From Dipteris shenzhenensis (lineage: Eukaryota): 64,000 nucleotides of DNA. The translations under genes and the position numbers were made by a program. Under the pieces are notes generated by a model that had not been told where the DNA came from, ran no database searches, and saw only the letters and a program-made list of their open reading frames with translations. The DNA is taken from assembly GCA_047967505.1 (NCBI GenBank), contig CM106538.1. One strand, 5' to 3'. This document shows positions 1 through 64,000 of this stretch, piece by piece (position 1 is the stretch's first letter; each line of letters begins with the position of its first letter).

Positions 1-460
1 GAGTGTGCCTGTTCTGCATTAGCCGAGAAAAAAACATCATATGTTTGAGTTTAACGAAGCATTTTTTGCCTCTTCTCGAAAAAAGGTGGTGTTCAAAAAC
101 ACCAATCTCAAACCTAGCCGCCTTTCCTTGCTGCCGAGTGCCCTTCGGGCCTTTGGGCTTGAGTGGGGGTTCTAATATGCAACGCCAAGCAGTTCCGTTC
201 CACTTATTATTGAGTGAATCAGAATCAACACTAGTCCTTGATATTTTGTCGAGTGTGCAAAACTTGCAACCACAAAGCAATGGTCTGCAAAAAAAAAGAT
301 AAAGAAAAAAGATCAATGTCATACCTTCCAAATATTTGTCAGTATTCAATTAAATTATTGTTGTGCAAGGAAAAAAAAGTCATGCTTTTCAAGCACCTTC
401 ACTCCATTATGGAGTCAGCATCAGAGTGGAATCTGTTCTATGAGACAAATTGGATAAAGC

Positions 461-3400
461 TCACTTGCGTGCAATGGTTGGTATCTTCACCTTGATGGGG
501 AGGTTGCTGCTCTTCGAGGAAACCTTCTTTGAGAGGTTACATTTTGGAACCCATGACCATACAATAGCATCAATAGATTCCCAACGTGGAGGATCACCTT
601 TATTGCACATCCAAATCTTGTTCCAACAATCTGCATATACCTCCTCAATTTGTGCATTGTGTCTTTTGCATATAGGTGCCCAATATTGTATGAAAACCTT
701 CTTGAAATTTTTAGATTTATTATCCTTCTGTACATCAGTTTGAGCAATGCCTAGCCAAATTGGGTAGATTTTTTCTGCTGGTCGGACCAAAAGAAAGTGT
801 CCTTTTTGTACATCAACCATTGGATCAAATGATTGTTTTGGCTTTTTCCTTTGAGGTCTACAATAGTGATCATTCAACTCTTCAATTCCTTGAAACTCAT
901 CATTTTCATTATCAACTACTTGCACACAATCAACATGTTGCGTCTTTGGCCAAAATCTCTCGTTTATGAAGTTCATCAATCATGTTCTTCCAGTACTTCA
1001 CTACCGGCTTGTAAAACTTTGTGAAAGATGCTTCTGGACCTTGCAGGTGCACCCATTTTTCCCAAAAGCGTACCAACTATCACATCTAAGTGATCCTTCA
1101 CATAGTTGAACATGGTTACACAAGGGGGCTCTCCACTTGGTAGCATTGGATGACCATCCGGATGTCTCTTCCACAACTCAATGCCACCTTCACTTGGTTG
1201 CCAATCTAATGATCGTGGATGCACTTTATATTGCATGATAGGAACATTTCGCATAAAGAACCGAAATTGGAGAGGGTTTGAGTGTCCCACTAAAGAATCT
1301 TTCCCATCGCATAAGCATCCATCAACATAGCTCTTGAAATTAGGGACTTCCGTTACCAAAAATAGCATTGGAGAAGACTCCTCACATTGTCTAAAAGTAT
1401 CCATGAGATGTGCAAATGTCAATGTTTGACTAGTTCTTAACCTCTTTGAAAACCTGCTAAACATTGCATCAATATCCTCATGTGTATGCCCAACCATCAA
1501 GAATCCCAATTGAATTGACTTGAAAATCCCTCGAACAACAAGTAATGATAGGTATGCAAACAAGTACCTATTCTTGTTTTCAGAACCACAATTATCCAAT
1601 TGCAACAATAGGTATTCGGGTAGTTTCTTATAAGGATTTTCTTGATGGGAACTTCCAAGTTCAAGGTTTTTGAATGTTCCACCCACTGCTGCAAGATGAA
1701 GTTGTTGCTTGCCATTAGAAACATAGTGAGAATCCAATGCTTCTCTTGAGGTTAGTGTGTCAAGCAGAGCATTGCCAGACCTTGGCATCCCATCATGTAC
1801 CAAATCTCCAAGTGCATGGTTATCAAATCTTTCAAGATTTCTCAAACACAAAGCCAATGAACCAATTGTGAAGTTAGGATCCGATGGCCACAAGAATAAA
1901 GAAAAGTGACCATAACATCCTTGACCATGTCCATGTGTTATCATGCCAGTCAAAGCCACTGGGAGTTGAAAGGATTTGTCTGTGTCCTTTGAATGATTGC
2001 GTAATCTAGGGATGGCTATCTTCTTTTGGTCCATCTTATCATGGATAATGCATAAGTATGTCTGAGGATACATTTCAAAAAATCTGCGCCAAGTGTAGTA
2101 CACATTTCTACAACTTTTTTGTTGTAACATGTGCTTTCTTCTATCTTCCATCAACTTATTACATTCATTTTGGATTTTGTTACTGCAAGCTGAGCCTTGA
2201 TTGCACTACATAAACCACACTTAGAGAATTCACTTGTTTTTGAAAAAGTTACATGCTTGAATTCAGAGTTCCATATGCGGTTGAACGTGGAAGTTGACAT
2301 CTCCTTACAGCCCAAACTATGCTTTAATTGCATGTTAACTTCATAGAGAATATCAACCTGCTTGTATACATCCGGTATCACCAATTGTGTTTCCCTTGAT
2401 CCATCCTGAAGTGTTCTACTTTTGTGTGGCTTACGCTCAGAATTGTTATCCACAAAATCTTAGATTATGGCTCTACCCAATTCTGTGTGGTCCCAACCTC
2501 TCCACACGATTCCTTTATTACCATGTATGCACATTCGTATACCACTATCAAATTGCTCCCTGTATCGATAAAATGTTGTTTTTGGAATACCATGCATTTC
2601 ATAACATGCTCTACAAAAAACTTGAATACCATTCAATGAAAAGACATATTTGAACGGCCCATTGTCATCTTTTCAACAAGCAACCCCAAGAGTGTCATAT
2701 ACATAATTGGTGCGAGCCTCCAAACTTTGGCCCCAAAATTCTATGCGTAATTTGGATATCATTTGACAATCGGCAAATTGACAACAATTTTGTTTACAAC
2801 AATTAATCATAGATACTTTTGTGATTGCATCCCTTGTGAGTCTAGATGATGCTAATGGCATGCCATGTTTTTTAGCTTTCCTCTTTATCATGCAGTAACG
2901 CCTCTTTTTTGTGGATTTTTCCATTGGGTCCTCATCTTCCATGTGCTTTTTCCCAGAACCACTTGGAGAATTCATGGTGTCATTGATTCTTAATGAAGTT
3001 CCATCTAAAAAGGTTATTTGTGCAATGGGCCATTTTATTAAGTGGATGGTATCGATGCCTGATACATCACTATGATACTTTTCAATTTCCACACCTAGAT
3101 TACCTTCACCAAGCATCTCAAAATTTATAGGTTCAAATGGGTAGACATACAAAATAACACCCTCTGCAATGCTCTTGGTTTTTTGCTCATCCCATATTTA
3201 AACTTTCTTGTCCTTCCATGATTTTCGAATGGAAAACTCATCATATTCACATAGAGGTTCAACGTTAATGGTATCTGATGTTATATCATTCATTGGTACA
3301 ATAGCTTCATTGACATTGTCCACACAACTCATTGATCATGCTTTCCAATGAACAACACTACCCAAAGCCTTATAGACTAAGAATGCATCTATTGTAGGAA

Positions 3401-3587
3401 ATGGAAGAAGTGCACTTTCATCCATACAAATATCGATCACCACCGATACATTGTTTTCTCCCAAGGGCACACCTTGGCACATGTCATCATGTGATGTAGA
3501 GAATATTGTCCCAATGGCAACAATCTTTCCACTGACAAGCAAGTTGACTTTAACCCCCACTTTCAATGTGGCACCTGCATAGTACAT
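461..3587 (-). pseudogene. Sola-like/DUF7869-type DDD transposase of element A, disrupted by stops and frameshifts
   Basis: ORF pieces 3336-3587, 2673-3152 and 2151-2453 share one frame and are separated by stops; 976-2154 and 461-979 are frameshifted. Motifs HDKMDQ, QLDNCGSENKN and FLMVGHTHEDIDAMFS, Cys clusters CCKQNCC and CGLC, and an N-terminal TNP1/En/Spm-like domain (VAIGTI...PLGENNVSV...LPFP...VVHW). Colinear with the transposase at 22106-25814. Confidence 0.85.
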
Positions 3588-3646
3588 AGCATTTGTTATA
3601 GTTCAATATTGATATCTAATGGTGTGACTTAGGATGAAAATGCTTT

Positions 3647-4377
3647 ACAAGATTTCATTGCAAGACCAAATCTTCCTAAACCTTGGTGCTTTGAATTTTA
3701 GGCAGCAAAATTTGGCTACATGGCCAAATCTTCACAGACCATGGTGCTTTGAAAGGGAGATAGCAAGATTTGTCCACACAACCAAATCTCCCGAGATGCT
3801 GGTGCTTTAAAGAAGCCATCAAGATTTATCCACACATCCAAATCTACTTAGACCTTGTGCTTTGAAAGAAGCCCACAAGATTTGGCCACATGGTCAAATC
3901 TCCCCAGACCTGGGTGCTTTGAAAGGAGCCAACAAGATTTGGCCACATGGCCAAATCTCCTAAGACACTAGTGCTTTGAAAGAAGCAATAAGATTTGGCC
4001 ACACAGACAAATCTGCTCAAACCTTGGTGCTTTCAAAGAAGCTAGCAAGATTTGGATGCACGGCCAAATCCTTCGAGACCTTGGTGACTTCTTTCAAAGC
4101 ATTGAGAAGACTTGGTTGTGGCATTCTTTCAAACTTGGGGAGATTTGGTCGTGTGGCCAAATCTTGTAGGCTTCTTTCAAAGCACTAGGGTATGGAGAGT
4201 TTTGGCCATGCAACCTCCTCTTGCATGCTTCTTTCAAATCACTAGGTTCTGGGAGATTTGGCTGTGTGGCCAAATCTTTCAAAGCATTAGGGTTTGGGAA
4301 GATTTTGCCATGCTGCCAAATGTTGCTAGCTTCTTTCAAATCACTAGGAAGATTTGGCCACATGGACAAATCTTCAA
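3647..4377. repeat. Palindromic tandem satellite, left block (AGATTTGGCC-N4-GGCCAAATCT core, units of about 48-60 bp)
   Basis: Recurrent aagatttggccacatggccaaatctccc..tggtgctttgaaagaagc units. Unit orientation flips near 4090. Confidence 0.9.
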
Positions 4378-5502
4378 ACGTTAAATTAAAAAATTGAAAA
4401 TCCAGATTTTAAAATTTAAAATTTAAAGTTCAAAATTCAAAATTCAAAATTTAAAATAAAAAATTCAAATTTCAAGTTTCAAAATTTGAAATTCAAATCT
4501 AGAGATCCTACTTTCAAAAAAATCGTACATGCTTTTCATGATTCATGCTATTACACTTTAAAATCATACTATTACTTTAAAAGCAAACTAGAAAATCTAA
4601 AACTATTAAAAAACCAAAACTTTAAAAGGCAAAGCTAAACAAACCTTTTAAACCAAGTATAAAAAGTAAACCTATGAGAAGGAATTGAATTCATCTTCAT
4701 GGGGGATCAAGTGCTAGGCTCACCTTGTTCTCTCCCTTCCTAGATCTCAAATGTGTAACTAGGGTGGTTTGAGAGCCTTAGGACAATTTCTTAGATGGGG
4801 TAGTTCTTGGAAAACACTCCTCCACCCTTGGTTAGCTAATTGCAAGCAAAAAAGTTCAAAACTATGTCAGAATAAGAGGTCCCGAGAGGCTCCCCATCCC
4901 AGTTTTGTTCTAACAGTGTGTACTTAATTAGGTAGGTTTTAAACTTCCATTACCAATTCAACTCTCCATAGATTCCACATGCAATAGTTGGATTAGAAAG
5001 AGGTCTTTTTTTTTTTTTGGGCTCTACATGCTTTTGGGGGGATTGCTCCTTCCCCCCAAAGCATGCATTTTTGGGGGGATTGCTTCTTCCCCCCAAAGCA
5101 TGCTTTTTTGGTGGGGTTGCGTCTTCTTGCTCTAATCTTGGCTTGCTTCTTCCTGCTTTTTCTTCCTCTGCCCAAATTTGGGACCTCTCCTCCACAACCG
5201 CTGCTTCTTCCTCCTTCTCCATGTCTTGAGAGCGCTGCTCTTGCATTTTCCTCCGCACTGTTTCGGCCTATTCTTGCCTTCAAAACCACAAGTTTCCTTC
5301 AATCGGTGCTACTCTTGCATTTTCCTTTGCATTGTTTTGGCCTATTATTGCCTTCAGAACCACAAGTTTCCTTCAAACGACGAGGCTTCTTGAGTAGGCG
5401 CAAAGGACAAGACAAATCTATTTCTTCTTCACAGGCCTCAGCAGGCCCATTCTTCTTCACTAGTGTGACCGTCAATGAAGCTTCTGTCTCGTCAACAACA
5501 GC

Positions 5503-5820
5503 CTAGAGCTTCTCCTTTTCTGAGTTAATCTTCCCACTTGCTCCTCGATTCTGCCACGATAGTCTCCTCCTACGACTGCTCTTTCTCGCAAGTTCTTTCT
5601 CGGGCGAGTGCTTCTTGTCTTGTCCTTTCCTATCGTCCGTAGGGTCCGTTCTATCTCCAAACGAGATCTCATCTAAATAACGGTCCAGTAAGTCGAGGAT
5701 TTCATCGATGGTCTCCCTATTGGGTGAGGCATTCCACTTGCTCCAGAAGTTGGAGTAACAGCCAAGGCAATCACACCCAAAGGTGGGTTTATGCGTTGCA
5801 GCACTTGACTTGGAAGACAT
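5503..5820 (-). pseudogene. Captured fragment of a conserved uncharacterised plant protein family
   Basis: HKPTFGCDCLGCYSNFWSKWNASPNRETIDEIL matches the HPPxFxCxCFxCYxxYWxRWDxSPNRxLIHEII motif I recall from a land-plant family. The frame continues past a TAG at 5503. Confidence 0.6.
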
Positions 5821-6285
5821 AGCGGCCTTCCAGGGTTTCGAAACAGATTTACCCGAAATCCCCTCTTGACGCTCCTCTCTCCTGGTATAGCTACAGCTCC
5901 ACTCCTCTGTTGGACGAAATCCTCTCTTAACGCTACAGCTACTCTCTCTACAGCTCCTACGATTGCTTGAAATCCAAAGAGCACAAGCTCACAAACAACA
6001 ATGGCTACTCAATCATCCAAGTAAGAAAACGAAAGAAATCGAAAGTGTACCTAATTCATGCATGTTCTCCATTTTTTCCATTTCAGAACACCACGATTTG
6101 AAAGAAAAAGTCTTGTAAAAGTAGGAATCTCGAAGTGTGATTTGAAAGTAGGGTCTTTAGTATATGATTTGACTTTCAGATCTTGAAATTTGAAATTTGA
6201 ATTCTGTATCTAAGATTTTAAATTTTGAATCTAAGATTTTGAATTTTTCAGATTTGAAAAGATTTGAATTTTAAATTTTAAATGG

Positions 6286-7425
6286 GGAGATTTGGCCATG
6301 CAGCAAAATCTTTTGGCTTCTTTTAAAACATATAAGATTTGGCTGTACGGCCAAATCTCCCTAAACCTTAGTGATTTGAAAGAAGCTATAAAGATTTGGC
6401 ATCACAATTAAATCTTCCTAAACGTTGCTGCTTTGAAAAGATTTGGCCACACAACCAAATCTTCCTCGACACTCGTGATTAGAAAGAAGATAGCAAGATT
6501 TGGCTGCATGGCCAAATCTCCCTAGACCCTCATGATTAGAAAGAAGCTAGCAAGATTTGACTGCACGGCCAAATCTCCTTAGACCCAGGTGATTTAAAAG
6601 AAGTTAGAAAGATTTGGCATCACAACCAAATCTCCCCAAATCCTGCTGCTTTAAAAAGATTTGGCCACACGGCCAAATCTCCCTAGACCCTTGTGATTAG
6701 AAAGAAGCTAGCAAGATTTGGCTGCACACTCAAATCTCCCTAAACCCTCGTGACTTATAAAAAGCTAGAAAGATTTTGCATCATAGCCAAATCTCCCCAA
6801 ACCTTAGTGCTTTGAAAAGATTTGGCTGCATGGCCAAATCTCCCCAAACCCTGGTGCTTTGAAAATATTTGGTTGCACGGCCAAATCTCCCCAAACCTGG
6901 TGCTTTGAAAAGATTTGGCTACACGGCCAAATCTCCCCAAACCTAGTGCTTTGAAAAGAATTGGCTGCACAGCCAAATCTCCATAGACCCTTGTGATTAG
7001 AAAGAAGCTAGCAAGATTTGACCGCACAAAAATCTCCCCAAACCCTGGTGCTTTGAAAAGATTTGGCCGCATGGCCAAATCTCCATAGACCCTCGTGATT
7101 AGAAAGAGGCTAGCAAGATTTGGCTGCACGGCCAAATCTCCCTAAACCCAAGTGATTTAAAAGAAGCTAGAAAGACTTGACTGATTTGAAAGAAGCTAGC
7201 AAGATTTGGTTGCACAGCCAAATCTCTCCAAACCCTAGTGCTTTGAAAGAAGCCCACAAGATCCTGGCCACAAGGCCAAATCTCCCCAAACTTTGGTGCT
7301 TTGAAAGAAGCCCATATGATTTGGCCACACATCCAAACCTCCCCTTCTAGTGCTTTAAAAGAAGCCCATACGATTTGGCCACACAGCTAAATCTCCCTAG
7401 TGCGGCCAAATCTCCTTAGAATCTA
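6286..7425. repeat. Palindromic tandem satellite, right block (same family as 3647-4377)
   Basis: About 20 units of agatttggc-N-gccaaatctccc..gtg(c/a)tttgaaa. Confidence 0.9.
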
Positions 7426-7501
7426 GTGCTTTCTCAAATCTACTACTATTTCTAGTGTCAATTCTAGATTCTATTTCAGATATGTTTATCAATAATGCAT
7501 T

Positions 7502-8044
7502 TTGTCTAACATTAAAGATTATAAAGATGATAGTTTGTATATTGCTTGGGTTTTTTACAAGAAAGACAAAAATGTGAAGAAGGTTGAGAAAGTTGCAAGT
7601 GGATTTGGAGAAAAAAGCATACCTTGGTACTTTGACATATATAGTATTGAGGGAGCACAGTTGACACGAGTTCACTTATTTGTTTTGTTACCTAATAAAA
7701 GCGCATACACTTGTGTTGGATCGGTACATCAAATCACTAAAGATGTGGTTGGAAAAGAGGGAGATATTGGATTGTTTATAAATCAAAATAAGAAGTTTCT
7801 CTTGGATTCCAGCGATTATGAAGCATCTCGTATGAAGTCTGATGTAGATGGCAACATGCACTCAAGAGGCTGGATAAGTGTTGAATTAATTAATGGAAAT
7901 GATATTGAGGCAAAATGCATTGCTATGGTTCTTGGATGCAAGGAAAGGGGAATCATTGCCGGTGCTGCAAGGGGAATCACTGCCGGTGCTGCAAGGGCAT
8001 TCTTAGCCAACTTGATTCGATTTTATTGCATAGACAACCCTTAG
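7502..8044 (+). CDS. Unknown 180-aa ORF, probably an upstream part of the element A cargo gene
   Basis: Open, non-repetitive frame directly downstream of the satellite and upstream of the SET region on the same strand. No recognisable domain. Confidence 0.35.
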   Translation: MSNIKDYKDDSLYIAWVFYKKDKNVKKVEKVASGFGEKSIPWYFDIYSIEGAQLTRVHLFVLLPNKSAYTCVGSVHQITKDVVGKEGDIGLFINQNKKFLLDSSDYEASRMKSDVDGNMHSRGWISVELINGNDIEAKCIAMVLGCKERGIIAGAARGITAGAARAFLANLIRFYCIDNP

Positions 8045-8415
8045 GGAATGTGAGTGATCTTGTTAATTAGAGTTGTAGACACAAATGCTCAGCTAAAACA
8101 TTTGTACCTACATTTTGATTTATATTTGGACACTATTTGGTTAGATTCGATTTGCAAAACATTATGTTTCAATTTGTTTTGTGAAAGAATTAATAGACAT
8201 TGAGTTAGTACCTTGTCCCAAAAATGCTATGTGCTTTGTGATGTGAGTTTGTATTCCTCCACTGAAAGAATGATTCTTTGATTTTAAACATATGATAGGT
8301 GTTGCAGATTGTCCTAAAAAGTTGAAGAGCTATCTTATTACAAATTTTGATCCTGCATCCAATGGCTTATGGAAACATAAATTGCCCATAACCATTGAGC
8401 ACGTGTTTGAAATGA

Positions 8416-8829
8416 ATGAAATCAACAATACCAGGGGCAACATATGGTCTTTTTGTACATACGAGCATCAAGAAGAAGCAAGATTTGATGGTATATAATG
8501 GTTCAAAGTATGATTATGATACTTGGAGATCTCTCCTCAAGTTTTTCCCGAGGATGAAGACTTATGGAATGTTTGAAGATCCATTCATTGAGCCATTGAC
8601 AGATGTGAAATGTATTGTGGGAGATGTATTGTATGGAAACATTGCTGGATATATAAATAGCTCAATGTATTATAAAGAAAGAACAAACGTTATATTTGTA
8701 TACATCCCTAAAATACCACCTTGAGCTGAAAAGTGACAAGGAAATTTGAGTGCCCATGGCTACATTACTGTGCAAACCATAAAGGATATCTCCTTCAGAG
8801 ATGAGCTACTTTGTGAGTATGAATACTAG
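8416..8829 (+). pseudogene. SET-domain (lysine methyltransferase-like) pseudogene
   Basis: KSTIPGATYGLFV...IKKKQDLMVYNG (motif I) and GNIAGYINSS...NV (compare GNxARFINHS). Reading through two in-frame TGA codons gives YITVQTIKDISFRDELLCEYEY* (compare RDIxxGEELxxDY), with the stop at 8827-8829. Confidence 0.8.
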
Positions 8830-9022
8830 TATGGAATTGTTAATGATTATGTTAAACAATGTGGTGCAAAATTGGCTATGTGTCAATGATTTTGATTATA
8901 TTTAGTACAAGAAAGCAATTAAAAAAAAGGTTTGTATCAAGACCATGTCTCTGAGTTTCATGAGCTCTATTGTGATGGAGAGTTTCATAAGCTCTATTGT
9001 GATGGAACGGTGTTTTTGAACA

Positions 9023-9256
9023 CCACATTTATATGATGGATGTCAAAGCTCTACCATAATCCTATTGCATATGTCAATACTGCAATTTATCAAGTTCATA
9101 GAAACATATGCATTTGACATTAACTTGATACATCTAATATACCAAATAAAAATTGACAGTTGTTGCAAGTTTAATTTTGTTTATGAAGACCACATTTATA
9201 TGATGGATGTCAAAGATCTATAACAATCCTATTGCATATATCAATACTGCAATTTA
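9023..9256. repeat. Direct repeat of about 67 bp (9023-9089 and 9190-9256)
   Basis: ccacatttatatgatggatgtcaaag...cctattgcatat.tcaatactgcaattta occurs twice. Confidence 0.85.
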
Positions 9257-9854
9257 ATTTACTCCAATGAATCTTCGTAACGCAACATCTATAAATTGGC
9301 TTTTGTTTGTGGTTTCGATGCATATGAAACAACAAACATTTTTCTTTCACTAGCAAATCAACAAATATTTTGGCCATGGAGCCATGTTCACACCTATTAA
9401 GGCCTTTTGCCATAGCAACATACGGAATATTTTTGCTTGGGTTTCTAGGAATTGGGAAAGTATTGTGCATTGAAGCTTGGGTCCTCAATGGAGCTAATGT
9501 TTCAATAAAAAACATCAAATTTTACTTTTGAAGTGACTATATTTTATTTCGTGGGAATTGAGATTTTCCCTAATTCTCTAATATGGTGTTAATGATTAAT
9601 TTTGGCTCAGAGGCCATATGAAGCTTTTGTTTCAGAGGAGTACACCACTAATGCTTTGCAAGTGAAAGTTCAAGAGCAGAAAGATACTCTTCTATTGAGT
9701 TTCCAATAGTAATGAAATGAATACCAATCAATATAACTCATTATGACCTCCACTTATTTTGAGAATGTCAATTGTCGGAAGTTCTTATTATGATTTCAAT
9801 GGTAATCTGTTTATTTCAATAGGTAGTTTTTTTTGGATAAGTCTCTACCTATTA

Positions 9855-9925
9855 CAGCAACCAACTGTTTCTTTGTCTTCAACTGAAGCAGAACATAGAG
9901 CACTCACTACAGGTGCCTGTGAAAC
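9855..9925 (+). mobile_element. Short copia RNase H fragment
   Basis: QPTVSLSSTEAEHRALTTGACE is near-identical to the RNase H of the copia at 47404-47877. Confidence 0.75.
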
Positions 9926-10397
9926 AACAAGGGCTTTAATAAATTTCTAAATTTTATTGTAATAAAAGAAAAGTTTCCACCTAAGATAAAATTACCCTTT
10001 GAATGAAAATTTAGATTCAAATATCATAGGATGTTCTGATCAGGGTCGTGCACCAGGAAAGGCTACATAAAATGTGCATTCAAGGAGTAAATTTTAAAAC
10101 TATAGTTGCATACTTGTCCTACATTGATTTTCCTTTTAGAAAATTGAGAAATTTTTACTTTATGAATGGGAAAGCCCCTTTTGTATGTGTATTTGTATGA
10201 ATTTACTAGATTGAAAATTTCCTTATGTTGAACCCATGTCCTATGGTTACATATTTTTTGGGTGCATTCAGGGTGTCACCATTGGCTAAAGGAACCTCAA
10301 AAGAAGTACCTTTGTTTGGTGAAAGTATCAACAATAAATCTTTAATGTAGATATGTTTGCATGATTAATTTTTCTTATCATTATTATTGCTCTATGA

Positions 10398-10400
<3 letters not shown>

Positions 10401-10494
<94 letters not shown>

Positions 10495-10533
10495 GTGCCT
10501 GCACATGCGGCATGCACACACACACACACACAC
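10401..10533. repeat. (CT)n and (CA)n microsatellite
   Basis: About 92 bp of CT repeat followed by a CA run. Confidence 0.97.
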
Positions 10534-10534
10534 A

Positions 10535-12810
10535 GGTGAGAGTCCACCTCACACATGAGTAGACCTTGGGTCATCTGAGGCACGCAAAGGATATTTTGAC
10601 AATTGACATGCTGCTAGAGGCAGGGCCTTTCTCACACACTGGATGGATGAGATTGTCAGATCCTTTTGAGGAGGAGATCCAACCACTGGGTGGGGATTTC
10701 TATCAAAGGGGAAGTCACCTATCCCAATCACTAACATAGGTGTGTGGCACATGTATGCATACTCCCTCTATGATGCCCAGATGCAGACACCACTGGACAT
10801 GTCCTCTATGCCCAGCCCACGACTTGTCCCTTGTTTACCACATAGAATGTATGAGTGACACTCCACGGTCTACACAATCGAAAAGCACAGGATCATGACG
10901 GCCTATAGACTAAGCTCTTTGCACATGGGTAGGAGGTTTTAGCTCTGGTCCTAGTAGAGATGTTCAACCAAGCTATTTGTCACAACTTCCCACCTACTTG
11001 GAGCACCTCCACTATTGTGCCGATACATAAAGCCGGAGACCCTATGGAGACTGGGAACTACTGTACCCTCATGATTGGCCATTCTCTGGCCAAGATTTAT
11101 AGATCTATACTAGGGAGGGAGCTCAGTAGTCACACAGAGGCTCGGGGGTAGTGGGCACTAGAATAGACATGATTTCGGAGGCAACACTCTACTCTATATC
11201 ATATCTTCACTCTTAGGGCTATCATTGAGGAGGCAATGTCTAGACACTAGAAAGTCTACACATGTTTTGTAGACTTTCAGAAGACCTTTGACACTATCCC
11301 ATGATCCCACATGATCAAGAGACTACAAGAGATGCAGATTCTAGAGACACTAATTTGGCCCTGTGGTGAGCCTATATGAGTAACAATCTCAGAGGCAGAG
11401 GTCGTGTCACAAGTGGTTTATTAGACTAGGTCAAGAGCACGATTGGGGTGAAGCAAGGCTGTCCACTCTCACCAACCCTTTTCTGACTTTACATCAATGA
11501 GATCACATCCTTCATAGACCACCTAGGAGGTAAGGGATCACTACTGGCCGACCTCATGATACAAATATTACTATACGCTGTTGACATAGTCCTTATATCA
11601 TCTTTAGCAGAGAGGCTACAGAGACATCTGGAGGCTCTAGAGGTGTTTGGGGGGAGATCAAGAGAACTAACAGTCAACCTTCGAAAGACAAATGTTATGG
11701 TCTTCAACACCTCACATGCAGTAGCCCATTGTCTCAGCTTCACTTATCGTGGTGAGCTAGTGGAGATAGTGCAGCCCTACACATATTTGGGATAATTCCT
11801 CACATGACCCATTTTCACGATGACCCATGCAGCCCAGGAATGACTCACATGGGGGCGGAGTGCTTGAGCTCTCAGCTAGAGAGTCAGTGCTTCAGGCACA
11901 TCTCTAGGACCCACTAACAAAGATCTGGCTCTTCGACACACTAGTATGACCTATTGCCATGTATGTAGCACCCTTCTAGGGGCGTGATCTACCGAAGATC
12001 GAGTGGAGGAGATTCGAGTGGCTAGAGGTGATTATGGGGCCGAGGATGATTTGGAGTAAGTCTTTGGTTCCACATGAGATAGTACAGGCAGAGTTCTCCA
12101 TGAACCCTCTACAGGTTGATGCCATATTTTATGCAATGACATTCATCCACACAGTCTAGGAATTACCTCGATGGGACTACCGAGACTGGCCTTGGAGTCA
12201 CATCTAGATAACTAGTAGAGAGGGGAGCAAACACATGGTATGTACGGATATCCATATGGTTTGCCAGGCATGTCATTCAGATGAATAGGCTCACACCTTT
12301 TTAGTACAACATGAACACACCCCTTGAGTCACTCCCACGAGACAAGATTAACCGTATCATACAGTTAGATCTCCTCCATCACCATACATCTTGGACTTGG
12401 GGGGGACCAAGAGCTCCCCACCAAGTCCACATACTATCACGACCACTTCTTGAGAGTATCAGAGGAGGGATTCATCATCAAACCCTAGTATCTCAAGGAT
12501 AGAGGAGTCTAGCATGCAATGAGGATCGCCATTGGACAGATGTGTGTTTCATTTTATCAATTGAGAATCGAGATGTGGAGAGCAATAGGCATACCTAGAG
12601 AGTGAATCTGCATGCTATGCACACTAGGAGTGGTTGAGACAGAGGAGCATTTTCTATGTGCCTACCTATACAATTATTAGATCAGGGGACGTTAACATTG
12701 CCTCTAACAACACGGGAGCAGCTTCGACCCACTTTCACAACTGATCCACTTCCATGACCAAGTCTACATTGGCCTATATCTACTTGAGATGCGCTGACAT
12801 AGGTAGAATC
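10535..12810 (+). mobile_element. Degenerate 5'-truncated LINE (reverse transcriptase and C-terminal Cys/His motif)
   Basis: IVPIHKAGD...NY, VKQGCPLSPTLF near 11448, LLYAVDIVL (YADD-like), YTYLG and an ETEEHFL motif near 12640. Many stops. Confidence 0.85.
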
Positions 12811-13021
12811 TACTATGATAGATTAGAGACCATTAGGAGGTGACTAGACCACAGGGTATAGAGGCTAATAGAGCACAGTGACACATCACAAAAATCCCAT
12901 TGTCTCCCCTCATCTCCTTCCTATGGGCTGATTCCCAGATATATCCCGTCACTATCAAAACCCCTCTTTCTGGGATTTCATGGGTCTTGGTGTAGAAGAT
13001 CATGTCTCTATCGGTGTATGT

Positions 13022-13756
13022 TGTTAGATATAAATGCTTCACTCTCGTGTAACTACGCGGGAACCAGCTAACTCTACTTGTAAGCCCCCCATATGAGGAG
13101 AAGGCATTTGAGTAGCTCGGTTATCCGGTAGGTCCTAGTTTGGACACCAGATGGGGGCCATGTTTGGCCTGATGGCTGGACGACTTCAGATAGAGTTGGT
13201 ACATTGCCAACTAGGCTACTTGCAAGTGCGGGAAGGCATCCCATGACTGACCGCACTGAGGGTAGACTGAGCATTTCTCGGGGCAGCCCACTCTCGGGTT
13301 GCGGGGCCTGTTTGGAGCCCCAGATGATCTCGGATGGGGCTCTGGGCCAAATGGTGACCATAGCTTAGTTGCTCTATTTTGCGCCACAATTCTATCAAGT
13401 GGTCGATGGCCTATTTCGGGACCGACCCCTAGTCGGCCGTTTTGGGCGGACTAGGTCAGTCACCCAATAGGGTCTAACCGACTATGACTGGTGGCTATAT
13501 AAGAGCAAGCTCATGAAGCCCATCATCATCACTGGCTACAGCAACCCTAATTCCTTAGCACCCAGCCTCCGTCCTCTACTGTTTCCAGCATGCCATCGAA
13601 GCTTCTCTCACAAGACCGCACGGCTGGGAGGTAGTGCCATCTATTGTATTAGTTCTACAATAATCAAATTTTTGATTCTCCATACTATCTACTTTTCTCT
13701 CTTGCATACGAGATCCTATTATCTGTTGAGCACAGACGTTGTAATGTTTTCTTACA
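13022..13756 (+). repeat. 5' LTR of copia family 1
   Basis: tgttagatat...ttcttaca, matching 17831-18558 and the reverse complement of 59716-60430. Confidence 0.95.
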
Positions 13757-13768
13757 TGGTATCAGAGC
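13757..13768 (+). promoter_or_regulatory. Primer-binding site complementary to the tRNA-iMet 3' end
   Basis: TGGTATCAGAGC immediately after the LTR. Confidence 0.92.
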
Positions 13769-16700
13769 TTGGGCTCTAGCAAGAAGATTTGGTAGTGTGT
13801 TTCTATTTGCAAGCAAATTGTGAGAGATGGCCCAGCCCGCAAGACTGCGAATCCCACCGTTCGGCAAAAGCAGAAAGTTGGGCGGCACTAACTATCCACT
13901 CTGGAAGCTCAAGATGAAGACCATCCTAATCGCATACGAGATTTGGGATATTGCTAATGGGGTGGACTTGAAGTTGGTTGCGAGAGCGAATCCAGCCAAT
14001 GCAGCTTGACAGATAGTACCAACTGCAGATGAGATTCTCGCGTGGACAAGAAGAAATGCAGATGCACTATGTCCTATTGTCTGCAGTGTAAGTGATTCTG
14101 TCATGGCGTTAATTGAACATGTCACCACAGCGGAGGAGGCATGGACGGTCTTGAAAAATCAGTACAAGACCACGAATCAGACGCGAATTCAAAATCTGGA
14201 GACTCAACTCGCGAACAAGAAAAGAGAAGTTCATCACCAGGATGAAGAATCTGTGCAATTAGATGACTGCGATTGGCATCACCATCACTAGCGAGAATCT
14301 AGCTGAAGGGCATACGGATTCTCCCACCAAAGTACGATGGTCTTGTTACGACGCTGAATATGCAGAATAGAAATCTGCCCCTCAACTTTGAGGATTTCAG
14401 CGCCATGATTCTAGAGGAGGAGATGCATCAAAAGACAAGGACTGGAGAAGATTCAGCTTTCTCGGCTAGATCAAAGAAAGGTAAGGATAAGGACTCTAGT
14501 AACCCATCTTCCTCTGATGATAAAAAGAGAAAGAAAAAGATCAAGTGCTTCTATTGCAACAAGGCACGACACAAGCAGAATGAGTGCCGGAAGAAGATTC
14601 CAGATGAGAAGAACAGAGCAAAGAAAAAGTCCAGCAATAGCGCACAGACAGTACCAGTAGAGCTGTTCATAGCAATTGAGGAGATTTGCACGGAGGCAGT
14701 TCATGTACCTGCAGATGAACCTTGGATTATTGACAGTGGTGCATCACGGAACATGACCAGTTGGAAGGATTGGTATACCTCTCTACATCCGGTAGGGAAT
14801 GACCTCCTGGTAGCAGTCGGCAATGATGCAAAATGTCCAGCAAAAGGAAAAGGTACGATTGCTCTCAAGTCAGATGGAGTTGTAAAACAGTTGTCCGATG
14901 TTCTTTATGTGCCAGATATCAAGCAGAACTTGTTGTCTGTTTCTACAATCATGGAGCGGGACCTCAAAGTTCAATTCGATAAGAATGGTGCACAGATTTT
15001 GGATCTTCAAGGGAAGGTCGTTGGTAAAGGTACATGGCACAACAACATCTAGAACTCTCAGCTTTCAGTTCTCGAGCCGATGTGAAGAACAATAAGCTAT
15101 GGCATGAGAGGTTTGGTCATCTAAACCTTAGTTCTTTAAAGGAGATGCATAAAAGTGGAATGATTGCAGACCTACCATAAATTATAGATCTGCCCGATGT
15201 ATGTGAAGCTTGCATGATGGGCAAGCAGCATCAGCAGCCCTTTCCTAAAGAGGCTAGCAGGGCAAAGGCTCCTCTAGAGCTCGTTCACATGGACCTCTAT
15301 GAAAAGATGGAGACGAAAGATTTGGATGGTTCCTACTACTTCATGATGCTGATCGACGACTACAGTAGAAGGATATGGATATACTTCCTGAAGACTAAAG
15401 ATGAGGCTTTTAGTAAGTTCAAAGAATGGCATGTAATGGGCGATAAAGAAATGGGGAGGAAGGTGAAGAAGTTGAGATCAGACAGAGATGGAGAGTTCAC
15501 ATCAAGTGAATTCGAAAGTTACTGCAAAAGTCATGAGATCAAGAGGCAGAAATCCCCGCCACATACATCACAGCAAAATGGAGTAGTAGAGCACAAGATG
15601 TGCATCCTCTACGAAATGGGCAGGATTATGATGAAAGGGAAAGATTTGCCAAAGTCTTTCTAGGCTGAAGCATGTAACACGGCAGTTTACATTCTAAATC
15701 GTAGCTACACAAAGGCTCTGAACGGGATGACTCCACTGCAGGCCTTTTCTCGAAAGAAACCTTCAGCTGCACATTTCAGAGTTTTTGGATGTGACTGTTT
15801 TGTGCATGTCCCTGATGCTAATAGGACCAAATGGGAACCGAAGAGCCATAAGTGTATTTTATTGGGCTACAGTGAAGAGGCGAAGGGTTACCGTCTCTAT
15901 AACCCTATTACCAAGAAGGTAATAGTAAGTCGTGATGTGGTCTTCTCAGAACAGCCGCATCAATTGGAGGAGGATGCTTCCTTCCCAAACAACCAGGACC
16001 AGGATATCCATCCGGTACAACCACCAACAGCAGACCGAACTCCCCCAATGGTGCTTGGGAGGATTCAAGATAAAGAAGAGGAAGAAGAGCCTATGGAACC
16101 ACAACGGCAACGGCCACTCCCGAAGTGGGTAAAGCATCCTTTGGACAGCAGAGAACCTCCAGCCATTGAGGAGGAACCATCCGAACACCGCCGGTCCAAG
16201 AGATTAGAGGAGCAAAGAAGGGCGCAGGAACACTTGGTCAACTACGCTCTGATGACAGAGGTGATCTGTGCTAAAGAACCCAAGTGTCTTGAAGAGGCAC
16301 AGGGTGATGATAAGTGGATGGAGGCTATGCAGTCGGAGTATGGCCCCATAATGAAGAACAACACTTAGGACCTTGTGGATCGACCACCAAAATGCAAGGT
16401 AATCAGAACCAAGTGGGTGTACAAGACCAAGTACAAGTTCGACGGCACATTGGATAAGTACAAGGCTAGACTCGTGGCAAAAGGGTTTGCACAGGTACAT
16501 GGTTTTGATTATCAGGATACTTTTGCTCCCACATCTCAACTAACCACAATTTGCAGTGTTTTGGCTTTAGTAGCACAAGCCTAGTTGGCCCGTGTTTCAG
16601 ATGGATGTAAAATCTATCTTTCTGAATGGAGATCTCAAGGAGGAGGCATACGTGGAACAACCACCAGGTTTTGTGATCCCTGGTTCAGAAGGTAAAGTCT

Positions 16701-17830
16701 GTAAACTGAAGAAGGCACTTTACGGGCTGAAACAGGCCCCACGAGCGTGGTACCAATGGATTGATGCCTACTTTCTACAAAACGGGTTCAAGAGGAGCCC
16801 ATCTGATGCAAATTTGTATAACTACAGAGAAGGAGGCAGGTGTATGGTCATGGTCCTTTATGTGGATGACCTTGTCATAACAAGGAACCATGAAGAGAGG
16901 ATCTTGCAGACAAAGCATTTGCTAGGAAGAGAGTTTGAAATGACAGACCTCGGACAGATGCATTTTTGTTTAAGGATTGAAGTTTGGGAAGAGCCAAAAC
17001 AGATCTTCATCTCACAACCAAATTATGTTGGAGAGATACTGAAGGCATTTGGCATGGCTGAGTGCAAGACAGTTGGCACCCCTATGGAGGTTGACGTGAA
17101 GCTCTCAAACGAGGATTCATCACCACTGGTGGACGAAGCGAAGTATTAAAGGCTTGTGGGCAGCTTAATTTACTTGTGCAACACGCGACCGAACATCAGC
17201 TTTGCGATTGGTGTACTAAGCAGGTTTTCCAATAAAGCCCCGGGAGAACCATTGGAGGGCAGGGATGCAGGCGCTGAAATACATCAAGGGCACACTTGAT
17301 TATGGCATCACCTATACCAAGGGCAACATCTTGACCAGATTCTATGACTCGGATTGGGCAGGAGACGTGGACAGCAGGAGATCAGTGACAGGTTATTGTT
17401 TCTCACTTGGATCTTGAGCTATGTCATGGCTCAGTAAGAAGCAACCCATAGTTGCTCTTTCTTCTACAGAGGCTGAGTACAAATCAGCATGTTTTGCTTC
17501 TTGTGTGGTAGTGTGGTTGAGGAGGATTTTAGGGGACATGGTTGCAGTGCAGAATAAGCCTACGCAATTATCATGTGACAATCAAAGTTGAATGGCGATT
17601 GCAAAGAACTCTGTGTTCCACGCTCGCACAAAACACATTGAGATTCAATATCACTTTGTACGCGAGCTCATCATGGATGGAAAGGTCGACTTGGTGTATT
17701 GTCCGACTATAGAGAATGTTGCGGACATCTTCACGAAGGCTCTTGGCAGAGACTTGCTAGAGAGCCATCTTCATCGACTTGGCATTGGGCTAAAAAAGTA
17801 AGTTCATTTGCGGGTGGACATTGAGGGGGG

Positions 17831-18558
17831 TGTTAGATATCAATGCTCCACTCTCATTTAACTATGCGGGAACAAGCTAACTCTACTTGTAAGCCCCCCA
17901 TATGAGGAGAAGGCATTTGAGTAGCTCAGTTATCCGATAGGTCCTGGTTTGGACACCAGATGGGGGCCATGTGTGGTGGCCTGATGGCTGGATGGCTTTA
18001 GATAGAATTGGTACAATCCAACTAGGCTATATGCAAGTGCAGGAAGGCATCCCATGATTGACCGCACTGAGGGTAGATGGAGCATTTCCCAAGGTAGCCC
18101 ACTCTTGGGTTCTGAGGCCCATTTGGAGCCCTAGATGATCTCGAATGGCTCTGGGCCAAACAGTAACCATGGGTTCGTGGCTCTATTTTGCACCACGGTT
18201 TTACCGAGTGGTCAGTGGCCTATTTCGAGACCGACCCCTAGTCGGCCATTTTGGGTGGACTAGGTCAGTCACCCAATTGTGTCTAACTGACTGGTGGCTA
18301 AATAAGAGCAAGCCTGTGAAGCCCATCATCATCACTGGCTATAGAAACCCTGATTCCTTAGCATCCAGCCTCCGTCCTCTACTGTTTCCAACATGCCATC
18401 GAAACTTCTCTCACAGGAACGCACGGCTGGGAGGCAGCACCATCTATTGTATCAGTTTTACAGTAATCAAATTTTTATTCTCCATACTACCTTCTTTTCT
18501 CTCTTGCATACGAGATCCTGTTATCTGTTGAGCACAGACATTGTATTGTTTTCTTACA
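17831..18558 (+). repeat. 3' LTR of copia family 1
   Basis: Preceded by the polypurine tract at 17823-17830 and followed by the TSD TATGT. Confidence 0.95.
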
Positions 18559-19304
18559 TATGTCTCCAATAAACCTCCAGGATTAGACCAAAGGGTACCA
18601 TTGCAATTCCACACTACTATTGTTAGCCCCTCCTACTGACACCGTCATGTGCTATCCATCTCCCCTTCTTTTTTTTCTTCCCTTTCACCCATTTTTGCTT
18701 TCTCTCTAATAATCACCTTTCCATCTCCATAGGCGGCCCATTTACTTGCATCTCTTGCTACCATAACATGCACCATTCCCTCTCTTTGATGCTTCTGCTG
18801 TAGTAATGTGAGGTCATCATCCAAGTATATTCTTGTCCCTTTCAAGGTTTCCCTCATGCTCATGAGGGTAGACCTGTCCCTTGTTGTTCGGAGTTTCGTC
18901 TTCCCATCTTGGTGAACAAGGTTTTTGGCATCTGACATAGGGGTATCTCCCATTGTTAGGCCCCTAACCAAGACTTTCAAAGCCTTGCTACTCATTCTCT
19001 TTTCTTACTTTAGAGCATCAAAAATTCTCTCTTTCTTGGGGGCTGCTGCACATTTCTTAGCCACATTCTTCCATTCCAATATATCTGTGTTCCCTTTGGT
19101 GATTTGCTGTGCAAATTCAGCATGTTTTCCTTGGATGGTTGTCTTTAAGGCTGCCATCTCCTTGCTGTGATCTTCTCATTCTCATATTTTTAGTTCTTCC
19201 ATTGGCTTGTGTGCCCCTTTCGGTTCTCCTTACATGTCTCTTAGTTGCTATAAGCTTTTACCCCATGGCTTGCATTTGGTCATTGAGGCTTGTCTTTTGT
19301 CATT

Positions 19305-19401
19305 GAGAGAGACAGACAGACACACAGATAGACAGACAGACAAACAGAGAGATAGAGAGAGACAAAGAGAGAGAGATAAAGACAGAGAGAGAGAGAGAGA
19401 G
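19305..19401. repeat. GA/GACA compound microsatellite
   Basis: gagagagacagacagac...gagagagag. Confidence 0.9.
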
Positions 19402-19689
19402 AAATATGGAAAGAAAGATGTATTAACATCCACAGCGAGAGGCCTCACAGGCCTATGAGACAAAGTACAAAGTACACCAAAAAGGGAAAAACAAAACTCA
19501 TACAAGATTCAGTGGGATGGAGCAAAGGATGCACTAGAGCTCTTACTGAGTGCTAAAATGCTAAACTGATCTATAGAGCTCAATAGCTCAAGCAAAAAAA
19601 TCAAATACAAATTAGAGACTAGCTGAAGTAGGCTAAGATCCCTCTCTCAGTGATTCAAGTTGCTTGCATATCATCTATCTCCTCTTCCT

Positions 19690-21330
19690 CGATCCCAATG
19701 TGTCTTGGATCTAGCTCAAATGCGAGGGGTGTGGTTGTCCTTTATAGAGCACACCTGGGACCACTCACATCTATGAACTGGAGAGAGAGGAGCATGCACG
19801 ACATATGTGGGTGCGAGTTCAGCTACATGATACACATCCAATTTTCATTGCAGTGAGCTACTTTCCCCACACACATCATCCTACACACGAGAAGTCACCA
19901 CACTGATGGGCACAGCCCATATGAGACTATTCATGATGACATCACAAAGCTCTCTAGACAGGGGAACACTCTCTTCCTTGGTAACTTCAATGCACGTACT
20001 TGAAATAGACAGGTTGGCCTGCTAGGTTTCGAAGATAATTCCATCATAGTATTAGAGATGGATGCAACAAAGCTAGGAATTGTGAGGCACTTGGTAGTAG
20101 ATGCAGATGCACCAATGACAGCATACAAGAGGCATCTACTCAAGTTTGGGGCTATCCATGACTTGATCATATATAGCAATATTCAAAGATGGCCATCATC
20201 TTGGGGGTGCACTTGTTTTCCACATGGCAGAGGGAGAAGCATAGTGGACTACTTGTTGGGCCTACTAGACTTTGCCTCACGGATATGCGACTTTACTATG
20301 CCTCCTCCTCTCGGTGCCAACCACTCATACCTTTCTTTTTGTATCTCAGCTGCCATGCCAACCATGAGGAGGACCTGTGGCCACCCACTCACATTTAGAT
20401 CCATTTTGATCATGTTCTTGGCCTGGTGCATGTGAGCCACCTAGCCTCAGAGCTTCTAGTCTTACTTGGAGATGATATGGACCTCATCCATGCCTCAGAT
20501 ACCCTTGACTCAGTGATACAAGATGTTGCCACCATATTCTTTCCCACAACTCAACCTGCACATGTCCCAGATGGGAAGATGCCCCAAAACCCCTGGTTTG
20601 ACAATGAGTGTAGAGAGGTAAGAGACCACCTCACACATGAGCGAGCATTGGGTGTCATTTTATTTCACTAGAGGCACAACGGATCTCATGCCGAGGCATA
20701 AGTGATGCCAAAATTGAATCAATAAACTCAATAACACGAATACATAGGCAATTTGCAATGGACACGAAAACAATACCTTCTATTATTCTCTGACAATATA
20801 AGCCTCAACCCTACAGGTTTTTTGGAATTACAAGTATTGAAAGATGACTCGACTATGAACCCTATGCAGCTGCATGACTCTAAGACTAGCTATGGCTCAC
20901 ACCTCTTTGGCTCGTGGCCTCAACAAAAGGAAGGATCTAATCACCTCCATGCTTGATATACTAAGCAACGGAGAGAAGTCGGGTGCCACTCTCAAACTCG
21001 TAATCCTCTAGAAGATGCTTGCTATCAACCAAGGGATGTCCACATGTACTTTATGTATTGTCTAAGCTTTAGGCACATGCATGGTCCAATGAGCTTCTAG
21101 TGACCACCTCTTGATCATGCAACCAACCAACCGACTTCGCACAACACATAATATTTGGACCCCTTGAGAGGAGTCCCCAATAGTAAGAAGAGGTATTTTC
21201 TCATACCCATGATGCATGAGTTGATCGTTTCCTTTTGCACGATCATTTCCTTTCATAGAGGATATCCTAGTACCGGCTTGGGGCTCATGTCGGAGGGAAA
21301 GCCGCCCATCCCCATCATAGATCCAGTAGT
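19690..21330 (+). mobile_element. LINE, left part (APE endonuclease and linker), interrupted by element B
   Basis: GVVVLYR, LGNFNART (GDFNAR-like), SIVDYLL and ANHSYL motifs. 21256-21330 aligns with the LINE at about 10665-10745. 20683-21255 does not align and may be a separate insertion. Confidence 0.7.
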
Positions 21331-21356
21331 AACACTTATTTCATTAATTTTGGACT
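21331..21356 (+). repeat. Left TIR of element B
   Basis: Exact reverse complement of 40720-40745. Confidence 0.95.
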
Positions 21357-22105
21357 CATATGTCTACTTTTGGACTATTCCTTAAAATCCTTCCCAACTG
21401 AAAAGTTTACTTTATGAAACTGTCATTCGAGAATCAAAAGTTTACTTTCTGGCACTATCATTTTCACATAAGACATTTCAAAATATCTCTCTACAATGTT
21501 GTACAAATAATGCAAAAACTACTATTAAATCCTAAATTTCTATTTCTTGTTTATAAGAATCATATTCTTAAAATAAAAAATCCGAGTTATTAGTTTAAAT
21601 CCATGAAAAACCATGCTATTGAGGATTCACAACATTTTAAAAATGTATACATAAGAGACCTGTAAGACTCTTTTTACTTTCAATGCAGAAAACTATAACA
21701 CTCTTGAATATTCAAGAAATTAAAAGGTTTATATACACATGAGACATGATGGAAGCCTCTTTTGTACTCCAAAAAGTAGCAATAGCTATGCTTGCAATTT
21801 TACATTATCATGTCATAAGTTTTACAACAAATATTGCTCTGGATGAGTCTTTGTACAAAGGATCTCCTGTGGCCTTTTCAATAATTTAATTTTTCCTTTA
21901 CAATGAGTTTAGTACAAATGGGCGATCCAAACATTTGCTTGTTTGAATGTCCTTTTCTATCATGATCACAGAAATGAGCGATCCAAACATTTGCTTGTTC
22001 AGAATGTCCTTTCTGTCGTCACTTGTCGCTTGGGTGCCATCTTCATTCACTCTCATCTGACAACCACCACCACCTTCACTCTTTCTCGATATTTGAATGG
22101 TGTTA

Positions 22106-25100
22106 TCATGGGCATTCTTCATTTGCGCTATCTCCTTCTACTTCCTCCCGGGCGAGCATCTTTGTGAACTCTGTAATGTGCGTAATAATTGGTTGCGGTA
22201 ATTTTATTTTGTCTTCTACATCATACCCCATGTGCTTCTTTGTTTTCTTTGACCTTGATTTCCAGGATAACTATGACTGTCTCTGTGGAAAGTCTTGAAA
22301 TTGCTTCATGGTTTGGGACCCATTCCTTTTTCAAACAACTACTATACAATGTACTGTTATCTTGGTTCTCCTTCCTGCCCCTTGGCTCATACCATACCGC
22401 TGTAAATGTTGTAGCTCTCCCCCAGTCATCCATGCTCACGTCAACTACTTTTGCAACCCAAAACTTCACGTTCTCATGTTCATCATCCGATGGTCGAACT
22501 GCAACAAAACAATGGACATCTATGTCTATTTGTGGCATAAACTCTCTCTTCTTGGGTCCACAATATGGACGTGGGAGCAACGATTCAAACTCATTTTCAA
22601 AGAGACCACATGCTGGACGCAAGTCATTACCAACATTTGGCCAAAATAAAGGCCGTTCTGCCTTAATATCATCTTCTCGCATTTTTGCAAGGTCCTTTAT
22701 CAATTGGTAGGTCTTGCTAATTACAACAGTAGTGTGTTCCTTCCAAGAGGGCTTCCAATCAGGAAATCTCCGGAGCATTTCCTCTTTGTATGCAATAAAA
22801 GCTTTTAAGCCTTCTATTTCACCTTTGGATTTCTCGCTGAATTCTTTTATAGGAGCCCATGTTGGATGCATTTCTTTGCTCGGGATTGAAGTTAAGAGAG
22901 AGTAAGGTTCTTCAGGTTCCCATTTTGTATCAAGAGAATAGTGTTGCCATTGCATCACTGGTTTTTCATCCTTTAAGAAAAATCGAAAATAGTGTGGAGC
23001 GCTATGACCAATCAGGGCATCACCACCTTTTTGTATGAAAGGTAGAATAAAGCTCTTCCAATCATACATCCTCTCAACCATTGAGCATATTGTTCCTTCC
23101 TTACGGCCACCAACTTGCCTCCCGCATTTTCTTATCAAGTCATCCATTGTCTCCATGTCCTTGTGTTTTAGTTCTCTTGAAACTGTGCTAAATACCTAAT
23201 CGATATCCTCATGTGTGTGCCCAACCAACAAAAACCCAACTTCAATCTCATTGAAGATTCTATGAGCGATTAGCATTGAGCAAAATGCAAAGAAGAGTAC
23301 ATTCTTATTCTCTCGTCCACAATTGTCTGCTTGTATTCTCAAAGTTGCTGGTAGGCGACCTTTTTCTGCATGTACATTGTGAATTGCCTTCATAACGGAT
23401 GTTACAACTTGATTGCTATCGTGTAGATGCAAGGAATCAATCCATATGTCTGCAAAAAACTTAAATCCGTGCACTAACACTCCACATAGATGTGTCTTTA
23501 AAAAGTATTTGCCTTGTAGCTTAGGTGGAGTGTTAACGAATCGAGGTAATGTTGTTGTATTTTGATCCATACCATCTACAATAATGCACATGTACTCATT
23601 TGGGTGAGAAATAGCTTGCTCCTTCCAAAATGCATATTTTATTCTAGAATGTCGAACAAGTCCATGATGAAATTCTCTCTTTCTTTTGTAAGCTTCTTTT
23701 TGTTCTGGAGATGTTGCACTCTCAAGTGCTCGCTTTAGATCATCACAGTCGTTGCACTTTGACATTTTTTGCCTCTTTGGGATTTTAACATGTCCAAAGC
23801 TTTTTTTCCAAAGAGTATACAAAGTATGAAAAGATGCCGGTGCATGCCCTCTTTGCCTCTGTGTTTCTCCAATAGAGTTAAATACTTCTTTTTTGGTCAA
23901 ACCTATCGGAAGATGCATTTCTGATAGGTGGGGTTGTGGTAAAGCATTTTCATAAATGTAATCTTTCAAAATTGCTGTTGCCGCAACCGTTGAGGCTCTT
24001 GTTTTGGGCCTTCCTATGTTTCCATGAATGTTAAATTTAACTCCATACTTTGCTTTATTAGCCAAATTCCAATATGTGCCATGTGATAATCCTGTAATAA
24101 TGCGATATGCATTATTGCATATACTTTTTCCATTTATAAGAGGCCTTATTTGATGTCCTGAACTTCGCCTTCTCTTATCATTTACAAGAAAGCAAGACAA
24201 TCTCGTGAGTAGGTATTCATTTCTTCTGCTTCCTTTCCTTTGCCATACATGTTCTCTACAACCCTTGATGTCATGTAAGTTAATGGATCGCATACATGTA
24301 TGCTTACAGCATGTAGATCGCATTGCTTTTAGCATAACATCTTCATTCATTACTCTTATTCTCTTTGGTTGCTTTTCTGGATCTGCCTGCACTCGTTGTC
24401 TTTTCATGCATCTGTATGTCCGTTTTGGGACCTTCTGTTCATTCTTATTTGGATTTGTGTAGTTCTCCTTGTAAGATTTATTTGTCACGTTGTTTTCATG
24501 AGATGTTGCATCCTTGATCTTATCACTCTGACAGTCAAATACTGAATATTCCTTTGTTGATGTCATCCTTGCTTTTGATACATTCGTCAAACCATTTGTA
24601 ACATTTACAAGTTCACAATCAAAGTCAAACACCGAATAGTCCTTTGTTGATCTCATCCCTACTTTTGATACAATCGTAGAACCACTTGTCACAATGGCAT
24701 TAGAGTGTCCCGAATGATCTTCAAACTCATCTATTCCTGAGAGAACATCACTCATTGATGCACTTTCTATGGATTTCATAACTCCATAGTCAGTGGTGAT
24801 AGACTGTCCAGAATGATCTTCAAACTCATCTATTCCTGAGAGAACATCGCTCATTGATGCACTTTCTATGGATTTCATAACTCCATAGTCTTGAAACTCC
24901 TCTACTCCAGAGAGAACATCACTCATTATACTATCGTGCATGATTTCCATAATTCCATAGTTACCTGCTTTGACACCAAGAACTTTATCAGTATCCATGA
25001 AGCCATCCATGCTTGAAGATATAACACTTTTCACATCTTTGCCCAAGTTCTCAATGTGCATGAACTCATCCACCCCGGATAAGGCATCACTTGTGAAATA

Positions 25101-25814
25101 TTTTTCTTTCTCGGTACCAATGAACTCATCGACTTCTGATAAGACGTCAGTGCTATAGTTGAGTGCATTGGAATCATCCATCTCTGAAGGAATAGAGCTT
25201 GGTACATTGGCATATTCTTTCAATTCTTTGATGTTGTAGTATACATTATGTTTATCATTAAAAACCACATGCCGAGTCTTTCCAATCTTTAAAAATTGCA
25301 TGCTCCATCTCAAATCCTTACCTACCTCATAGTAGGGACCATCCAATGACATTGAGTTATCATCCATACCATCATCAGTAACTTTTTGAATTCTCATCTG
25401 CGCAAATGTCCAGTGTTCAACTTGTTCAAATCCCAAGACTTGATCTTCTGCTACATACTTATTTGTAAATGATAACATTTGTAAAATATCTCCCACTCTA
25501 AAATCCAAAGATATGCACTTTGTATTCCTGATGACATGTGTTGGATAAGTCTCATCTCTGTCCCATGCAATAAATGCTTTGTTGGAAGTATTATAGGGCA
25601 TAACATCTCCAAGGATTTCCATATCCCCACACTTATGCTTTAGCTCAACATGTGCACTAAGAATCCTTGATACGATAACCGCTACCTTATCTTCGCCAAG
25701 TCTTCTAAAGTGACAAATAGAATTTCGATCACTTTCATGGATTGTAGCAAATGCAACTACTTCTCTTTTGCAACATAAAATCACCTCCATCCCCGGAATA
25801 AATTTTGTAGCCAT
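22106..25814 (-). pseudogene. Sola-like/DUF7869-type DDD transposase of element B (about 1230 aa; one nonsense codon and one frameshift)
   Basis: Likely ATG at 25814 after a ttgcag acceptor. Motifs IVDGMDQ, QADNCGRENKN and FLLVGHTHEDID*VFS; the TAG at 23196-23198 is in frame with ORF 22221-23156. A frameshift near 22270 restores SWKSRS...KIKLPQ, which parallels WSW...KVKIP in element A, ending at TGA 22106-22108. Confidence 0.9.
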
Positions 25815-25940
25815 CTCCTTTGTGAGTTTCCTCTGCAAACAAGCTGTAACAACCATTATAAAGAACATTAGTCTCTTCTCAATAATCTACTTTATTAATG
25901 ATTTAAAAATCCAGAACGTGTTTGAAAATTTAATTAGACA

Positions 25941-26734
25941 CTAACCAATAACAACCATAAACCCTAAACCCTAAACCGTAAACCAAAACAACCCTAAATC
26001 CTAACCAATAACAACCCTAAACCCTAAACCCTAAACCCTAAACCCTAACCCCCAAACCCCAAACCCTAAACCCTAACCCCCAAACCCCAAACCCTAACTC
26101 CCAAACCCTAAACCCTAAACCCCAAACCCTAAACCCTAACTCCTAAACCCTAAACCCTAAACCCTAACTCCCAAACCCTAAACCCTAAACCCTAAACCCT
26201 AAACCCTAACTCCCAAACCCCAAACCCCAAACCCTAACTCCCAAACCCGAAACCTTAAACCCTAAACCCTTAATCCTAACCCCCAAACCCTAAACTCTAA
26301 ACCCTAACTCCTAAACCCTAAGCCCTTAACCCTAACCCCCAAACCCCAAACCCTAACCCCCAAACCCTAAACCCTAAACCCTAACTCCCAAACCCTAAAC
26401 CCTAAACCCTAAACCCTAAACCCTAACTCCCAAAACCCAAACCCTAAACCCCAAACCCTGAACCCTAAACCCTAAACCCTAACTCCCAAACCCTAAACCC
26501 TAACTCCCAAACCCTAAACCCCAAACCCTAAACCCTAAACCCCAAACCCTAAACCCTAACCCCCAAACCCTAAATCCTAAACCCTAACCCCTAAACCCTA
26601 AACCCTAAACCACCAAACTCTAAACCCTAACCCCCTAACCCTAACCCTCAAACCTTGAACCCTAAACCCTAAACCCTAACTCACCAGACCCCAAATCCTA
26701 AACCCAAACCACGAAATCCTAAACCTTAAATCCT
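25941..26734 (+). repeat. Interstitial plant telomeric array, (CCCTAAA)n with variant units
   Basis: About 0.8 kb of CCCTAAA interspersed with CCCCAAA and CCCTAACTCCCAAA. Confidence 0.97.
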
Positions 26735-26812
26735 ATGAGTGTTTTCAAGTAATATCATTTATTTAAGTAATAGTTTTAATTAGAATTTATAAGTAATAGT
26801 GGAATTGATAGT

Positions 26813-27700
26813 TGGGAGGGTGGTAGTGGGAGAAAGGGAGAGTGGGAAAGTGGAGAAAGGGAGTGTGGGAGGGTGGTAGTGGGAGAAAGGGAGAGTGGGA
26901 GAGGGAGTGGGAATGGGGGCGGTGGGGGTGGGGGTGGGAGAGTGGGAGTGGGAGTGGGAGAGGGAGTGGGAATGGGGGAGGTGGGGGTGGGAGAATGGGA
27001 GTGGGAGTGGGAGTGGGAGTGGGAATGGGGGAGGTGGGGGTGGGGTGAGGGTGGGAGGATGGGAGGATGGGAGTGGGAGTGGAAGGGGTGGGGTGGGGAG
27101 TGGGAGTGGGAGGATGGGAGTGGGAGAGGGAGTGGGAATGGGGGAGGTGGGGGTGGAAGTGGGAGGGGTGAGGTGGGAGGATGGGAGTGGGAATGGGGAG
27201 GTGGGGGTGGAAGTGGGAGGGGTGGGGTGGGAGGATGGGGGAGGGAGTGGGAGTGGGGGAGGTGGGGGGGGTGGGAAAATGGGAGTGGGAGTGGGAATGG
27301 GGGAGGTGGGGGGGTGGGAAAATGGGAGTGGGAGGATGGGAGTGGGAGGGGTGAGGTGGGAGGATAAGGGTGGGAGAATGGGAGTGGGAGTGGGAATGGG
27401 GGGGGAGGGGTGGGGGTGGGAGGATGGGAGTGGGAGTGAGACGTGTAGGTGGGAGGATGTGAGTGGGTGGGAGAATGGGAGTGGGAGTGGGAGTGGGAGT
27501 GGGAGTGGGAATGGGGGAGGTGGGGGTGGAGTGAGGGTGGGAGTGGGAGGGGTGGGGTGGGAGGATGGGAGTGGGAGAGGGAGTGGAAATGGGGAAGGTG
27601 AAAGAATGGGCGTGGGCGTGGGAGTGATAATGGGGGAGGTGGGGTGGGAGGATGGGAGTGAGAGTGGTGTGGGAGGATGGGAGTGGGTGGGAGAGAGAGA
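26813..27700 (+). repeat. G-rich low-complexity array, degenerate (GGGAGT)n
   Basis: Continuous gggagt/gggggt/gggagga runs with almost no C on the plus strand. Confidence 0.95.
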
Positions 27701-28014
27701 GAAGATAATCTAATAGAGAGGCCAATGGGAGAGGAGATAATGTTATAGAAGGACCAATGAGAGAGAAGCACTCAAAACCCTAGTTTTTCTTATATATACT
27801 CTCCTTCTCTCATTGTTTCTCTCATTTCAACAAGGAAGAGCAAGAGGAGAAGCAAAAAGAGGAGGAAGAGCAAAAGCAAGCACAAGCAAGCACAAGCATC
27901 GATTTCAACTTTTTTCCAGGTACTGTTTTTAAAATTTGTATTCTTTGAAAATTTTGAAGGATAGATTTTTAGAGAGAGAAAAGAAGAGAGACAGTCTTGC
28001 TGCCTCGACAGCAA

Positions 28015-30170
28015 AAGAGAGAAAGAAAGAGAGAGGGAGAGAGACGAGAGAAGGGGGGGGAAAGAGAGGGGAGAGAAAGGGAGGGGGGAGAGAAGGGGGA
28101 AGGGGGAAAGAGAGGGGAGAGAGGGGAGAAGCAGCGAGGGGGGGGAGAGAGAGAGGGGAGGGGGAGGCCGCTGCCGCGAGGGGGGGAGGGAGGGGAGGGG
28201 AGAGGGAGGGGGGGCGGCGAGAGAGGGAGGGGGGGCGGGGATAGAGAGGGGGAAGAGGGAGGGGAGGCGAGGGTGGAGAGGGAGGGGAGGGGGCCGCTGC
28301 CGCGGCAGCGGCAGCGAGAGAGGGGGAGGGGGGCGAGAGGGAAGGGGGGAGAGAGGGGGCAGCGAGAGGGAAGGGGGGGGGAAGAGAGAGAGAAGGGGGG
28401 GGGGCCGCTGCCGCGGCAGCGGCAGCGAGAGAGGGAGGGGAGGGGAGAGAGAAGGGGGGGGGGGGGGAAAGGGAGGGGAGGAGAGAGGGAAGGGGGGGGA
28501 AGAGAGAGAGAGGGGGAGGGCCGCGGCAGCGAGAGAGGGAGGGGAGGGGAGAGAAGGAGGGGGGGGAAAGGGAGGCGAGGAGAGAGAGAAAGGGGGGGGG
28601 GCCGCGGCCGCTGCCGCGGCAGTGAGAGAGGGGAGGGGGGGGAGAGGGAGCAGCGAGAGGGAAGGGGCGGGAAGAGAGAGAGAGGGGGGGGCCGCTGCCA
28701 CGGCAGCGAGAGAGGGACGGGAGGGGGAGAGAAGGGGGGGGGGAAAGGGAGGGGAGGAGAGAGGGAAGGGGGGGGAAGAGAGAGAGAGGGGGGGGGGGCC
28801 GCTGCCGCGGCAGCGGCAGCGAGAGAGGGAGGGGAGGGGAGAGAGAAGGGAGGGGGGGAAAAGGGAGGCGAGGAGAGAGAGAAAGGGGGGGGGGCCGCGG
28901 CCGCTGCCGCGGCAGCGAGAGAGGGGGAGGGGGGGGAGAGGGAAGGGGGGAGCGAGAGAGGGGGGAGAGGGAAGGGGGGGGGGGGGCCGCGGCCGCTGCC
29001 GCGGCAGCGAGAGAGGGGGAGGGGGGGGTGAGGGAAGGGGGGAGCGAGAGAGGGGGGAGAGGGAAAGGGGGGGGCCGCGGCCGCTGCCACGGCAGCGAGA
29101 GAGGGAGAGGGGGGATAGGGAAGGGGGGGCGGCCGCGGCAGCGAGAGAGGGGGAGGGGGGGGAGAGGGAAGGGGGGAGGGGCCGGGGGCAGCGAGAGAGA
29201 GGGAAGGGGGAGAGAGAGAGAAGGGGGAGGGGCCGTGGCCGCTGCCGCGGCAGCGAGATAGGGGGAGGGGGGGGAGAGGGAAGGGGGGAGGGGGCGGAGG
29301 GAGCGAGATAGGGGGAGGGGGGGGAGAGGGAAGGGGGGAGCGAGAGAGGGGGGAGAGGGAAGGGGGGGGGCCGCGGCCGCTGCCGCGGCAGCGAGAGAGG
29401 GGGAGGGGGGGTGAGGGAAGGGGGGAGCGAGAGAGGGGGGAGAGGGAAAGGGGGGGGCCGCGGCCGCTGCCGCGGCAGCGAGAGAGGGAGAGGGGGGGGG
29501 GAGGGAAGGGGGGGCGGCCGCGGCAGCGAGAGAGGGGGAGGGGGGGGAGAGGGAAGGGGGGAGGGGCCGGGGGCAGCGAGAGAGAGGGAAGGGGGAGAGA
29601 GAGAGAAGGGGGAGGGGCCGCGGCCGTTGCCGCGGCAGCGAGATAGGGGGAGGGGGGGGAGAGGGAAGGGGGGAGGGGGCGGAGGGAGCGAGAGAGTGGA
29701 GGGAGAGAGAGAGAGAAGGGGGGGGGCCGCGGCCGCTGCCGCGGCAGCGAGAGAGGGAGGGGGGGGGAGAGAGAGAAGGGGGTAGCGAGAGAGAGGGGAG
29801 GGAGAGAGAGAGGGGGAGAGGGGGAGAGGGAAGGGGTGGGGAGAGGGAAGTGAGAGGGGGAGCCGCTGCCGCGGCAGCGAGAGAGGAGGGGGGGGAGAGA
29901 GAGTAGGGGGGAGATGCGAGAGAGGGGGGGAGGGAGAGAGAGAGAGAGGAGGGGAGGGGCCGCTGCCGCGGCAGCGAAAGAGAGGGAGGGGTGGAGAGAG
30001 AGAGAGAGAGAGGGGGAGGAGAGAGAGAGAGGGGATGGGGGGGGAGATCGCGGCAAGTGAGAGAGAGTGGAGAGGAGAGTGGGGAGCGCAAGTGAGAGAG
30101 AGGAAAAAGGTGAGGAGAAAGGAAGAGAGAGAGAGAGAGGGGAAATGAAGAGGAGGGGAGAGAGCAGACT
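28015..30170 (+). repeat. GA-rich array punctuated by the 16-bp palindrome CGCTGCCGCGGCAGCG
   Basis: About 15 full or single-mismatch copies between purine-only tracts, with two more near 31577 and 31744. Confidence 0.93.
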
Positions 30171-30229
30171 AAGATGAGAGGAAACGTAGACTAGAGCGGA
30201 GAGGAAAGAGAGAGAGAGAAGAGTGAGAG

Positions 30230-31050
30230 AGATGAAAATTTAGAGAGGGAGGACACGAGAAAGTACGATCGAGATAGAAAATCTTACCAATGAAGAGGAG
30301 AAATGAGTGGGCGACGATCGAGACAAGATGAAGAGATCGAGATAGAAAATCTTACCAATGAAAAGGAGAAATGAGTGGGCGACGATCTAGACAAGATGAA
30401 GAAGCTACGATCAATGAGGCATATGAGAGGAGATTGGTATGTGATTTAGTCTAAACTTAAACAAACAAAACTATAAACCTTGGTGTTTGATGAAAATTTA
30501 GAGAGGAAGGGCACAAGAGAGTACGATCGAGATAAAAAATCTTACCAATGAGGAGAAAAAATGAGTGGGCGACGATCAAGAAGAGATAAAGGAGAGATGT
30601 TTTGATGGAAGAATTTGGGAGCTACGATCAATGAGGCATATTAGAGAAGATTGGTGTGTGATTTAGTCGAAACTTAAACAAACAAAACTATAAACCTTGG
30701 TGTTTGAAAAAGAAACGTGTGGAAACTAGAATTTCAAAATTTCCCGCCTTTTTTTAAACTATGAATCCTTGTGTTTGAAAAGACAAACCTTGGTGTTTGA
30801 AAAGAGAAACGTGTGGAAACTAGAATTTCAAAATTTCTCACTTGAATCCTTGTGTTTGAAAAGACAAACGTGTGAAAACTTGAAAATTGTGATAAAAGAC
30901 AACCTTGTGTTTCAAAAGACAAACGCGTGGATGTGAAAATTGTGATAAAAGACAACCTTGTGTTTCAAAAGACAAACGCGTGGATGTGAAAATTGTGATA
31001 AAAGACAACCTTGTGTTTCAAAAGACAAACCCCTGGATGTGAAAAGACAA
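30230..31050. repeat. Complex tandem repeats inside element B
   Basis: Three copies of cgagata.aaaatcttaccaatga...atgagtgggcgacgatc, followed by roughly 48-bp units of gataaaagacaaccttgtgtttcaaaagacaaacgcgtggatgtgaaaattgt. Confidence 0.85.
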
Positions 31051-32705
31051 ATGTATGCTAAAAGCAAAACTTGTAGAAACTTCAATTTTAAATTTTTCTT
31101 TGTTTTTGAATTTAAAATGAGTTTCACTTTCATTTTTAATTTACTAGTTTAATTTAGACTATAATGCATTTTGTTTTGGAATATAAAGAGTATAATTTTA
31201 ATTTTATTACATTTTAAATTAAAATTTTAAAAGTAGTTTAACTTACATTCGTTATTATTACTTTAATTTATTTCTTTTTAGGGAGAATATTCGTTATTAT
31301 TACTTTAATTTATTTCTTTTTAGGGAGAATTAATATATTCTTCTAGGTAAATATTAAATTTTTAATTTTAAGTCTTGTTTTCTTTATTTTACGTTATTTT
31401 TTCATAAACTTTAAGTTAAACTACTTTATAGTTTTTATTATATAAATTCAAATTTATTAAGATTTTAACTTCTTATTAATGTGAATGTTCAATTCTTATG
31501 AGTTGTAAGTAAATTAAATATAAATTTTATCTTTTTTAAAATGAGAAGGAGAAGAGAGAGAGAGAGAAGGGGGGGTCGCTGCCGCGGCAGCGAGAGAGAA
31601 TGGGGGGGGAGAGAGAGAGAAAGGGGTGGGAGGATAATGTGAATGTTCAATTCTTATGAGTTGTAAGTAAATTAGTTTTTGAAAATATAAATTTTATCTT
31701 TTTTAATATGAGAAGGAGAAGAGAGAGAGAGAGAAGGGGGGGTCGCTGCCGCGGCAGCGAGAGAGAATGGGGGGGGAGAGAGAGAGAAAGTGGTGGGAGG
31801 ATGGGAGTGGGAGAGGGAGTGGGAATGGGGAAGGTGAAAGAATGGACGTGGGCGTGGGAGTGAGAATGGGGAAGGTGGGGTGGGAGGATGAGGGCGGCAG
31901 CGAGAGAGAAGGGGGGGAGAGAAGGGGGGGAGAGAGAGAGAGAAAGGGGTGTGAGTTTAAAAAAGATAAAATATAAATTTTATCTTTTTTAAACTCACAA
32001 CCTTAGTGTATTAAAAAGAATAATGGAAAGATTATTTTTTGCTTTTAATTCGCAACCTAAGGATATTAAAAAGAACAATGGAAAAGAAATTATTTCTTGC
32101 TTTTCTTCGCTTCGACGGTTGGTGTAGTCTAGATTAGCATAGATTAGTTTGTCCTTAGAGGAGAGAACTCCAAAAAAACCAATCAAAGCCATGCTCAAAA
32201 TTTCCCGACTAGTTCCTAATCGGAGTCAGTCCATTCGTTCACATTCACATTCGGTTTCACAGACACAACAACCCTACCATTTAAGCAACGATTAAGGTTT
32301 TTAAACTTTCAAGATGATTGAAAGTTGTATCAGTGGACATGACAGATTACAGTTGTGGAAGTTGACAGAGCATTTTACACTTATATCAGTTGCGGGAGTT
32401 GACAGAGCATTTTGTACTTATATATGACAAACTTCAAATTTGTATTCAGAGATCATTGTAAATCCTTATTTTTTTTCACATTTATGCTCTAAGCCTTGTA
32501 AAGCCTTTTAGGCTATTCCCAAAGCATTTATGCTCTAAGCCTTGTAAAGCCTTTTAGGCTATTCCCAAAGCATGAAATTGATACTTATATGATTAGGAAG
32601 AATACAAACTGGAGGTGTATTAATGGGACTCATTGTACTTTTGATTTTTCAAAGTAATTGTAGTTTGTCAAAGTACTTAAAATTTGTGTTGTGCTTGAAT
32701 ACAGG

Positions 32706-35700
32706 ATGGATCTTGAGGCTACAGCATTTGTCAATGGTATGTCACTGAAATACAATGGAAGAATTTATGCCCCAAAGGACTTCACAAACTGGACAGTTGT
32801 TGACACAACAAAGAAAGCATGGTTCTTGGTCTTAAGTAAAGGAAATCTCATTCTAGTGATGACAAAGAGAGAGTTGGAGAAAGATGAGTGCGCATCAAAT
32901 GTATCTTTCTCCAAGAGCAATTTGATTCAAGGGGGCACCTTAGTAGGAATAAAAATTGAAAAAGACAGCACTACAATGATGATTTACACAAAGTCAAGAA
33001 TGAGCAACAGATCGTTTCTTCTTTCTAAGAAAGATGCAATGCACTTTGTGATGCCGCCGCCAAAAGCACCTAGATTTCCTGAATTGGTTCCTGCATTGGA
33101 GATCCTTCAACATGTGTGGGAGGAATTTCCCATTGAGGAAGCAAGAAAAATGCAGTCAAAGATTATCCTTGAATACTTTCAGGGTGTCATCCAACAAGGT
33201 TCAACTTCATTGGAGGGACCTAAGGTGCAAGAATCCACACATGAGAAAGGAAGTGATGAGACACGCCATGTAGATTTGGTTCATGGTAATACAAATGAGA
33301 GAGGAAGTGGAGTGGATGAGACAGAACACATTGTAGCAATGGATGAGGGTCTTGTACACGTGGATGCTTACAAGGGATCTACATCTGAGACAGGAATTGA
33401 ATTGGTGGAGACCGGACATGCACATGCATCTCAGACAGAAATTGAATTGAGTGAGACACGACATGCATCAGATAAGACAGGACATGCACACACATCTCTT
33501 GTTCATGGTATTACTCACTTAGATGGTGTAACTCATGAAGTTGATGGAATAACAGAACAAGTGAAGCCCTTAAGTATACCTGAAGTTGAGGCAATAGAAG
33601 AAGAAGTAGGGCGATCTAAAGCAGTTCACATTGAGCCCCTAAAAAATAAACCTCGACGTCAAATGCAAAAGGCAAGTACTTCACGAGCTACAGTTCCAAG
33701 TCCTATAACTGGAAAAAGAGGTCGTTCATATACAAAGAAAGGGCAAAGAAGAGAAGAGGAAGAACATGAAGAGGATGCGGAGGGTCTTGAAATGGAGTCA
33801 GATCTAGAAGCAGAAATGTTATCAATGAAGAACCTAAATCTTCGCTTGAATGAGGCTGTGACAGATGAGGATCCAGGATATATATGGGGCCAGAAGACTC
33901 AAGTTATACATGCTTCATCAGTGGTCAAAGCAAGTGTCTTCACCAACAGCAGGACCTTAGATACAGCCTATGCTGAAAAGATTTTTCAGGCTTTGATTGA
34001 TGGAAAAAAACCAGTTGTTTCTAATTTGGTACTCCGTCCAAGAACATTTTGGCCAGTCATGGGAGATTATAGTCAATCCATCAATTTCTCTCAGCCTATA
34101 GATTTTGAGATGCAATTCACTAAGTTCCTCGGAAAACAAGTTCCCTCACTTCAAGAAGGACAGAGTTCAGTGAATGATCCAGAACGACATATAAGGGATG
34201 CCAAGAGAAATTTCTTAGCTCATTGTACATTTGAGGCAATAGATGGTCAGCACTATGCCTATGCTTGTAATGAGCGCTCTAGAGATGCATACAAGAAAGG
34301 AGAAATTACTTATCAAACTTTCGCGAGTGTGCCTCAATTTCACTACTATTCTGCATGCATCTGTATCTTCAAGAACGAGAAGAAATATTTGATTGAGTCG
34401 GAAAGACTTAATCATGACATTTATGCACTACGAAAAATCACCTCCACTTCAGAGATGTTGCTCAAAGCTAGGACCATATGGAAAACTTTTAATTCTCCTT
34501 TGACCACTCTCAAAAGAACTGCAACTAAAGTGGAAGCGGATAATCTTGTTGACTTCTACACATGCTTGAGTGCCATTGTACCAAGGGGAAAGCAGGAAAG
34601 AGCTGAGGTGATTACAAGCTTCAAGACAGTAAGGGATAGGTATCAAGACTACACAAGCATACTTTTCCGTAGTGATGAAGTTTTTCATCAGATCAAAGAC
34701 GTGTGTCTTGCATGTGAGAAAGGAGATGTTACATATGAGGCTCCATCATTGATTAAAGAGAAGGCAAAGAAGATTGAGAAAAAAGAGATGACAGCTCGGA
34801 TGTGGAGGCCTTTAAGAAACCTACCAGATAAATACGCAAGTCTTGCTGCAGAGAAATTAATGTCAAAAGAATGGTTTTTTGGCAAAAAGGATAAAGATCA
34901 TTGCATGGAAGATAACATCATCCAACAGGTGAAGCGTGATGCAGTAAAGAGTGCAATTGAATATTTATTGGGAGAAAAAAATATTCCAATCAGCCAATGT
35001 AAAATTGATCATAACATTGTGAGGCAGATGGCATCAGCTTTACCGTCAGCTAAACAGAAGGCTTGGGCGCATAAATGGGTGAAGGTAGAAGATGATGGAT
35101 CTGAAATTACTCCCTCTATGAGAAATGACATTCCGGAAAATGTGTATGCATATGCACAAAAAGTCATCAATAACCACACTCTCAGAAAAGAAAAGACTTT
35201 GAACAAGGGCTTTTATTTCATACATGAAATCATTTCAGAGTCTGGAAAGAGTGTTGAGTGCAAGGGAGTTTCATTGAGTGATTTTTTGTCCGACGACACT
35301 GCTTGGGAGAGACCTCAGCTTTTCTTTGTCTATGAAATATCAGCGGATGACATCCGTCCACTCCTTGACAGAATATTACATACCACCATTGGTAGAGTGG
35401 GACAATGTAATATAGTCATATTTGCTGATAAAGATGACAAGGAACAAATGTCTGCTACCCTAGAAAAACAATATGGCAATGAGCTCAAGATTTACAATGG
35501 GATATACTCAAGAAAAAGGGACAAGAGAGAATGCGGTCTCAAGATACAGAGTCTGGAAACCTTTTTCTTGTGCATGAAGAGCCCTTATAATGATCACTCC
35601 TTACAAAACAATATAAGAGGGAATGCAAAGAGATTGCAACTACTGCTGGAAGAGCATGAAGCTCCAAGTCCCCTCCATCGCAATGCAAATCACTATGAAA

Positions 35701-38465
35701 GGCCAGCAAAAAGTGCTGATCTTTTAATTAGTATGATGGAATTTTTGCTACCGCCTGGATGGGAAGTCACATTGTGCCGAATGGGACATCTGTTCGAAGC
35801 TCTTATCAGAAAAGGACACAATGTAAATATTATTGAGAGCCCTGCTTGCTTGGAATACCTTGATACCGTGGCTTCTCTCACAATAAAGTTTGATAAGAAA
35901 GGTCCGATCTCACATGAAGAGGATGACATAGAGCAGATCATGTACGATGAGAGCAAGAAAGATGATGAAAATGATCAAAGCTCTGGATATAATAGTGAGG
36001 ATACCAGCAATAGCAAGGAAGCAGAGGAAGATGGATATGACACTGACCTTGCCTCTGAAGGTTACATAAAAAGACCACGAAGATATGTAGAGGTATGAAG
36101 ACTTATGTTTAATTTTCTTTATTCATTTAAAGGTCTTTTTAAATTTATAATTAATTTAAAATTTTGAATCTCATAATTATTTTATCCTTTTATAGGAGAA
36201 GGGAGAGGAGGAGGATGAGGAGGACATAGTTGGAGCAGAGAATCATGAAAGCTCATCTCAAGAAAGCAAAGCTGCTCTGGCTATCCATCGGATGACTCTA
36301 GAAAATAATCATACATTGCAGCAAATGGAGAAGTCATTTCAAGTTAGGTTTCAAGTTCGAGAACAACCTCTTACTTTTATATTCGATGAAGAGGATATTT
36401 CAATCCTCATAAACTTCAAGAAAGAGGTCAATGACAAGGTTATAATAGCCATCCTCAGGTTTGACACAAACTTTTTACTGACTTTATGCTTTTGTATTTC
36501 CATTGGATCAAATGAACTAATATTCTTTTCTTTTTATTGCAGTATGGTTTTACAACAGCTTCCGCTATATATACAAAGATGTGCATATATGGTCGATCCT
36601 CTTGTTTCTAGTGTACTTAGCAATAAGGAGAAGACCATAGATGACATTTTTAAGTGGTTGCAACCTATTGATTTGACTGCGGCGCGAGTTATCTTTACCG
36701 CATATCACGAAGAGTGAGTATCAATCCCTACCTAGCTTATCTCTTACATTGTGGAGGATTATATCGAATAATAATTATTCTTAATTGATAATGCAGCTTG
36801 CATTGGAGCTTGGTAATTGTGGACATCTTAGCCAAGCAATGCTTCTTTGTCAATTCAATAGCATCTATCCATGGCAGTGTGTCAGAGTAAGTATAACCTA
36901 CTTGTGTCATAATTATGTCAATGAGATGCATCCTATGCAATACACACATTCATTTATGTTTTCTATTTTGATGTGTAGATCTGCTCGAAAGTTGGTAAGT
37001 GCTATAGATGCACTTATGCAAATGGAGGGTGACTTGGAAGATCAAATAGAGTATGTAACATGCCCTGCAGCGAAGCAGAATGATGACCACAGTTGTGGGT
37101 GGAGAGTTGGATATAACTGCTTCTTGCTCCTTGCTCAAATTTTTGATTTGAGAGGCGGTGAAACCTCATTGTCCACATATACAGACTTGCATCTGCAGGC
37201 ATTTATGTCATCTATCATTAAGACATTTATTGATAACGTGGTGGAGCATCCAGAGGAAACATTGGTTGCTACGCCCATAAGTTGTCCTGATGTAACCGCT
37301 GTATTGGACGAAATGGGGAGCTCTTCTGAGGTTAAGGTCATCATTAGCAAGCAACCTCGTGTTTTGACTTTTGGTAGCGAGGAAGTTACAATCCTCTCCG
37401 ACCCTTTGAAAGAGGCTAATGACAAAGTCATGATGGCCATCCTCAGGTTTGATATGAACATCTCTTGACTTGATACTTCAATCATTTGATTCAATCTGCT
37501 TCTAACATTTGTTTATTTATTGCTGCAGTACGGTTATATCTCATTTTCCTAGATCAGTACAGAATCGCGTCTGTATGCTCGATTCTCTTCTTTCAGCTGT
37601 ACTTAGTGATACCAAGAAGACAGTAGATGATGTTTGTTCAATTCTACAACCTTTAGACTTGGATGGCATACTACTTGTCTTTATGCCATACTATGAGAAG
37701 TAAGTATGGTGTCAATCTTTCTTTTACTCTCTTATTTACAATATTGTGTCAATTAATACTTAATATTGTGATAAATCTTATCGCTCTTTATTGGTGATGT
37801 AGTTCACATTGGAGCCTTATAGTATGGGACCTTGATGACAACCATTGTTGGTTTGTCAACTCAATTACAGACTTTCACGGGGTGTTCAAGTAAGTGTTCT
37901 TTTATCATATCATTATGAACATGCATCAAGTTACTATTTACTACACAAATTTACTTTGTCATATGTCATGATGGACAGGTCTGCAAACAAGTTAGTTTCT
38001 GCGATTATGAAAATCAGGGAGCATCAAGACCAACCAAATTTCCAGACACGCCTCGCAGTGGACCAAAAGGACATGTTTAGTAGTGGGTGGAGAATTGCGT
38101 ACAACTTCATGTTGTATCTCAATGACATTTTTGAACATGTCTCCATAGAAGCATATACCAAGCTCGAGCTACAAGATTTTGTGGCTAAGACTGTTCACTA
38201 TCTAACTGCTATCATTGGGAAACAACATGATGGACTCAATGAAGAACCACTTGAATTAGAGACTCAATGCATTCTTCCTACACAAGAAGTGGAGACTCAA
38301 TGTGCATCTACAACATCACATCTTGTAAAGGAGGAAGAGATTAAGTCTATCCCGATTGCACCAGAAGTAGAATCTCAATGTACACCATCCACACAAGTAG
38401 AGACTCAATGTACTCTTAGAGAATCACAGCCTCAAGAGAACTCATCAGACTCTATTCAGTTGTAA
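32706..38465 (+). CDS. Eight-exon cargo gene, about 1707 aa: ParB-like region, degenerate DNA-methyltransferase-like region and two Ulp1 (peptidase C48)-like domains
   Basis: Predicted exons 32706-36092, 36196-36458, 36543-36713, 36797-36886, 36979-37446, 37529-37699, 37803-37889 and 37979-38465. All introns are GT-AG, 82-103 nt, and the frame is preserved (5124 nt). Motifs RTLDTAYAEKI...FEAIDGQHYAYA, HWSLVIVD...FVNS...KQNDDHSCGW and HWSLIVWD...FVNS...DQKDMFSSGW. Confidence 0.8.
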
Positions 38466-38554
38466 AACATGTAGAAAGAAACATGAGTCCTTGAAGATTT
38501 TTATCTTGTTTGTATCGATTAATGATAGTGTTTTTAAAACTTATGTTAAATGTT

Positions 38555-39762
38555 GCAATACATTAGGATATTTTATGATATTTTTTCATTACAATACATT
38601 AGGTTTTACTTTTTTGAAAGTCTAATTTATTATGTACAATACATTAGGTTTTACTTTTTTGAAAGTCTAATTCATTCTTATGTTCCATCACTTTATTTTA
38701 TAGATTTCAATGTACTCAAAATCTATCATTTATTATGTACAGCAAGTATCTCATGATGAGATTCTATTAATTATATCATTCTTGTGTTCCATCATTTTAC
38801 TTTATAGATTTCAATGTACTATCACTATCTTATATGTCTCAAATGACTCCCATTATGGTCTTGCATCCCATCATTTTATTTTATAATGTCTCGCATTACA
38901 ATCTTGCATCTAGTCATCTCGCATTACGGTCTTGCATCTGTAGTTCTATAAATTCCCTAGTAGTCGTTCATCTTCTATATCTCACCCGCAGCAGACACTT
39001 CTTGCACTTTGCTCTTCATGATGAGATTCTATTAATTATATCATTCCTGTGTTCCATCATTTTACTTTATAGATTTCAATGTACTATCACTATCTTATAT
39101 GTCTCAAATGTCTCCCATTACGGTCTTGCATCCCATCATTTTATTTTATAATGTCTCGCATTACGATCTTCCCTAGTAGTCGTTCATCTTCTATATCTCA
39201 CCCGCTCCTCTCCTCAAGCTTGCTCCTTCCTCTCCTCAAGCTTGCTCCTTCCATCTTGCCCGCTAGTAGTCGTTCATCTTCTATATCTCACCCGCAGCAG
39301 ACACTTCTTCCACTTTGCTCTTCTTACCTTACTCCTCTCCTCAAGCTTGCTCCTTCCTCTCCTCAAGCTTGCTCCTTCCATCTTGCCCGCAGCCTTGCCT
39401 CCTCTTCTCAAGCATACTCCTTTCATCTTGCCTTATCTCCTCTAGTTACCTTCCTCACTCTCGTTACCTTCCTCACCTCGTTCGTCTTCTATATCTTTCC
39501 TCACTCTCTTCCTCACTCTCGTTACCTTCCTCACCTCGTTAGTCTTTTATATCTTTCCTCACTCTCGTTACCTTCCTCACCTCGTTCATCTTCTATATCT
39601 CACCCGCAGCAAAAACTTCTTCCACTTTACTCTTCTTACCTTACTCCTCTCCACACTTCTTCCACTTTACTCTTCTTACCTTACTCCTCTCCTCAAGCTT
39701 GCTCCTTCCATCTTGCCCGCAGCCTTACCTCCTCTTCTCAAGCATACTCCTTTCATCTTGCA
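38555..39762. repeat. Nested local duplications and CT-rich repeats
   Basis: Repeated blocks such as catgatgagattctattaattatatcatt, gttcatcttctatatctcacccgc and cctcaagcttgctccttcc. Confidence 0.8.
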
Positions 39763-39768
39763 GCCATT

Positions 39769-40203
39769 ATGGATCTTTTTAAGGTAATCGATTCTGTCGA
39801 GCAAGCCATTAGCAGCCTCAAAGAATGGATTGCCGAGAACCAAGGAAAGAGAGAGGAGAGAAAGCAAAATCCAGCTCCATTAACCCAGTACGAGAAGGAT
39901 GACTTTGCTTGTCAGAAGGGCCTAGAGAAGGAAGAGGAAAGAAAAATAAGTATGGCTACTACTGAAATAGATAAATTGCAGTCATATAGGAGAGAGTTGA
40001 TAGACTTTCAAAGTGAGATATCTTCGCGTGTGGCTCGTTATGGAAGATTTTCCCCCGAGGAAGCGCAAGCCATTCGGAATAAACAAAGTGTTATGCAAGA
40101 GAAAATTCATCAATCCTTACTTCTCTTCTATAATTTTAACTACATCGATGAGGATGAGATGAGCTCAGCTCTTGAATGGGTTGAATTTAGGCTAAGGACT
40201 TGA
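39769..40203 (+). CDS. 144-aa charged, coiled-coil-like protein of unknown function inside element B
   Basis: MDLFKVIDSVEQAISSLKEW...VEFRLRT*. The ATG follows a ttgcag acceptor, and composition changes sharply from the repeat-derived upstream part of ORF 39079-40203. Confidence 0.55.
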   Translation: MDLFKVIDSVEQAISSLKEWIAENQGKREERKQNPAPLTQYEKDDFACQKGLEKEEERKISMATTEIDKLQSYRRELIDFQSEISSRVARYGRFSPEEAQAIRNKQSVMQEKIHQSLLLFYNFNYIDEDEMSSALEWVEFRLRT

Positions 40204-40719
40204 AAATAGAAAATTCATCAAATTGAATGGCTGTAGTCTTGAAAATAAATTTGCCTTCCACTGAGAGTCTTATTGTAACTTTTGGTGTAATTTGCCTTCC
40301 AATGAGAGTCTTATTGTAACTTTTGGTGTTTTTAAACACCTAAATTATAAATATTGTGAGAGTTTGCTACTTCCACTTGTAACTTTTGAAAGTGTTTCCT
40401 AAACACTATTATAAATATAAAGTGAGTTTACAATTAATGGACCACTCTTTTTTGTGTAACTTATCTCAGGCTTAACTTTTGAAGGTGTTTATTAACACCA
40501 TTAAATATTAAGAGAGTTTACAACAACCTAATCTTATTTTTTCATGTAACTTATCTAGATTGCGTTAAATTTTATAATTTTAGTTTCATGTCCTTAAAAA
40601 ATATATAAAAAAATGCTTGTTTTTATGTTTTTATATGTGCTTTGAAGATTGGGTTTTTCTTAAATTTTATCTGAAAACTAGTCCAAAAGTATATGTAAAA
40701 ATGAATTTGTACATTGACA

Positions 40720-40745
40720 AGTCCAAAATTAATGAAATAAGTGTT
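40720..40745 (-). repeat. Right TIR of element B
   Basis: Exact reverse complement of 21331-21356, followed by TAGT. Confidence 0.95.
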
Positions 40746-40749
40746 TAGT

Positions 40750-41950
40750 TTGGCATACATATTCATGCTCCCTCTATGATGTCCTGGGGCAGGCACCACT
40801 TGATATGTCCTCTATGCTTAGACCCACCACATGTCACTTGTTTACGAGACAAAAAATGTACGGGCTACATAACCAGAGATCATGAGATCATGAGATCATG
40901 AGGGACTGTGCACTGAGCAGTTTGCACATGGACAGGAGGTTTTGACCCCGGTTCTAGCACAGCTATCCAACCATGCCATATGCCATGGCTTCTGACCTGG
41001 AGCACTACCACCATAGTACCAATACACAAGGCAAGTGATCCCATGGACACTAGGAACTACCGCACTCTTATGATTTACCACACTTTGGCTAAGATATATG
41101 GGTCAATAATAGAGAGGGAGACCAGCAGCCACACAAAGGGTCACGAGCAATAGGCTCTTGGGTAGCAGGCAAGTTTTTCGAGACAACACTCCACATTGGA
41201 CCATATCTTCACCTTGAGGGCTATCATTGAGGAGGCAAAGTTGAGGCACCAAAAAGTCTACACTTGCTTTGTAGACTTTCATAAGGCATTTGATATGTCC
41301 TATGTTCCAGCCTGATCAAGAGGTTACAAGAGTTGCACCTCCTACATGATCTGGGGGTTATGAGTTTATATGAGTCCATCAAAGGGAGAGTACATGCCCC
41401 AGAAGGTCTATCAAATTGGGTTGAGAGCACTATCGGAGTGAAGCAAGGCTACCCCCTCTCACCAACACTCTTTGGGATTTATATTTGATGAGATCACATC
41501 CTTTAAAGATTGCCTAGGTGGAGAGAGTTCACTTTTGGTTGACCTGATGGTATAGATACTGTTATACATAGATGACATAATTATCCTCAGCAAAGGGATT
41601 ACAAAAACATCTACAGGCCCTAGAGGTGTTTTGCAAAGAGAGAGACTTGATAGTTAACCTTGGAAAAACTAAGATTATGATCTTCAACACCTCACGGGTA
41701 GTCATAGCTTCACGTATCAAGATGAGATAGTGGAGATAGTGTAGTCTTGCACATATTTGGGGGTAGTGTTCAATAGACCAAGTTTCACAATGCAGATACA
41801 GTAGACTCACACCAAATTTCATGATGATTCATGATGCAAGTATAATAGACATGAGGACGGGATGTCTTGGCTCAACGACTAAAGAGGCAGTGCTTCCAGG
41901 CACACTTCTAGGACCCTTCGACGAGGGGTTGGCTTTTTGACACACTGGTG
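40750..41950 (+). mobile_element. LINE, right part (reverse transcriptase), continuing 19690-21330
   Basis: Aligns colinearly with about 10745-11945. VKQGYPLSPTLF near 41438 and TYLG near 41751. Confidence 0.85.
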
Positions 41951-42924
41951 ATCTCATTGCTCAATCCATACCGTCAATCCATACCGGTTGCCTGTATCCA
42001 ATTCTATTTGCCATTGATGATGTTTAACAAGCATGACTATATGTCTGATATCATGGAGACTTTTGGTGGTACGGCTATCACCACAAAGCTCATAGGTTTC
42101 TTTTCGTGGATTGTCTCTACTTGCCTAAAAATCATGTGGGACTAAATATTCTCAATATTCACTCCAAGCATCCCTTAAGTGCATGCCTAGTTTATCATGA
42201 TGACTAACTTATGATGGTCAACATCTATCATGTCCATGGCAGCTAACCAGCTAACCATCATCGATTTAGAGAGTTTCTATCCTAGTATGGAAATCAAACT
42301 ATAGTTGTCTTATCATTGACCACACATATTGCTCTAATGATGCCAGGGTGCTAACATAAAGTCAAATGTATCACTTCTTCACTGGCCTTCATCACCATCA
42401 AGCTCACTTTCTTGAGAAGTTCTTCTTCACTGCACATATCTTGTCAGATAATATAAAGATTCTCTTATTGTGCATTTCTCACTTCCATGTGATCCAACTC
42501 CCACACATTGCAGGTGTGAAAGTGAGGTCTTGCTGCTAACAATTAGGGTTGGTGTGGATCATATTTTGTCTTCTTTATTTTTTTAAAAAAAAATCAAGCA
42601 ACTTAATGCAACATAATCAATGTATTTTAAAAGTTTCTTGAAACTTTTGGTTATCAAATATAGGAAATATTGCTATACCACTGGTATCATTCCTTACATT
42701 TCAATCTCATGAGAATGCACTACAACTTCAATTGTTATCCCTTTAGACTCTGGTGAGATATCATGCTTTTTCAAGGTTATAAGGAGTATCGTGCCTCGCT
42801 CACTTTTGTTTTGGTGATTTTGGAACACTCATTGTCTTAACTAGTAAGAAGATCTTTTGCATTTCACTCCACAATGTCGTGTAATAGATATGGACCTTGT
42901 GAGAGGAACCTTCACTTGCTTATA

Positions 42925-42925
<1 letters not shown>

Positions 42926-42964
<39 letters not shown>

Positions 42965-42969
42965 ACTCA

Positions 42970-43026
<57 letters not shown>
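42926..43026. repeat. (CT)n microsatellite
   Basis: Interrupted CT run. Confidence 0.95.
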
Positions 43027-44926
43027 TATCATTCTCAAATTGATTATCTTGCTCCTCTCATGCTCGTTTTTACCCTCTATATCTGTCAAGGGGTTCTCCT
43101 TATTATGTTTTCGTAGAGCATCTTCTTTAGGGGATTCATGACTGGAAAGTTACTTCTAAAGCATACATCCAAGGAGTATATGGATCCTAGCTTTATTTTC
43201 TCATATTATCCCCATATTTTTTAAATTTTGAAATGAATACATATAATTATATAAATTTATGTGAATTGCTTTGATTGAAATAGCTATTCTTTTGAACCTA
43301 CACCTTAGAGTAAATGTTTTTTGGTGCACCAAGGCACTTAGCCCTCTAAAGTTTATCATTTTATGGATACTAATATCAAGAAAAAATCATTGTATAGAAA
43401 CGTTAAATAACGAAATATTTGCTCCATGTTTCAAATTCCATGTAGAAGAATATATTCCTCCCATGATTCTTGATGAAACTCTATAGTTGATAGTATGTAC
43501 AACTTGCAATTCGTAATGAAGATGTATCCATAATGCAACATGTACAAGAGACCTAGTTGCAGTATTATGCATCTTAATTCATGAGGTGCTTCAAAAGAAG
43601 TTCCATTTATATAAAGGGGATTATTCTTTCTCAAATTTCTTCCCAAGACCGTGGCTACACTTCAAGATTGTGGGACACTCTTATAATTGTTTCTTTCCCT
43701 CTTGTGCTTCCTAAGCATTCTTTGTTTGGGTGGCTTAAATTTTTTATCCAGTGACCTTTCAAAATCTAACAATTTGACCATGGAACGTAGCCAAGTCCTA
43801 ATCGACCACATATGCATGATGCCATTTTGTAGTGAGACTATGTAAAAGAATAGAACTTTGAAGGAAATACCAATTTAAGTGCAATGTATAGACCTTTTAT
43901 GATCAAATATCATGGATATTTATGAATCTAAATTTAAAATGCACTAATCCCTTTGAACATTTGCCTCAGTTGAAAGCAAAGGATTTTGGGTTGATAATAT
44001 CACCCAATTAGGCTATGAATTTTCAATGGGATGTTTCAAAACAAAAACAAGTGAGAAACACTATTTTGCTTTCTTGCGTCAATCACACATTTAGAGATTA
44101 TTTTCTCTCTATCTCCTGGAATTCATCTATTGCATGTTGGAGTGAAATTCAAGAGATGAAATAGATGACTTCTAGTCATAGATAATATATTGTTGTTGGG
44201 CGGTCCAAATATGTAGGGTGGATCCGTATATATCTTTAAGCTCTTCACCTTAAGAAGTAATTAAGATTCCTTATTTGGTAATTAAGATTCCTACTTCTAG
44301 CTCTTCCATATGGTGTCATTACATTCACATATGAATGACCATGATAATTGAATCTCTTTAGACCCAATATATCAATACCTTGTCTAATTTAAATGTTGTT
44401 GGGTGGTAGCGTGGATCTTTGATAAAAGCTAGCTAAGGTTATAATTATTTGAGGTAAGATCTCCTATTGGTTGTTAGCCAAGCCATCTACATAAGCACCC
44501 AATAACTCTTCATGAGAAAGCTGAATTTCTTCTTGACAGCCGTATTTTGATTCTCACAAACAGAGTGAAGTGGTAAATTGCATGTATGTATAGGTTTTGT
44601 AAGTCGATAGATCATTTTTATTTTTGAGAGAGCTTTATCTTATTGTTGCAAGGCTAATCATTACATAAAACAACTAGCAAAGGAACCAAACCACATGAGT
44701 AAACACAATAGGACTAACGAGTTGAAGCTGTCTAATGGCTTAGTGCAACATGGAGAGAAAAATGCAAACAAAAGTGTGAGATAGAATTTTATTTTAGAAT
44801 CTTGATACCAATTTTGGAAAGAAGATTAAAACATTTAAGTCCAAAACCACACATGCATCTCACTACCAAATCTTTTTAAAGCTATAGAAGTGGCATAGCA
44901 AAATAGTAGTTTTGCATCACCAAAAA

Positions 44927-44927
44927 A

Positions 44928-44973
<46 letters not shown>

Positions 44974-44990
44974 GTGCGCGCACGCGCACC
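44927..44990. repeat. (CT)n(CA)n microsatellite
   Basis: CT run, then CA run, then alternating gc. Confidence 0.95.
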
Positions 44991-45745
44991 TCTTATGGGA
45001 CATATGGGTATGATCTAGGCAATAGCTATTGTTCACTCCTTAATGTACCAATTCTATGTGAGGTTATTCCAAATGCCACATCCCGGAGCATCTCAACTTG
45101 TGCACCACTAAGCATGTGCTCATACACACTCAAAAGAAATACAGAAGGGAGAAACTAGATTGGGAAATGGATTGTCACATAACAAAGAAACAACATTGAC
45201 AGGGCAGCAAACTGGGCATTTCCCTATGAATCCTTAGAGATGAAGTCTTGTCCGAGAAGAACTTGTCCAAATCTAACGTCTTCATGGGGCTGTACTTTGA
45301 TCGTCATCAACACAGTGAAGTTGCGGATAGCGTAAGGATTTCTTGATTGCAGGTCCTCTCATCTAGCGCAGCAACCCCACAAATACGATACGACTAACGA
45401 GATCGAGCTCCCTCTGGCTTTCACGCAACGCGTACGGCAAAAAATGCGGAGAATCAGTTCCGTGAATTCGTAACTGCGAATTTGGGTCTCACTTCGTCGT
45501 TACAATTCGAAGTCGTCGCACGCACATCCCATTTTTACACCTGACAAAATGCCAAACCGGCGAAGGGAACTAGATCGTGGACTGACGAAATGGGCTTGAA
45601 AACCCACGTTTGAAAAGCTTAGGGCAAAACGGCAAGAGATGCGATTTCAAAAATGATCTTATGTACATTGATTCCGTTTCGGAAAAGGCTTTCTGCAACC
45701 CGCCTTTGAATTCTCACGACACATTTGCGAATTTTGGGGCTTACT

Positions 45746-46279
45746 TCATCGATACAATTCCGACATCAATTTGAAGCGCGGCTTCGTGCCTTTCTCCGCC
45801 TCCGCCTGGGCCTCCCAATCCAAGGTTTGCGCATACTCAGAAAGATGCTGGTTCTGCGTGTACCTGGCGAGGGGGGAGGAGGGTGCAGCTGCTTGCAAAG
45901 CCCGATCGACGGCGCTTCTGTTGTGATCATCCAGCAAGCGAACGTCCGATGCACCGCCGTGAGCAGCTTGCAGCTGCACTAGAGCGGACTCGGGTGGGAG
46001 TCCTTTGCGGCGTCGGCTTCTCCTGGTAAGCTGGGGGGCGACATCGTCGATTGGGGGCCAGAGCTTGGACCAGCGACGATCGAATTCGTGGCCAAGGTCG
46101 AAACTGCAGCAAAATCAAGGAAATGAACGAGGATGAAGGAGATGAAATTATGCAGAAACGAGGGGGTAACCCTAGAAGGATCGATGGAGGAACCTGAGGG
46201 GCTCGGAGGAGAGGGGGATGACGACGAACAATTGGATGCCGGCATCGCCATGCTGAGTAGTGTGGCTCGTGTGCGCCAT
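45746..46279 (-). CDS. Possible two-exon host gene of unknown function (about 147 aa)
   Basis: Lies in a CpG-rich island. Exon 46279-46194, a 90-nt GT-AG intron (46193-46104) and exon 46103-45746 join in frame. A TATA-like motif lies near 46395 on the minus strand. No recognised domain. Confidence 0.35.
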
Positions 46280-46924
46280 AGCCACCAATTCAAAATACCT
46301 CTGAGTTTGTCTCTCTGCTGCTGCTCTCACGAGGATATCCTTCAAACATAATGCCACCCACAAAATGCTCCAATTTGAACCCCCCTTCTTCCATATATAA
46401 CCAACCTTCTTAAACTACTCCTACTCCTACTACGATCTATTGCTCACATCTCTCCCTTGTAGTTATCTTGTTGTTTCAATCGCCCATCCCAGGCACCTTT
46501 CACATCCCCCTCCACACGCCCACAAGTTCACCTATGATGGGATCCCGAGTCCCCTCTCGAAACATGCCATCCCTTCTATGTTGTAGCATCTCAATGCGTC
46601 GCTACCACTCTGCCTACCATAAAGAAAAAACGGTGGCTTTAACCTCTGCATCCATCCACACTCCTCCAGACGACTATGAATTGCCAGAGTGGGCGTCTTG
46701 CTACTGTCATAGTGGCACGATCCCACTTGTCTCTCGAAAAGTGCAATCCCATCTACGGTGCAAAATGTCACCCGGCCACCCATGACTACGACCACTATGA
46801 AAAACATTGTGGCTTTACCTTTACTTTTTTCTGCCTCAAGTGTGAAAGGAACATTCGTCCAGACGGGGATACTCACTTCACCTATCCAAACCAGTGTGAA
46901 ATTCCCTTAGCATGGGATCAAGAT

Positions 46925-49900
46925 GTATGTACTCACAAAATATGAAGAGGGGAGAGGAGAAGACTGGAGATGAGAAGAGAGGGCACAGCTAGAGAGCATA
47001 CCACAAATGACTAACTCTACACTAGATTTAGCTGAAAATGTAGAATATATACAAACCCATTTGGGGTTAGGGTTATGCGATCTAACCCTTTCCTTTATAG
47101 CACTCTATTGGGTTAGTGCTATGCACATATGATCACATGATGGTGCTATGCACACGTGATCACATGATGTTGAGCGTGAACTCTCAACACCTTCCCTCAA
47201 GATCAACATCATGAAGTAGGCCTTCCCTCAAGATGATGATTTTGGGGAATCGAAGAAGGATTGAGCATTATGTTCCATCACACCCCTTTAATGGGAATGT
47301 CCTTCCTCTACGTCAAACCAAGAGCTACTCAGTGTTTCTCGAATAGCTCTTTATCGAGTGGTTTGGTAAAGATGTCTGCAACATTCTCTTTGCTATCACA
47401 ATGCTACAGTGTGATGTCACCAAGTAACACTCTTTCTCTGATGAAGTGCTCTCTGACATCAATGTGCTTTGTCCTGGAGTGATATACTAGATTCTTGGCC
47501 AATGCTTGAGTCGATTGATTAACATAGTATATTGTTGTTAGCTTTGACTCATCAAAGTAATCTGTTTTTGACAATAGTCTTCTGAGCCATATAGCCTCAC
47601 ATGCACCTGTAGTGAGTGCTCTATATTCTGCTTCAGTCGAAGACAAAGACACACTTGGCTGTTTGTTTGACAACCATGATATAGCACCTTGACCAAGGAA
47701 AAGTGCATATCCTTGTGTCGATCTCTTGGTCTCATGATCTCCGGCATAGTCACTATCACAGTATACATGCAACCATGGATGACTTCCTTTGTATTCTATC
47801 CCAAACTGTCTTGTACCTCTGATGTATCTCAAGACTCTTTTGGCTGCATTCCAGTGAGACAGTTTTGGATTCGCCATAAACTGTGCTAGTGAGCTTACTG
47901 CAACAAATATCTGGTCGAGGGATAGTCAGATATATAAGAGATCCGATGAGCTGCCTGTAGTACTTGTCATTGATTGTAGGCTTTTCTGAATCTTTAGTAA
48001 GTTTCAAACTCTATTCCATGGGAGTGGGTGCAATCTTGCAATCTGCCATATGAAACTTCTTCAGGTTACTGTCAACATACTTGAGTTGATTCATAAATGT
48101 GCTACTTGAATCTCTCCAAAACTCAATTCCAAGACAATAGTGCATAAGTCCAAGATCTTTCATGTCGAACTCTGCAGATAAGTCTTGTTTTAGTTTTTTG
48201 ATGAAGCTATCCTTGCTTCTTGTCACAATCAGATCATCTATGTACAAAAGTGCAATAGTAACGTCTCCCCCTTGAACTTTGTAGTAGAGTGTATGATTTG
48301 CATTGGATTTCATGTATCCCAGATCAGTAAAATACTTGTCAATTTTACTGTACCAACTTCTAGGTGCTTGCTTTAAGCCGTAAAGACTTTTCTTGAGATG
48401 GCAAACCTTATTCTCCTTTCCTGGTTCAACATAACCTGCTGGTTGTTGCATGTAGACTTCCTCATCTAGATAACCATTGAGAAATGCATTCTTGACATCG
48501 AGCTGATACACATTCCATCTGCTGAGTGTCGCTATTGATATCAAGAACTGTATGGAATCCATCTTTGCTACTAGAGCATAAGTCTCATCATAGTCCTGAC
48601 CATATTGCTGTGCAAATCCTTTTGCAACTAGTCTGGCTTTGTATCTTTGAATTTCTCCATCTGGATTGTACTTCACTTTGTAGACCCATTTGTTTGCTAT
48701 GGCCTTCTTTTCCATGTGGAAGGTCGCATAATTCCCAAGTATTATTCTTATACAAAACATCCATTTCTTCATTCATAGTAGTTTGCCATTTTGGCTTATC
48801 TACTGCATCTTTGAAGTACATTGGCTCTTTTGTAGCCATGATGGTAGTCATAAGAGCATAGTTTGTGGTTTCAACCTGAATTGCTTTGCCTTTCTGAGCA
48901 TATGTCAATTTGGCTGGTGGTTTGCTTTCCCTAGTAGACCGTTTGAGCTGCTCTGGCTCTGCTTGGGGTGTTGCTGGCAATTCTTACTCTTCTTCATCAA
49001 CTTGTTCTGTAGATGACTATGAAGTCGATGCTTCCATCTCCTGTATAGGTGAGGTTTTCCATTTTGATTCCTTATCAAAGATTACATCTTTGGAGATAAT
49101 GACCTTGTGGTTGATGGGACCATACAACTTGTATGCTTTGATTTCTTCACTATAGCCAACCATGATGCATTTGTATGACTTCACATCCAATTTCTTGCAA
49201 TGATCATTATGTATGTGGGCATATGCTATGCAACCAAATATGTGGAGATGCCCAATGTGTGGCTTCTGCCCAATATTGATTTTGAAGATGCTTCTCACTA
49301 AGCATTGCTCTAGCACTGTTTGCTAAAGTCCCATTCTTCCTTTCAGCTCTTGCATTCTGCTGAGAAGTATCTGCACATGTCAATTGTCTTCAAATGCCGT
49401 GATTTTTGCAAAAGTTCATAAATGCTGAAGACATGTATTCACCTCCTCTGTCTAATCTCATGACTTTGATCTTTCTGCCTGTCTGGTTTTCTACCATGGC
49501 TTTGAATTCTTGATATCTCAAAAATAATTCAAATTTCTCTTTCAGAAAGTAATCCCAACAATATCTGCTATAGTTGTCGATGAAAGTCAAGTAGTAAAGT
49601 GAACCATTGATGCTGCGGGTTTGGGCATAACCCCATACATCTGTATGTATCAAATCAAGAATACCTCATGCACACGAGGTACTTCTGCTAAAATTGGATC
49701 GCTTTTGTTTGCCGAAGCATGCTTCACAAACTTTTCCAAGAAACTGTAGGTTGGGAAGCCCAGTTGCCATATTCTGATTCCTGAGATCTAACAAGTACTT
49801 GAAATTGACATGACCATATCTCTTGTGCCATTTAGCCAGATAGTGGCATCTATTGCGGTTGAGTTGACATGGCATGCTTATCTAGTACTGTAGCTAGCAT

Positions 49901-51200
49901 TCTGTATAATCATCCTTCCTTGACACCTGTTGCTACTAGTTGACATCTTTTGGAGTTGTCTTTGATAGTGCATTCATCTCCATCGAAGATGACTCTGTAG
50001 TTGTGTTCCGTCATTTGACCTACTGACAAGAGGTTGTTGCTAAGCTTCAAAACATAGAGCACATCTTTCACCAATCCTTTCGTACCAGTGAAATTGTTCA
50101 TAGGGATAACACTTGTCCCTTGAACTGGATTCAGTGTATTGTCTGCTGTGTAGATGACATTTTTTTGACCTTCTAGTGGTTTCATCTCTGTGAACCATTC
50201 CCAATGATTTGTCATGTGAGATGATGCACTGCTGTTGATATACCAAGGATCCTATTCCACTTGGTCGACTTGATAGTAGAGCTGAAATCCTCTTTGGGAT
50301 TGTAATCGGTGTCTAGGCACACTATATCAGTTTGCTACATTTCCTCATTTGCAAGAAACATATTCCCATGTCCATTTGCAAAATGACTGTGCCTAGAACG
50401 TCCACCATGATGATTTCCTTTGTCTCAAAAATTCCCTCGATTGGATTGACTGCCTTGGTCATACTGCTTCTTGCAGCAATCTCTTTCAAAGTGTCCAAAC
50501 TTGTGACAGTAGTTGCACTGAATGTTTGACACATTGTGGATGCATTCCCTTGTTCTTGGAATCTTACTCGATTGGAATGATTTCCTCTTTAGATGTTGAT
50601 GCTGACTTTGCTGATTTTGTTGCTGATCATGACCACTTTTCTAGAATGATCTACCTCTGCCTCTATCTCTGCCTCTGCTTCTGTTTGAAGCTGTGAATGT
50701 CTGATCATTAGAATGACCTTTACGTGCTTGGATGGCCTGAGTTGCGAGTTCTTCACCAAGTAGGATTGACTGAAGTCAGAATTTGCCGTTGGATGGCAAT
50801 ACTATGGACTAGATTCTTGTATCCCTCTCCTAGTCCAATCAGGATTACTTGAACCATTTTTATGGGTTCATATTCTCTCCTGCTCCTGCGAGTTGATTGT
50901 TGTAGTCTTTTATCCAGAGTACATAAGCTTGACCAGTTTCGCTGCTATTGTGGAAACTCTAGTTCATCTAGTTTCTAAGTGTGAGCATCCTAGAAGTGTT
51001 CTTGGACTCATAGAGAGCTGCGAACATATCCCATGCTTCTTTCAATGTATTGACTGTGTTGAGTTGTCCTAGCATGACATCTGGCACATTCTGCTTGACC
51101 AGATGATAGGCGTACTTGTCTTTCTTATCCCATTCTACTTGAGCTTGGGAAATGGAAATATCTGCTATAGGTGCAAAAATTGTTTGTGTCACACTCGCAT
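46925..51200 (-). mobile_element. Degenerate Ty1/copia element (family 2), 5'-truncated
   Basis: Probable 3' LTR at about 46925-47189 (starts TGTTGAG on the minus strand) with an adjacent polypurine tract. RNase H 47404-47877, RT 48011-48772 (LLYIDDL), integrase 49017-49653, pre-integrase WHKRYGH, protease and gag remnants to about 51200. No 5' LTR found. Confidence 0.9.
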
Positions 51201-53399
51201 CACCATCAATCTTCTTGGGTCGACATTGATGCAGAACTACAACCAGACATGTTTGTGAAACCATTGTGTCGTGCTAGTGTGCAAACTGCCTATCCCACTC
51301 CGCATGCACACTCGCTTGGAGAGCATCAAGGAGCAAACCCATCTGCTCCATATTGACACTGACTATGCTAGAAAAATCCTGCAAGTACTCAGCCAACCCA
51401 TCGGTAGTACGTCGGCATAAAAATTCCTCCTGAATGCCAGAAACATACTCCGAATGCAACTACTGGGTATCCTCTGAATGTGCTTCACCGACCTGAACTT
51501 GTGCTTCTAGGACCGCAACCTGCTCTCCCATTTGTTGCAACTGTGCATTTTGATTCCACAGGGCTTCATTCTCGCTGTGCAACAACTAAAGAACTTCAGA
51601 CTCCAAGCCCGCAACTCTGGAGGAATCAATCCTCACAAAAGACTATGTCACAAGTCAAGCTAGCAGCTACACATAGAACTGAAGCTGAACATGCGTTGGT
51701 TGCAATCGTAATGAGAATCCAACCGAGGGTGTCGGAGAGACCACCCCAAGCTTAGAGACCACCGCAAGAGCTTCTTTTGCCTGCTACTGACACTCAAACT
51801 GCCTCCGTCACTGCTACCACCACAATGGAGGTTGTCGCTGTGGTGGCTGATGCCCATTGAAAGTGCTCCAGCCATCTCTCAGTAAGTGACCCACCAACCA
51901 AAGGACTTTCTTGAAAACACCCATCTTGGTTGACATAGGCACTATGGACATAGTCACCCGCTCTGCATTGATTGGTGGGAGAGGTGGGTGCATCACACAG
52001 AGCTGTGTTGAGTGAGATAAACTCTCCTTCACTCCTGCTAATGGCATGAATGCATGGGAAGGAGTAAGGGGAGCAAGAGAAGAAACCACTCCTTGCATGA
52101 TCCGAGGGCCTTGTCATCTTTTTTTCTTAGGCTCTTGACCGGACGAGCCTTCAGCCTCATCCTACATAGGTCCTTTGGGCTCAAGAGTGAGAATCAATTC
52201 CATATTGCATCGAGGAGAAGTAGAATCAAGCTACAAAGGAAATAGAATCTCCAAAATCTGACCAATCTTTGAATAAATAGCTTGCTTCTTATCCACTACC
52301 ATTGCCACCCTCTATGCCTCTGCATGGATGTGCTCCTTCAAAACACGTTCCCAAGGCATTGGTCATTGTTCTACTACCGATCATCCCTTGAGACGTGGGA
52401 CTAATTGTGTAGGTCCTTGCTTGCAAGCAAACAGACTCCAGAATCCAATGATGATAAAGATCCCAAATTTTAACATCTTTACATGCACTGAGCTTGTACT
52501 CACCTCGAGTAGGATTGCCAAACTCAGCCATCATCGCTTCAGCTGAACACATTGGTTGCACAAAAAGCCCTCCATCCATTGGCAAAAACAACTGCTGATA
52601 AATCAATTGGGTGGTAAGCTCCTGATGCTTGCCTAAAAACTCCACAACCGATCCAAGTGCAAGTTGCTGGCAAAGTGCTAATGCTGCTAGGTGAATGCTC
52701 ACCCTTTGCCAATCTATGCTGCTGAAACTCTGGATTCATAGCCTTTTTAGATGTGCATGGATGGACTGAGAATTAATCTAGACCAATGGAATGAAAGGGT
52801 GGAATTGTGCGTGTGCCATCACCATAGCTATGTGAAGTAGAGGGAAGCAAAGAGATCTGACTGCAAGCAAAGGCAAGAAGACAAAGGAGGCAAAGAGAAC
52901 TGAGAGTGTGATGGGGAATACTAGCACGCAATAGGTACATGCAAAAAAATGACCAAAGATTGCAATATAGATTGCCAATACCCCTCCTTGACGATGACAT
53001 GGTGTTGCATGGCAGCTGGGATAGGACCTCACAGAAGACTGTTGTCATCATGCATCTTACCATCCTACCACATGTCCTCTTATGATTGCTCCGCCCTGCC
53101 TCCACCTCAACCCAAGAAATCTGTGCCTCATTAGATATAAAAAAGGGACACTCAAGATTCCCGTCATGATGATATAGACGTAGCCAAAAACCATTAACTG
53201 GATGTGGAATAATGCACCCTTGCAAGTTTGCAACGTAGAATGATGTAGACTCGCAGTCATGAAATATCTAGAATGGTCCCGACCATCACAGCTTTAGCTT
53301 CCCCGTCATCCTCCTTAGATGACTGTTGAATAATAGCACCAATTACCTGCGTTCAAATGACTTCAATTGAAGCCAAATCCACCCGCCTTTTTCGACTTG

Positions 53400-54150
53400 C
53401 TTGAACCTCGAGAGTTAGATAGTAGATCTCCATCCACATATCATCCAATGATCAAGTATATCCAACTGGAAAACCATGGACTCCTGTAAAAGAAGCCTTT
53501 CCTCCATCGCAATATACAAACTAGGCACTATATGCTCGATTGGTGTAATTGCTTCTAGCCCAAATGCCAACTTGAAAGGAGTCAACCCCATTGCCACCTT
53601 GAAGGATGTGCAGTAAGCCCATAATGCTGCCAACAACTTTTCATCCCAATCCGTGCGGTGCTCTCATTCACTAACAGCGAAATAATCTGCTTGAACGTAT
53701 AATTTGTCAATTCAGCCAACCCATTAGCTTGCGGCAGATAGTAGGGAGAAGACTTCTTGTGAATCACCATATAGAAAGAATTCATCCGCTTAATGACTTT
53801 GTTGACAAAGTGGGTACCCTTGTCGCTGACTAGCTTGCTTGGGCAACCAAACCGAGTGAACACATCTCGGTAGAGGCACTTTGCGACAAAATTTGGGGTG
53901 TTAAAGACCAGGCCTCCACTGATTTGGTATAGTAATTGGTTGCCACCAGCGTATAACAATTCCATGTACGGGCAGCAGTAGCAGTAGGAGCAACTGGCCT
54001 GAATGGACCCATGAAGTCTAGACTCCATTTCTGAAATGGCTCCAGTGGTAAGATGGGGTTGAGAGGCATCCGATCGGCTCTTTCCCATGGCTTCCACAGG
54101 AAGAGTAGGGTATTCTCAGTATGCAGGGTTCCGAGGCTTTTTGTCACCTA
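53400..54150 (-). mobile_element. Ty3/gypsy integrase core remnant
   Basis: PFQKWSLDFMGP, NYYTKSVEA, RFGCPSKLVSDKGTHF, PQANGLAE and LWAY..SFK...GLTPFKLAFG across frameshifts. Confidence 0.85.
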
Positions 54151-54319
54151 TATATATATTGGTGTGTTGTCGTTTGTAGTATAAGTGTAGCTTAGGACCT
54201 CAAGTCATATTCCGGTGAGAGACGTAGGCTTAAGTGTGGTAAGCAAACATAGTGCATGCATATGTGAAAGGAATGTGCATTGTCATGGTTGAGGTAATGA
54301 AGGCTTTCACCTTCATTGG

Positions 54320-54745
54320 GGGTTGAAGGGTTTAGGAGTAGTTTAAGGGTTAGAGGGAGGTTCAGGGTTTAGAGAGAGGTTCCAGAGTTTAGAAGAGACT
54401 CAAGGGTTAGAAGGAGGATCCAAGGCTAAGGGTAGAGTACATGGTGAAGAACTTGTCTCCCTTGTAGCTCATGGAGGTTAAGGGTTGAGGAACTAAGGGT
54501 TTAGGGGAGGGAGCATAAGAGTGGGAGAGGAAGAAGGTGTAAGAGCATGGGGGGAAAGAAGAGAGGGGAGAAGGAAGGAGGAGGGAGGAGGAGGGAGGAG
54601 GAGGAGGAGAAGGGAGGAGGAGGAGGAGAAGGGAGGAGGAAAAGGGAGAAGGAGGAGGAGGAGGGAAGAGGAGGAGGAGGGGGGAGGAGGAGAGGGAGAG
54701 GATGGGTTGCAAGTTGGAGGAGAGGGGAGGAGTTGCAAGGTTAGG
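54320..54745. repeat. Degenerate AGGGTTT-containing and GGA-rich low-complexity tract
   Basis: Scattered agggttt/agggtta units followed by (GGA)n. Confidence 0.7.
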
Positions 54746-54923
54746 ACATGCTTTGGACGTGGAGTGCAAGGAAGCATGGACACTTGAGACAATTGCTTGG
54801 AATACCAAAGTAGAACTCAACACAATGCCCCAAAGAGTGTGGGCTTCATTCTATTATGGGGTATTTATACAAGTTGGAGAGCTTCTCTCTCTACATATAG
54901 GAATTGTAAGACATTCTCTCTCT

Positions 54924-55295
54924 ACATGTAGAACTTGCATATAGAAGTTGCATGTAGGAGTTGCATGTAGAACTCACATGTTGCATGTTGCATGTAGGAG
55001 TTGCAAGTAGAACTCGCATGTAGAACATGCATGCAGGAATCACATGTAGGACTTGCATGTAGGAGTTGCAAGTAGAAGTTATAAGTAGAACATGCATGTA
55101 GGAATCACATGTAGGAGTTGCATGTAGGAGTTGTAAGTAGAACTCGCATGTAGAACATGCATGTGAGAATCACATGTAGGACTTGCATGTAGGAGTTGCA
55201 AGTAGAAGTTGCAAGTAGAACATGCATGTAGGAATCACATGTAGGAGTTGCATGTAGAACTCACATGTAGGAATCGCAAGTAGAACTTGCATGTT
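54924..55295. repeat. Short-period tandem satellite (CATGTAGGAGTTG / CATGTAGAAC units)
   Basis: Units of about 12-14 bp with higher-order duplication. Confidence 0.9.
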
Positions 55296-55299
55296 GAGG

Positions 55300-58200
55300 A
55301 TTCCTAATAGAGATTATTCCTAGCCTTATGCAAGTACAAGTGGAGCTTTGCCGCTACTCTACACACACATTTTGTACTACTGAGGTCCATGTTGGCACAG
55401 AGACAACATACTCCCGAATCCATTTTACTACCCATCCTCAGGTTATGGCTTATTGTGAGCATGTAGTTGGATTGCCATGCGTGTAACCCAGTGGCTGTGG
55501 AAATCGGGTTGTGCTGGTTGATCCTACTATAAAGCCTTGGCACCATACAATTTTTGCTCATTTTCCAGGTAGCCTGTATCCACCATTTGTTCGAATAGAG
55601 ATACGTGGCATGCTTCTAAGAAGACTCTTTGATAGAGTCGGCTTGTAATCTGAGCATCGACCCATTCATTGGGATTGAAAATGAGTGGAGGCAAATGGTG
55701 ACATGGGACCTCTAGAATGTATTCCAATGTTTTGCAGAAGATAGCACTTAGGCAAAGGAAGCAATCAATGTTGCCACACATTATTTGCTCATGGTGCTAA
55801 AGTGCTTGGATCATTGTGCCTTGGATATTCCATTCTACACCAGACTATGGTTTGATCATTGGCCAATTAATGGTGCGATCTTCATCCAAAGTGTGTATGT
55901 TGGCTTCACATCTTTAACGTCGTGGAATTACATAGAACTTGGGATGGATTCTGAGACATGGAGGTGCATGTAAGTAATCTTTCAAGAATATTACATCAAA
56001 GAGCTTAGGATAGCAGCACAATCAGGTTGTGCATCCAACTTGCTTATCCAATCTTCACTAATTTGACACTAACGAAGATTGGTAGGGAGGTTGTCGGGTC
56101 CATCCACCTCGAGTTTTCATATCAGGATATTTGCTTCAAAATTCCTTGATGGGGTTTCTGGGAAGTGGTATCTCATCAAAATCATACCCATCATTGGAAC
56201 TGGGCATGGGAGTATGACTTGGATTATCCAGATCCTGATATTCAAAATTAAATAGTGTGTCATTTTCTGTTGATTGTAGCACAAGTAGTGTCGGAGGTGA
56301 TGAAGGGGCAGGGAGAGAATCTGGGGACATGGGGGATAAATATGGAAGAGTATTAGTTGTGGAAGGGGGAGCAAAGGGGAGGGGGGGAGGAACTGGGCAA
56401 ATGGTTTGAGCAGCTTGGTAATTCTCGAGAGTAGAATTAGCAAGGGAAGGGAAGAAGCTAGGTGTGAGGAGCTCATAAGTTTGTGACTATTGGGTTAGTT
56501 GAAAATGGTGAGAGGCATGAGCAAAGAAACGATGGAGGGAATAGATGGCAGGATGAAGCTCAGGGAAGGTTAAGAGGGTGGTAGCAGCAAGGGTAAGTGA
56601 GGTTATGAGGTTGGCAGAGAGAGTGGTTAGATATGGGAAGTTGGATGTGAGATATGCCCTGTCATCTTCTGACACTTCTTTTTGCTGGTGCAATGGGATC
56701 ATTAGCTACATGGGTGGGATGTCAGTTATGTCAGGCCCTGCAAATAATAGTGATGGCTTTGTAGAGCAATGGCAATAAACCAGCAATAACACTGAGGGGA
56801 GGACTACCCATGAGGCATACATATGCAATGAAAGCATCCGTCCTGAGTGCTATATACCCAACATGTGTAGATAGGCATAATATATTTTTCTCATCTTCGG
56901 ACAAGTCTTGGCAACTTATGCATATAGTTTTGGTCCCTATGGAACGATGATCCTGATTTGGAGTTGCTTCCATTTTATAAGCACTCGTGCATTGAGGTGA
57001 TCTTCTGCTTGTAGAGCAGCCACAAGCTCTTGGTACACCACCATTGTGCATTGTAGTGGGGCCTCATTGGTATTGTCATCCATTTCCTTGTTGTTGTGCA
57101 CTAGCAATTGGAGTTCAAGCTTGGAGAGGATTATCTTTTGGGATTGCATCTCATCCATTTTTTCTTTGTATTTATGGTAGATGGACGTATATGCCTCCTT
57201 AAGCTTTCTCATTTGCAAGGTGACCTTCACCTATTGAGGAATGTCTTTAGTGGTATTGGACCATTGGTCCAAGACTTGTGCTTGTGAAGTGCTGGCCTCT
57301 TTAGTGGTAGCAAGTTGGTCCTTTAAGATTCTACATTCCCTTGTAAGCTCGTCAATGCTGAAGGCACGTACTGCCAAAGACTATTTCATGTCTTCAAGCT
57401 TGTCTTTGAAATCCTGGAGCTCTTCTTCTTTGTGAATTAGAGTGAGTCAAGCTTGTGCCATTGCCTCCGTCTGCTAAGCATGTGTGGAGGTCAAGGAGTT
57501 ATAGTAGGTTTGTAGGATTGCCATTGCTTGTACTACTGCTGTCAGCTATGTTTGGCTTTGGTGGATGGAGGTTACATCCCTCATTGCCTTCTCTTGAGCT
57601 TGGAGAGCTTGTTCATGTGCACTTCTTCTACCTCCTTCTCATCTATTTGTGCCTGAAGTGCCTTGACCTCTATGGCGATTGCCTGGAATTGGTCTTCGAT
57701 TTCTATTGTAGTTTGTCTGTCCAATTCTCTTGCATATTCTTCCTTGGCCAAGCTAGTGAATAGTTCAGACATTTGGATCATTTGGCTAGCTTGATGTTGG
57801 AGAATGACACACGGTGATGAGGATTGGTGATATTGCTGATACAAGTGGTGCCCATGTAGCCATCCTGATGATTCTCTAGTACTTGTGGGGGGTTGTTCCA
57901 ATGGTATTTCATTCACTTGGGTACAATAGTCATACTATTGATATGGCACTAGCTCCCCTTGTGGCTCATGGATTGGCATGGCATCGCAGTGTTGGTGCTG
58001 ATGTAGCCTCAGGCTCTGGTGTCGATCTTGCCTCAGGCTCTGGTGCTAATCTTGCCTCAAGCTATGGTTGATGCTATTGTTGGAGATATATTAGTTGCAG
58101 TTGTGCACCGAGCTATAGCATCTCGTGGGGCAATTCCTCAATTTCGACCTCCAGAATAGGCATTTCTTTTGAGGTATCTGCATTTGCCAATGTGATAGCA

Positions 58201-59715
58201 GGAAAAGTTGGTGATGGCTCCCATACTGGTGAGAAGGGAATGTCCAACTCCTCAATTGATTTTGGTGACTAGGGTAGAGTCATTTCTGGTTCCTATAGAT
58301 CTTTTTTGATGATTATAGCCAATAATTTTACATTTTTGGCTTGATGAACCATCTAGTTTTTTTGTGAAGAAATTAACGAAGTGCTGGATCCAATCTTGCT
58401 TTAGTTTCCTACTTAGCAAAACAAATGTGTGGAGTGGAAGGGATCTATTCTTACCGTAGTCAACCCCTAGGATTGTGGATAGGAATTGTGCTGCTTCCTT
58501 GAGGTGAGGGTTAAGGATGGTGCGAAGTAATATGCCATCCCTATGGAACAATGTGCCCTTGGCAAGGAGAGGCCATACTTCAAGAAATTTAGCATCGACA
58601 GGACGTGTAGGCTATATAGCAGCTTGTGTTGGGAGTGAGAAGGCCCTTTGAATGACTGTACTATCACGGATAATGTTGAGTGGGCTTTGATGTACAGTGA
58701 TGGTACCATACTTGCCAACTTGTGCATTGTTGGAGTGGTAAGAATGGAGAAAGCCCCTGATGTATGTGGTCATTGTAGAACTATCCTCCAAGGATTTTAG
58801 GCTCTCATACAAAGTGCCTAGACCCCTTTGCTCTAAGTAATATGTTGTTGCCTTGGAAAGAGCATAAGTCATGTAGGTAGCCACACAAGTTCCAATGACT
58901 AGGCCCTGTCAATGGTTGTGTAGGCCGGTGGTGACTGGGGTGGCATTTGTTCCTCTTGGTCATGCACTGAATCCTCCTCAGAGCTATTGTTCTAGACCAC
59001 AAATGCATGAGGTCACCGTGGTTGAGAGGATGTAGATGGTTGCAAACTTTGGAGGGGGTCTCGTGGTTGAGGCAGTGGGCTCTTTCGGCGCATCCTCTTT
59101 AGTGGCAGCATTTTTTCTGAACCTACATCCATGTGCATGTGGTGTACCATTGATCATTAGATTAGTTGGCATGCAGGTATGACCTTTGTGTGTGTTTGTG
59201 AGAGATCTTATTTTTATACATGCTTTGAGAGTGTGGAATGAAAGTGTGTGGCACCATTATTCATGCAATCGTCTATGTGTCTAAGTGAAAGCATGTGAGT
59301 GCATGTGACCTAGTAGATAGGTAGGGACTAATTATATGCTTTTTGTTGTTGTTGGGATTTCATAGAGCAGCTAGAACTCAGGCATCACTTCTAAGCCCTA
59401 GGTTGAAATCAATTGATGCTACCTATATGTGCGAAGACGTACATATGCAAGTGAGTGCTTGTGATACAATCTAATCCTAACTAAGGAAGATTTGGGTTTT
59501 CCAAATCTTTGTTTTTGTCGAGGATGGCTTGCACGTTGAAGTGGTAGCACTTTAGTCGGCTCCTGTTTATTGTTGTGTTGAATTGGACTCCATCCAATGT
59601 TTCTAGCAACATATCTCCTATGGGATTCATCTTTCTTACTCGGTAGGGTCGACCTAGATATTTCAGTTTCCCCTTGTGTACTTTGGCATTGTATAACAAG
59701 ACCAAGTCACCTTCC
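55300..59715 (-). mobile_element. Probable gypsy-type 3' internal region: integrase C-terminus and decayed accessory ORF pieces
   Basis: 59481-59705 VLLYN...KLKYLGRPYRV...LETLDG...INRSRLKCY is a GPY/F-type integrase tail. Downstream minus-strand fragments (coiled coil 56937-57230, 57581-57916, 58252-58884) are unassigned. Confidence 0.5.
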
Positions 59716-62700
59716 TGTAAGAAAACAATACAACGTCTGTGCTCAACAGATAACAGGATCTGTATGCAAGAGAGAGAAGCAGATAGTATGGAGAATCAAA
59801 AATTTGATTATTGTAAAACTGATACAATAGATGGCACTGCCTCCCAGCTGTGCGCTGCTGTGTGAGAAGCTTCGATGGGGTGCTGGAAACAGTAGAGGAC
59901 ACTGGATGCGAAGGAATCAGGGTTGTTGTAGCCAGTGATGATAATGGGCTTCACAGGCTTGCTCTTATATAGCCACCAGTCGTAGTCAGTTAGACCCAAT
60001 TGGGAGGTCGGTCCTAGCCGACTAGAGGTCGGTGCCGAAATAGGCCACTGACCACACGTTAGAACCATGGCGCAGAAGAGAACAACTAACCTATGGTCTC
60101 CGTTCGGCCTAGAGCCATCCGAGATCATCTGGGGTCCCAAACAGGGGCCAGTAGCCCAAGAGTGGGCTACCTCGGGAAATGCTCCGTCTACCCTCAGTGT
60201 GGTCAGTCATGGGATGCCTTCTTGCACTTGCATGTAGCCTAGTTGGCAGTGTGCCAAGTATATCTGAAGTTGTCCAACCATCAGGCCACACATGGCCCCC
60301 ATCTGGTGTCCAAGCCAGGACCTACCGGATAACCGAGCTACTCAAATGCCTTCTCCTCATATGGGGGGCTTACATTAGAGTTATTTGGTTCCTGCATAGT
60401 TACACGAGAGTGGAGCATTGATATCTAACACCCCCCCTCAATGTCCACCCGTAAGTGAACTACTTTTTCGGCCCAATGCCAAGTTGATGAAGATGCCTCT
60501 CCAGCAAGTCTCTTCCAATAGCCTTCATGAAGATGTCTGCAGCATTCTTCGTAGTCGGACAGTACACCAAGTCTACCTCTCCATCCATGATGAGCTCGCG
60601 TACAAAGTGATATTGAATCTCAATGTGTTTTGTGTGAGCGTGGTACACTGGGTTCTTGGCAATTGCCATGCAACTCTGATTGTCACATGATAACTACCTA
60701 GGCTTGTTCTGCACTGCACCCATGTCCCCTAAAATCCTCCTTAACCACACTGCCTCACAAGAAGCAAAACATGATGATTTGTACTTAGGCTCGGTAGAAG
60801 AAAGAGCAACTGTAGGTTGCTTCTTGCTAACCCATGACACAACTCCAGATCCAAGTGAGAAACAGTAACCTATCACTGATCTCCTACTGTCCACGTCTCC
60901 TGCCCAATCTGATTCACAGAATCCGTCAAGATGTTGCCCTTGGTATAGTTGATGCCATAATTAAGTGTGCCTTTGATGTATTTCAGCACCCACATCCCTG
61001 CCTTCTAATGGCTCTCTCGGGGCTTATTGGAAAACCTGCTTAGTATACCAGTTGCAAAACTGATGTTCGGCCGTGTTTTGCACAAGTAAATAAAACTACC
61101 CACAAGCCTTCTGTACTTCACTTCGTCCACCAGTGGTAATGAATCCTCATTTGAGAGCTTCACGTCAACCTCCATAGGAGTGCCAACTGTCTTGCACTCA
61201 GCCATGCCAAATGCCTTCAGTATCTCTCCAACATACTTCAGCTATGAAATGAAGATTTGTTTTGGCTCTTGCCAAACTTCAATCCCCAAATAGAAATGCA
61301 TCAGTCCGACTATCATTTCAAACTCTCTTCCTAGCAACTGCTTTGTCTGCGAGATCTTCTCTTCATGGTTCCCTGTTATGACAAGGTCATCCACATAAAG
61401 GACCACGATCATACACCTGCCTCCTTCTCTGTAGATATACAAATTTGCATCAGATGGGCTCCTCCTAAACCTGTTTTGCAGAAAGTAGGCATCAATCTGC
61501 TGGTACCATGCTCGTGGAGCTTGTTTCAGCTTGTAAAGTGCCTTCTTCAGTTTACAAACTTTACCTTCTGAACCGGGGATCACAAAACCTGGTGGTTGTT
61601 CCACGTATACCTCCTCCTTGAGATCGCCATTTAGAAAGGCAAATTTTACATCCATCCGAAACACGCGCCAACTTTCCTGTGCTGCTAAAGCCAAAATACT
61701 GCGAATTGTGTCGAGCTGTGGGAACAAAAGTATCTTGATAATCAAAACCATGTACCTGTGCAAATCCCTTTGCCATGAGCCGAGCCTTGTATATATCCAA
61801 TGTGCCGTCGAACGTGTCATCGGACTTGTACTTGGTCTTATACACCCACTTGGTGCCGATTACCTTGCATTTTGGTGGTCGATCCACAAGGTCCCAAGTG
61901 TTGTTCTTCATTATGGAGCCATATTCCGACTGCATAGCCTCCATCCACCTATTATCACCCCGTGCTTCTTCAAGACACTTGGGTTCTTCAACACAGATCA
62001 CCTCTGTCATCAAAGCGTAGTTGACCAAGTGTTCATGCACCCTTCTTTGCTCCTCTAATCTCTTGGACTGGCAGTGTTCGGATGGTTAATGGCTGGAGGT
62101 TCTCTATCGTCCAAAGGCTACTTTACCCACTTCGGGAATGGCCATTGCCATTGTGGTTCTGCAGGCTGTTCTTCCTCTTCTTTATCTTGAATCCTCCCAA
62201 GCACCGTTGGGGGAGTTCGGTCTGCTGTTGGTGGTTGTACTGGATGGATATCCTAGTCCTGGTTGTCTAGGAAGGAAGCATCCTCCTCCAATTGATGTGG
62301 CTATTTTGAAAAGACCACATCGTGACTTACTATTACCTTCTTGGTAACAGGATTATAGAGACGGTAACCCTTCGCCTCTTCACCGTAGCCCAATAAAATA
62401 CACTTTTGGCTCTTCGATTCCCATTTGGTCCTATTAGCATCAGGGACATGCACAAAAAAATCACATCCAAAAACTCTGAAATGTGCAGCAGAAGGTTTCT
62501 TACTAGAAAAGGCTTATAGTGGAGTCATCCTATTCATAGCCTTCGTGTAGCTACAATTCAGAATGTAAAATACCGTGTTACATGCTTCAGCCCAGAAAGA
62601 CTTTGGCAAATCTTTCCCTTCCATCATACTCCTGCCCATTTTGCAGATGACGTGCATCTTGTGCTCTGCTACTCCATTTTGCTGTGATGTATGTGGCAGG

Positions 62701-64000
62701 GGTTTCTGCCTCTTGATCCCGTGACTTTTGTAGTAACTTTCGAATTCACTTGATGTGAACTCACCACCTCTATCTGATCTCAACTTCTTCACCTTCCTCC
62801 CTATTTCTTTCTCGACCATTATATGCCATTCTTTGAACTTACTAAAAGCCTCATCTTTAGTCTTCAGGAAGTATATCCATATCCTTCTACTGTAGTCGTC
62901 GATCAACATCATGAAGTAGTAGGAACTACCCAAAGCTTCTGTCTCCATCTTTCTGCAAAGGTCCATGTGAACGAGCTCTAGAGGAGCCTTTGCCCTACTG
63001 GCCTCTTTAGGAAAGGGCTGCCGATGCTGCTTGCCCATCATGCAATCTTTAGATACATCGGGCAGATCTGTAATTTTTGGTAGGTCTACAATCATTCCAC
63101 TTTTATGCATCTCCTTTAAAGAACTAAGGTTGAGATGACCAAACCTCTCATGCCATAGCTTAGTGTTGCTCACATTGGCTCGAGCACAGAAAGCTAAGAG
63201 TTTGTAGATGTTGTTGTGCTGTGTACCTTTACCAATGACCTTCCCTTGAAGATCCAAAATCTATGCACCATTCTTATCGAAGTGAACTTTGAGGTCCCAA
63301 TCCGTGATCGCAGAAATGGACAACAAGTTCCTCTTGATATCTGGCACATAAAGAACATCGGACAACTGTTTTACAACTCCATTTGACTTGAGAGCAATCA
63401 TATCTTTTCCTTTTTCTGGACATTTTGCATCATTGCCGACTGCTACCAGGATGTCATTCCCTATAGGATGTAGAGAGGTATATGAATCCTTTCGACTTGT
63501 CATGTGGCGCGATGCACCACTGTCAATAATCCAACGTTCATCTCCAGGTACATGAATTGCCTCCGTGCAATTCTCCTCAATTGCTACAAATAGCTCTACT
63601 GGTACTGCCTGTGCGCTGTTGTTGGACTCTTTCTTTACTCCCTTCTTCTCATCTGCAATCTTCTTCCAGCACTCATTCTGCGCTTGCCCTACCTTCTTGC
63701 AATAGAAGCACTTGATCTTCTTCTTTCTCTTTTTATCATCAGAAGAATATGGGTTACCAGAGTCCTTACCCTTACCTTTCTTTGATCCAGCCGAGAAAGC
63801 CGAATCTTCTCCAGTCCTCATCTTTTGACACATTTCCTCCTCCAGAAGCATCGTGTTGAAATCCTCAAAGTTGAGGGGTGTATTTCTATTCTGTGTATTC
63901 AGTGCCGTAACAAGACCATCGTACTTTGGTGGGAGAATCCGTATGCACCTTCGTACTAGATTCTCACTGGTTATGGTGATGCTAATCACAGTCATCTGAT
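59716..64000 (-). mobile_element. Ty1/copia element, second copy of family 1, running off the window end
   Basis: 3' LTR 59716-60430 (reverse complement of the 13022 LTR), polypurine tract 60431-60439, then RNase H, RT, integrase, protease and gag ORFs closely matching 14280-17801. Confidence 0.96.

What the first reader, a model, noticed from the sequence alone, without database searches (positions are those of the whole stretch)
7502..8829. SET-domain cargo in the second Sola-like element
Seen: complete SET motifs once two TGA codons are read through, oriented divergently from the element A transposase. Established: SET domains are protein (often histone) lysine methyltransferases. Inference: this related element carried a chromatin writer where element B carries the ParB/Ulp1 gene, which points to interchangeable chromatin-manipulating cargo.
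Basis: partly seen in the sequence, partly recalled or inferred. Interest (0 to 1): 0.75.

Follow-up and report, generated by a model that had tools for sequence, protein, structure and literature searches.

The report
Dead transposon-borne SET methyltransferase gene
A broken copy of a small SET-type protein methyltransferase gene lies just inside one end of a large plant DNA transposon, and relatives of this gene ride in a different kind of transposon in other seed-free plants.

Summary
The SET resemblance is real but narrower and more damaged than described. Homology to a family of small (about 170-210 aa) SET proteins covers only 8280-8826. The copy has a 20-nt deletion (frameshift after 8417) besides the two TGA codons. 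ORF 7496-8044 has no detectable relative.

The family passes Pfam SET and folds as a SET domain. It has N-S-S where canonical SETs have N-H-S-C.

Contigs from four public runs show other, diverged copies that lack all three lesions, so this is a decayed copy of a repeated, mobile gene.

The repeat ends at 9590. Its 39-nt end is shared with many other sequences and starts 5'-AACAC, like the perfect 26-nt inverted ends of sister element B (21331-40745, 4-nt duplication TAGT). The SET gene therefore lies about 760 nt inside a DUF7869-transposase ("Sola-like") element, head-to-head with the decayed transposase. The left end is not in the window.

Elsewhere, 0 of 12 metagenome loci link the SET family to DUF7869, and 8 of 12 link it to CACTA TNP2 transposase.

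SET accessory genes in DNA transposons are already in print (HarbingerS, MuDR, Helitrons, red-algal Plavaka PAG2). This is a new member of a known kind.

The parts
8292..8829 (+). Pseudogene of a small stand-alone SET-domain protein. Lesions: a 20-nt deletion/frameshift after 8417, TGA at 8722-8724 (at the family's conserved Trp of P-P-W), TGA at 8734-8736.
   Evidence: Translations; Pfam; homologues; alignment A1; contigs lacking the lesions.
7496..8044 (+). 182-codon ORF with no detectable relative. It belongs to the same repeated unit but not to the conserved SET protein. Contigs of all four runs break at 7901-7908.
7404..9590 (+). Repeated unit carrying the SET gene. Other copies in public runs differ by about 4-7% and by several indels. 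Its left edge includes the last partial unit of the 57-nt array.
   Evidence: tables 1, 3, 4, 5, 8; array unit.
9552..9590 (-). Probable right terminal inverted repeat of element A (reads 5'-AACAC... inward). It is shared with many more sequences than the SET unit. The flank 9591-9594 is AATG. There is no second copy in the window.
   Evidence: tables 2, 7. Compared with element B ends.
3640..7400 (.). Block between the two genes. It holds 56-57-nt tandem units, each with a roughly 10-nt inverted repeat: 3640-4090 direct, 4095-4380 inverted, 6290-7400 direct. AT-rich inverted arms lie at 4390-4518 and 6141-6290. A 1.6-kb unique core lies at 4520-6140.
479..3566 (-). Decayed DUF7869 transposase gene of element A: 4 in-frame stops and at least 3 frame changes. 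Its N-terminus (3339-3602) matches Pfam Transposase_23 (TNP1/En/Spm).
21331..40745 (.). Comparator: complete sister element B. It has perfect 26-nt inverted ends (21331-21356 and 40720-40745) and a 4-nt duplication TAGT (21327-21330 and 40746-40749). It holds a DUF7869 transposase (-), central arrays and large ORFs (+).

Best explanation
Window 8292-8829 is a dead copy of a small stand-alone SET-domain lysine methyltransferase gene that travels as an accessory (cargo) gene of DNA transposons in seed-free land plants.

In this genome it sits about 760 nt inside the right end (9590) of a large DUF7869-transposase ('Sola-like') element. It lies head-to-head with the equally decayed transposase gene (3566 to 479), across 3.8 kb of palindrome-bearing tandem repeats. 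This is the position that large ORFs occupy in the complete sister element B.

Shown: SET homology and fold of the family; the three lesions; the existence of other copies without them; a repeat boundary at 9590; the ends and target duplication of element B.

Inferred: that transposase and SET belong to one copy; that the intact protein uses S-adenosylmethionine to methylate a lysine, most likely on a histone tail; and that this changes chromatin at or near the element to the element's benefit, for example against silencing. This particular copy does nothing.
For: 1. SET family.
- 25 hits at E<=1e-3.
- 11 of 20 scanned hits pass the Pfam SET cut-off.
- a profile of 20 sequences hits solved SET domains (LegAS4 about 1e-6, MLL1 1.5e-6).
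- the AlphaFold2 model of intact homologue P0004 (pLDDT 68 overall, 75-94 over residues 51-170) matches SET8, MLL1, LegAS4 and ATXR5 by Foldseek at E 2e-6 to 3e-5, probability 1.00.
- the first TGA sits at the conserved Trp.

2. A mobile, repeated gene. Contigs of 4 runs from 4 studies cover 7404-9590 at 80-99% likeness, with variant forms (skips of 84, 201 and 81 nt; several indels). All contigs laid over the lesions lack them:
- the 20 letters behind 8417 are present in 1 contig in each of 4 runs;
- 8724 A>G and 8735 G>C appear in 1, 3, 3 and 1 contigs.
In Adiantum predictions the same SET segment is joined to unrelated parts: Tf2 integrase SH3, RVT_1, P450.

3. Inside the element.
- Loose ends behind 9590-9593 are diverse (agreement 0.45-0.51); those before 9552 agree at 0.6-0.71. 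The summed depth of that bin is about 200 times its neighbours.
- The end reads 5'-AACAC, as do B's perfect 26-nt ends. B has TSD TAGT and encloses its + strand ORFs.
- Both elements have transposase (-), arrays, then gene(s) (+).
- The same 57-nt array abuts the transposase start (3640) and the SET unit (7400-7432).
- No second copy of the A end lies inside the block, so 4095-7400 is not a nested element of that family.

4. Precedent. SET accessory genes in DNA transposons are in print (passages read).
Against: - The left end of element A is not in the window. One copy holding both genes is therefore not shown.
- The likeness of the A and B ends is only 5 letters and was noticed after the fact.
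- 0 of 12 metagenome SET loci hold DUF7869. None of 70 long DUF7869 homologues lists a SET domain.
- In 8 of 12 loci the SET gene lies next to CACTA TNP2.
- The window copy itself is under the Pfam cut-off.
- The family lacks the canonical His of N-H-S-C, and no activity or substrate is known.
- The main X2/X3 contig has a 5-nt gap at 8574, so not every other copy is open.
- dN/dS between two close copies (L003, L004) is 0.85 from 31 changes, so it gives no sign of constraint.
- The orientation of records in table 8 is ambiguous for minus-strand contigs. Whether contigs run on into the array or stop at 7404 is therefore uncertain.
Confidence: 0.6

Rival explanations
1. The SET unit belongs to a second, non-autonomous element of the same family (same ends and arrays) that lies next to a truncated autonomous copy. 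SET would then be cargo of the family but not of the copy holding this transposase gene.
For: The block between the genes is symmetric: inverted arrays 4095-4380 and 6290-7400, and inverted AT-rich arms around a unique 1.6-kb core. This could mark a junction or rearrangement. Contigs of all four runs break at 7901-7908, and one + strand contig continues unlike the window. The left end is absent.
Against: No AACAC-type end lies anywhere in 1-9551, so there is no visible boundary between two elements. Complete element B has the same layout in one piece.
Confidence: 0.2
2. The SET gene here is a remnant of a CACTA (En/Spm) element, as in other seed-free plants, and only by chance lies beside a DUF7869 element.
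For: 8 of 12 metagenome loci have TNP2 pieces (Transposase_21 or DUF4216) within about 0.1-0.7 kb of the SET gene on the same strand. L008-L011 are one element at 99.5-100% identity, so this is 5 of 9 distinct loci. TNP2-linked SETs fall on both sides of the midpoint root around the window copy. The tandem sub-repeats and a TNP1/En/Spm-like domain recall CACTA elements.
Against: No TNP2 remnant in the window at tblastn E<=0.01 or by Pfam on 29 ORFs around the gene. The repeat end is ...GTGTT, not ...TAGTG. The TNP1-like domain is the conserved N-terminus of the DUF7869 transposase itself.
Confidence: 0.08
3. It is a decayed fragment of an ordinary host SET gene, picked up or duplicated passively, with no role for any transposon.
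For: The window copy is broken. dN/dS of two close copies is near 1. Captured host fragments are common in plant DNA transposons (general knowledge).
Against: The family consists of complete small ORFs kept across ferns, lycophytes and moss-type metagenome contigs, with conserved motifs. It is repeatedly adjacent to transposase genes. Other copies in this species lack the lesions. The nearest solved relatives reach only about 1e-6, so no close host paralogue was seen.
Confidence: 0.05

Closest known systems
Plavaka (EnSpm/CACTA superfamily) accessory gene PAG2 of red algae (Bostrychia moritziana preprint, 10.1101/2025.02.11.637652; passages read)
   Same: A SET domain encoded as an accessory gene of large DNA transposons. 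Accessory genes are found in several transposon superfamilies. Tandem arrays of inverted repeats lie beside accessory genes. A ParB-like partner gene (PAG3) exists, and element B's ORF has a weak ParB_N/N6_N4_Mtase lead.
   Different: PAG2 fuses an N6-adenine DNA methylase domain to SET. Here the protein is a stand-alone SET of about 180-210 aa. The host is a land plant and the carriers are DUF7869 and TNP2-type elements. Sequence relatedness to PAG2 was not tested, because no PAG2 sequence was at hand.
HarbingerS and MuDR families of Phytophthora, and Helitrons, carrying SET genes (Kojima and Jurka 2014, Repbase Reports). Known to me only as cited in PMC12730594 and in the Bostrychia preprint; the originals were not seen.
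   Same: DNA transposons that carry a SET histone-lysine methyltransferase gene beside the transposase.
   Different: Other transposon superfamilies and other hosts (oomycetes). No comparison of the SET sequences was possible.
Sola superfamily of DNA transposons (Bao et al. 2009, recalled; the 4-nt duplication AWWT/AWDT of Sola1 as stated in PMC3845634)
   Same: A 4-nt target duplication in element B (TAGT). A large transposase without a classical Pfam transposase family. Found in plants and animals (homologues in Riccia, Ceratodon, Mytilus and Strongylocentrotus).
   Different: TAGT does not fit the Sola1 preference AWWT.
Solved SET domains: Legionella LegAS4 (5czy, 8swi), human MLL1/KMT2A, SET8/SETD8
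   Same: Best sequence-profile and fold matches. LegAS4 likewise lacks the His (I-N-F-S in the printed alignment).
   Different: Only about 15-20% identity. No ankyrin, post-SET or other partner domains. Substrate unknown.
SETMAR and other SET-transposon gene fusions (Grau-Bove et al. preprint 10.1101/2021.11.30.470311, section 10 read)
   Same: SET and transposase associated in one locus.
   Different: Those are fused proteins, in SETMAR a domesticated host gene. Here the genes are separate and divergent inside a transposon.

Membership tests
SET domain (Pfam PF00856) | Score at or above the Pfam gathering cut-off (22.4 bits) | tested here: inconclusive
   Window copy 18.3 bits, below the cut-off, over profile 2-104/105. 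11 of 20 homologues are above it, 24-37 bits. Locus ORFs score 22.8-37.2 bits.
SET domain (Pfam PF00856) | SET fold | tested here: met
   Tested on intact homologue P0004, not on the window copy. The model matches SET8, MLL1, LegAS4 and ATXR5 at E 2e-6 to 3e-5, probability 1.00, target-normalised TM 0.57-0.72.
SET domain (Pfam PF00856) | Cofactor-pocket motif N-H-S-C (motif recalled from the literature) | tested here: not met
   The family has I-N-S-S(/C); Asn and the following Ser are invariant and the His is absent. LegAS4 also lacks it (I-N-F-S).
SET domain (Pfam PF00856) | Gly-rich N-terminal motif and C-terminal E-L-x-x-D/E-Y with the catalytic Tyr (motifs recalled) | tested here: met
   G-x-G-L-F and E-E-L-x-x-x-Y-x-F columns in A1. 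The window copy has Y-G-L-F and E-L-L-C-E-Y.
SET domain (Pfam PF00856) | SAM-dependent lysine methylation | not testable with these tools
   No assay is possible, and the window copy is broken.
Sola superfamily | 4-nt target site duplication | tested here: met
   Element B has TAGT on both sides of perfect 26-nt ends. Element A is not testable because its left end is absent.
Sola superfamily | Transposase homologous to Sola1, Sola2 or Sola3 | not testable with these tools
   Pfam gives only DUF7869. No paper holds the word DUF7869. No Sola profile is in the libraries.
CACTA / En-Spm | TNP2-type transposase (PF02992, DUF4216/4218) in the element | tested here: not met
   None in the window. It is present beside SET in 8 of 12 metagenome loci.
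CACTA / En-Spm | CACTA...TAGTG termini with 3-nt duplication (recalled) | tested here: not met
   The end at 9590 reads ...GGTGTT. Element B has AACAC ends and a 4-nt duplication.
Transposon accessory-gene cassette of the red-algal PAG type | SET fused to an N6-adenine DNA methylase domain (PAG2) | tested here: not met
   The short family members show SET only.
Transposon accessory-gene cassette of the red-algal PAG type | Tandem arrays of inverted repeats beside accessory genes | tested here: met
   57-nt units, each with a roughly 10-nt inverted repeat, at 3640-4380 and 6290-7400. Palindrome-bearing G-rich arrays in element B.

The most novel reading that the evidence does not exclude
Seed-free land plants harbour a mobile chromatin cassette. 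It consists of a stand-alone SET methyltransferase, perhaps with ParB/DNA-methylase-like partners and arrays of palindromic binding sites. It moves between unrelated DNA-transposon superfamilies (DUF7869 'Sola-like' and CACTA), as the PAG cassette does in red algae, and it lets the elements mark or protect their own chromatin against silencing.
Probability: 0.25. Interest if true: 0.75.

Novelty: new member of a known kind. Interest (0 to 1): 0.5.

Why it matters
Transposons that carry their own chromatin writers are rare and recently noticed: VANDAL anti-silencers, fungal TET/JBP, red-algal PAG genes.

A SET family that is tied to CACTA transposases in moss-type contigs and sits inside a DUF7869 element here would extend this to land plants. 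It would also show the same accessory gene changing carriers.

Intact family members (P0004, P0005 and the open locus ORFs) give a direct handle for testing what mark a transposon-encoded SET writes.

This window's copy is only a fossil.

Tried and rejected
- No whole genome is held for this window, so copies could not be collected directly.
- Word-based homologue searches at similar length found nothing for the SET piece or for ORF 7496-8044. 'Longer' and 'shorter' were not tried for the latter.
- Viral contigs hold no relative.
- Earlier findings of the scan: nothing on this genome. The word search gave only prokaryotic cases that do not bear on this one.
- There is no other SET copy or similar DNA elsewhere in the window.
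- The flanks of the SET gene share nothing with the 12 loci beyond the coding region.
- A 22-nt inverted repeat (82-103 and 9009-9030, 21 of 22) was considered as element ends. It was rejected: no matching flanks, no extension, and the repeat unit continues to 9590.
- An 11-nt match of the A end at 40491-40501 lies in a local tandem repeat and is taken as chance.
- dN/dS of L003 against L004 is 0.85 (7.1 synonymous and 23.9 non-synonymous changes over 165 codons). This is uninformative for copies that decay after insertion.
- The tree of 21 SET sequences leaves the window copy in an unresolved polytomy on a long branch (0.87). It has no outgroup and is midpoint-rooted.
- Parts of 7401-10300 without contig cover (9632-9825, 9923-10116) and the small word shares (0.08-0.20) of the runs say nothing on copy number or habitat.
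- Literature: no paper with 'DUF7869'. Searches combining SET domain with CACTA, EnSpm or ferns gave no report of this plant family. Supplements of the two preprints are closed and may list such cases.

Full report
**Setting**

The window is repeat-rich plant-type DNA. It holds Ty1/copia genes (RVT_2, rve, gag-pre-integrase), a (GA)n tract and many decayed ORFs. No whole genome is held for it. Two regions encode DUF7869 transposases on the minus strand: element A (ORF 976-2205, 161 bits) and element B (22221-25886). The two share only 26-49% residues over the core.

**The observation**

Reading 8416-8829 (+) with X at TGA 8722 and 8734 gives 137 residues. They match Pfam SET end to end (profile 2-104 of 105) but weakly: 18.3 bits against a cut-off of 22.4.

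The resemblance is not chance. HMMER against 1.84 billion representatives found 25 proteins at E<=1e-3, with the best at 6.8e-31 and 47% identity. Of the 20 I scanned, 11 pass the SET cut-off, 3 are listed below it and 6 show none; the latter are fragments or chimeric predictions. Named members come from the fern Adiantum nelumboides and the lycophyte Diphasiastrum complanatum. The rest are unnamed ENA, Logan or JGI sequences.

In tblastn the homologues cover 8280-8411 in one frame and 8419-8826 in another. None covers 7496-8044. That ORF has no Pfam hit and no homologue of similar length.

So the gene is about 8292-8829, a stand-alone protein like the 171-207 aa homologues.

The alignment of 20 sequences puts the first TGA at the conserved Trp of P-P-W. 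It also shows the family signature I-N-S-S in place of N-H-S-C, with the Gly-rich motif and E-L-x-x-D/E-Y kept.

A profile of the family hits solved SET domains (LegAS4 about 1e-6, MLL1 1.5e-6), and LegAS4 also lacks the His. An AlphaFold2 model of intact P0004 (pLDDT 75-94 over the domain) matches SET8, MLL1, LegAS4 and ATXR5 by Foldseek at E 2e-6 to 3e-5.

**A repeated, mobile gene**

Seven runs hold 8-20% of the sampled words of 7401-10300. Contigs of four of them (four studies) were laid at 80% likeness or more. They cover 7404 to about 9590 with 4-7% differences and show variant forms: skips of 84, 201 and 81 nt, and indels of 24, 13 and 23 nt.

Every contig over the three lesions lacks them:
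- 20 letters stand behind 8417 (one contig in each run);
- 8724 is G (TGG) and 8735 is C (TCA) in 1, 3, 3 and 1 contigs.

Against a fully open family, the main X2/X3 contig has a 5-nt gap at 8574.

Contigs of all runs break at 7901-7908, and one + strand contig goes on unlike the window. The copies differ there, by a deletion or a subfamily junction. For minus-strand records I cannot tell on which side the unaligned part lies.

The leftmost laid letters (7404-7432) are the last partial unit of the 57-nt array, so array and SET unit go together in other copies too.

**The end of the element**

At 9552-9590 the summed depth rises about 200-fold. Many contigs have loose ends there: those before 9552 agree moderately (0.6-0.71) and those behind 9590-9593 are diverse (0.45-0.51). 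This is the pattern of a terminal repeat shared with a much larger population of short relatives.

Read inward, the end starts AACAC. It occurs once in the window.

Element B gave the key comparison. A perfect 26-nt inverted repeat (21331-21356 and 40720-40745) occurs exactly twice and is flanked by TAGT on both sides. It also starts AACAC. It encloses the transposase (-), central arrays and the + strand ORFs up to 40203.

Element A repeats this layout:
- The transposase gene runs 3566 to 479, matching residues 3-1052 of the 1069-aa homologue P0051. It has 4 stops and at least 3 frame changes.
- The 3640-7400 block of arrays follows.
- Then comes the SET gene (+), and the end lies 761 nt later.

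In B the transposase stop lies 890 nt from the left end. In A only about 470 nt remain to the window's edge, so the left end is probably outside the window. This is inference.

**Elsewhere**

A scan of metagenome contigs gave 12 loci; viral contigs gave none. None of the 12 holds any of 14 window ORFs, transposases included.

Eight of the 12 hold CACTA TNP2 pieces (Transposase_21 or DUF4216) close to the SET gene on the same strand: L001, L003, L007, L008-L011 and L012. L008-L011 are one element at 99.5-100% identity. L002 has an NIF-phosphatase ORF instead. In L004 and L005 the downstream side is cut by the contig end.

The window has no TNP2 trace.

In a tree of 21 SET sequences, TNP2-linked ones fall in two separate clades and the window copy is unresolved.

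So the family rides in at least two transposase superfamilies.

**What is known**

From passages read:
- SET genes are carried by HarbingerS and MuDR in Phytophthora (PMC12730594).
- SET genes are carried by Helitrons and HarbingerS. In red algae the Plavaka/EnSpm accessory gene PAG2 joins an N6-adenine methylase to SET. It travels beside PAG3 (ParB-like plus oxygenase) and tandem arrays of inverted repeats, and these genes move among transposon superfamilies (10.1101/2025.02.11.637652).
- SET-transposon fusions are counted in 10.1101/2021.11.30.470311.

I found no report of this land-plant family. The supplements of the preprints were not open to me.

**Verdict**

This is a real but dead SET accessory gene, most likely inside a DUF7869 element (0.6). 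It is a new member of a known kind. Function (lysine methylation of chromatin for the element's benefit) is inferred from homology only.

Noticed in passing
window 21331-40745: Element B is a complete 19.4-kb DNA transposon. It has perfect 26-nt inverted ends, a 4-nt duplication TAGT, and a DUF7869 transposase with a single in-frame stop. It looks like a young insertion.
   Followed up: yes
window 25953-26735 and 26836-30018: Inside element B, just upstream of the transposase start, lies a 111-copy array of AACCCTA (the plant telomere unit). G-rich arrays of 87-385-nt units carrying GC-rich palindromes follow it.
   Followed up: partly
window 32664-36098 (+): A 1144-codon open frame in element B with no Pfam family at E<=0.5. 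Atlas puts it with unnamed Streptophyta clusters (0.95-0.96) and gives only weak leads (0.76-0.78) to ParB_N/N6_N4_Mtase proteins. No Ulp1 signal was seen.
   Followed up: partly
window 3339-3602 (-): The N-terminus of the DUF7869 transposase matches Pfam Transposase_23 (TNP1/En/Spm; 27 bits, cut-off 21). It is conserved in homologue P0051 (42% over 72 residues). This is a domain link between CACTA accessory proteins and this transposase, right beside the repeat arrays.
   Followed up: partly
window 4390-6290: A 1.6-kb unique core (ORF 5506-5988 on the minus strand, no Pfam hit) lies between AT-rich inverted arms and inverted 57-nt arrays. Its origin is unexplained.
   Followed up: no
window 10221-10256: A second short segment with very high summed contig depth (about 10,000 in X2), with moderately conserved sequence on both sides. 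It is probably part of another abundant repeat.
   Followed up: no
L002 3569-4606 and 4998-5573: In one metagenome or WGS contig an NIF-type phosphatase ORF lies upstream of the SET gene on the same strand. It may be another accessory gene.
   Followed up: no
window 9003-9090 and 9170-9257: A local direct duplication of about 88 nt lies downstream of the SET gene. Contigs break there.
   Followed up: no

Follow-up and report, generated by a model that had tools for sequence, protein, structure and literature searches.

A 19.4-kb DNA transposon of probable Sola affinity carrying a 1707-aa spliced gene in Dipteris shenzhenensis

A stretch of 19,415 bp (21331-40745) on contig CM106538.1 of Dipteris shenzhenensis (GCA_047967505.1) lies between terminal inverted repeats (TIRs) and holds three genes, namely, a transposase gene, a 1707-aa spliced gene, and a 144-aa open reading frame (ORF). 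This raises the questions of whether it moved as one unit, what kind of mobile element it is, and what its additional genes might do for it. The window analyzed is a 64,000-nt stretch of one strand, and all positions are window positions (Table 1). We consider it likely that a large cut-and-paste DNA transposon with a DUF7869 transposase, most likely of the Sola superfamily, inserted at this locus recently. Mobile elements of this kind are known, but the present one is unusual in its size and its number of genes.

The two TIR arms are 100% complementary over 26 nt when compared with each other, and the 26-mer, with up to 3 mismatches allowed, occurs at just 2 sites in the window (0.00 expected, 100 shuffles). 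Subterminal motifs are repeated at both ends in inverted orientation, 4 of the 5 matches in the window lying at the element ends, and at least 5 matches were reached in 0 of 100 shuffles. The TAGT target site duplication (TSD) is present on both sides and cannot be extended past 4 bp. When the left flank, one TAGT, and the right flank are joined, they align with the paralogous repeat at 10671-11822 without a gap at the junction (808/1159 identities, 70%; E = 3e-138). An earlier sequence-only reading, which had described perfect 26-bp TIRs, a TAGT TSD, and flanks that rejoin, and had proposed that the empty site be sought in other copies of the repeat, thus holds on each of these points. The element is confirmed as a single unit between its TIRs, with a 4-bp TSD, set in a decayed repeat that appears to be of LINE type; its movement as a unit rests on the TIRs, the TSD, and the paralogous empty site, because no second insertion was seen.

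The same reading had called the target a LINE. ORF fragments in the flanks carry non-LTR-type reverse transcriptase motifs, which we take to be LINE-like in look, and the RVT_1 matches in the flanks are collinear (profile positions 42 to 80 and 106 to 134; E = 0.055 and 0.092), with a further match in the paralogue (positions 145 to 202; E = 1.6e-05), but all of them fall below the 29.6-bit Pfam cut-off, so that the label appears reasonable without being above that cut-off. As for how the element moved, a transposase multimer would bind the TIRs and the subterminal TTTTGGACT / CAAAAGTT(T)AC motifs, excise the whole 19.4 kb, and reinsert it elsewhere, where a 4-bp staggered cut at the target would produce the TAGT duplication.

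Table 1. Features in and around the element (window positions)
Feature	Position	Strand	Remarks
Uninserted paralogous copy of RT-type repeat	10671..11822	+	Stand-in for empty site
Interrupted RT-type (LINE-like) repeat, left part	21258..21330	+	
TSD TAGT, left copy	21327..21330		Single 4-mer here in paralogue alignment
Left TIR	21331..21356	+	26 bp, begins AACAC
Subterminal motif TTTTGGACT, two copies	21348..21376	+	One copy within TIR
DUF7869 (Sola-like) transposase frame	22221..25886	-	1221 codons, one internal stop; first in-frame ATG at 25868
In-frame TAG	23196..23198	-	Directly after GHTHEDID; Gln in 78/91 homologues
Degenerate plant-type telomere-like array (AACCCTA)n	25953..26735	+	783 bp, 111 units, 78% matches
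G/GA-rich strand-asymmetric satellite arrays	26814..30168	+	GC up to 0.76; includes 385-bp higher-order unit
AT-rich spacer, many short tandem duplications	30199..32573		Some duplications 100% identical; upstream of 1707-aa gene
1707-aa spliced gene	32706..38465	+	8 exons, 7 GT-AG introns, no internal stop
Exons 1 to 4 of 1707-aa gene	32706-36092, 36196-36458, 36543-36713, 36797-36886	+	
Exons 5 to 8 of 1707-aa gene	36979-37446, 37529-37699, 37803-37889, 37979-38465	+	
Ulp1-like module 1	36196..37446	+	Exons 2 to 5; HWSLVIVD..(17 residues)..NS, then KQNDDHSCGW
Ulp1-like module 2	37305..38465	+	End of exon 5 to exon 8; HWSLIVWD..NS, then DQKDMFSSGW
CT-rich low-complexity region with local duplications	38466..39768		
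Charged, coiled-coil-like ORF	39769..40203	+	144 aa, ATG at 39769
Three small palindromes GTGTT-N4/5-AACAC	40325..40499		Repeat terminal pentamers of element
Right TIR	40720..40745	-	26 bp
TSD TAGT, right copy	40746..40749		
Interrupted RT-type repeat, right part	40750..41792	+	

DUF7869 (PF25273) matches both halves into which the stop divides the transposase frame (116.9 and 31.8 bits, cut-off 26; profile positions 4 to 108 and 110 to 190), and it is found in all 93 transposase homologues at E ≤ 0.001. The claim of a transposase with DNC..NKN and GH...D motifs was borne out, in that both motifs are present together with three conserved Asp residues, in DGMDQ (92/92 homologues), ADNC (91/92), and HEDID (90/91), within a full-length frame that the stop breaks. 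By its conserved positions the enzyme would be of the DDD type; its sequence leaves DDE possible, because a Glu and an Asp both adjoin the third conserved Asp (HEDID), the nearby Glu being kept in 82/91 homologues. Autonomy calls for an uninterrupted transposase frame, and this one contains one in-frame TAG, at a position that is Gln in 15/15 homologues of the first alignment. That the TAG lies inside an intron was ruled out, because the alignment with homologues is collinear across 23196-23198. The 19.4-kb copy thus cannot make its own full-length transposase. Because a TAG has replaced the conserved Gln just behind the third conserved Asp, it can move only if another copy supplies the enzyme. 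The TAG had not appeared in the earlier reading. The closest relatives of the transposase (35 to 37% identity) are unnamed environmental sequences, proteins of ~1050 aa on contigs of ~3.4 to 5 kb, and the transposase is placed apart from a Chara/Riccia clade. The 64-kb window also contains a second, divergent DUF7869 ORF, beside which no copy of the 1707-aa gene was found.

The 1707-aa gene, which we read as an element-borne accessory gene, had been put forward as intact and spliced, and an independently built model gives exactly 1707 aa, with introns of 82 to 103 bp and no stop. Its protein is read, from motifs and intron positions, as ending in two tandem, divergent Ulp1/C48-like modules, which are identical at 94 of 234 aligned residues and share their intron positions. 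Compared with the His-Asp-Cys triad and oxyanion Gln of C48 peptidases, module 1 has the His, Gln, and Cys, but Asn where the Asp should stand, 17 residues beyond the His, and module 2 has the His, Asn, and Gln, with Ser in place of Cys. The patterns HW..(17 residues)..[D/N]S and Q-x-D/N-x-x-x-C-G-W are presumably those of C48 motif spacing. Both a SUMO/Ulp1 and a chromatin function had been proposed for the cargo; the former stands as a motif-level likeness with a lead in the Atlas, no Pfam C48 match on the exon ORFs, and Asn for the triad Asp, and nothing in the genes of the element was found to support the latter.

A serious alternative, which we regard as a real possibility if not the reading we prefer, is that the Ulp1 likeness comes without protease activity, the modules being pseudo-enzymes or binding modules, or that the likeness is spurious and the protein an unrelated orphan. 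The Asn in both modules and the Ser in module 2 would fit such a reading, as would the failure of Pfam Peptidase_C48 (PF02902) to match the separate exon ORFs, whether at E ≤ 0.01 or with the limit relaxed to E ≤ 10, the domain being split over three exons, and an AlphaFold model of exon 5 whose pLDDT of 41.5 is too low for use. A PDB sequence search and a homologue search with exon 5 returned nothing relevant. On the other hand, both modules keep C48-like motif spacing across conserved intron positions, the top three named Atlas clusters for exon 5 are all PF02902 (0.88 to 0.89, where scores are feature cosines, not alignments, and these lie below the 0.9 line), and the open 5.1-kb reading frame argues for present or recent selection on the protein. 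The 144-aa ORF, described earlier as coiled-coil, is present, but its coiled-coil Pfam matches are just weak.

The Sola superfamily was reportedly described by Bao et al. in 2009. As printed in the available excerpt of PMC10741241, it combines a DDD transposase with a 4-bp TSD and TIRs of 11 to 1124 bp, includes elements of >15 kb, and is present in moss, and it also occurs in ferns (PMC6786969). The element has a 4-bp TSD, three conserved Asp positions (catalysis being only predicted), and 26-bp TIRs within that range, and it resembles Sola further in the lack of a fixed TSD sequence, in non-flowering plant hosts, and in the large size reported for some members; it differs in having three genes, one of them Ulp1-like, and in the ~6 kb of satellites inside it, a telomere-like array among them. 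We favor Sola because of the DDD positions and the 4-bp TSD, a probable assignment made on these features. It seems unlikely that DUF7869 instead marks a separate, unnamed DDD/E superfamily outside Sola that also makes 4-bp duplications. The domain is named by Pfam only as DUF7869, a name not found in the literature searched, and a 2017 survey gives Sola without any Pfam model (PMC5751038), but Sola is defined in print by a DDD transposase, a 4-bp non-TTAA TSD, and TIRs (PMC10741241), and the other 4-bp superfamilies are, according to excerpts of PMC10045372 and PMC9587614, integrase-like (Ginger1), TTAA specific (Kolobok), or equipped with an XPG nuclease (AcademX). None of the domains of those other superfamilies was found in the element by Pfam. 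The target of piggyBac is TTAA. Moreover, every named mollusc homologue of the transposase is from a bivalve, in agreement with the restriction of Sola to bivalves among molluscs (PMC10294476, excerpt).

Least probable of all is that the 1707-aa gene and the 144-aa ORF are not part of the family and entered after landing, by non-TIR insertion or recombination, or as a one-off host-gene capture: the single copy seen, the compact elements hinted at by the short contigs of the closest transposase relatives, and the second DUF7869 ORF without the gene alongside would agree with this, but no inner inverted pair of at least 13 bp, >3 kb apart, brackets the cargo in a search within the element, as the nested insertion considered earlier would have it, the flanks and TSD show that everything from TIR to TIR arrived in a single event, short of a later insertion that left no trace, the gene and the transposase are similar in GC content (0.40 and 0.38), and two unnamed Atlas clusters (55 and 62 members) lie near the protein, as expected for a repeated element-borne gene, although as a lead only. 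A cargo-bearing lineage with conserved cargo is unproven, because one TIR-bounded copy was seen, in the 64-kb window; a metagenome scan for the TIR returned 2 chance matches only.

Tandem repeats detected by TRF make up 6,026 of the 19,415 bp, mostly in 25953-31824, in line with the ~6.5 kb of structured repeats claimed earlier, and since about one-third of the length is tandem repeat, the size of the element is due equally to repeat growth and gene content. Upstream of the transposase gene, ~85 bp from its first ATG, lies the telomere-like array. A central block of repeats, ~6.6 kb long, separates the transposase and 1707-aa genes, which would be transcribed away from it in opposite directions, and the 144-aa ORF is downstream of the 1707-aa gene.

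Zisupton, reportedly described by Boehne et al. in 2012, is said to have 8-bp TSDs and a SUMO-protease-like domain inside the transposase protein; it is thus likewise a DNA transposon with such a domain, in contrast to the 4-bp TSD and separate gene here. Ulp1 domains also occur in MULE/VANDAL elements (PMC13317346 and PMC6117577), and both papers cite Hoen et al. 2006 for KI-MULEs with Ulp1-like KIU genes. Like the element, these are plant TIR-class transposons with a separate peptidase C48-like gene beside the transposase, but they have a MULE transposase, 7- to 12-bp TSDs, and KIU domains that Pfam C48 recognizes, which it does not for the present modules on exon pieces; the module here is, in addition, tandemly duplicated, with Asn for Asp. 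In VANDAL elements the C48-like domain would serve the element in anti-silencing. By analogy alone with the Ulp1-like KIU/VANC genes of VANDAL Mutator elements, the 1707-aa protein may aid its element against host silencing, possibly through protease activity that is weak or altered, or by binding ubiquitin-like proteins. AcademX, with large elements, a 3- to 4-bp TSD, an XPG nuclease, and an occurrence in bivalves (PMC10045372, excerpt), recalls the element in size, short TSD, and the bivalve occurrence of many DUF7869 homologues. Identity with AcademX was rejected, as the element ORFs tested gave no XPG nuclease Pfam match.

The papers cited above have already reported Sola elements of >15 kb, the presence of Sola in plants without flowers, and Ulp1 domains in plant transposons of other kinds, and the first of these makes the giant size less new than the earlier reading had it (PMC10741241); the literature searched yielded no relevant report of a Sola element with an Ulp1 gene. 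We can only speculate, and with considerable doubt, that a Sola-like lineage of non-flowering streptophytes gained a tandem Ulp1-like Asn-variant accessory gene independently of Mutator/VANDAL, driven divergently with the transposase from the telomere-repeat/G-rich block. If this is true, large DNA transposons would have converged on the use of protease-like helpers, and the telomere-like array would serve in regulation or in chromatin targeting. Should further copies share the gene, then transposons of at least two unrelated transposase superfamilies would have taken up Ulp1-like helpers.

Sola is among the least studied DNA transposons; PDB searches found no structure of a Sola transposase, and we know of no activity assay for one. 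The ends of this young copy are perfect, a single nonsense codon separates its transposase from an intact one, and its 1707-aa gene is intact, so that it offers a good basis for the search for an active Sola element among green plants and algae, for studying the role of Ulp1-like genes in transposons, including the KIU genes of Mutator, and for seeing how DNA transposons grow to large size. Of 3203 recently active clusters that a survey of 1007 plant genomes recorded, Ginger and Sola jointly account for 9 (PMC12973397, excerpt); elements there were limited to 12 kb, and a 19.4-kb element would therefore be missed.

HMMER returned 10 weak relatives of the 1707-aa protein at E ≤ 0.001 among 1.84 billion representatives, one of them from the lycophyte Diphasiastrum complanatum. 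The two nearby Atlas clusters, both from Streptophyta and both leads, score 0.97 (62 members) and 0.93 (1673 aa, 55 members), and the 10 relatives fit poorly with two clusters of more than 50 members each.

Our results support the proposal, made in a sequence-only reading of this DNA, that the whole TIR-bounded element moved as a single unit. Its TIRs are perfect over 26 bp (AACACTTATTTCATTAATTTTGGACT and its complement) and have no other site in the 64-kb window at up to three mismatches (0 matches from shuffles), and TAGT lies directly outside both ends in a match that cannot be extended to 5 bp. Another copy of the interrupted LINE had been suggested as a place to look for the empty site, and when the element and one TAGT were deleted and the rejoined flanks were aligned against the rest of the window, they matched a paralogous repeat without a gap across the junction (808/1159 identities, E = 3e-138), in an alignment that begins 72 bp to the left of the insertion site. 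This gapless alignment fixes the duplication at 4 bp, and the paralogue is the best empty-site stand-in obtainable from a single window. Since the Pfam RVT_1 matches in the interrupted repeat, while collinear, all lie below the curated cut-off, we call it LINE-like rather than a proven LINE; its decayed reverse transcriptase motifs are of a type known from plant LINEs. CT/GA microsatellites are found close to each of the two copies of this repeat, and the window also contains a Ty1/copia element upstream, a second copy of it and a further copia reverse transcriptase.

Features of the window in order of position
Feature	Coordinates	Strand	Details
Inverted pair around second DUF7869 region	86-103 / 9009-9026		Exact, 18 bp
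Second DUF7869 gene	979-2205	minus	Pfam E 2.9e-47; tblastn match extends to 1189-3020
Satellite arrays by second DUF7869 gene	3640-4520; 6140-7400		One family, opposite orientation
CT/GA microsatellites	10346-10555; 19331-19418; 42922-43027		
Paralogue of the interrupted repeat	10671-11822		
Upstream Ty1/copia element	13022-18559		LTR-like direct repeats 13022-13757 / 17831-18559, 88% identical
Main element	21331-40745		19,415 bp
Transposase frame	25886 to 22221	minus	1221 codons, single internal stop
Inverted pair inside the element	24323/31054		14 bp
Tandem duplication in transposase	24701-24961		99 bp, 96% matches
Degenerate plant telomere-unit (AACCCTA) array	25953-26735		783 bp, 111 units, 78% matches, higher-order variants
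Large gene	32706-38465	plus	8 exons, 1707 codons
Exon 1	32706-36092	plus	Open frame by itself, 1129 codons
Exon 5	36979-37446	plus	
Third ORF	39769-40203		144 aa
Palindromes close to right end	40325-40499		GGTGTT-TTTA-AACACC, GTGTT-TCCTA-AACAC, GGTGTT-TATT-AACACC
Further copia reverse transcriptase	48014-48772		
Second Ty1/copia copy	59716-64000		Inverted, right edge of window; 88.8% over 4.3 kb

The element termini look like working transposon ends. Two copies of TTTTGGACT lie in the 46 bp next to the left end and two, inverted, in the 66 bp next to the right end, making up four of the five occurrences in the window, a total of five that was reached in none of 100 shuffles. Both ends also repeat a second motif, in the form CAAAAGTTTAC on the left and as the near-complementary GTAACTTTTG on the right. 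Three small GTGTT-N4/5-AACAC palindromes, built from the terminal pentamers of the element and located 245-420 bp from its right end, could be sites for a transposase dimer or remnants of joined ends; their spacers of 4-5 bp have the same length as the TSD. Two exact matches to a 22-mer of the TIR in JGI metagenome contigs were dismissed as chance, as they could not be extended and had nothing else in common with the window.

A cargo with a separate TIR of its own would have spoken for a nested insertion, and no inverted pair of at least 13 bp with arms more than 3 kb apart brackets the large gene. Pairs of this kind were limited to the outer TIR, the subterminal motif, the 14-bp pair, which does not enclose the cargo gene, and palindromes within GC-rich satellites, so that this check for a nested insertion does not speak against movement as one unit. 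The cargo could also have been acquired as a later insertion without TIRs; one TIR-bounded copy of the element was seen in the 64-kb window. The third ORF encodes a charged product with weak coiled-coil matches only.

An independent model of the spliced large gene gave the 1707 residues reported previously, with no stop and with seven introns, all GT-AG and 82-103 bp long. Its last 520 residues form two tandem modules, in which 94 of 234 aligned residues are identical and the same three intron positions recur. Ulp1/SENP proteases (peptidase C48) carry the signature HW, D-S 17 residues on, and then Q-x-N-x-x-D-C-G. Module 1 reads AYHED-LHWSLVIVD...FFVNS...KQNDDHSCGW and module 2 YYEN-SHWSLIVWD...WFVNS...DQKDMFSSGW, and both differ from the C48 proteases by an Asn at the Asp position, while module 2 also lacks the Cys. 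For exon 5, the top three Atlas clusters that have a name were all PF02902 with scores of 0.88-0.89, below the 0.9 line, and Pfam found no C48 match in separate exon ORFs, over three of which the domain is spread. A PDB sequence search with exon 5 returned only chance or acidic low-complexity matches, none of 58 candidates proved to be an exon 5 homologue, and the AlphaFold model of the exon 5 alignment (pLDDT 41.5) was too poor for fold comparison. The modules probably adopt a C48-type fold, and we judge real protease activity to be at best as probable as its absence. Three public sequencing runs share part of 32300-40900 (shares 0.60, 0.39, and 0.06); they come from two studies, one of the runs bears the organism label 'algae metagenome', and no RNA run is listed.

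The description of the cargo as 'chromatin' related found nothing in its favor. Pfam recognized no domain in the first 1129 residues of the large gene product. A HMMER search of the exon 1 protein (P0003) against 1.84 billion representatives gave 10 matches at E<=0.001, four of them at 1e-10 or better; the best relative is a 99-aa fragment with 53% identity, and the sole one with a name comes from the lycophyte Diphasiastrum complanatum, where it is annotated as a hypothetical protein of 177 aa. This sparse result fits poorly with Atlas, in which residues 400-1090 adjoin two unnamed Streptophyta clusters (0.97, 813 aa, 62 members; 0.93, 1673 aa, 55 members), a neighborhood that hints, through feature scores rather than alignments, at a repeated family of genes of that size. 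Near-length homologues of P0003 at E<=0.001 numbered 0 among 7480 candidates, and tblastn against plasmids, an ill-chosen target set, produced no match. Pfam assigned none of the 6 relatives examined, out of the 10, to a family and at E<=10 gave only five single-member chance matches over all 13 rows of the alignment of P0003 and its relatives (A1), while PDB sequence searches with P0003 and A1 yielded only chance or acidic low-complexity matches. An AlphaFold model of P0003 residues 400-1143 with 12 relatives (pLDDT 44.5) was likewise too poor for fold comparison. A ParB/Srx interpretation of the conserved 'DGQH' stretch in P0003 was rejected, as its basis was Atlas rows scoring 0.76-0.78 and neither Pfam nor PDB backed it.

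With respect to its superfamily, the element is probably a member of Sola, judged by described features rather than by curated Sola1/2/3 sequences. piggyBac, which targets TTAA, differs from it in this specificity, and Pfam found no domain typical of other superfamilies with 4-bp TSDs in the element ORFs. These superfamilies differ from the element as well, Ginger1 by integrase-like, Kolobok by TTAA-specific, and AcademX by XPG nuclease traits, according to the parts of two papers that describe them (PMC10045372, PMC9587614). In the passages of a review that define Sola, a DDD transposase, 4-bp TSDs, and TIRs of 11-1124 bp are listed, together with sizes of 2-9 kb, some elements of >15 kb, and an occurrence in moss and, rarely, in flowering plants (PMC10741241), and the window element fits all the features listed there. 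The view of a Sola-like element that moved as a unit with a Ulp1-like gene was right in kind but overstated in novelty and certainty: earlier papers already report large Sola elements and Sola in non-flowering plants (PMC10741241, PMC9033089, PMC6786969) as well as Ulp1 domains in plant transposons (PMC13317346, PMC6117577). A narrow literature search did not find a Sola-type element with a Ulp1-like gene, nor did the name 'DUF7869' appear in the literature searched.

The identification of a DDD transposase holds for its DUF7869 domain and conserved Asp positions, but the gene is broken by a TAG. Pfam places DUF7869 on both sides of this stop (profile positions 4-108, 116.9 bits, and 110-190, 31.8 bits; cut-off 26), which lies in GAT-TAG-GTA immediately after GHTHEDID. 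As homologues carry Gln at this position (15/15 in the first alignment, 78/91 of all homologues) and align collinearly across it, the TAG is a nonsense change and not an intron, and the 324 C-terminal residues cannot be produced from this copy. Asp is kept at the three candidate catalytic positions (DGMDQ, ADNC, and HEDID) in 92/92, 91/92, and 90/91 homologues. At E<=0.001, 93 of 2207 candidates were homologues, all with PF25273; the best of them, from metagenome or Logan assemblies, have just 35-37% identity over the full length, and the named ones come from sea urchins, bivalves, amphioxus, a coral, a nemertean, Chara, and Riccia. In a FastTree analysis of the core, leaving out rows that cover under half of the 414 columns, the window transposase forms a long branch, sister to a metagenome/Logan-assembly clade and apart from the animal clades and the Chara/Riccia clade. 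With the transposase profile (A3), 48 pattern matches but 0 confirmed ones were obtained in viral contigs, and the same alignment gave only chance or acidic low-complexity matches in a PDB sequence search. A bivalve DUF7869 protein (P0040, Saccostrea) also bears an OTU cysteine protease domain (PF02338), and two further DUF7869 proteins bear PF24595 or PF26133; proteases of ubiquitin-like proteins may thus be associated with this family of transposases in more than one instance.

Of the element's 19,415 bp, tandem repeats account for 6,026. From this central repeat block, transcription of the transposase and of the large gene proceeds outward in opposite directions. The telomere-like array begins approximately 85 bp upstream of where the transposase has its first in-frame ATG. 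After it come 3.4 kb of G/GA-rich satellites, which are strongly strand-asymmetric and have a GC content of up to 0.76; the G-rich strand of these satellites and that of the array are directed away from one another. The AT-rich stretch beyond the satellites contains many short duplications, and 5 of the 11 arrays with at least 96% matches are 100% identical. The tandem duplication in the transposase's non-conserved N-terminal part, which introduces a repeated acidic peptide, belongs to the many young local duplications of the element. No report of telomere arrays inside TIR transposons was found in our literature search, and Rfam gave 0 matches over the whole window.

The window also holds a second DUF7869 region, which is interrupted between its ORFs and has only 23-38% identity to the main transposase; the genome thus carries two or more old DUF7869 lineages. 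The large gene has no copy next to this region. The region is surrounded by the 18-bp inverted pair, which contains the GTGTT-N4-AACAC palindrome also present close to the main element's right end and has no matching 4-bp flanks, and the two lineages may share a terminal motif. The two satellite arrays by the second DUF7869 gene flank approximately 1.6 kb, a layout that recalls the repeat block beside the transposase of the main element.

Follow-up and report, generated by a model that had tools for sequence, protein, structure and literature searches.

A putative transposon accessory protein with a predicted methyltransferase-like domain and a possible ParB-like core in a streptophyte-type genome

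The window (the whole 64-kb stretch of DNA analysed) contains a single plus-strand open frame at 32691-36098, which codes for 1135 amino acids from a GTG at 32691 and whose first ATG, at 32706, is the start given in an earlier note on this DNA. The peptides quoted in that note (NSRTLDTAYAEKIFQALIDG, FEAIDGQHYAYAC, HYERPAKSADLL and FEALIRKGHNVNIIE) were all recovered in this frame. The gene, its proposed domains and the surrounding features are as follows.

22221-25886, minus strand: DDE-transposase-like frame (DUF7869), divergent to the gene and interrupted by a single in-frame stop (23195/23196 boundary)
28296-31758, no strand: array of the 14-bp perfect palindrome GCTGCCGCGGCAGC, 19 copies (13 exact, six with one mismatch)
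30267-32573, no strand: further tandem repeats just upstream of the gene
30267-30402: tandem repeat, 68 bp x2
30848-31045: tandem repeat, 53 bp x3.7
31477-31802: tandem repeat, 167 bp x2
32350-32423: tandem repeat, 37 bp x2
32479-32573: tandem repeat, 46 bp x2.1, containing AGCCT-TTT-AGGCT
32706-36098, plus strand: whole gene, one exon, 1130 amino acids from the first ATG, stop counted in
32706-33902, plus strand: N-terminal part (residues 6-404), with a beta-rich start, His/Glu/Thr-rich imperfect repeats, a basic stretch and an acidic run
33714-33752, plus strand: basic stretch KRGRSYTKKGQRR of the N-terminal part, preceding the acidic run
33903-34610, plus strand: conserved core (residues 405-640), with ParB/Srx-like motif order and DUF3723-like language-model features
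33942, 34026, 34230-34268, 34353 and 34395-34415: core motifs TNSR, LVLRPR, FEAIDGQHYAYAC (residues 514-526), ACICIFKNE and ESERLNH, respectively
33945-34004: NSRTLDTAYAEKIFQALIDG (residues 419-438)
34611-35192, plus strand: helical middle region (residues 641-834), from the alignment and AF2 model
35193-35915, plus strand: predicted beta-class N4/N6 DNA-methyltransferase-like domain (residues 835-1075), from AF2 fold matches
35316-35342, plus strand: strand QLFFVYEIS, in the expected place of motif IV
35691: start of HYERPAKSADLL (from residue 1001)
35706-35840, plus strand: AKSADLLISMMEFLLPPGWEVTLCRMGHLFEALIRKGHNVNIIES, in the expected place of motifs X, I and II
35793-35837: FEALIRKGHNVNIIE (residues 1035-1049)
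35916-36095, plus strand: acidic, Ser-rich C-terminal tail (residues 1076-1135), from the sequence
36196-36717, 36785-37468, 37839-38465 and 39073-40203, plus strand: downstream open frames

The 3.4-kb open frame sits in DNA of ~39% G+C, and no second copy of the gene occurs inside the 64-kb window. A near-identical second copy in the public run X1, covering 32703-36276, differs by 36 substitutions and a 3-nt insertion that keeps the frame. Of the substitutions, the 31 that are listed change 27 codons (14 synonymously, 13 non-synonymously), giving a dN/dS of ~0.24 between the two copies (702 synonymous and 2703 non-synonymous sites; binomial p = 3e-4). The gene frame is intact, has been kept between the two copies and is under purifying selection, and its length together with the codon-change pattern between these copies confirms that the open frame goes beyond chance.

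The minus-strand frame 6.8 kb upstream of the gene matches DUF7869 (Pfam PF25273, E 1.1e-33 and 1.3e-7), and its translation contains IIVDGMDQ, ADNCGRENKN and GHTHEDID, which we take to be the DDE motifs. Seventeen of the palindrome copies lie at 28296-29975, spaced 46-203 bp apart, and two at 31578 and 31745; none was expected in 100 shuffles, and the palindrome is absent elsewhere in the window, being restricted to the interval between the transposase frame and the gene. The downstream open frames (36196-40203), in which no Pfam match was found, may belong to the same element as additional cargo. The contigs of run X1, just 2 Mb in total, span 32050 to ~41000, with nothing covering 41531 to 46520; the gene and its downstream 5 kb are assembled there at a depth of ~18, which suggests many gene copies. 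The opposite-strand DUF7869 frame and this depth provide a setting consistent with the earlier description of the gene as transposon cargo, but the ends of such an element were not found: neither terminal repeats nor an empty site was detected around the gene, and no evidence was found tying the DUF7869 frame, the palindrome array and the gene into one element.

Relatives of the 1135-aa protein are rare, with just ten among 1.84 billion representative proteins. They are mostly fragments from short contigs and include one from the lycophyte Diphasiastrum, while the language-model atlas clusters near residues 400-1075 are labelled Streptophyta. Pfam, PHROG, NCBIfam and PADLOC gave no relevant match for the studied protein (P0001) or its relatives, and a PDB profile search with it returned zero matches at E up to 10. 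The N-terminal part has no family match in the Pfam search and is mostly below pLDDT 50 wherever it was modelled (AF2). The helical middle region carries the conserved motifs RPLRNLPD (34806) and KR.AV.(S/N)A in the alignment of relatives, and yielded only generic helical bundles with VIA-align. Four sequences contain the C-terminal domain (P0001, P0004, P0008 and P0012), and the latter three also have tails similar to the acidic Ser-rich C-terminus.

Built without templates and from only these four sequences, the AF2 model of residues 835-1075 is of low confidence (pLDDT 57, pTM 0.63). All ten top rows of its Foldseek comparison with the PDB are beta-class N4/N6 DNA methyltransferases, including TTHA0409, M1.HpyAVI, M.RsrI and M.BceJIV (E 0.024-0.10, 215-260 columns). 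VIA-align, an aligner independent of Foldseek, places beta-class methyltransferases at ranks 1-11 of 48,161 chains (Z 7.5-6.0), namely M.RsrI, M.BceJIV, M.MboIIA, M1.HpyAVI and TTHA0409 at ranks 1-5 and EcoP15I Mod, 6k0w, M.PvuII, CcrM, Mbo45V Mod and the rotifer N4CMT at ranks 6-11, with 162-210 of the 241 residues aligned at an rmsd of 4.1-4.8; unrelated alpha/beta folds come after rank 11 (Z <=5.9). In BFVD, four of the five top rows carry a DNA methylase name and the remaining one is unnamed, while a 494-aa 'ParB/Sulfiredoxin' phage protein appears at rank 20. None of the structure matches reaches the tools' confidence lines (Foldseek E <=0.001 or Z >=8). In a language-model search with residues 400-1075, the first neighbours to carry a name were phage ParB_N + N6_N4_Mtase clusters (0.77-0.79). 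The model supports, at low confidence, a predicted circularly permuted Rossmann fold of the beta-class amino-methyltransferases, in which the motif IV strand comes first and helix X and strands 1-2 come last.

The methyltransferase-like half proposed in the earlier note is supported by the predicted fold, but not by the profile tests: PF01555 had no match in P0001, its sub-regions or the 12 family members (E up to 1-10). Aligned by hhalign with 45 phage and prophage PF01555 methylases, the C-domain family reached a probability of 0.08% (P 0.62); for the C-terminal sub-alignment the score was 10.7, shuffled columns had a median of 10.6, and 94 of 200 shuffles did at least as well. A motif scan bears out, across the whole studied protein, that neither [DNS]PP[YFWH] nor [FVIL]xGxG is present. 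Nor do the relatives retain them: in the C-domain, both motif IV, (D/N/S)PP(Y/F/W), and the SAM-binding motif I, FxGxG, are absent from all four sequences, the equivalent positions reading YEIS, INEL, FDCR and VDCR (L-INS-i alignment) and the motif I loop LCRMGH, LYQMGF, VQGLTA and LVGLTN. A Glu/Asp after the second strand is conserved in the alignment of the C-domains and one loop Gly is retained, and codon changes in residues 835-1075 between the two gene copies number seven synonymous and four non-synonymous. This family-wide loss of motifs IV and I fits the suggestion that the domain is degenerate and may be catalytically dead, as judged from sequence; the use in anti-silencing raised in the earlier note is speculative.

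Across up to nine aligned sequences, residues 405-640 show a colinear series of TNxR, LxLRP, (V/I)DGQH..AC, a hydrophobic strand and ESxRxN, and in the hhalign register DGQH falls on DGFHR, and ESxRxN on IRHNRAR, of YbdM-type ParB proteins. The nearest named language-model neighbour of this core is DUF3723 (0.95), which accounts for 16 of 30 neighbours, with 177 and 169 of 256 features in common, and a ParB_N cluster lies at 0.89. These motifs and the ParB_N neighbour favour the ParB-like half of the proposed fusion, but no HMM match accompanies them, PF02195 and PADLOC giving none for the core or its relatives, and the hhalign score against YbdM-like ParB proteins (16.8) was equalled by 27 of 150 shuffles and is not significant. 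With an E limit of 1, PF12520 (DUF3723) likewise left P0001 and the 12 family members without a score. The AF2 model of residues 387-1088 (702 aa) is weak (pLDDT 45.9, pTM 0.25; pLDDT 36-74 in the core), and structure searches with it yielded noise or helical bundles only, so that it offers no usable structure of the core. The Tyr in place of Arg after GQH is real in the studied protein, and in eight of the nine aligned relatives covering this stretch the H (in P0010, with GQY, the Y) is followed by one of Y, I, V and F and in no case by R. The phosphate-binding Arg of the ParB/Srx GxxR / DGxHR motif is absent from the aligned core sequences. From motif order and language-model neighbours, a ParB-like identity of residues 405-640 is plausible but unproven.

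Accessory proteins combining ParB-like and N4C/N6A methyltransferase parts are reported from giant transposons of brown, green and red algae, and the likeness drawn here rests on the published descriptions rather than on sequence. In the Ectocarpus element Sola1-1_Ec32, a 1104-aa ParB-like and DNA methyltransferase protein is encoded on the strand opposite the transposase (Genome Biol 2025, PMC12477816). Its length (1104 versus 1135 aa) and its ParB-then-methyltransferase order fit the protein described here with its proposed two domains, both lie opposite a transposase or transposase-like frame (in a large DNA transposon in the alga; here a DDE-like DUF7869 frame, with common element boundaries not found), and action on the DNA of the own element is proposed for both. 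The algal methyltransferase is, however, recognisable and predicted to be of 4mC or 6mA type, whereas here Pfam is blank and the catalytic motifs are absent, and the host is streptophyte-like, as the Diphasiastrum relative and the Streptophyta clusters indicate. In the Bostrychia preprint (10.1101/2025.02.11.637652), the red-algal Plavaka proteins PAG2 (PF01555 and SET) and PAG3 (ParB-like and 2OG oxygenase) similarly place beta-class methylase and ParB-like modules on giant DNA transposons, and inverted-repeat tandem arrays adjoin PAG3, as the 19-copy palindrome array lies upstream here; the ParB call for PAG3 is also weak (HHpred E 0.29). There, however, the modules are split between two proteins that have other partner domains, and the element is EnSpm/Plavaka rather than one with a DUF7869 frame. 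The phage and plasmid ParB_N + N6_N4_Mtase fusions (PF02195 and PF01555), the nearest named language-model neighbours of residues 400-1075, have the same domain order, but they are ~400-500 aa long, Pfam-detectable and retain DPPY and FxGxG, whereas the studied protein has ~200 helical residues between the two parts, long N- and C-terminal extensions and lost motifs. DUF3723 (PF12520), a family of auxiliary genes in the Starship giant transposons of fungi, is comparable as a non-transposase gene on giant eukaryotic mobile elements and as the nearest named neighbour of residues 405-640, which is a lead only; it is fungal rather than streptophyte, the likeness is by language-model features, and the literature search found no paper pairing DUF3723 with ParB. 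DIRS1 retrotransposon polyproteins contain an inactive methyltransferase domain (Iyer et al. 2016, PMC4738411), an example of a mobile element retaining the fold after loss of catalytic and substrate-binding residues, although this is a PCIF1-like group 2 methyltransferase in another element class.

A transposon protein of another fold is an unlikely account, yet one that deserves weight. AlphaFold would then have over-read a generic alpha/beta pattern, the ParB motifs would be chance, and the protein would be DUF3723-like or a wholly new accessory factor with another activity. This would accommodate the chance-level profile tests of both domains, the AF2 models at pLDDT 46-57, a Z of 7.5 within VIA-align's typical best-match range without clear homology, and DUF3723, a family of unknown function, as the top named neighbour of the core. 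It sits poorly, however, with one permuted topology taking VIA-align ranks 1-11, Foldseek ranks 1-10 and four of five BFVD rows as named, with the placing of ordinary Rossmann folds outside the top structure ranks, with the extent of the matches (162-210 of 241 residues), and with an independent language-model search naming the same ParB_N + N6_N4_Mtase pair.

Were that fold accepted, the C-domain might be a working DNA or RNA methyltransferase whose motifs are non-canonical, and the protein might mark its own element in the way suggested for the algal proteins. The fold matches from Foldseek, VIA-align and BFVD, the purifying selection in residues 835-1075, the conserved Glu/Asp and the retained loop Gly would suit such an enzyme, but the want of (D/N/S)PP(Y/F/W) in all four sequences, of FxGxG in the C-domain and of any score by the PF01555 HMM makes it very improbable. 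That this is instead a host gene, domesticated or never mobile and lying among repeats, with the DUF7869 frame and the palindrome satellite as unrelated neighbours, is rather improbable: purifying selection, the single copy within the 64-kb window, the missing element ends and the stop codon inside the neighbouring transposase frame would agree with it, but a 3.4-kb frame without introns, the depth of ~18 over the gene and downstream 5 kb in a 2-Mb run, relatives that are mostly fragments on short contigs, and an architecture and opposite-strand layout that mirror a published transposon gene argue against it.

We lean, by a little, towards an accessory non-transposase protein of a large cut-and-paste transposon in a streptophyte-type genome, a strongly diverged relative of the algal ParB-like and N4C/N6A methyltransferase proteins. 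The missing motifs suggest that the C-terminal domain has lost methyl transfer; it would then serve to hold DNA or to read bases, and might still bind an adenosyl ligand via the conserved Glu/Asp that follows the second strand. Residues 405-640 would form a ParB/Srx-type module in which the His is not followed by the customary Arg. The protein would bind the DNA of its own element, for which the palindrome array lying between its gene and that of the transposase is the obvious candidate target and a candidate binding site of the ParB-like core, and array binding would bridge or coat the element, altering its chromatin state or transposition. ParB-like and DNA-methylase accessory proteins in giant algal transposons are already published, and the gene product described here is a real, partly supported, diverged form of that kind.

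The target gene, encoding the 1135-amino acid protein P0001, lies downstream of a transposase-like frame and an array of palindromes, in window DNA that is plant-like in its telomere-type CCCTAAA repeats, purine-rich satellites and Ty1/copia fragments.

Features of the window surrounding the target gene
976-2205, minus strand: second, diverged DUF7869 frame with DDE-like motifs
13022-13757, 17831-18559 and 59716-60430: LTR-like pieces, 86-88% identity
14258-18558 and 59716-64000: two oppositely oriented Ty1/copia copies with 88.8% identity across 4.3 kb
22221-25886, minus strand: transposase-like frame of 1220 aa matching DUF7869 (E 1e-33), with one in-frame stop and DDE-like motifs
26500-26730: degenerate interstitial array of CCCTAAA (plant telomere-type)
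from the end of that array to ~27700: (GGGAGT/GGGAGG)-type satellite
28296-31758: array of the 14-bp perfect palindrome GCTGCCGCGGCAGC, 19 copies of which 13 are exact, within a G/A-rich satellite
32691-36098, plus strand: target open frame, 1135 aa counted from GTG, first ATG at 32706
39073-40203, plus strand: open frame, its first two thirds made up of Ser/Leu/Pro-rich tandem repeats and its end coiled-coil-like

A second copy of the target gene, spanning 32703-36276, occurs on a 3577-nt contig of the public sequencing run X1. Relative to the window gene it carries 36 substitutions and, in frame, an inserted TGC. The 31 listed substitutions fall in 27 codons, 14 with synonymous and 13 with non-synonymous changes. 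With 702 synonymous and 2703 non-synonymous sites, these give a dN/dS of ~0.24 (binomial p 3e-4); counting every one of the five unlisted changes as non-synonymous raises it to 0.33 (p 0.003). Purifying selection therefore acts on the target frame. No paralogue of the gene is found within the 64-kb window.

The earlier note regarded the gene as transposon cargo. The DUF7869 frame at 22221-25886 is located ~6.8 kb upstream on the opposite strand, and shares no nucleotide similarity with the second DUF7869 frame in the window. No relative of DUF7869 was found in the PDB and no mention of it in the literature searched; an assignment to Sola1 would be a guess by analogy with an Ectocarpus element. 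The GCTGCCGCGGCAGC palindrome is confined to the stretch between this frame and the target gene, with zero copies elsewhere in the window and none expected by chance, and several further tandem repeats are found directly upstream of the gene. The contigs of run X1, which total only 2 Mb, cover 32050 to ~41000 at a depth of 5-60 and are absent from 41.5 to 46.5 kb. Because so small a run covers this stretch and then nothing, a multi-copy element with its right end near 41 kb may cautiously be proposed. Inverted-repeat and self-BLAST searches of the window revealed only simple-repeat pairs, and no terminal repeats or shared ends. The target gene is likely to be the cargo of a transposon, as the DUF7869 frame and the X1 cover suggest, but the boundaries of the element were not found.

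Several other features were observed in the window. A 1.1-kb dispersed repeat occurs twice in the same direction (10742-11822 and 40748-41792), with 70% identity between the copies; the latter copy lies near the point where X1 cover of the element ends. Downstream of the target gene, two similar frames on the plus strand (36785-37468 and 37839-38465) show, by eye, H...AIDAL followed by Q.NDDHSCGW in the first and DQKDMFSSGW, where the Cys is lost, in the second. A reading of these frames as ULP1/C48 proteases was dropped, as no Pfam match was obtained at E values up to 10. Length variants with skips of 275-376 nt occur around 38640-39770 in sequencing runs X1 and X2.

The relatives of P0001 are few. 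An exhaustive phmmer search of 1.84 billion representatives returned ten at E up to 0.001, four of them with E values of 1e-10 or below and none reaching 1e-30; most are fragments, and the lycophyte Diphasiastrum complanatum contributes one hypothetical protein. The architecture of P0001 recurs in full in two long relatives, P0008 (1097 aa) and P0012 (1199 aa). Word-index searches for further homologues yielded nothing useful, and metagenome scans did not recover relatives. There were no Pfam matches for P0001, its two regions of interest or any of the 12 family members, nothing relevant to the family in PHROGs, NCBIfam or PADLOC, and no match in the PDB by sequence search with either P0001 or the family profile. 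The predicted protein P0012 begins with M-ARTKQTAR, a start assigned by automatic gene calling on a contig of 3958 nt. The eight residues after the Met are those with which the histone H3 tail opens, and may represent a histone-tail mimic in this transposon-protein family; P0001 itself lacks this start.

In P0001 the earlier note had seen a ParB-like region followed by a degenerate DNA methyltransferase-like region, a reading that finds partial support. The peptides it quoted are present at residues 419-526 and 1001-1049, and the absences it reported hold: P0001 contains neither (D/N/S)PP(Y/F/W) nor FxGxG, and GQH is followed by Tyr. The proposed methyltransferase-like half draws its support from predicted structure. 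An AF2 model of residues 387-1088 (13 sequences) was poor, with a pLDDT of 45.9 and a pTM of 0.25; this 702-residue model gave unrelated rows in Foldseek and only helical bundles, at model residues 176-274, in VIA-align, a method independent of Foldseek. A template-free model of the C-terminal domain (residues 835-1075; four sequences) reached a pLDDT of 57 and a pTM of 0.63. The top ten Foldseek rows for this model against the PDB are all beta-class N4/N6 DNA methyltransferases, none reaching an E value of 0.001, and these are followed by M.MboIIA, CcrM, M.PvuII and type III Mod. Among 48,161 representative chains, VIA-align likewise places beta-class N4/N6 methyltransferases at ranks 1-11, from M.RsrI (Z 7.5, 176 residues aligned) to the rotifer N4CMT (Z 6.0), with unrelated alpha/beta proteins beyond them at Z 5.9 and below. 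Scores of this middling size, as the tool cautions, may occur without homology. In BFVD, named DNA methylases fill four of the top five rows, the remaining one being nameless. The fold call carries weight because a single family of permuted topology ranks exclusively, over 162-210 of the 241 residues.

Sequence comparison, by contrast, gives this half no support, with Pfam silent and the hhalign comparison of the four-sequence alignment with 45 genuine PF01555 proteins (from viral contigs, seeded with E. coli YhdJ) at chance level, with a probability of 0.08% and 94 of 200 column shuffles reaching the real score. The register of this chance-level alignment is nevertheless as expected, with AKSADLL.. 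placed on KP..L, PPGWEVTLCRMGH on GD.VLDPF.GSG and GHNVNIIE on GR.FIGIE. The predicted fold makes it fairly probable that the C-terminal domain is methyltransferase-like. In none of the four aligned sequences, P0001 included, is motif IV kept, its position reading YEIS, INEL, FDCR and VDCR; one Gly is retained in the glycine loop, and the acidic residue past strand 2 is present in all four. If the fold is indeed that of a methyltransferase, its catalytic chemistry has probably been lost.

The central core (residues 405-640) is the best-conserved stretch of the P0001 family, with the common motifs TNxR, a helix ending in LxLRP, (V/I)DGQH..AC, a hydrophobic strand and ESxRxN. ParB N-terminal domains comprise, in order, an NPR-like turn, an L..SI...G helix, a PI.VRP strand, a GxxRxxA strand-helix and ENxxR, an order which the core motifs presumably match. 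In five distant relatives (P0006, P0008, P0009, P0011 and P0012) a glycine-rich F.G.GG.T.F sequence separates the LRP strand from the DGQH motif, where P0001 has a longer, glycine-poor insert. When the core was aligned by hhalign with some 60 YbdM-type ParB proteins the ParB register was chosen, but the score of 16.8 was reached by 27 of 150 shuffles. Language-model neighbours are leads rather than proofs. With residues 400-1075, two unnamed Streptophyta clusters (0.96 and 0.93) rank first and phage clusters of ParB_N plus N6_N4_Mtase follow at 0.77-0.79. With residues 405-640 and named clusters only, fungal DUF3723 leads at 0.95, accounts for 16 of 30 hits and has clusters with 177 and 169 of 256 features in common with the core, while a ParB_N cluster stands at rank 15 (0.89). 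Motif order and the ParB_N neighbour speak for a ParB-like core, but the hhalign score is without significance, Pfam gives no match, and the defining Arg of the ParB/Srx phosphate-binding motif is absent across the family. A ParB-like identity is plausible, the case being evenly balanced. ParB_N was found in none of nine longer methylase frames examined as reference fusions nor in four large viral records, and a YbdM-seeded phage search recovered stand-alone ParB-like genes only, without any ParB-methylase fusion.

P0001 probably belongs to a kind of protein already in print for algae. Iyer et al. (2016, PMC4738411) describe haptophyte methyltransferases derived from phage ParB-terminase loci, Dam-like enzymes fused to ParB-HTH in chlorophytes and chytrids, and few N6A methyltransferases in land plants. 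In the Ectocarpus paper (2025, PMC12477816) a 1104-aa protein with ParB-like and N4C/N6A methyltransferase domains is encoded opposite the transposase of a 21.5-kb Sola1 element. A Bostrychia preprint (10.1101/2025.02.11.637652) reports PAG2, comprising PF01555 and SET, and PAG3, comprising a ParB-like domain (HHpred E 0.29) and a 2OG oxygenase, with inverted-repeat arrays adjoining PAG3. Compared with the algal ParB-methylase proteins, P0001 has diverged far, is under selection despite its dead motifs, and derives from a streptophyte-type genome with a striking palindrome array beside its gene.

DUF3723 is described in Starship papers as a conserved auxiliary gene of these fungal elements, with a function still listed as unknown; no paper treating it together with ParB was found in the literature searched. 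The P0001 family could conceivably, if improbably, be its streptophyte/algal counterpart. DUF3723 and P0001 would then represent an ancient phage-derived ParB-like module common to giant transposons from fungi to plants, here joined to a dead beta-class methyltransferase; the module would bind the palindromic arrays of its element and shield it from silencing. The ARTKQTAR start of P0012 would be in keeping with chromatin mimicry, and confirmation of the DUF3723 link would provide a first functional handle on that gene family. Few transposons carry proteins that target the DNA or chromatin of the element itself. If P0001 is a diverged ParB-plus-methylase factor, it carries the class beyond algae into the streptophyte lineage, with the palindrome array as a directly testable candidate binding target, and would show that a methylase module can be selected for after its chemistry is lost, which would suggest that the module serves to bind DNA or as a reader.
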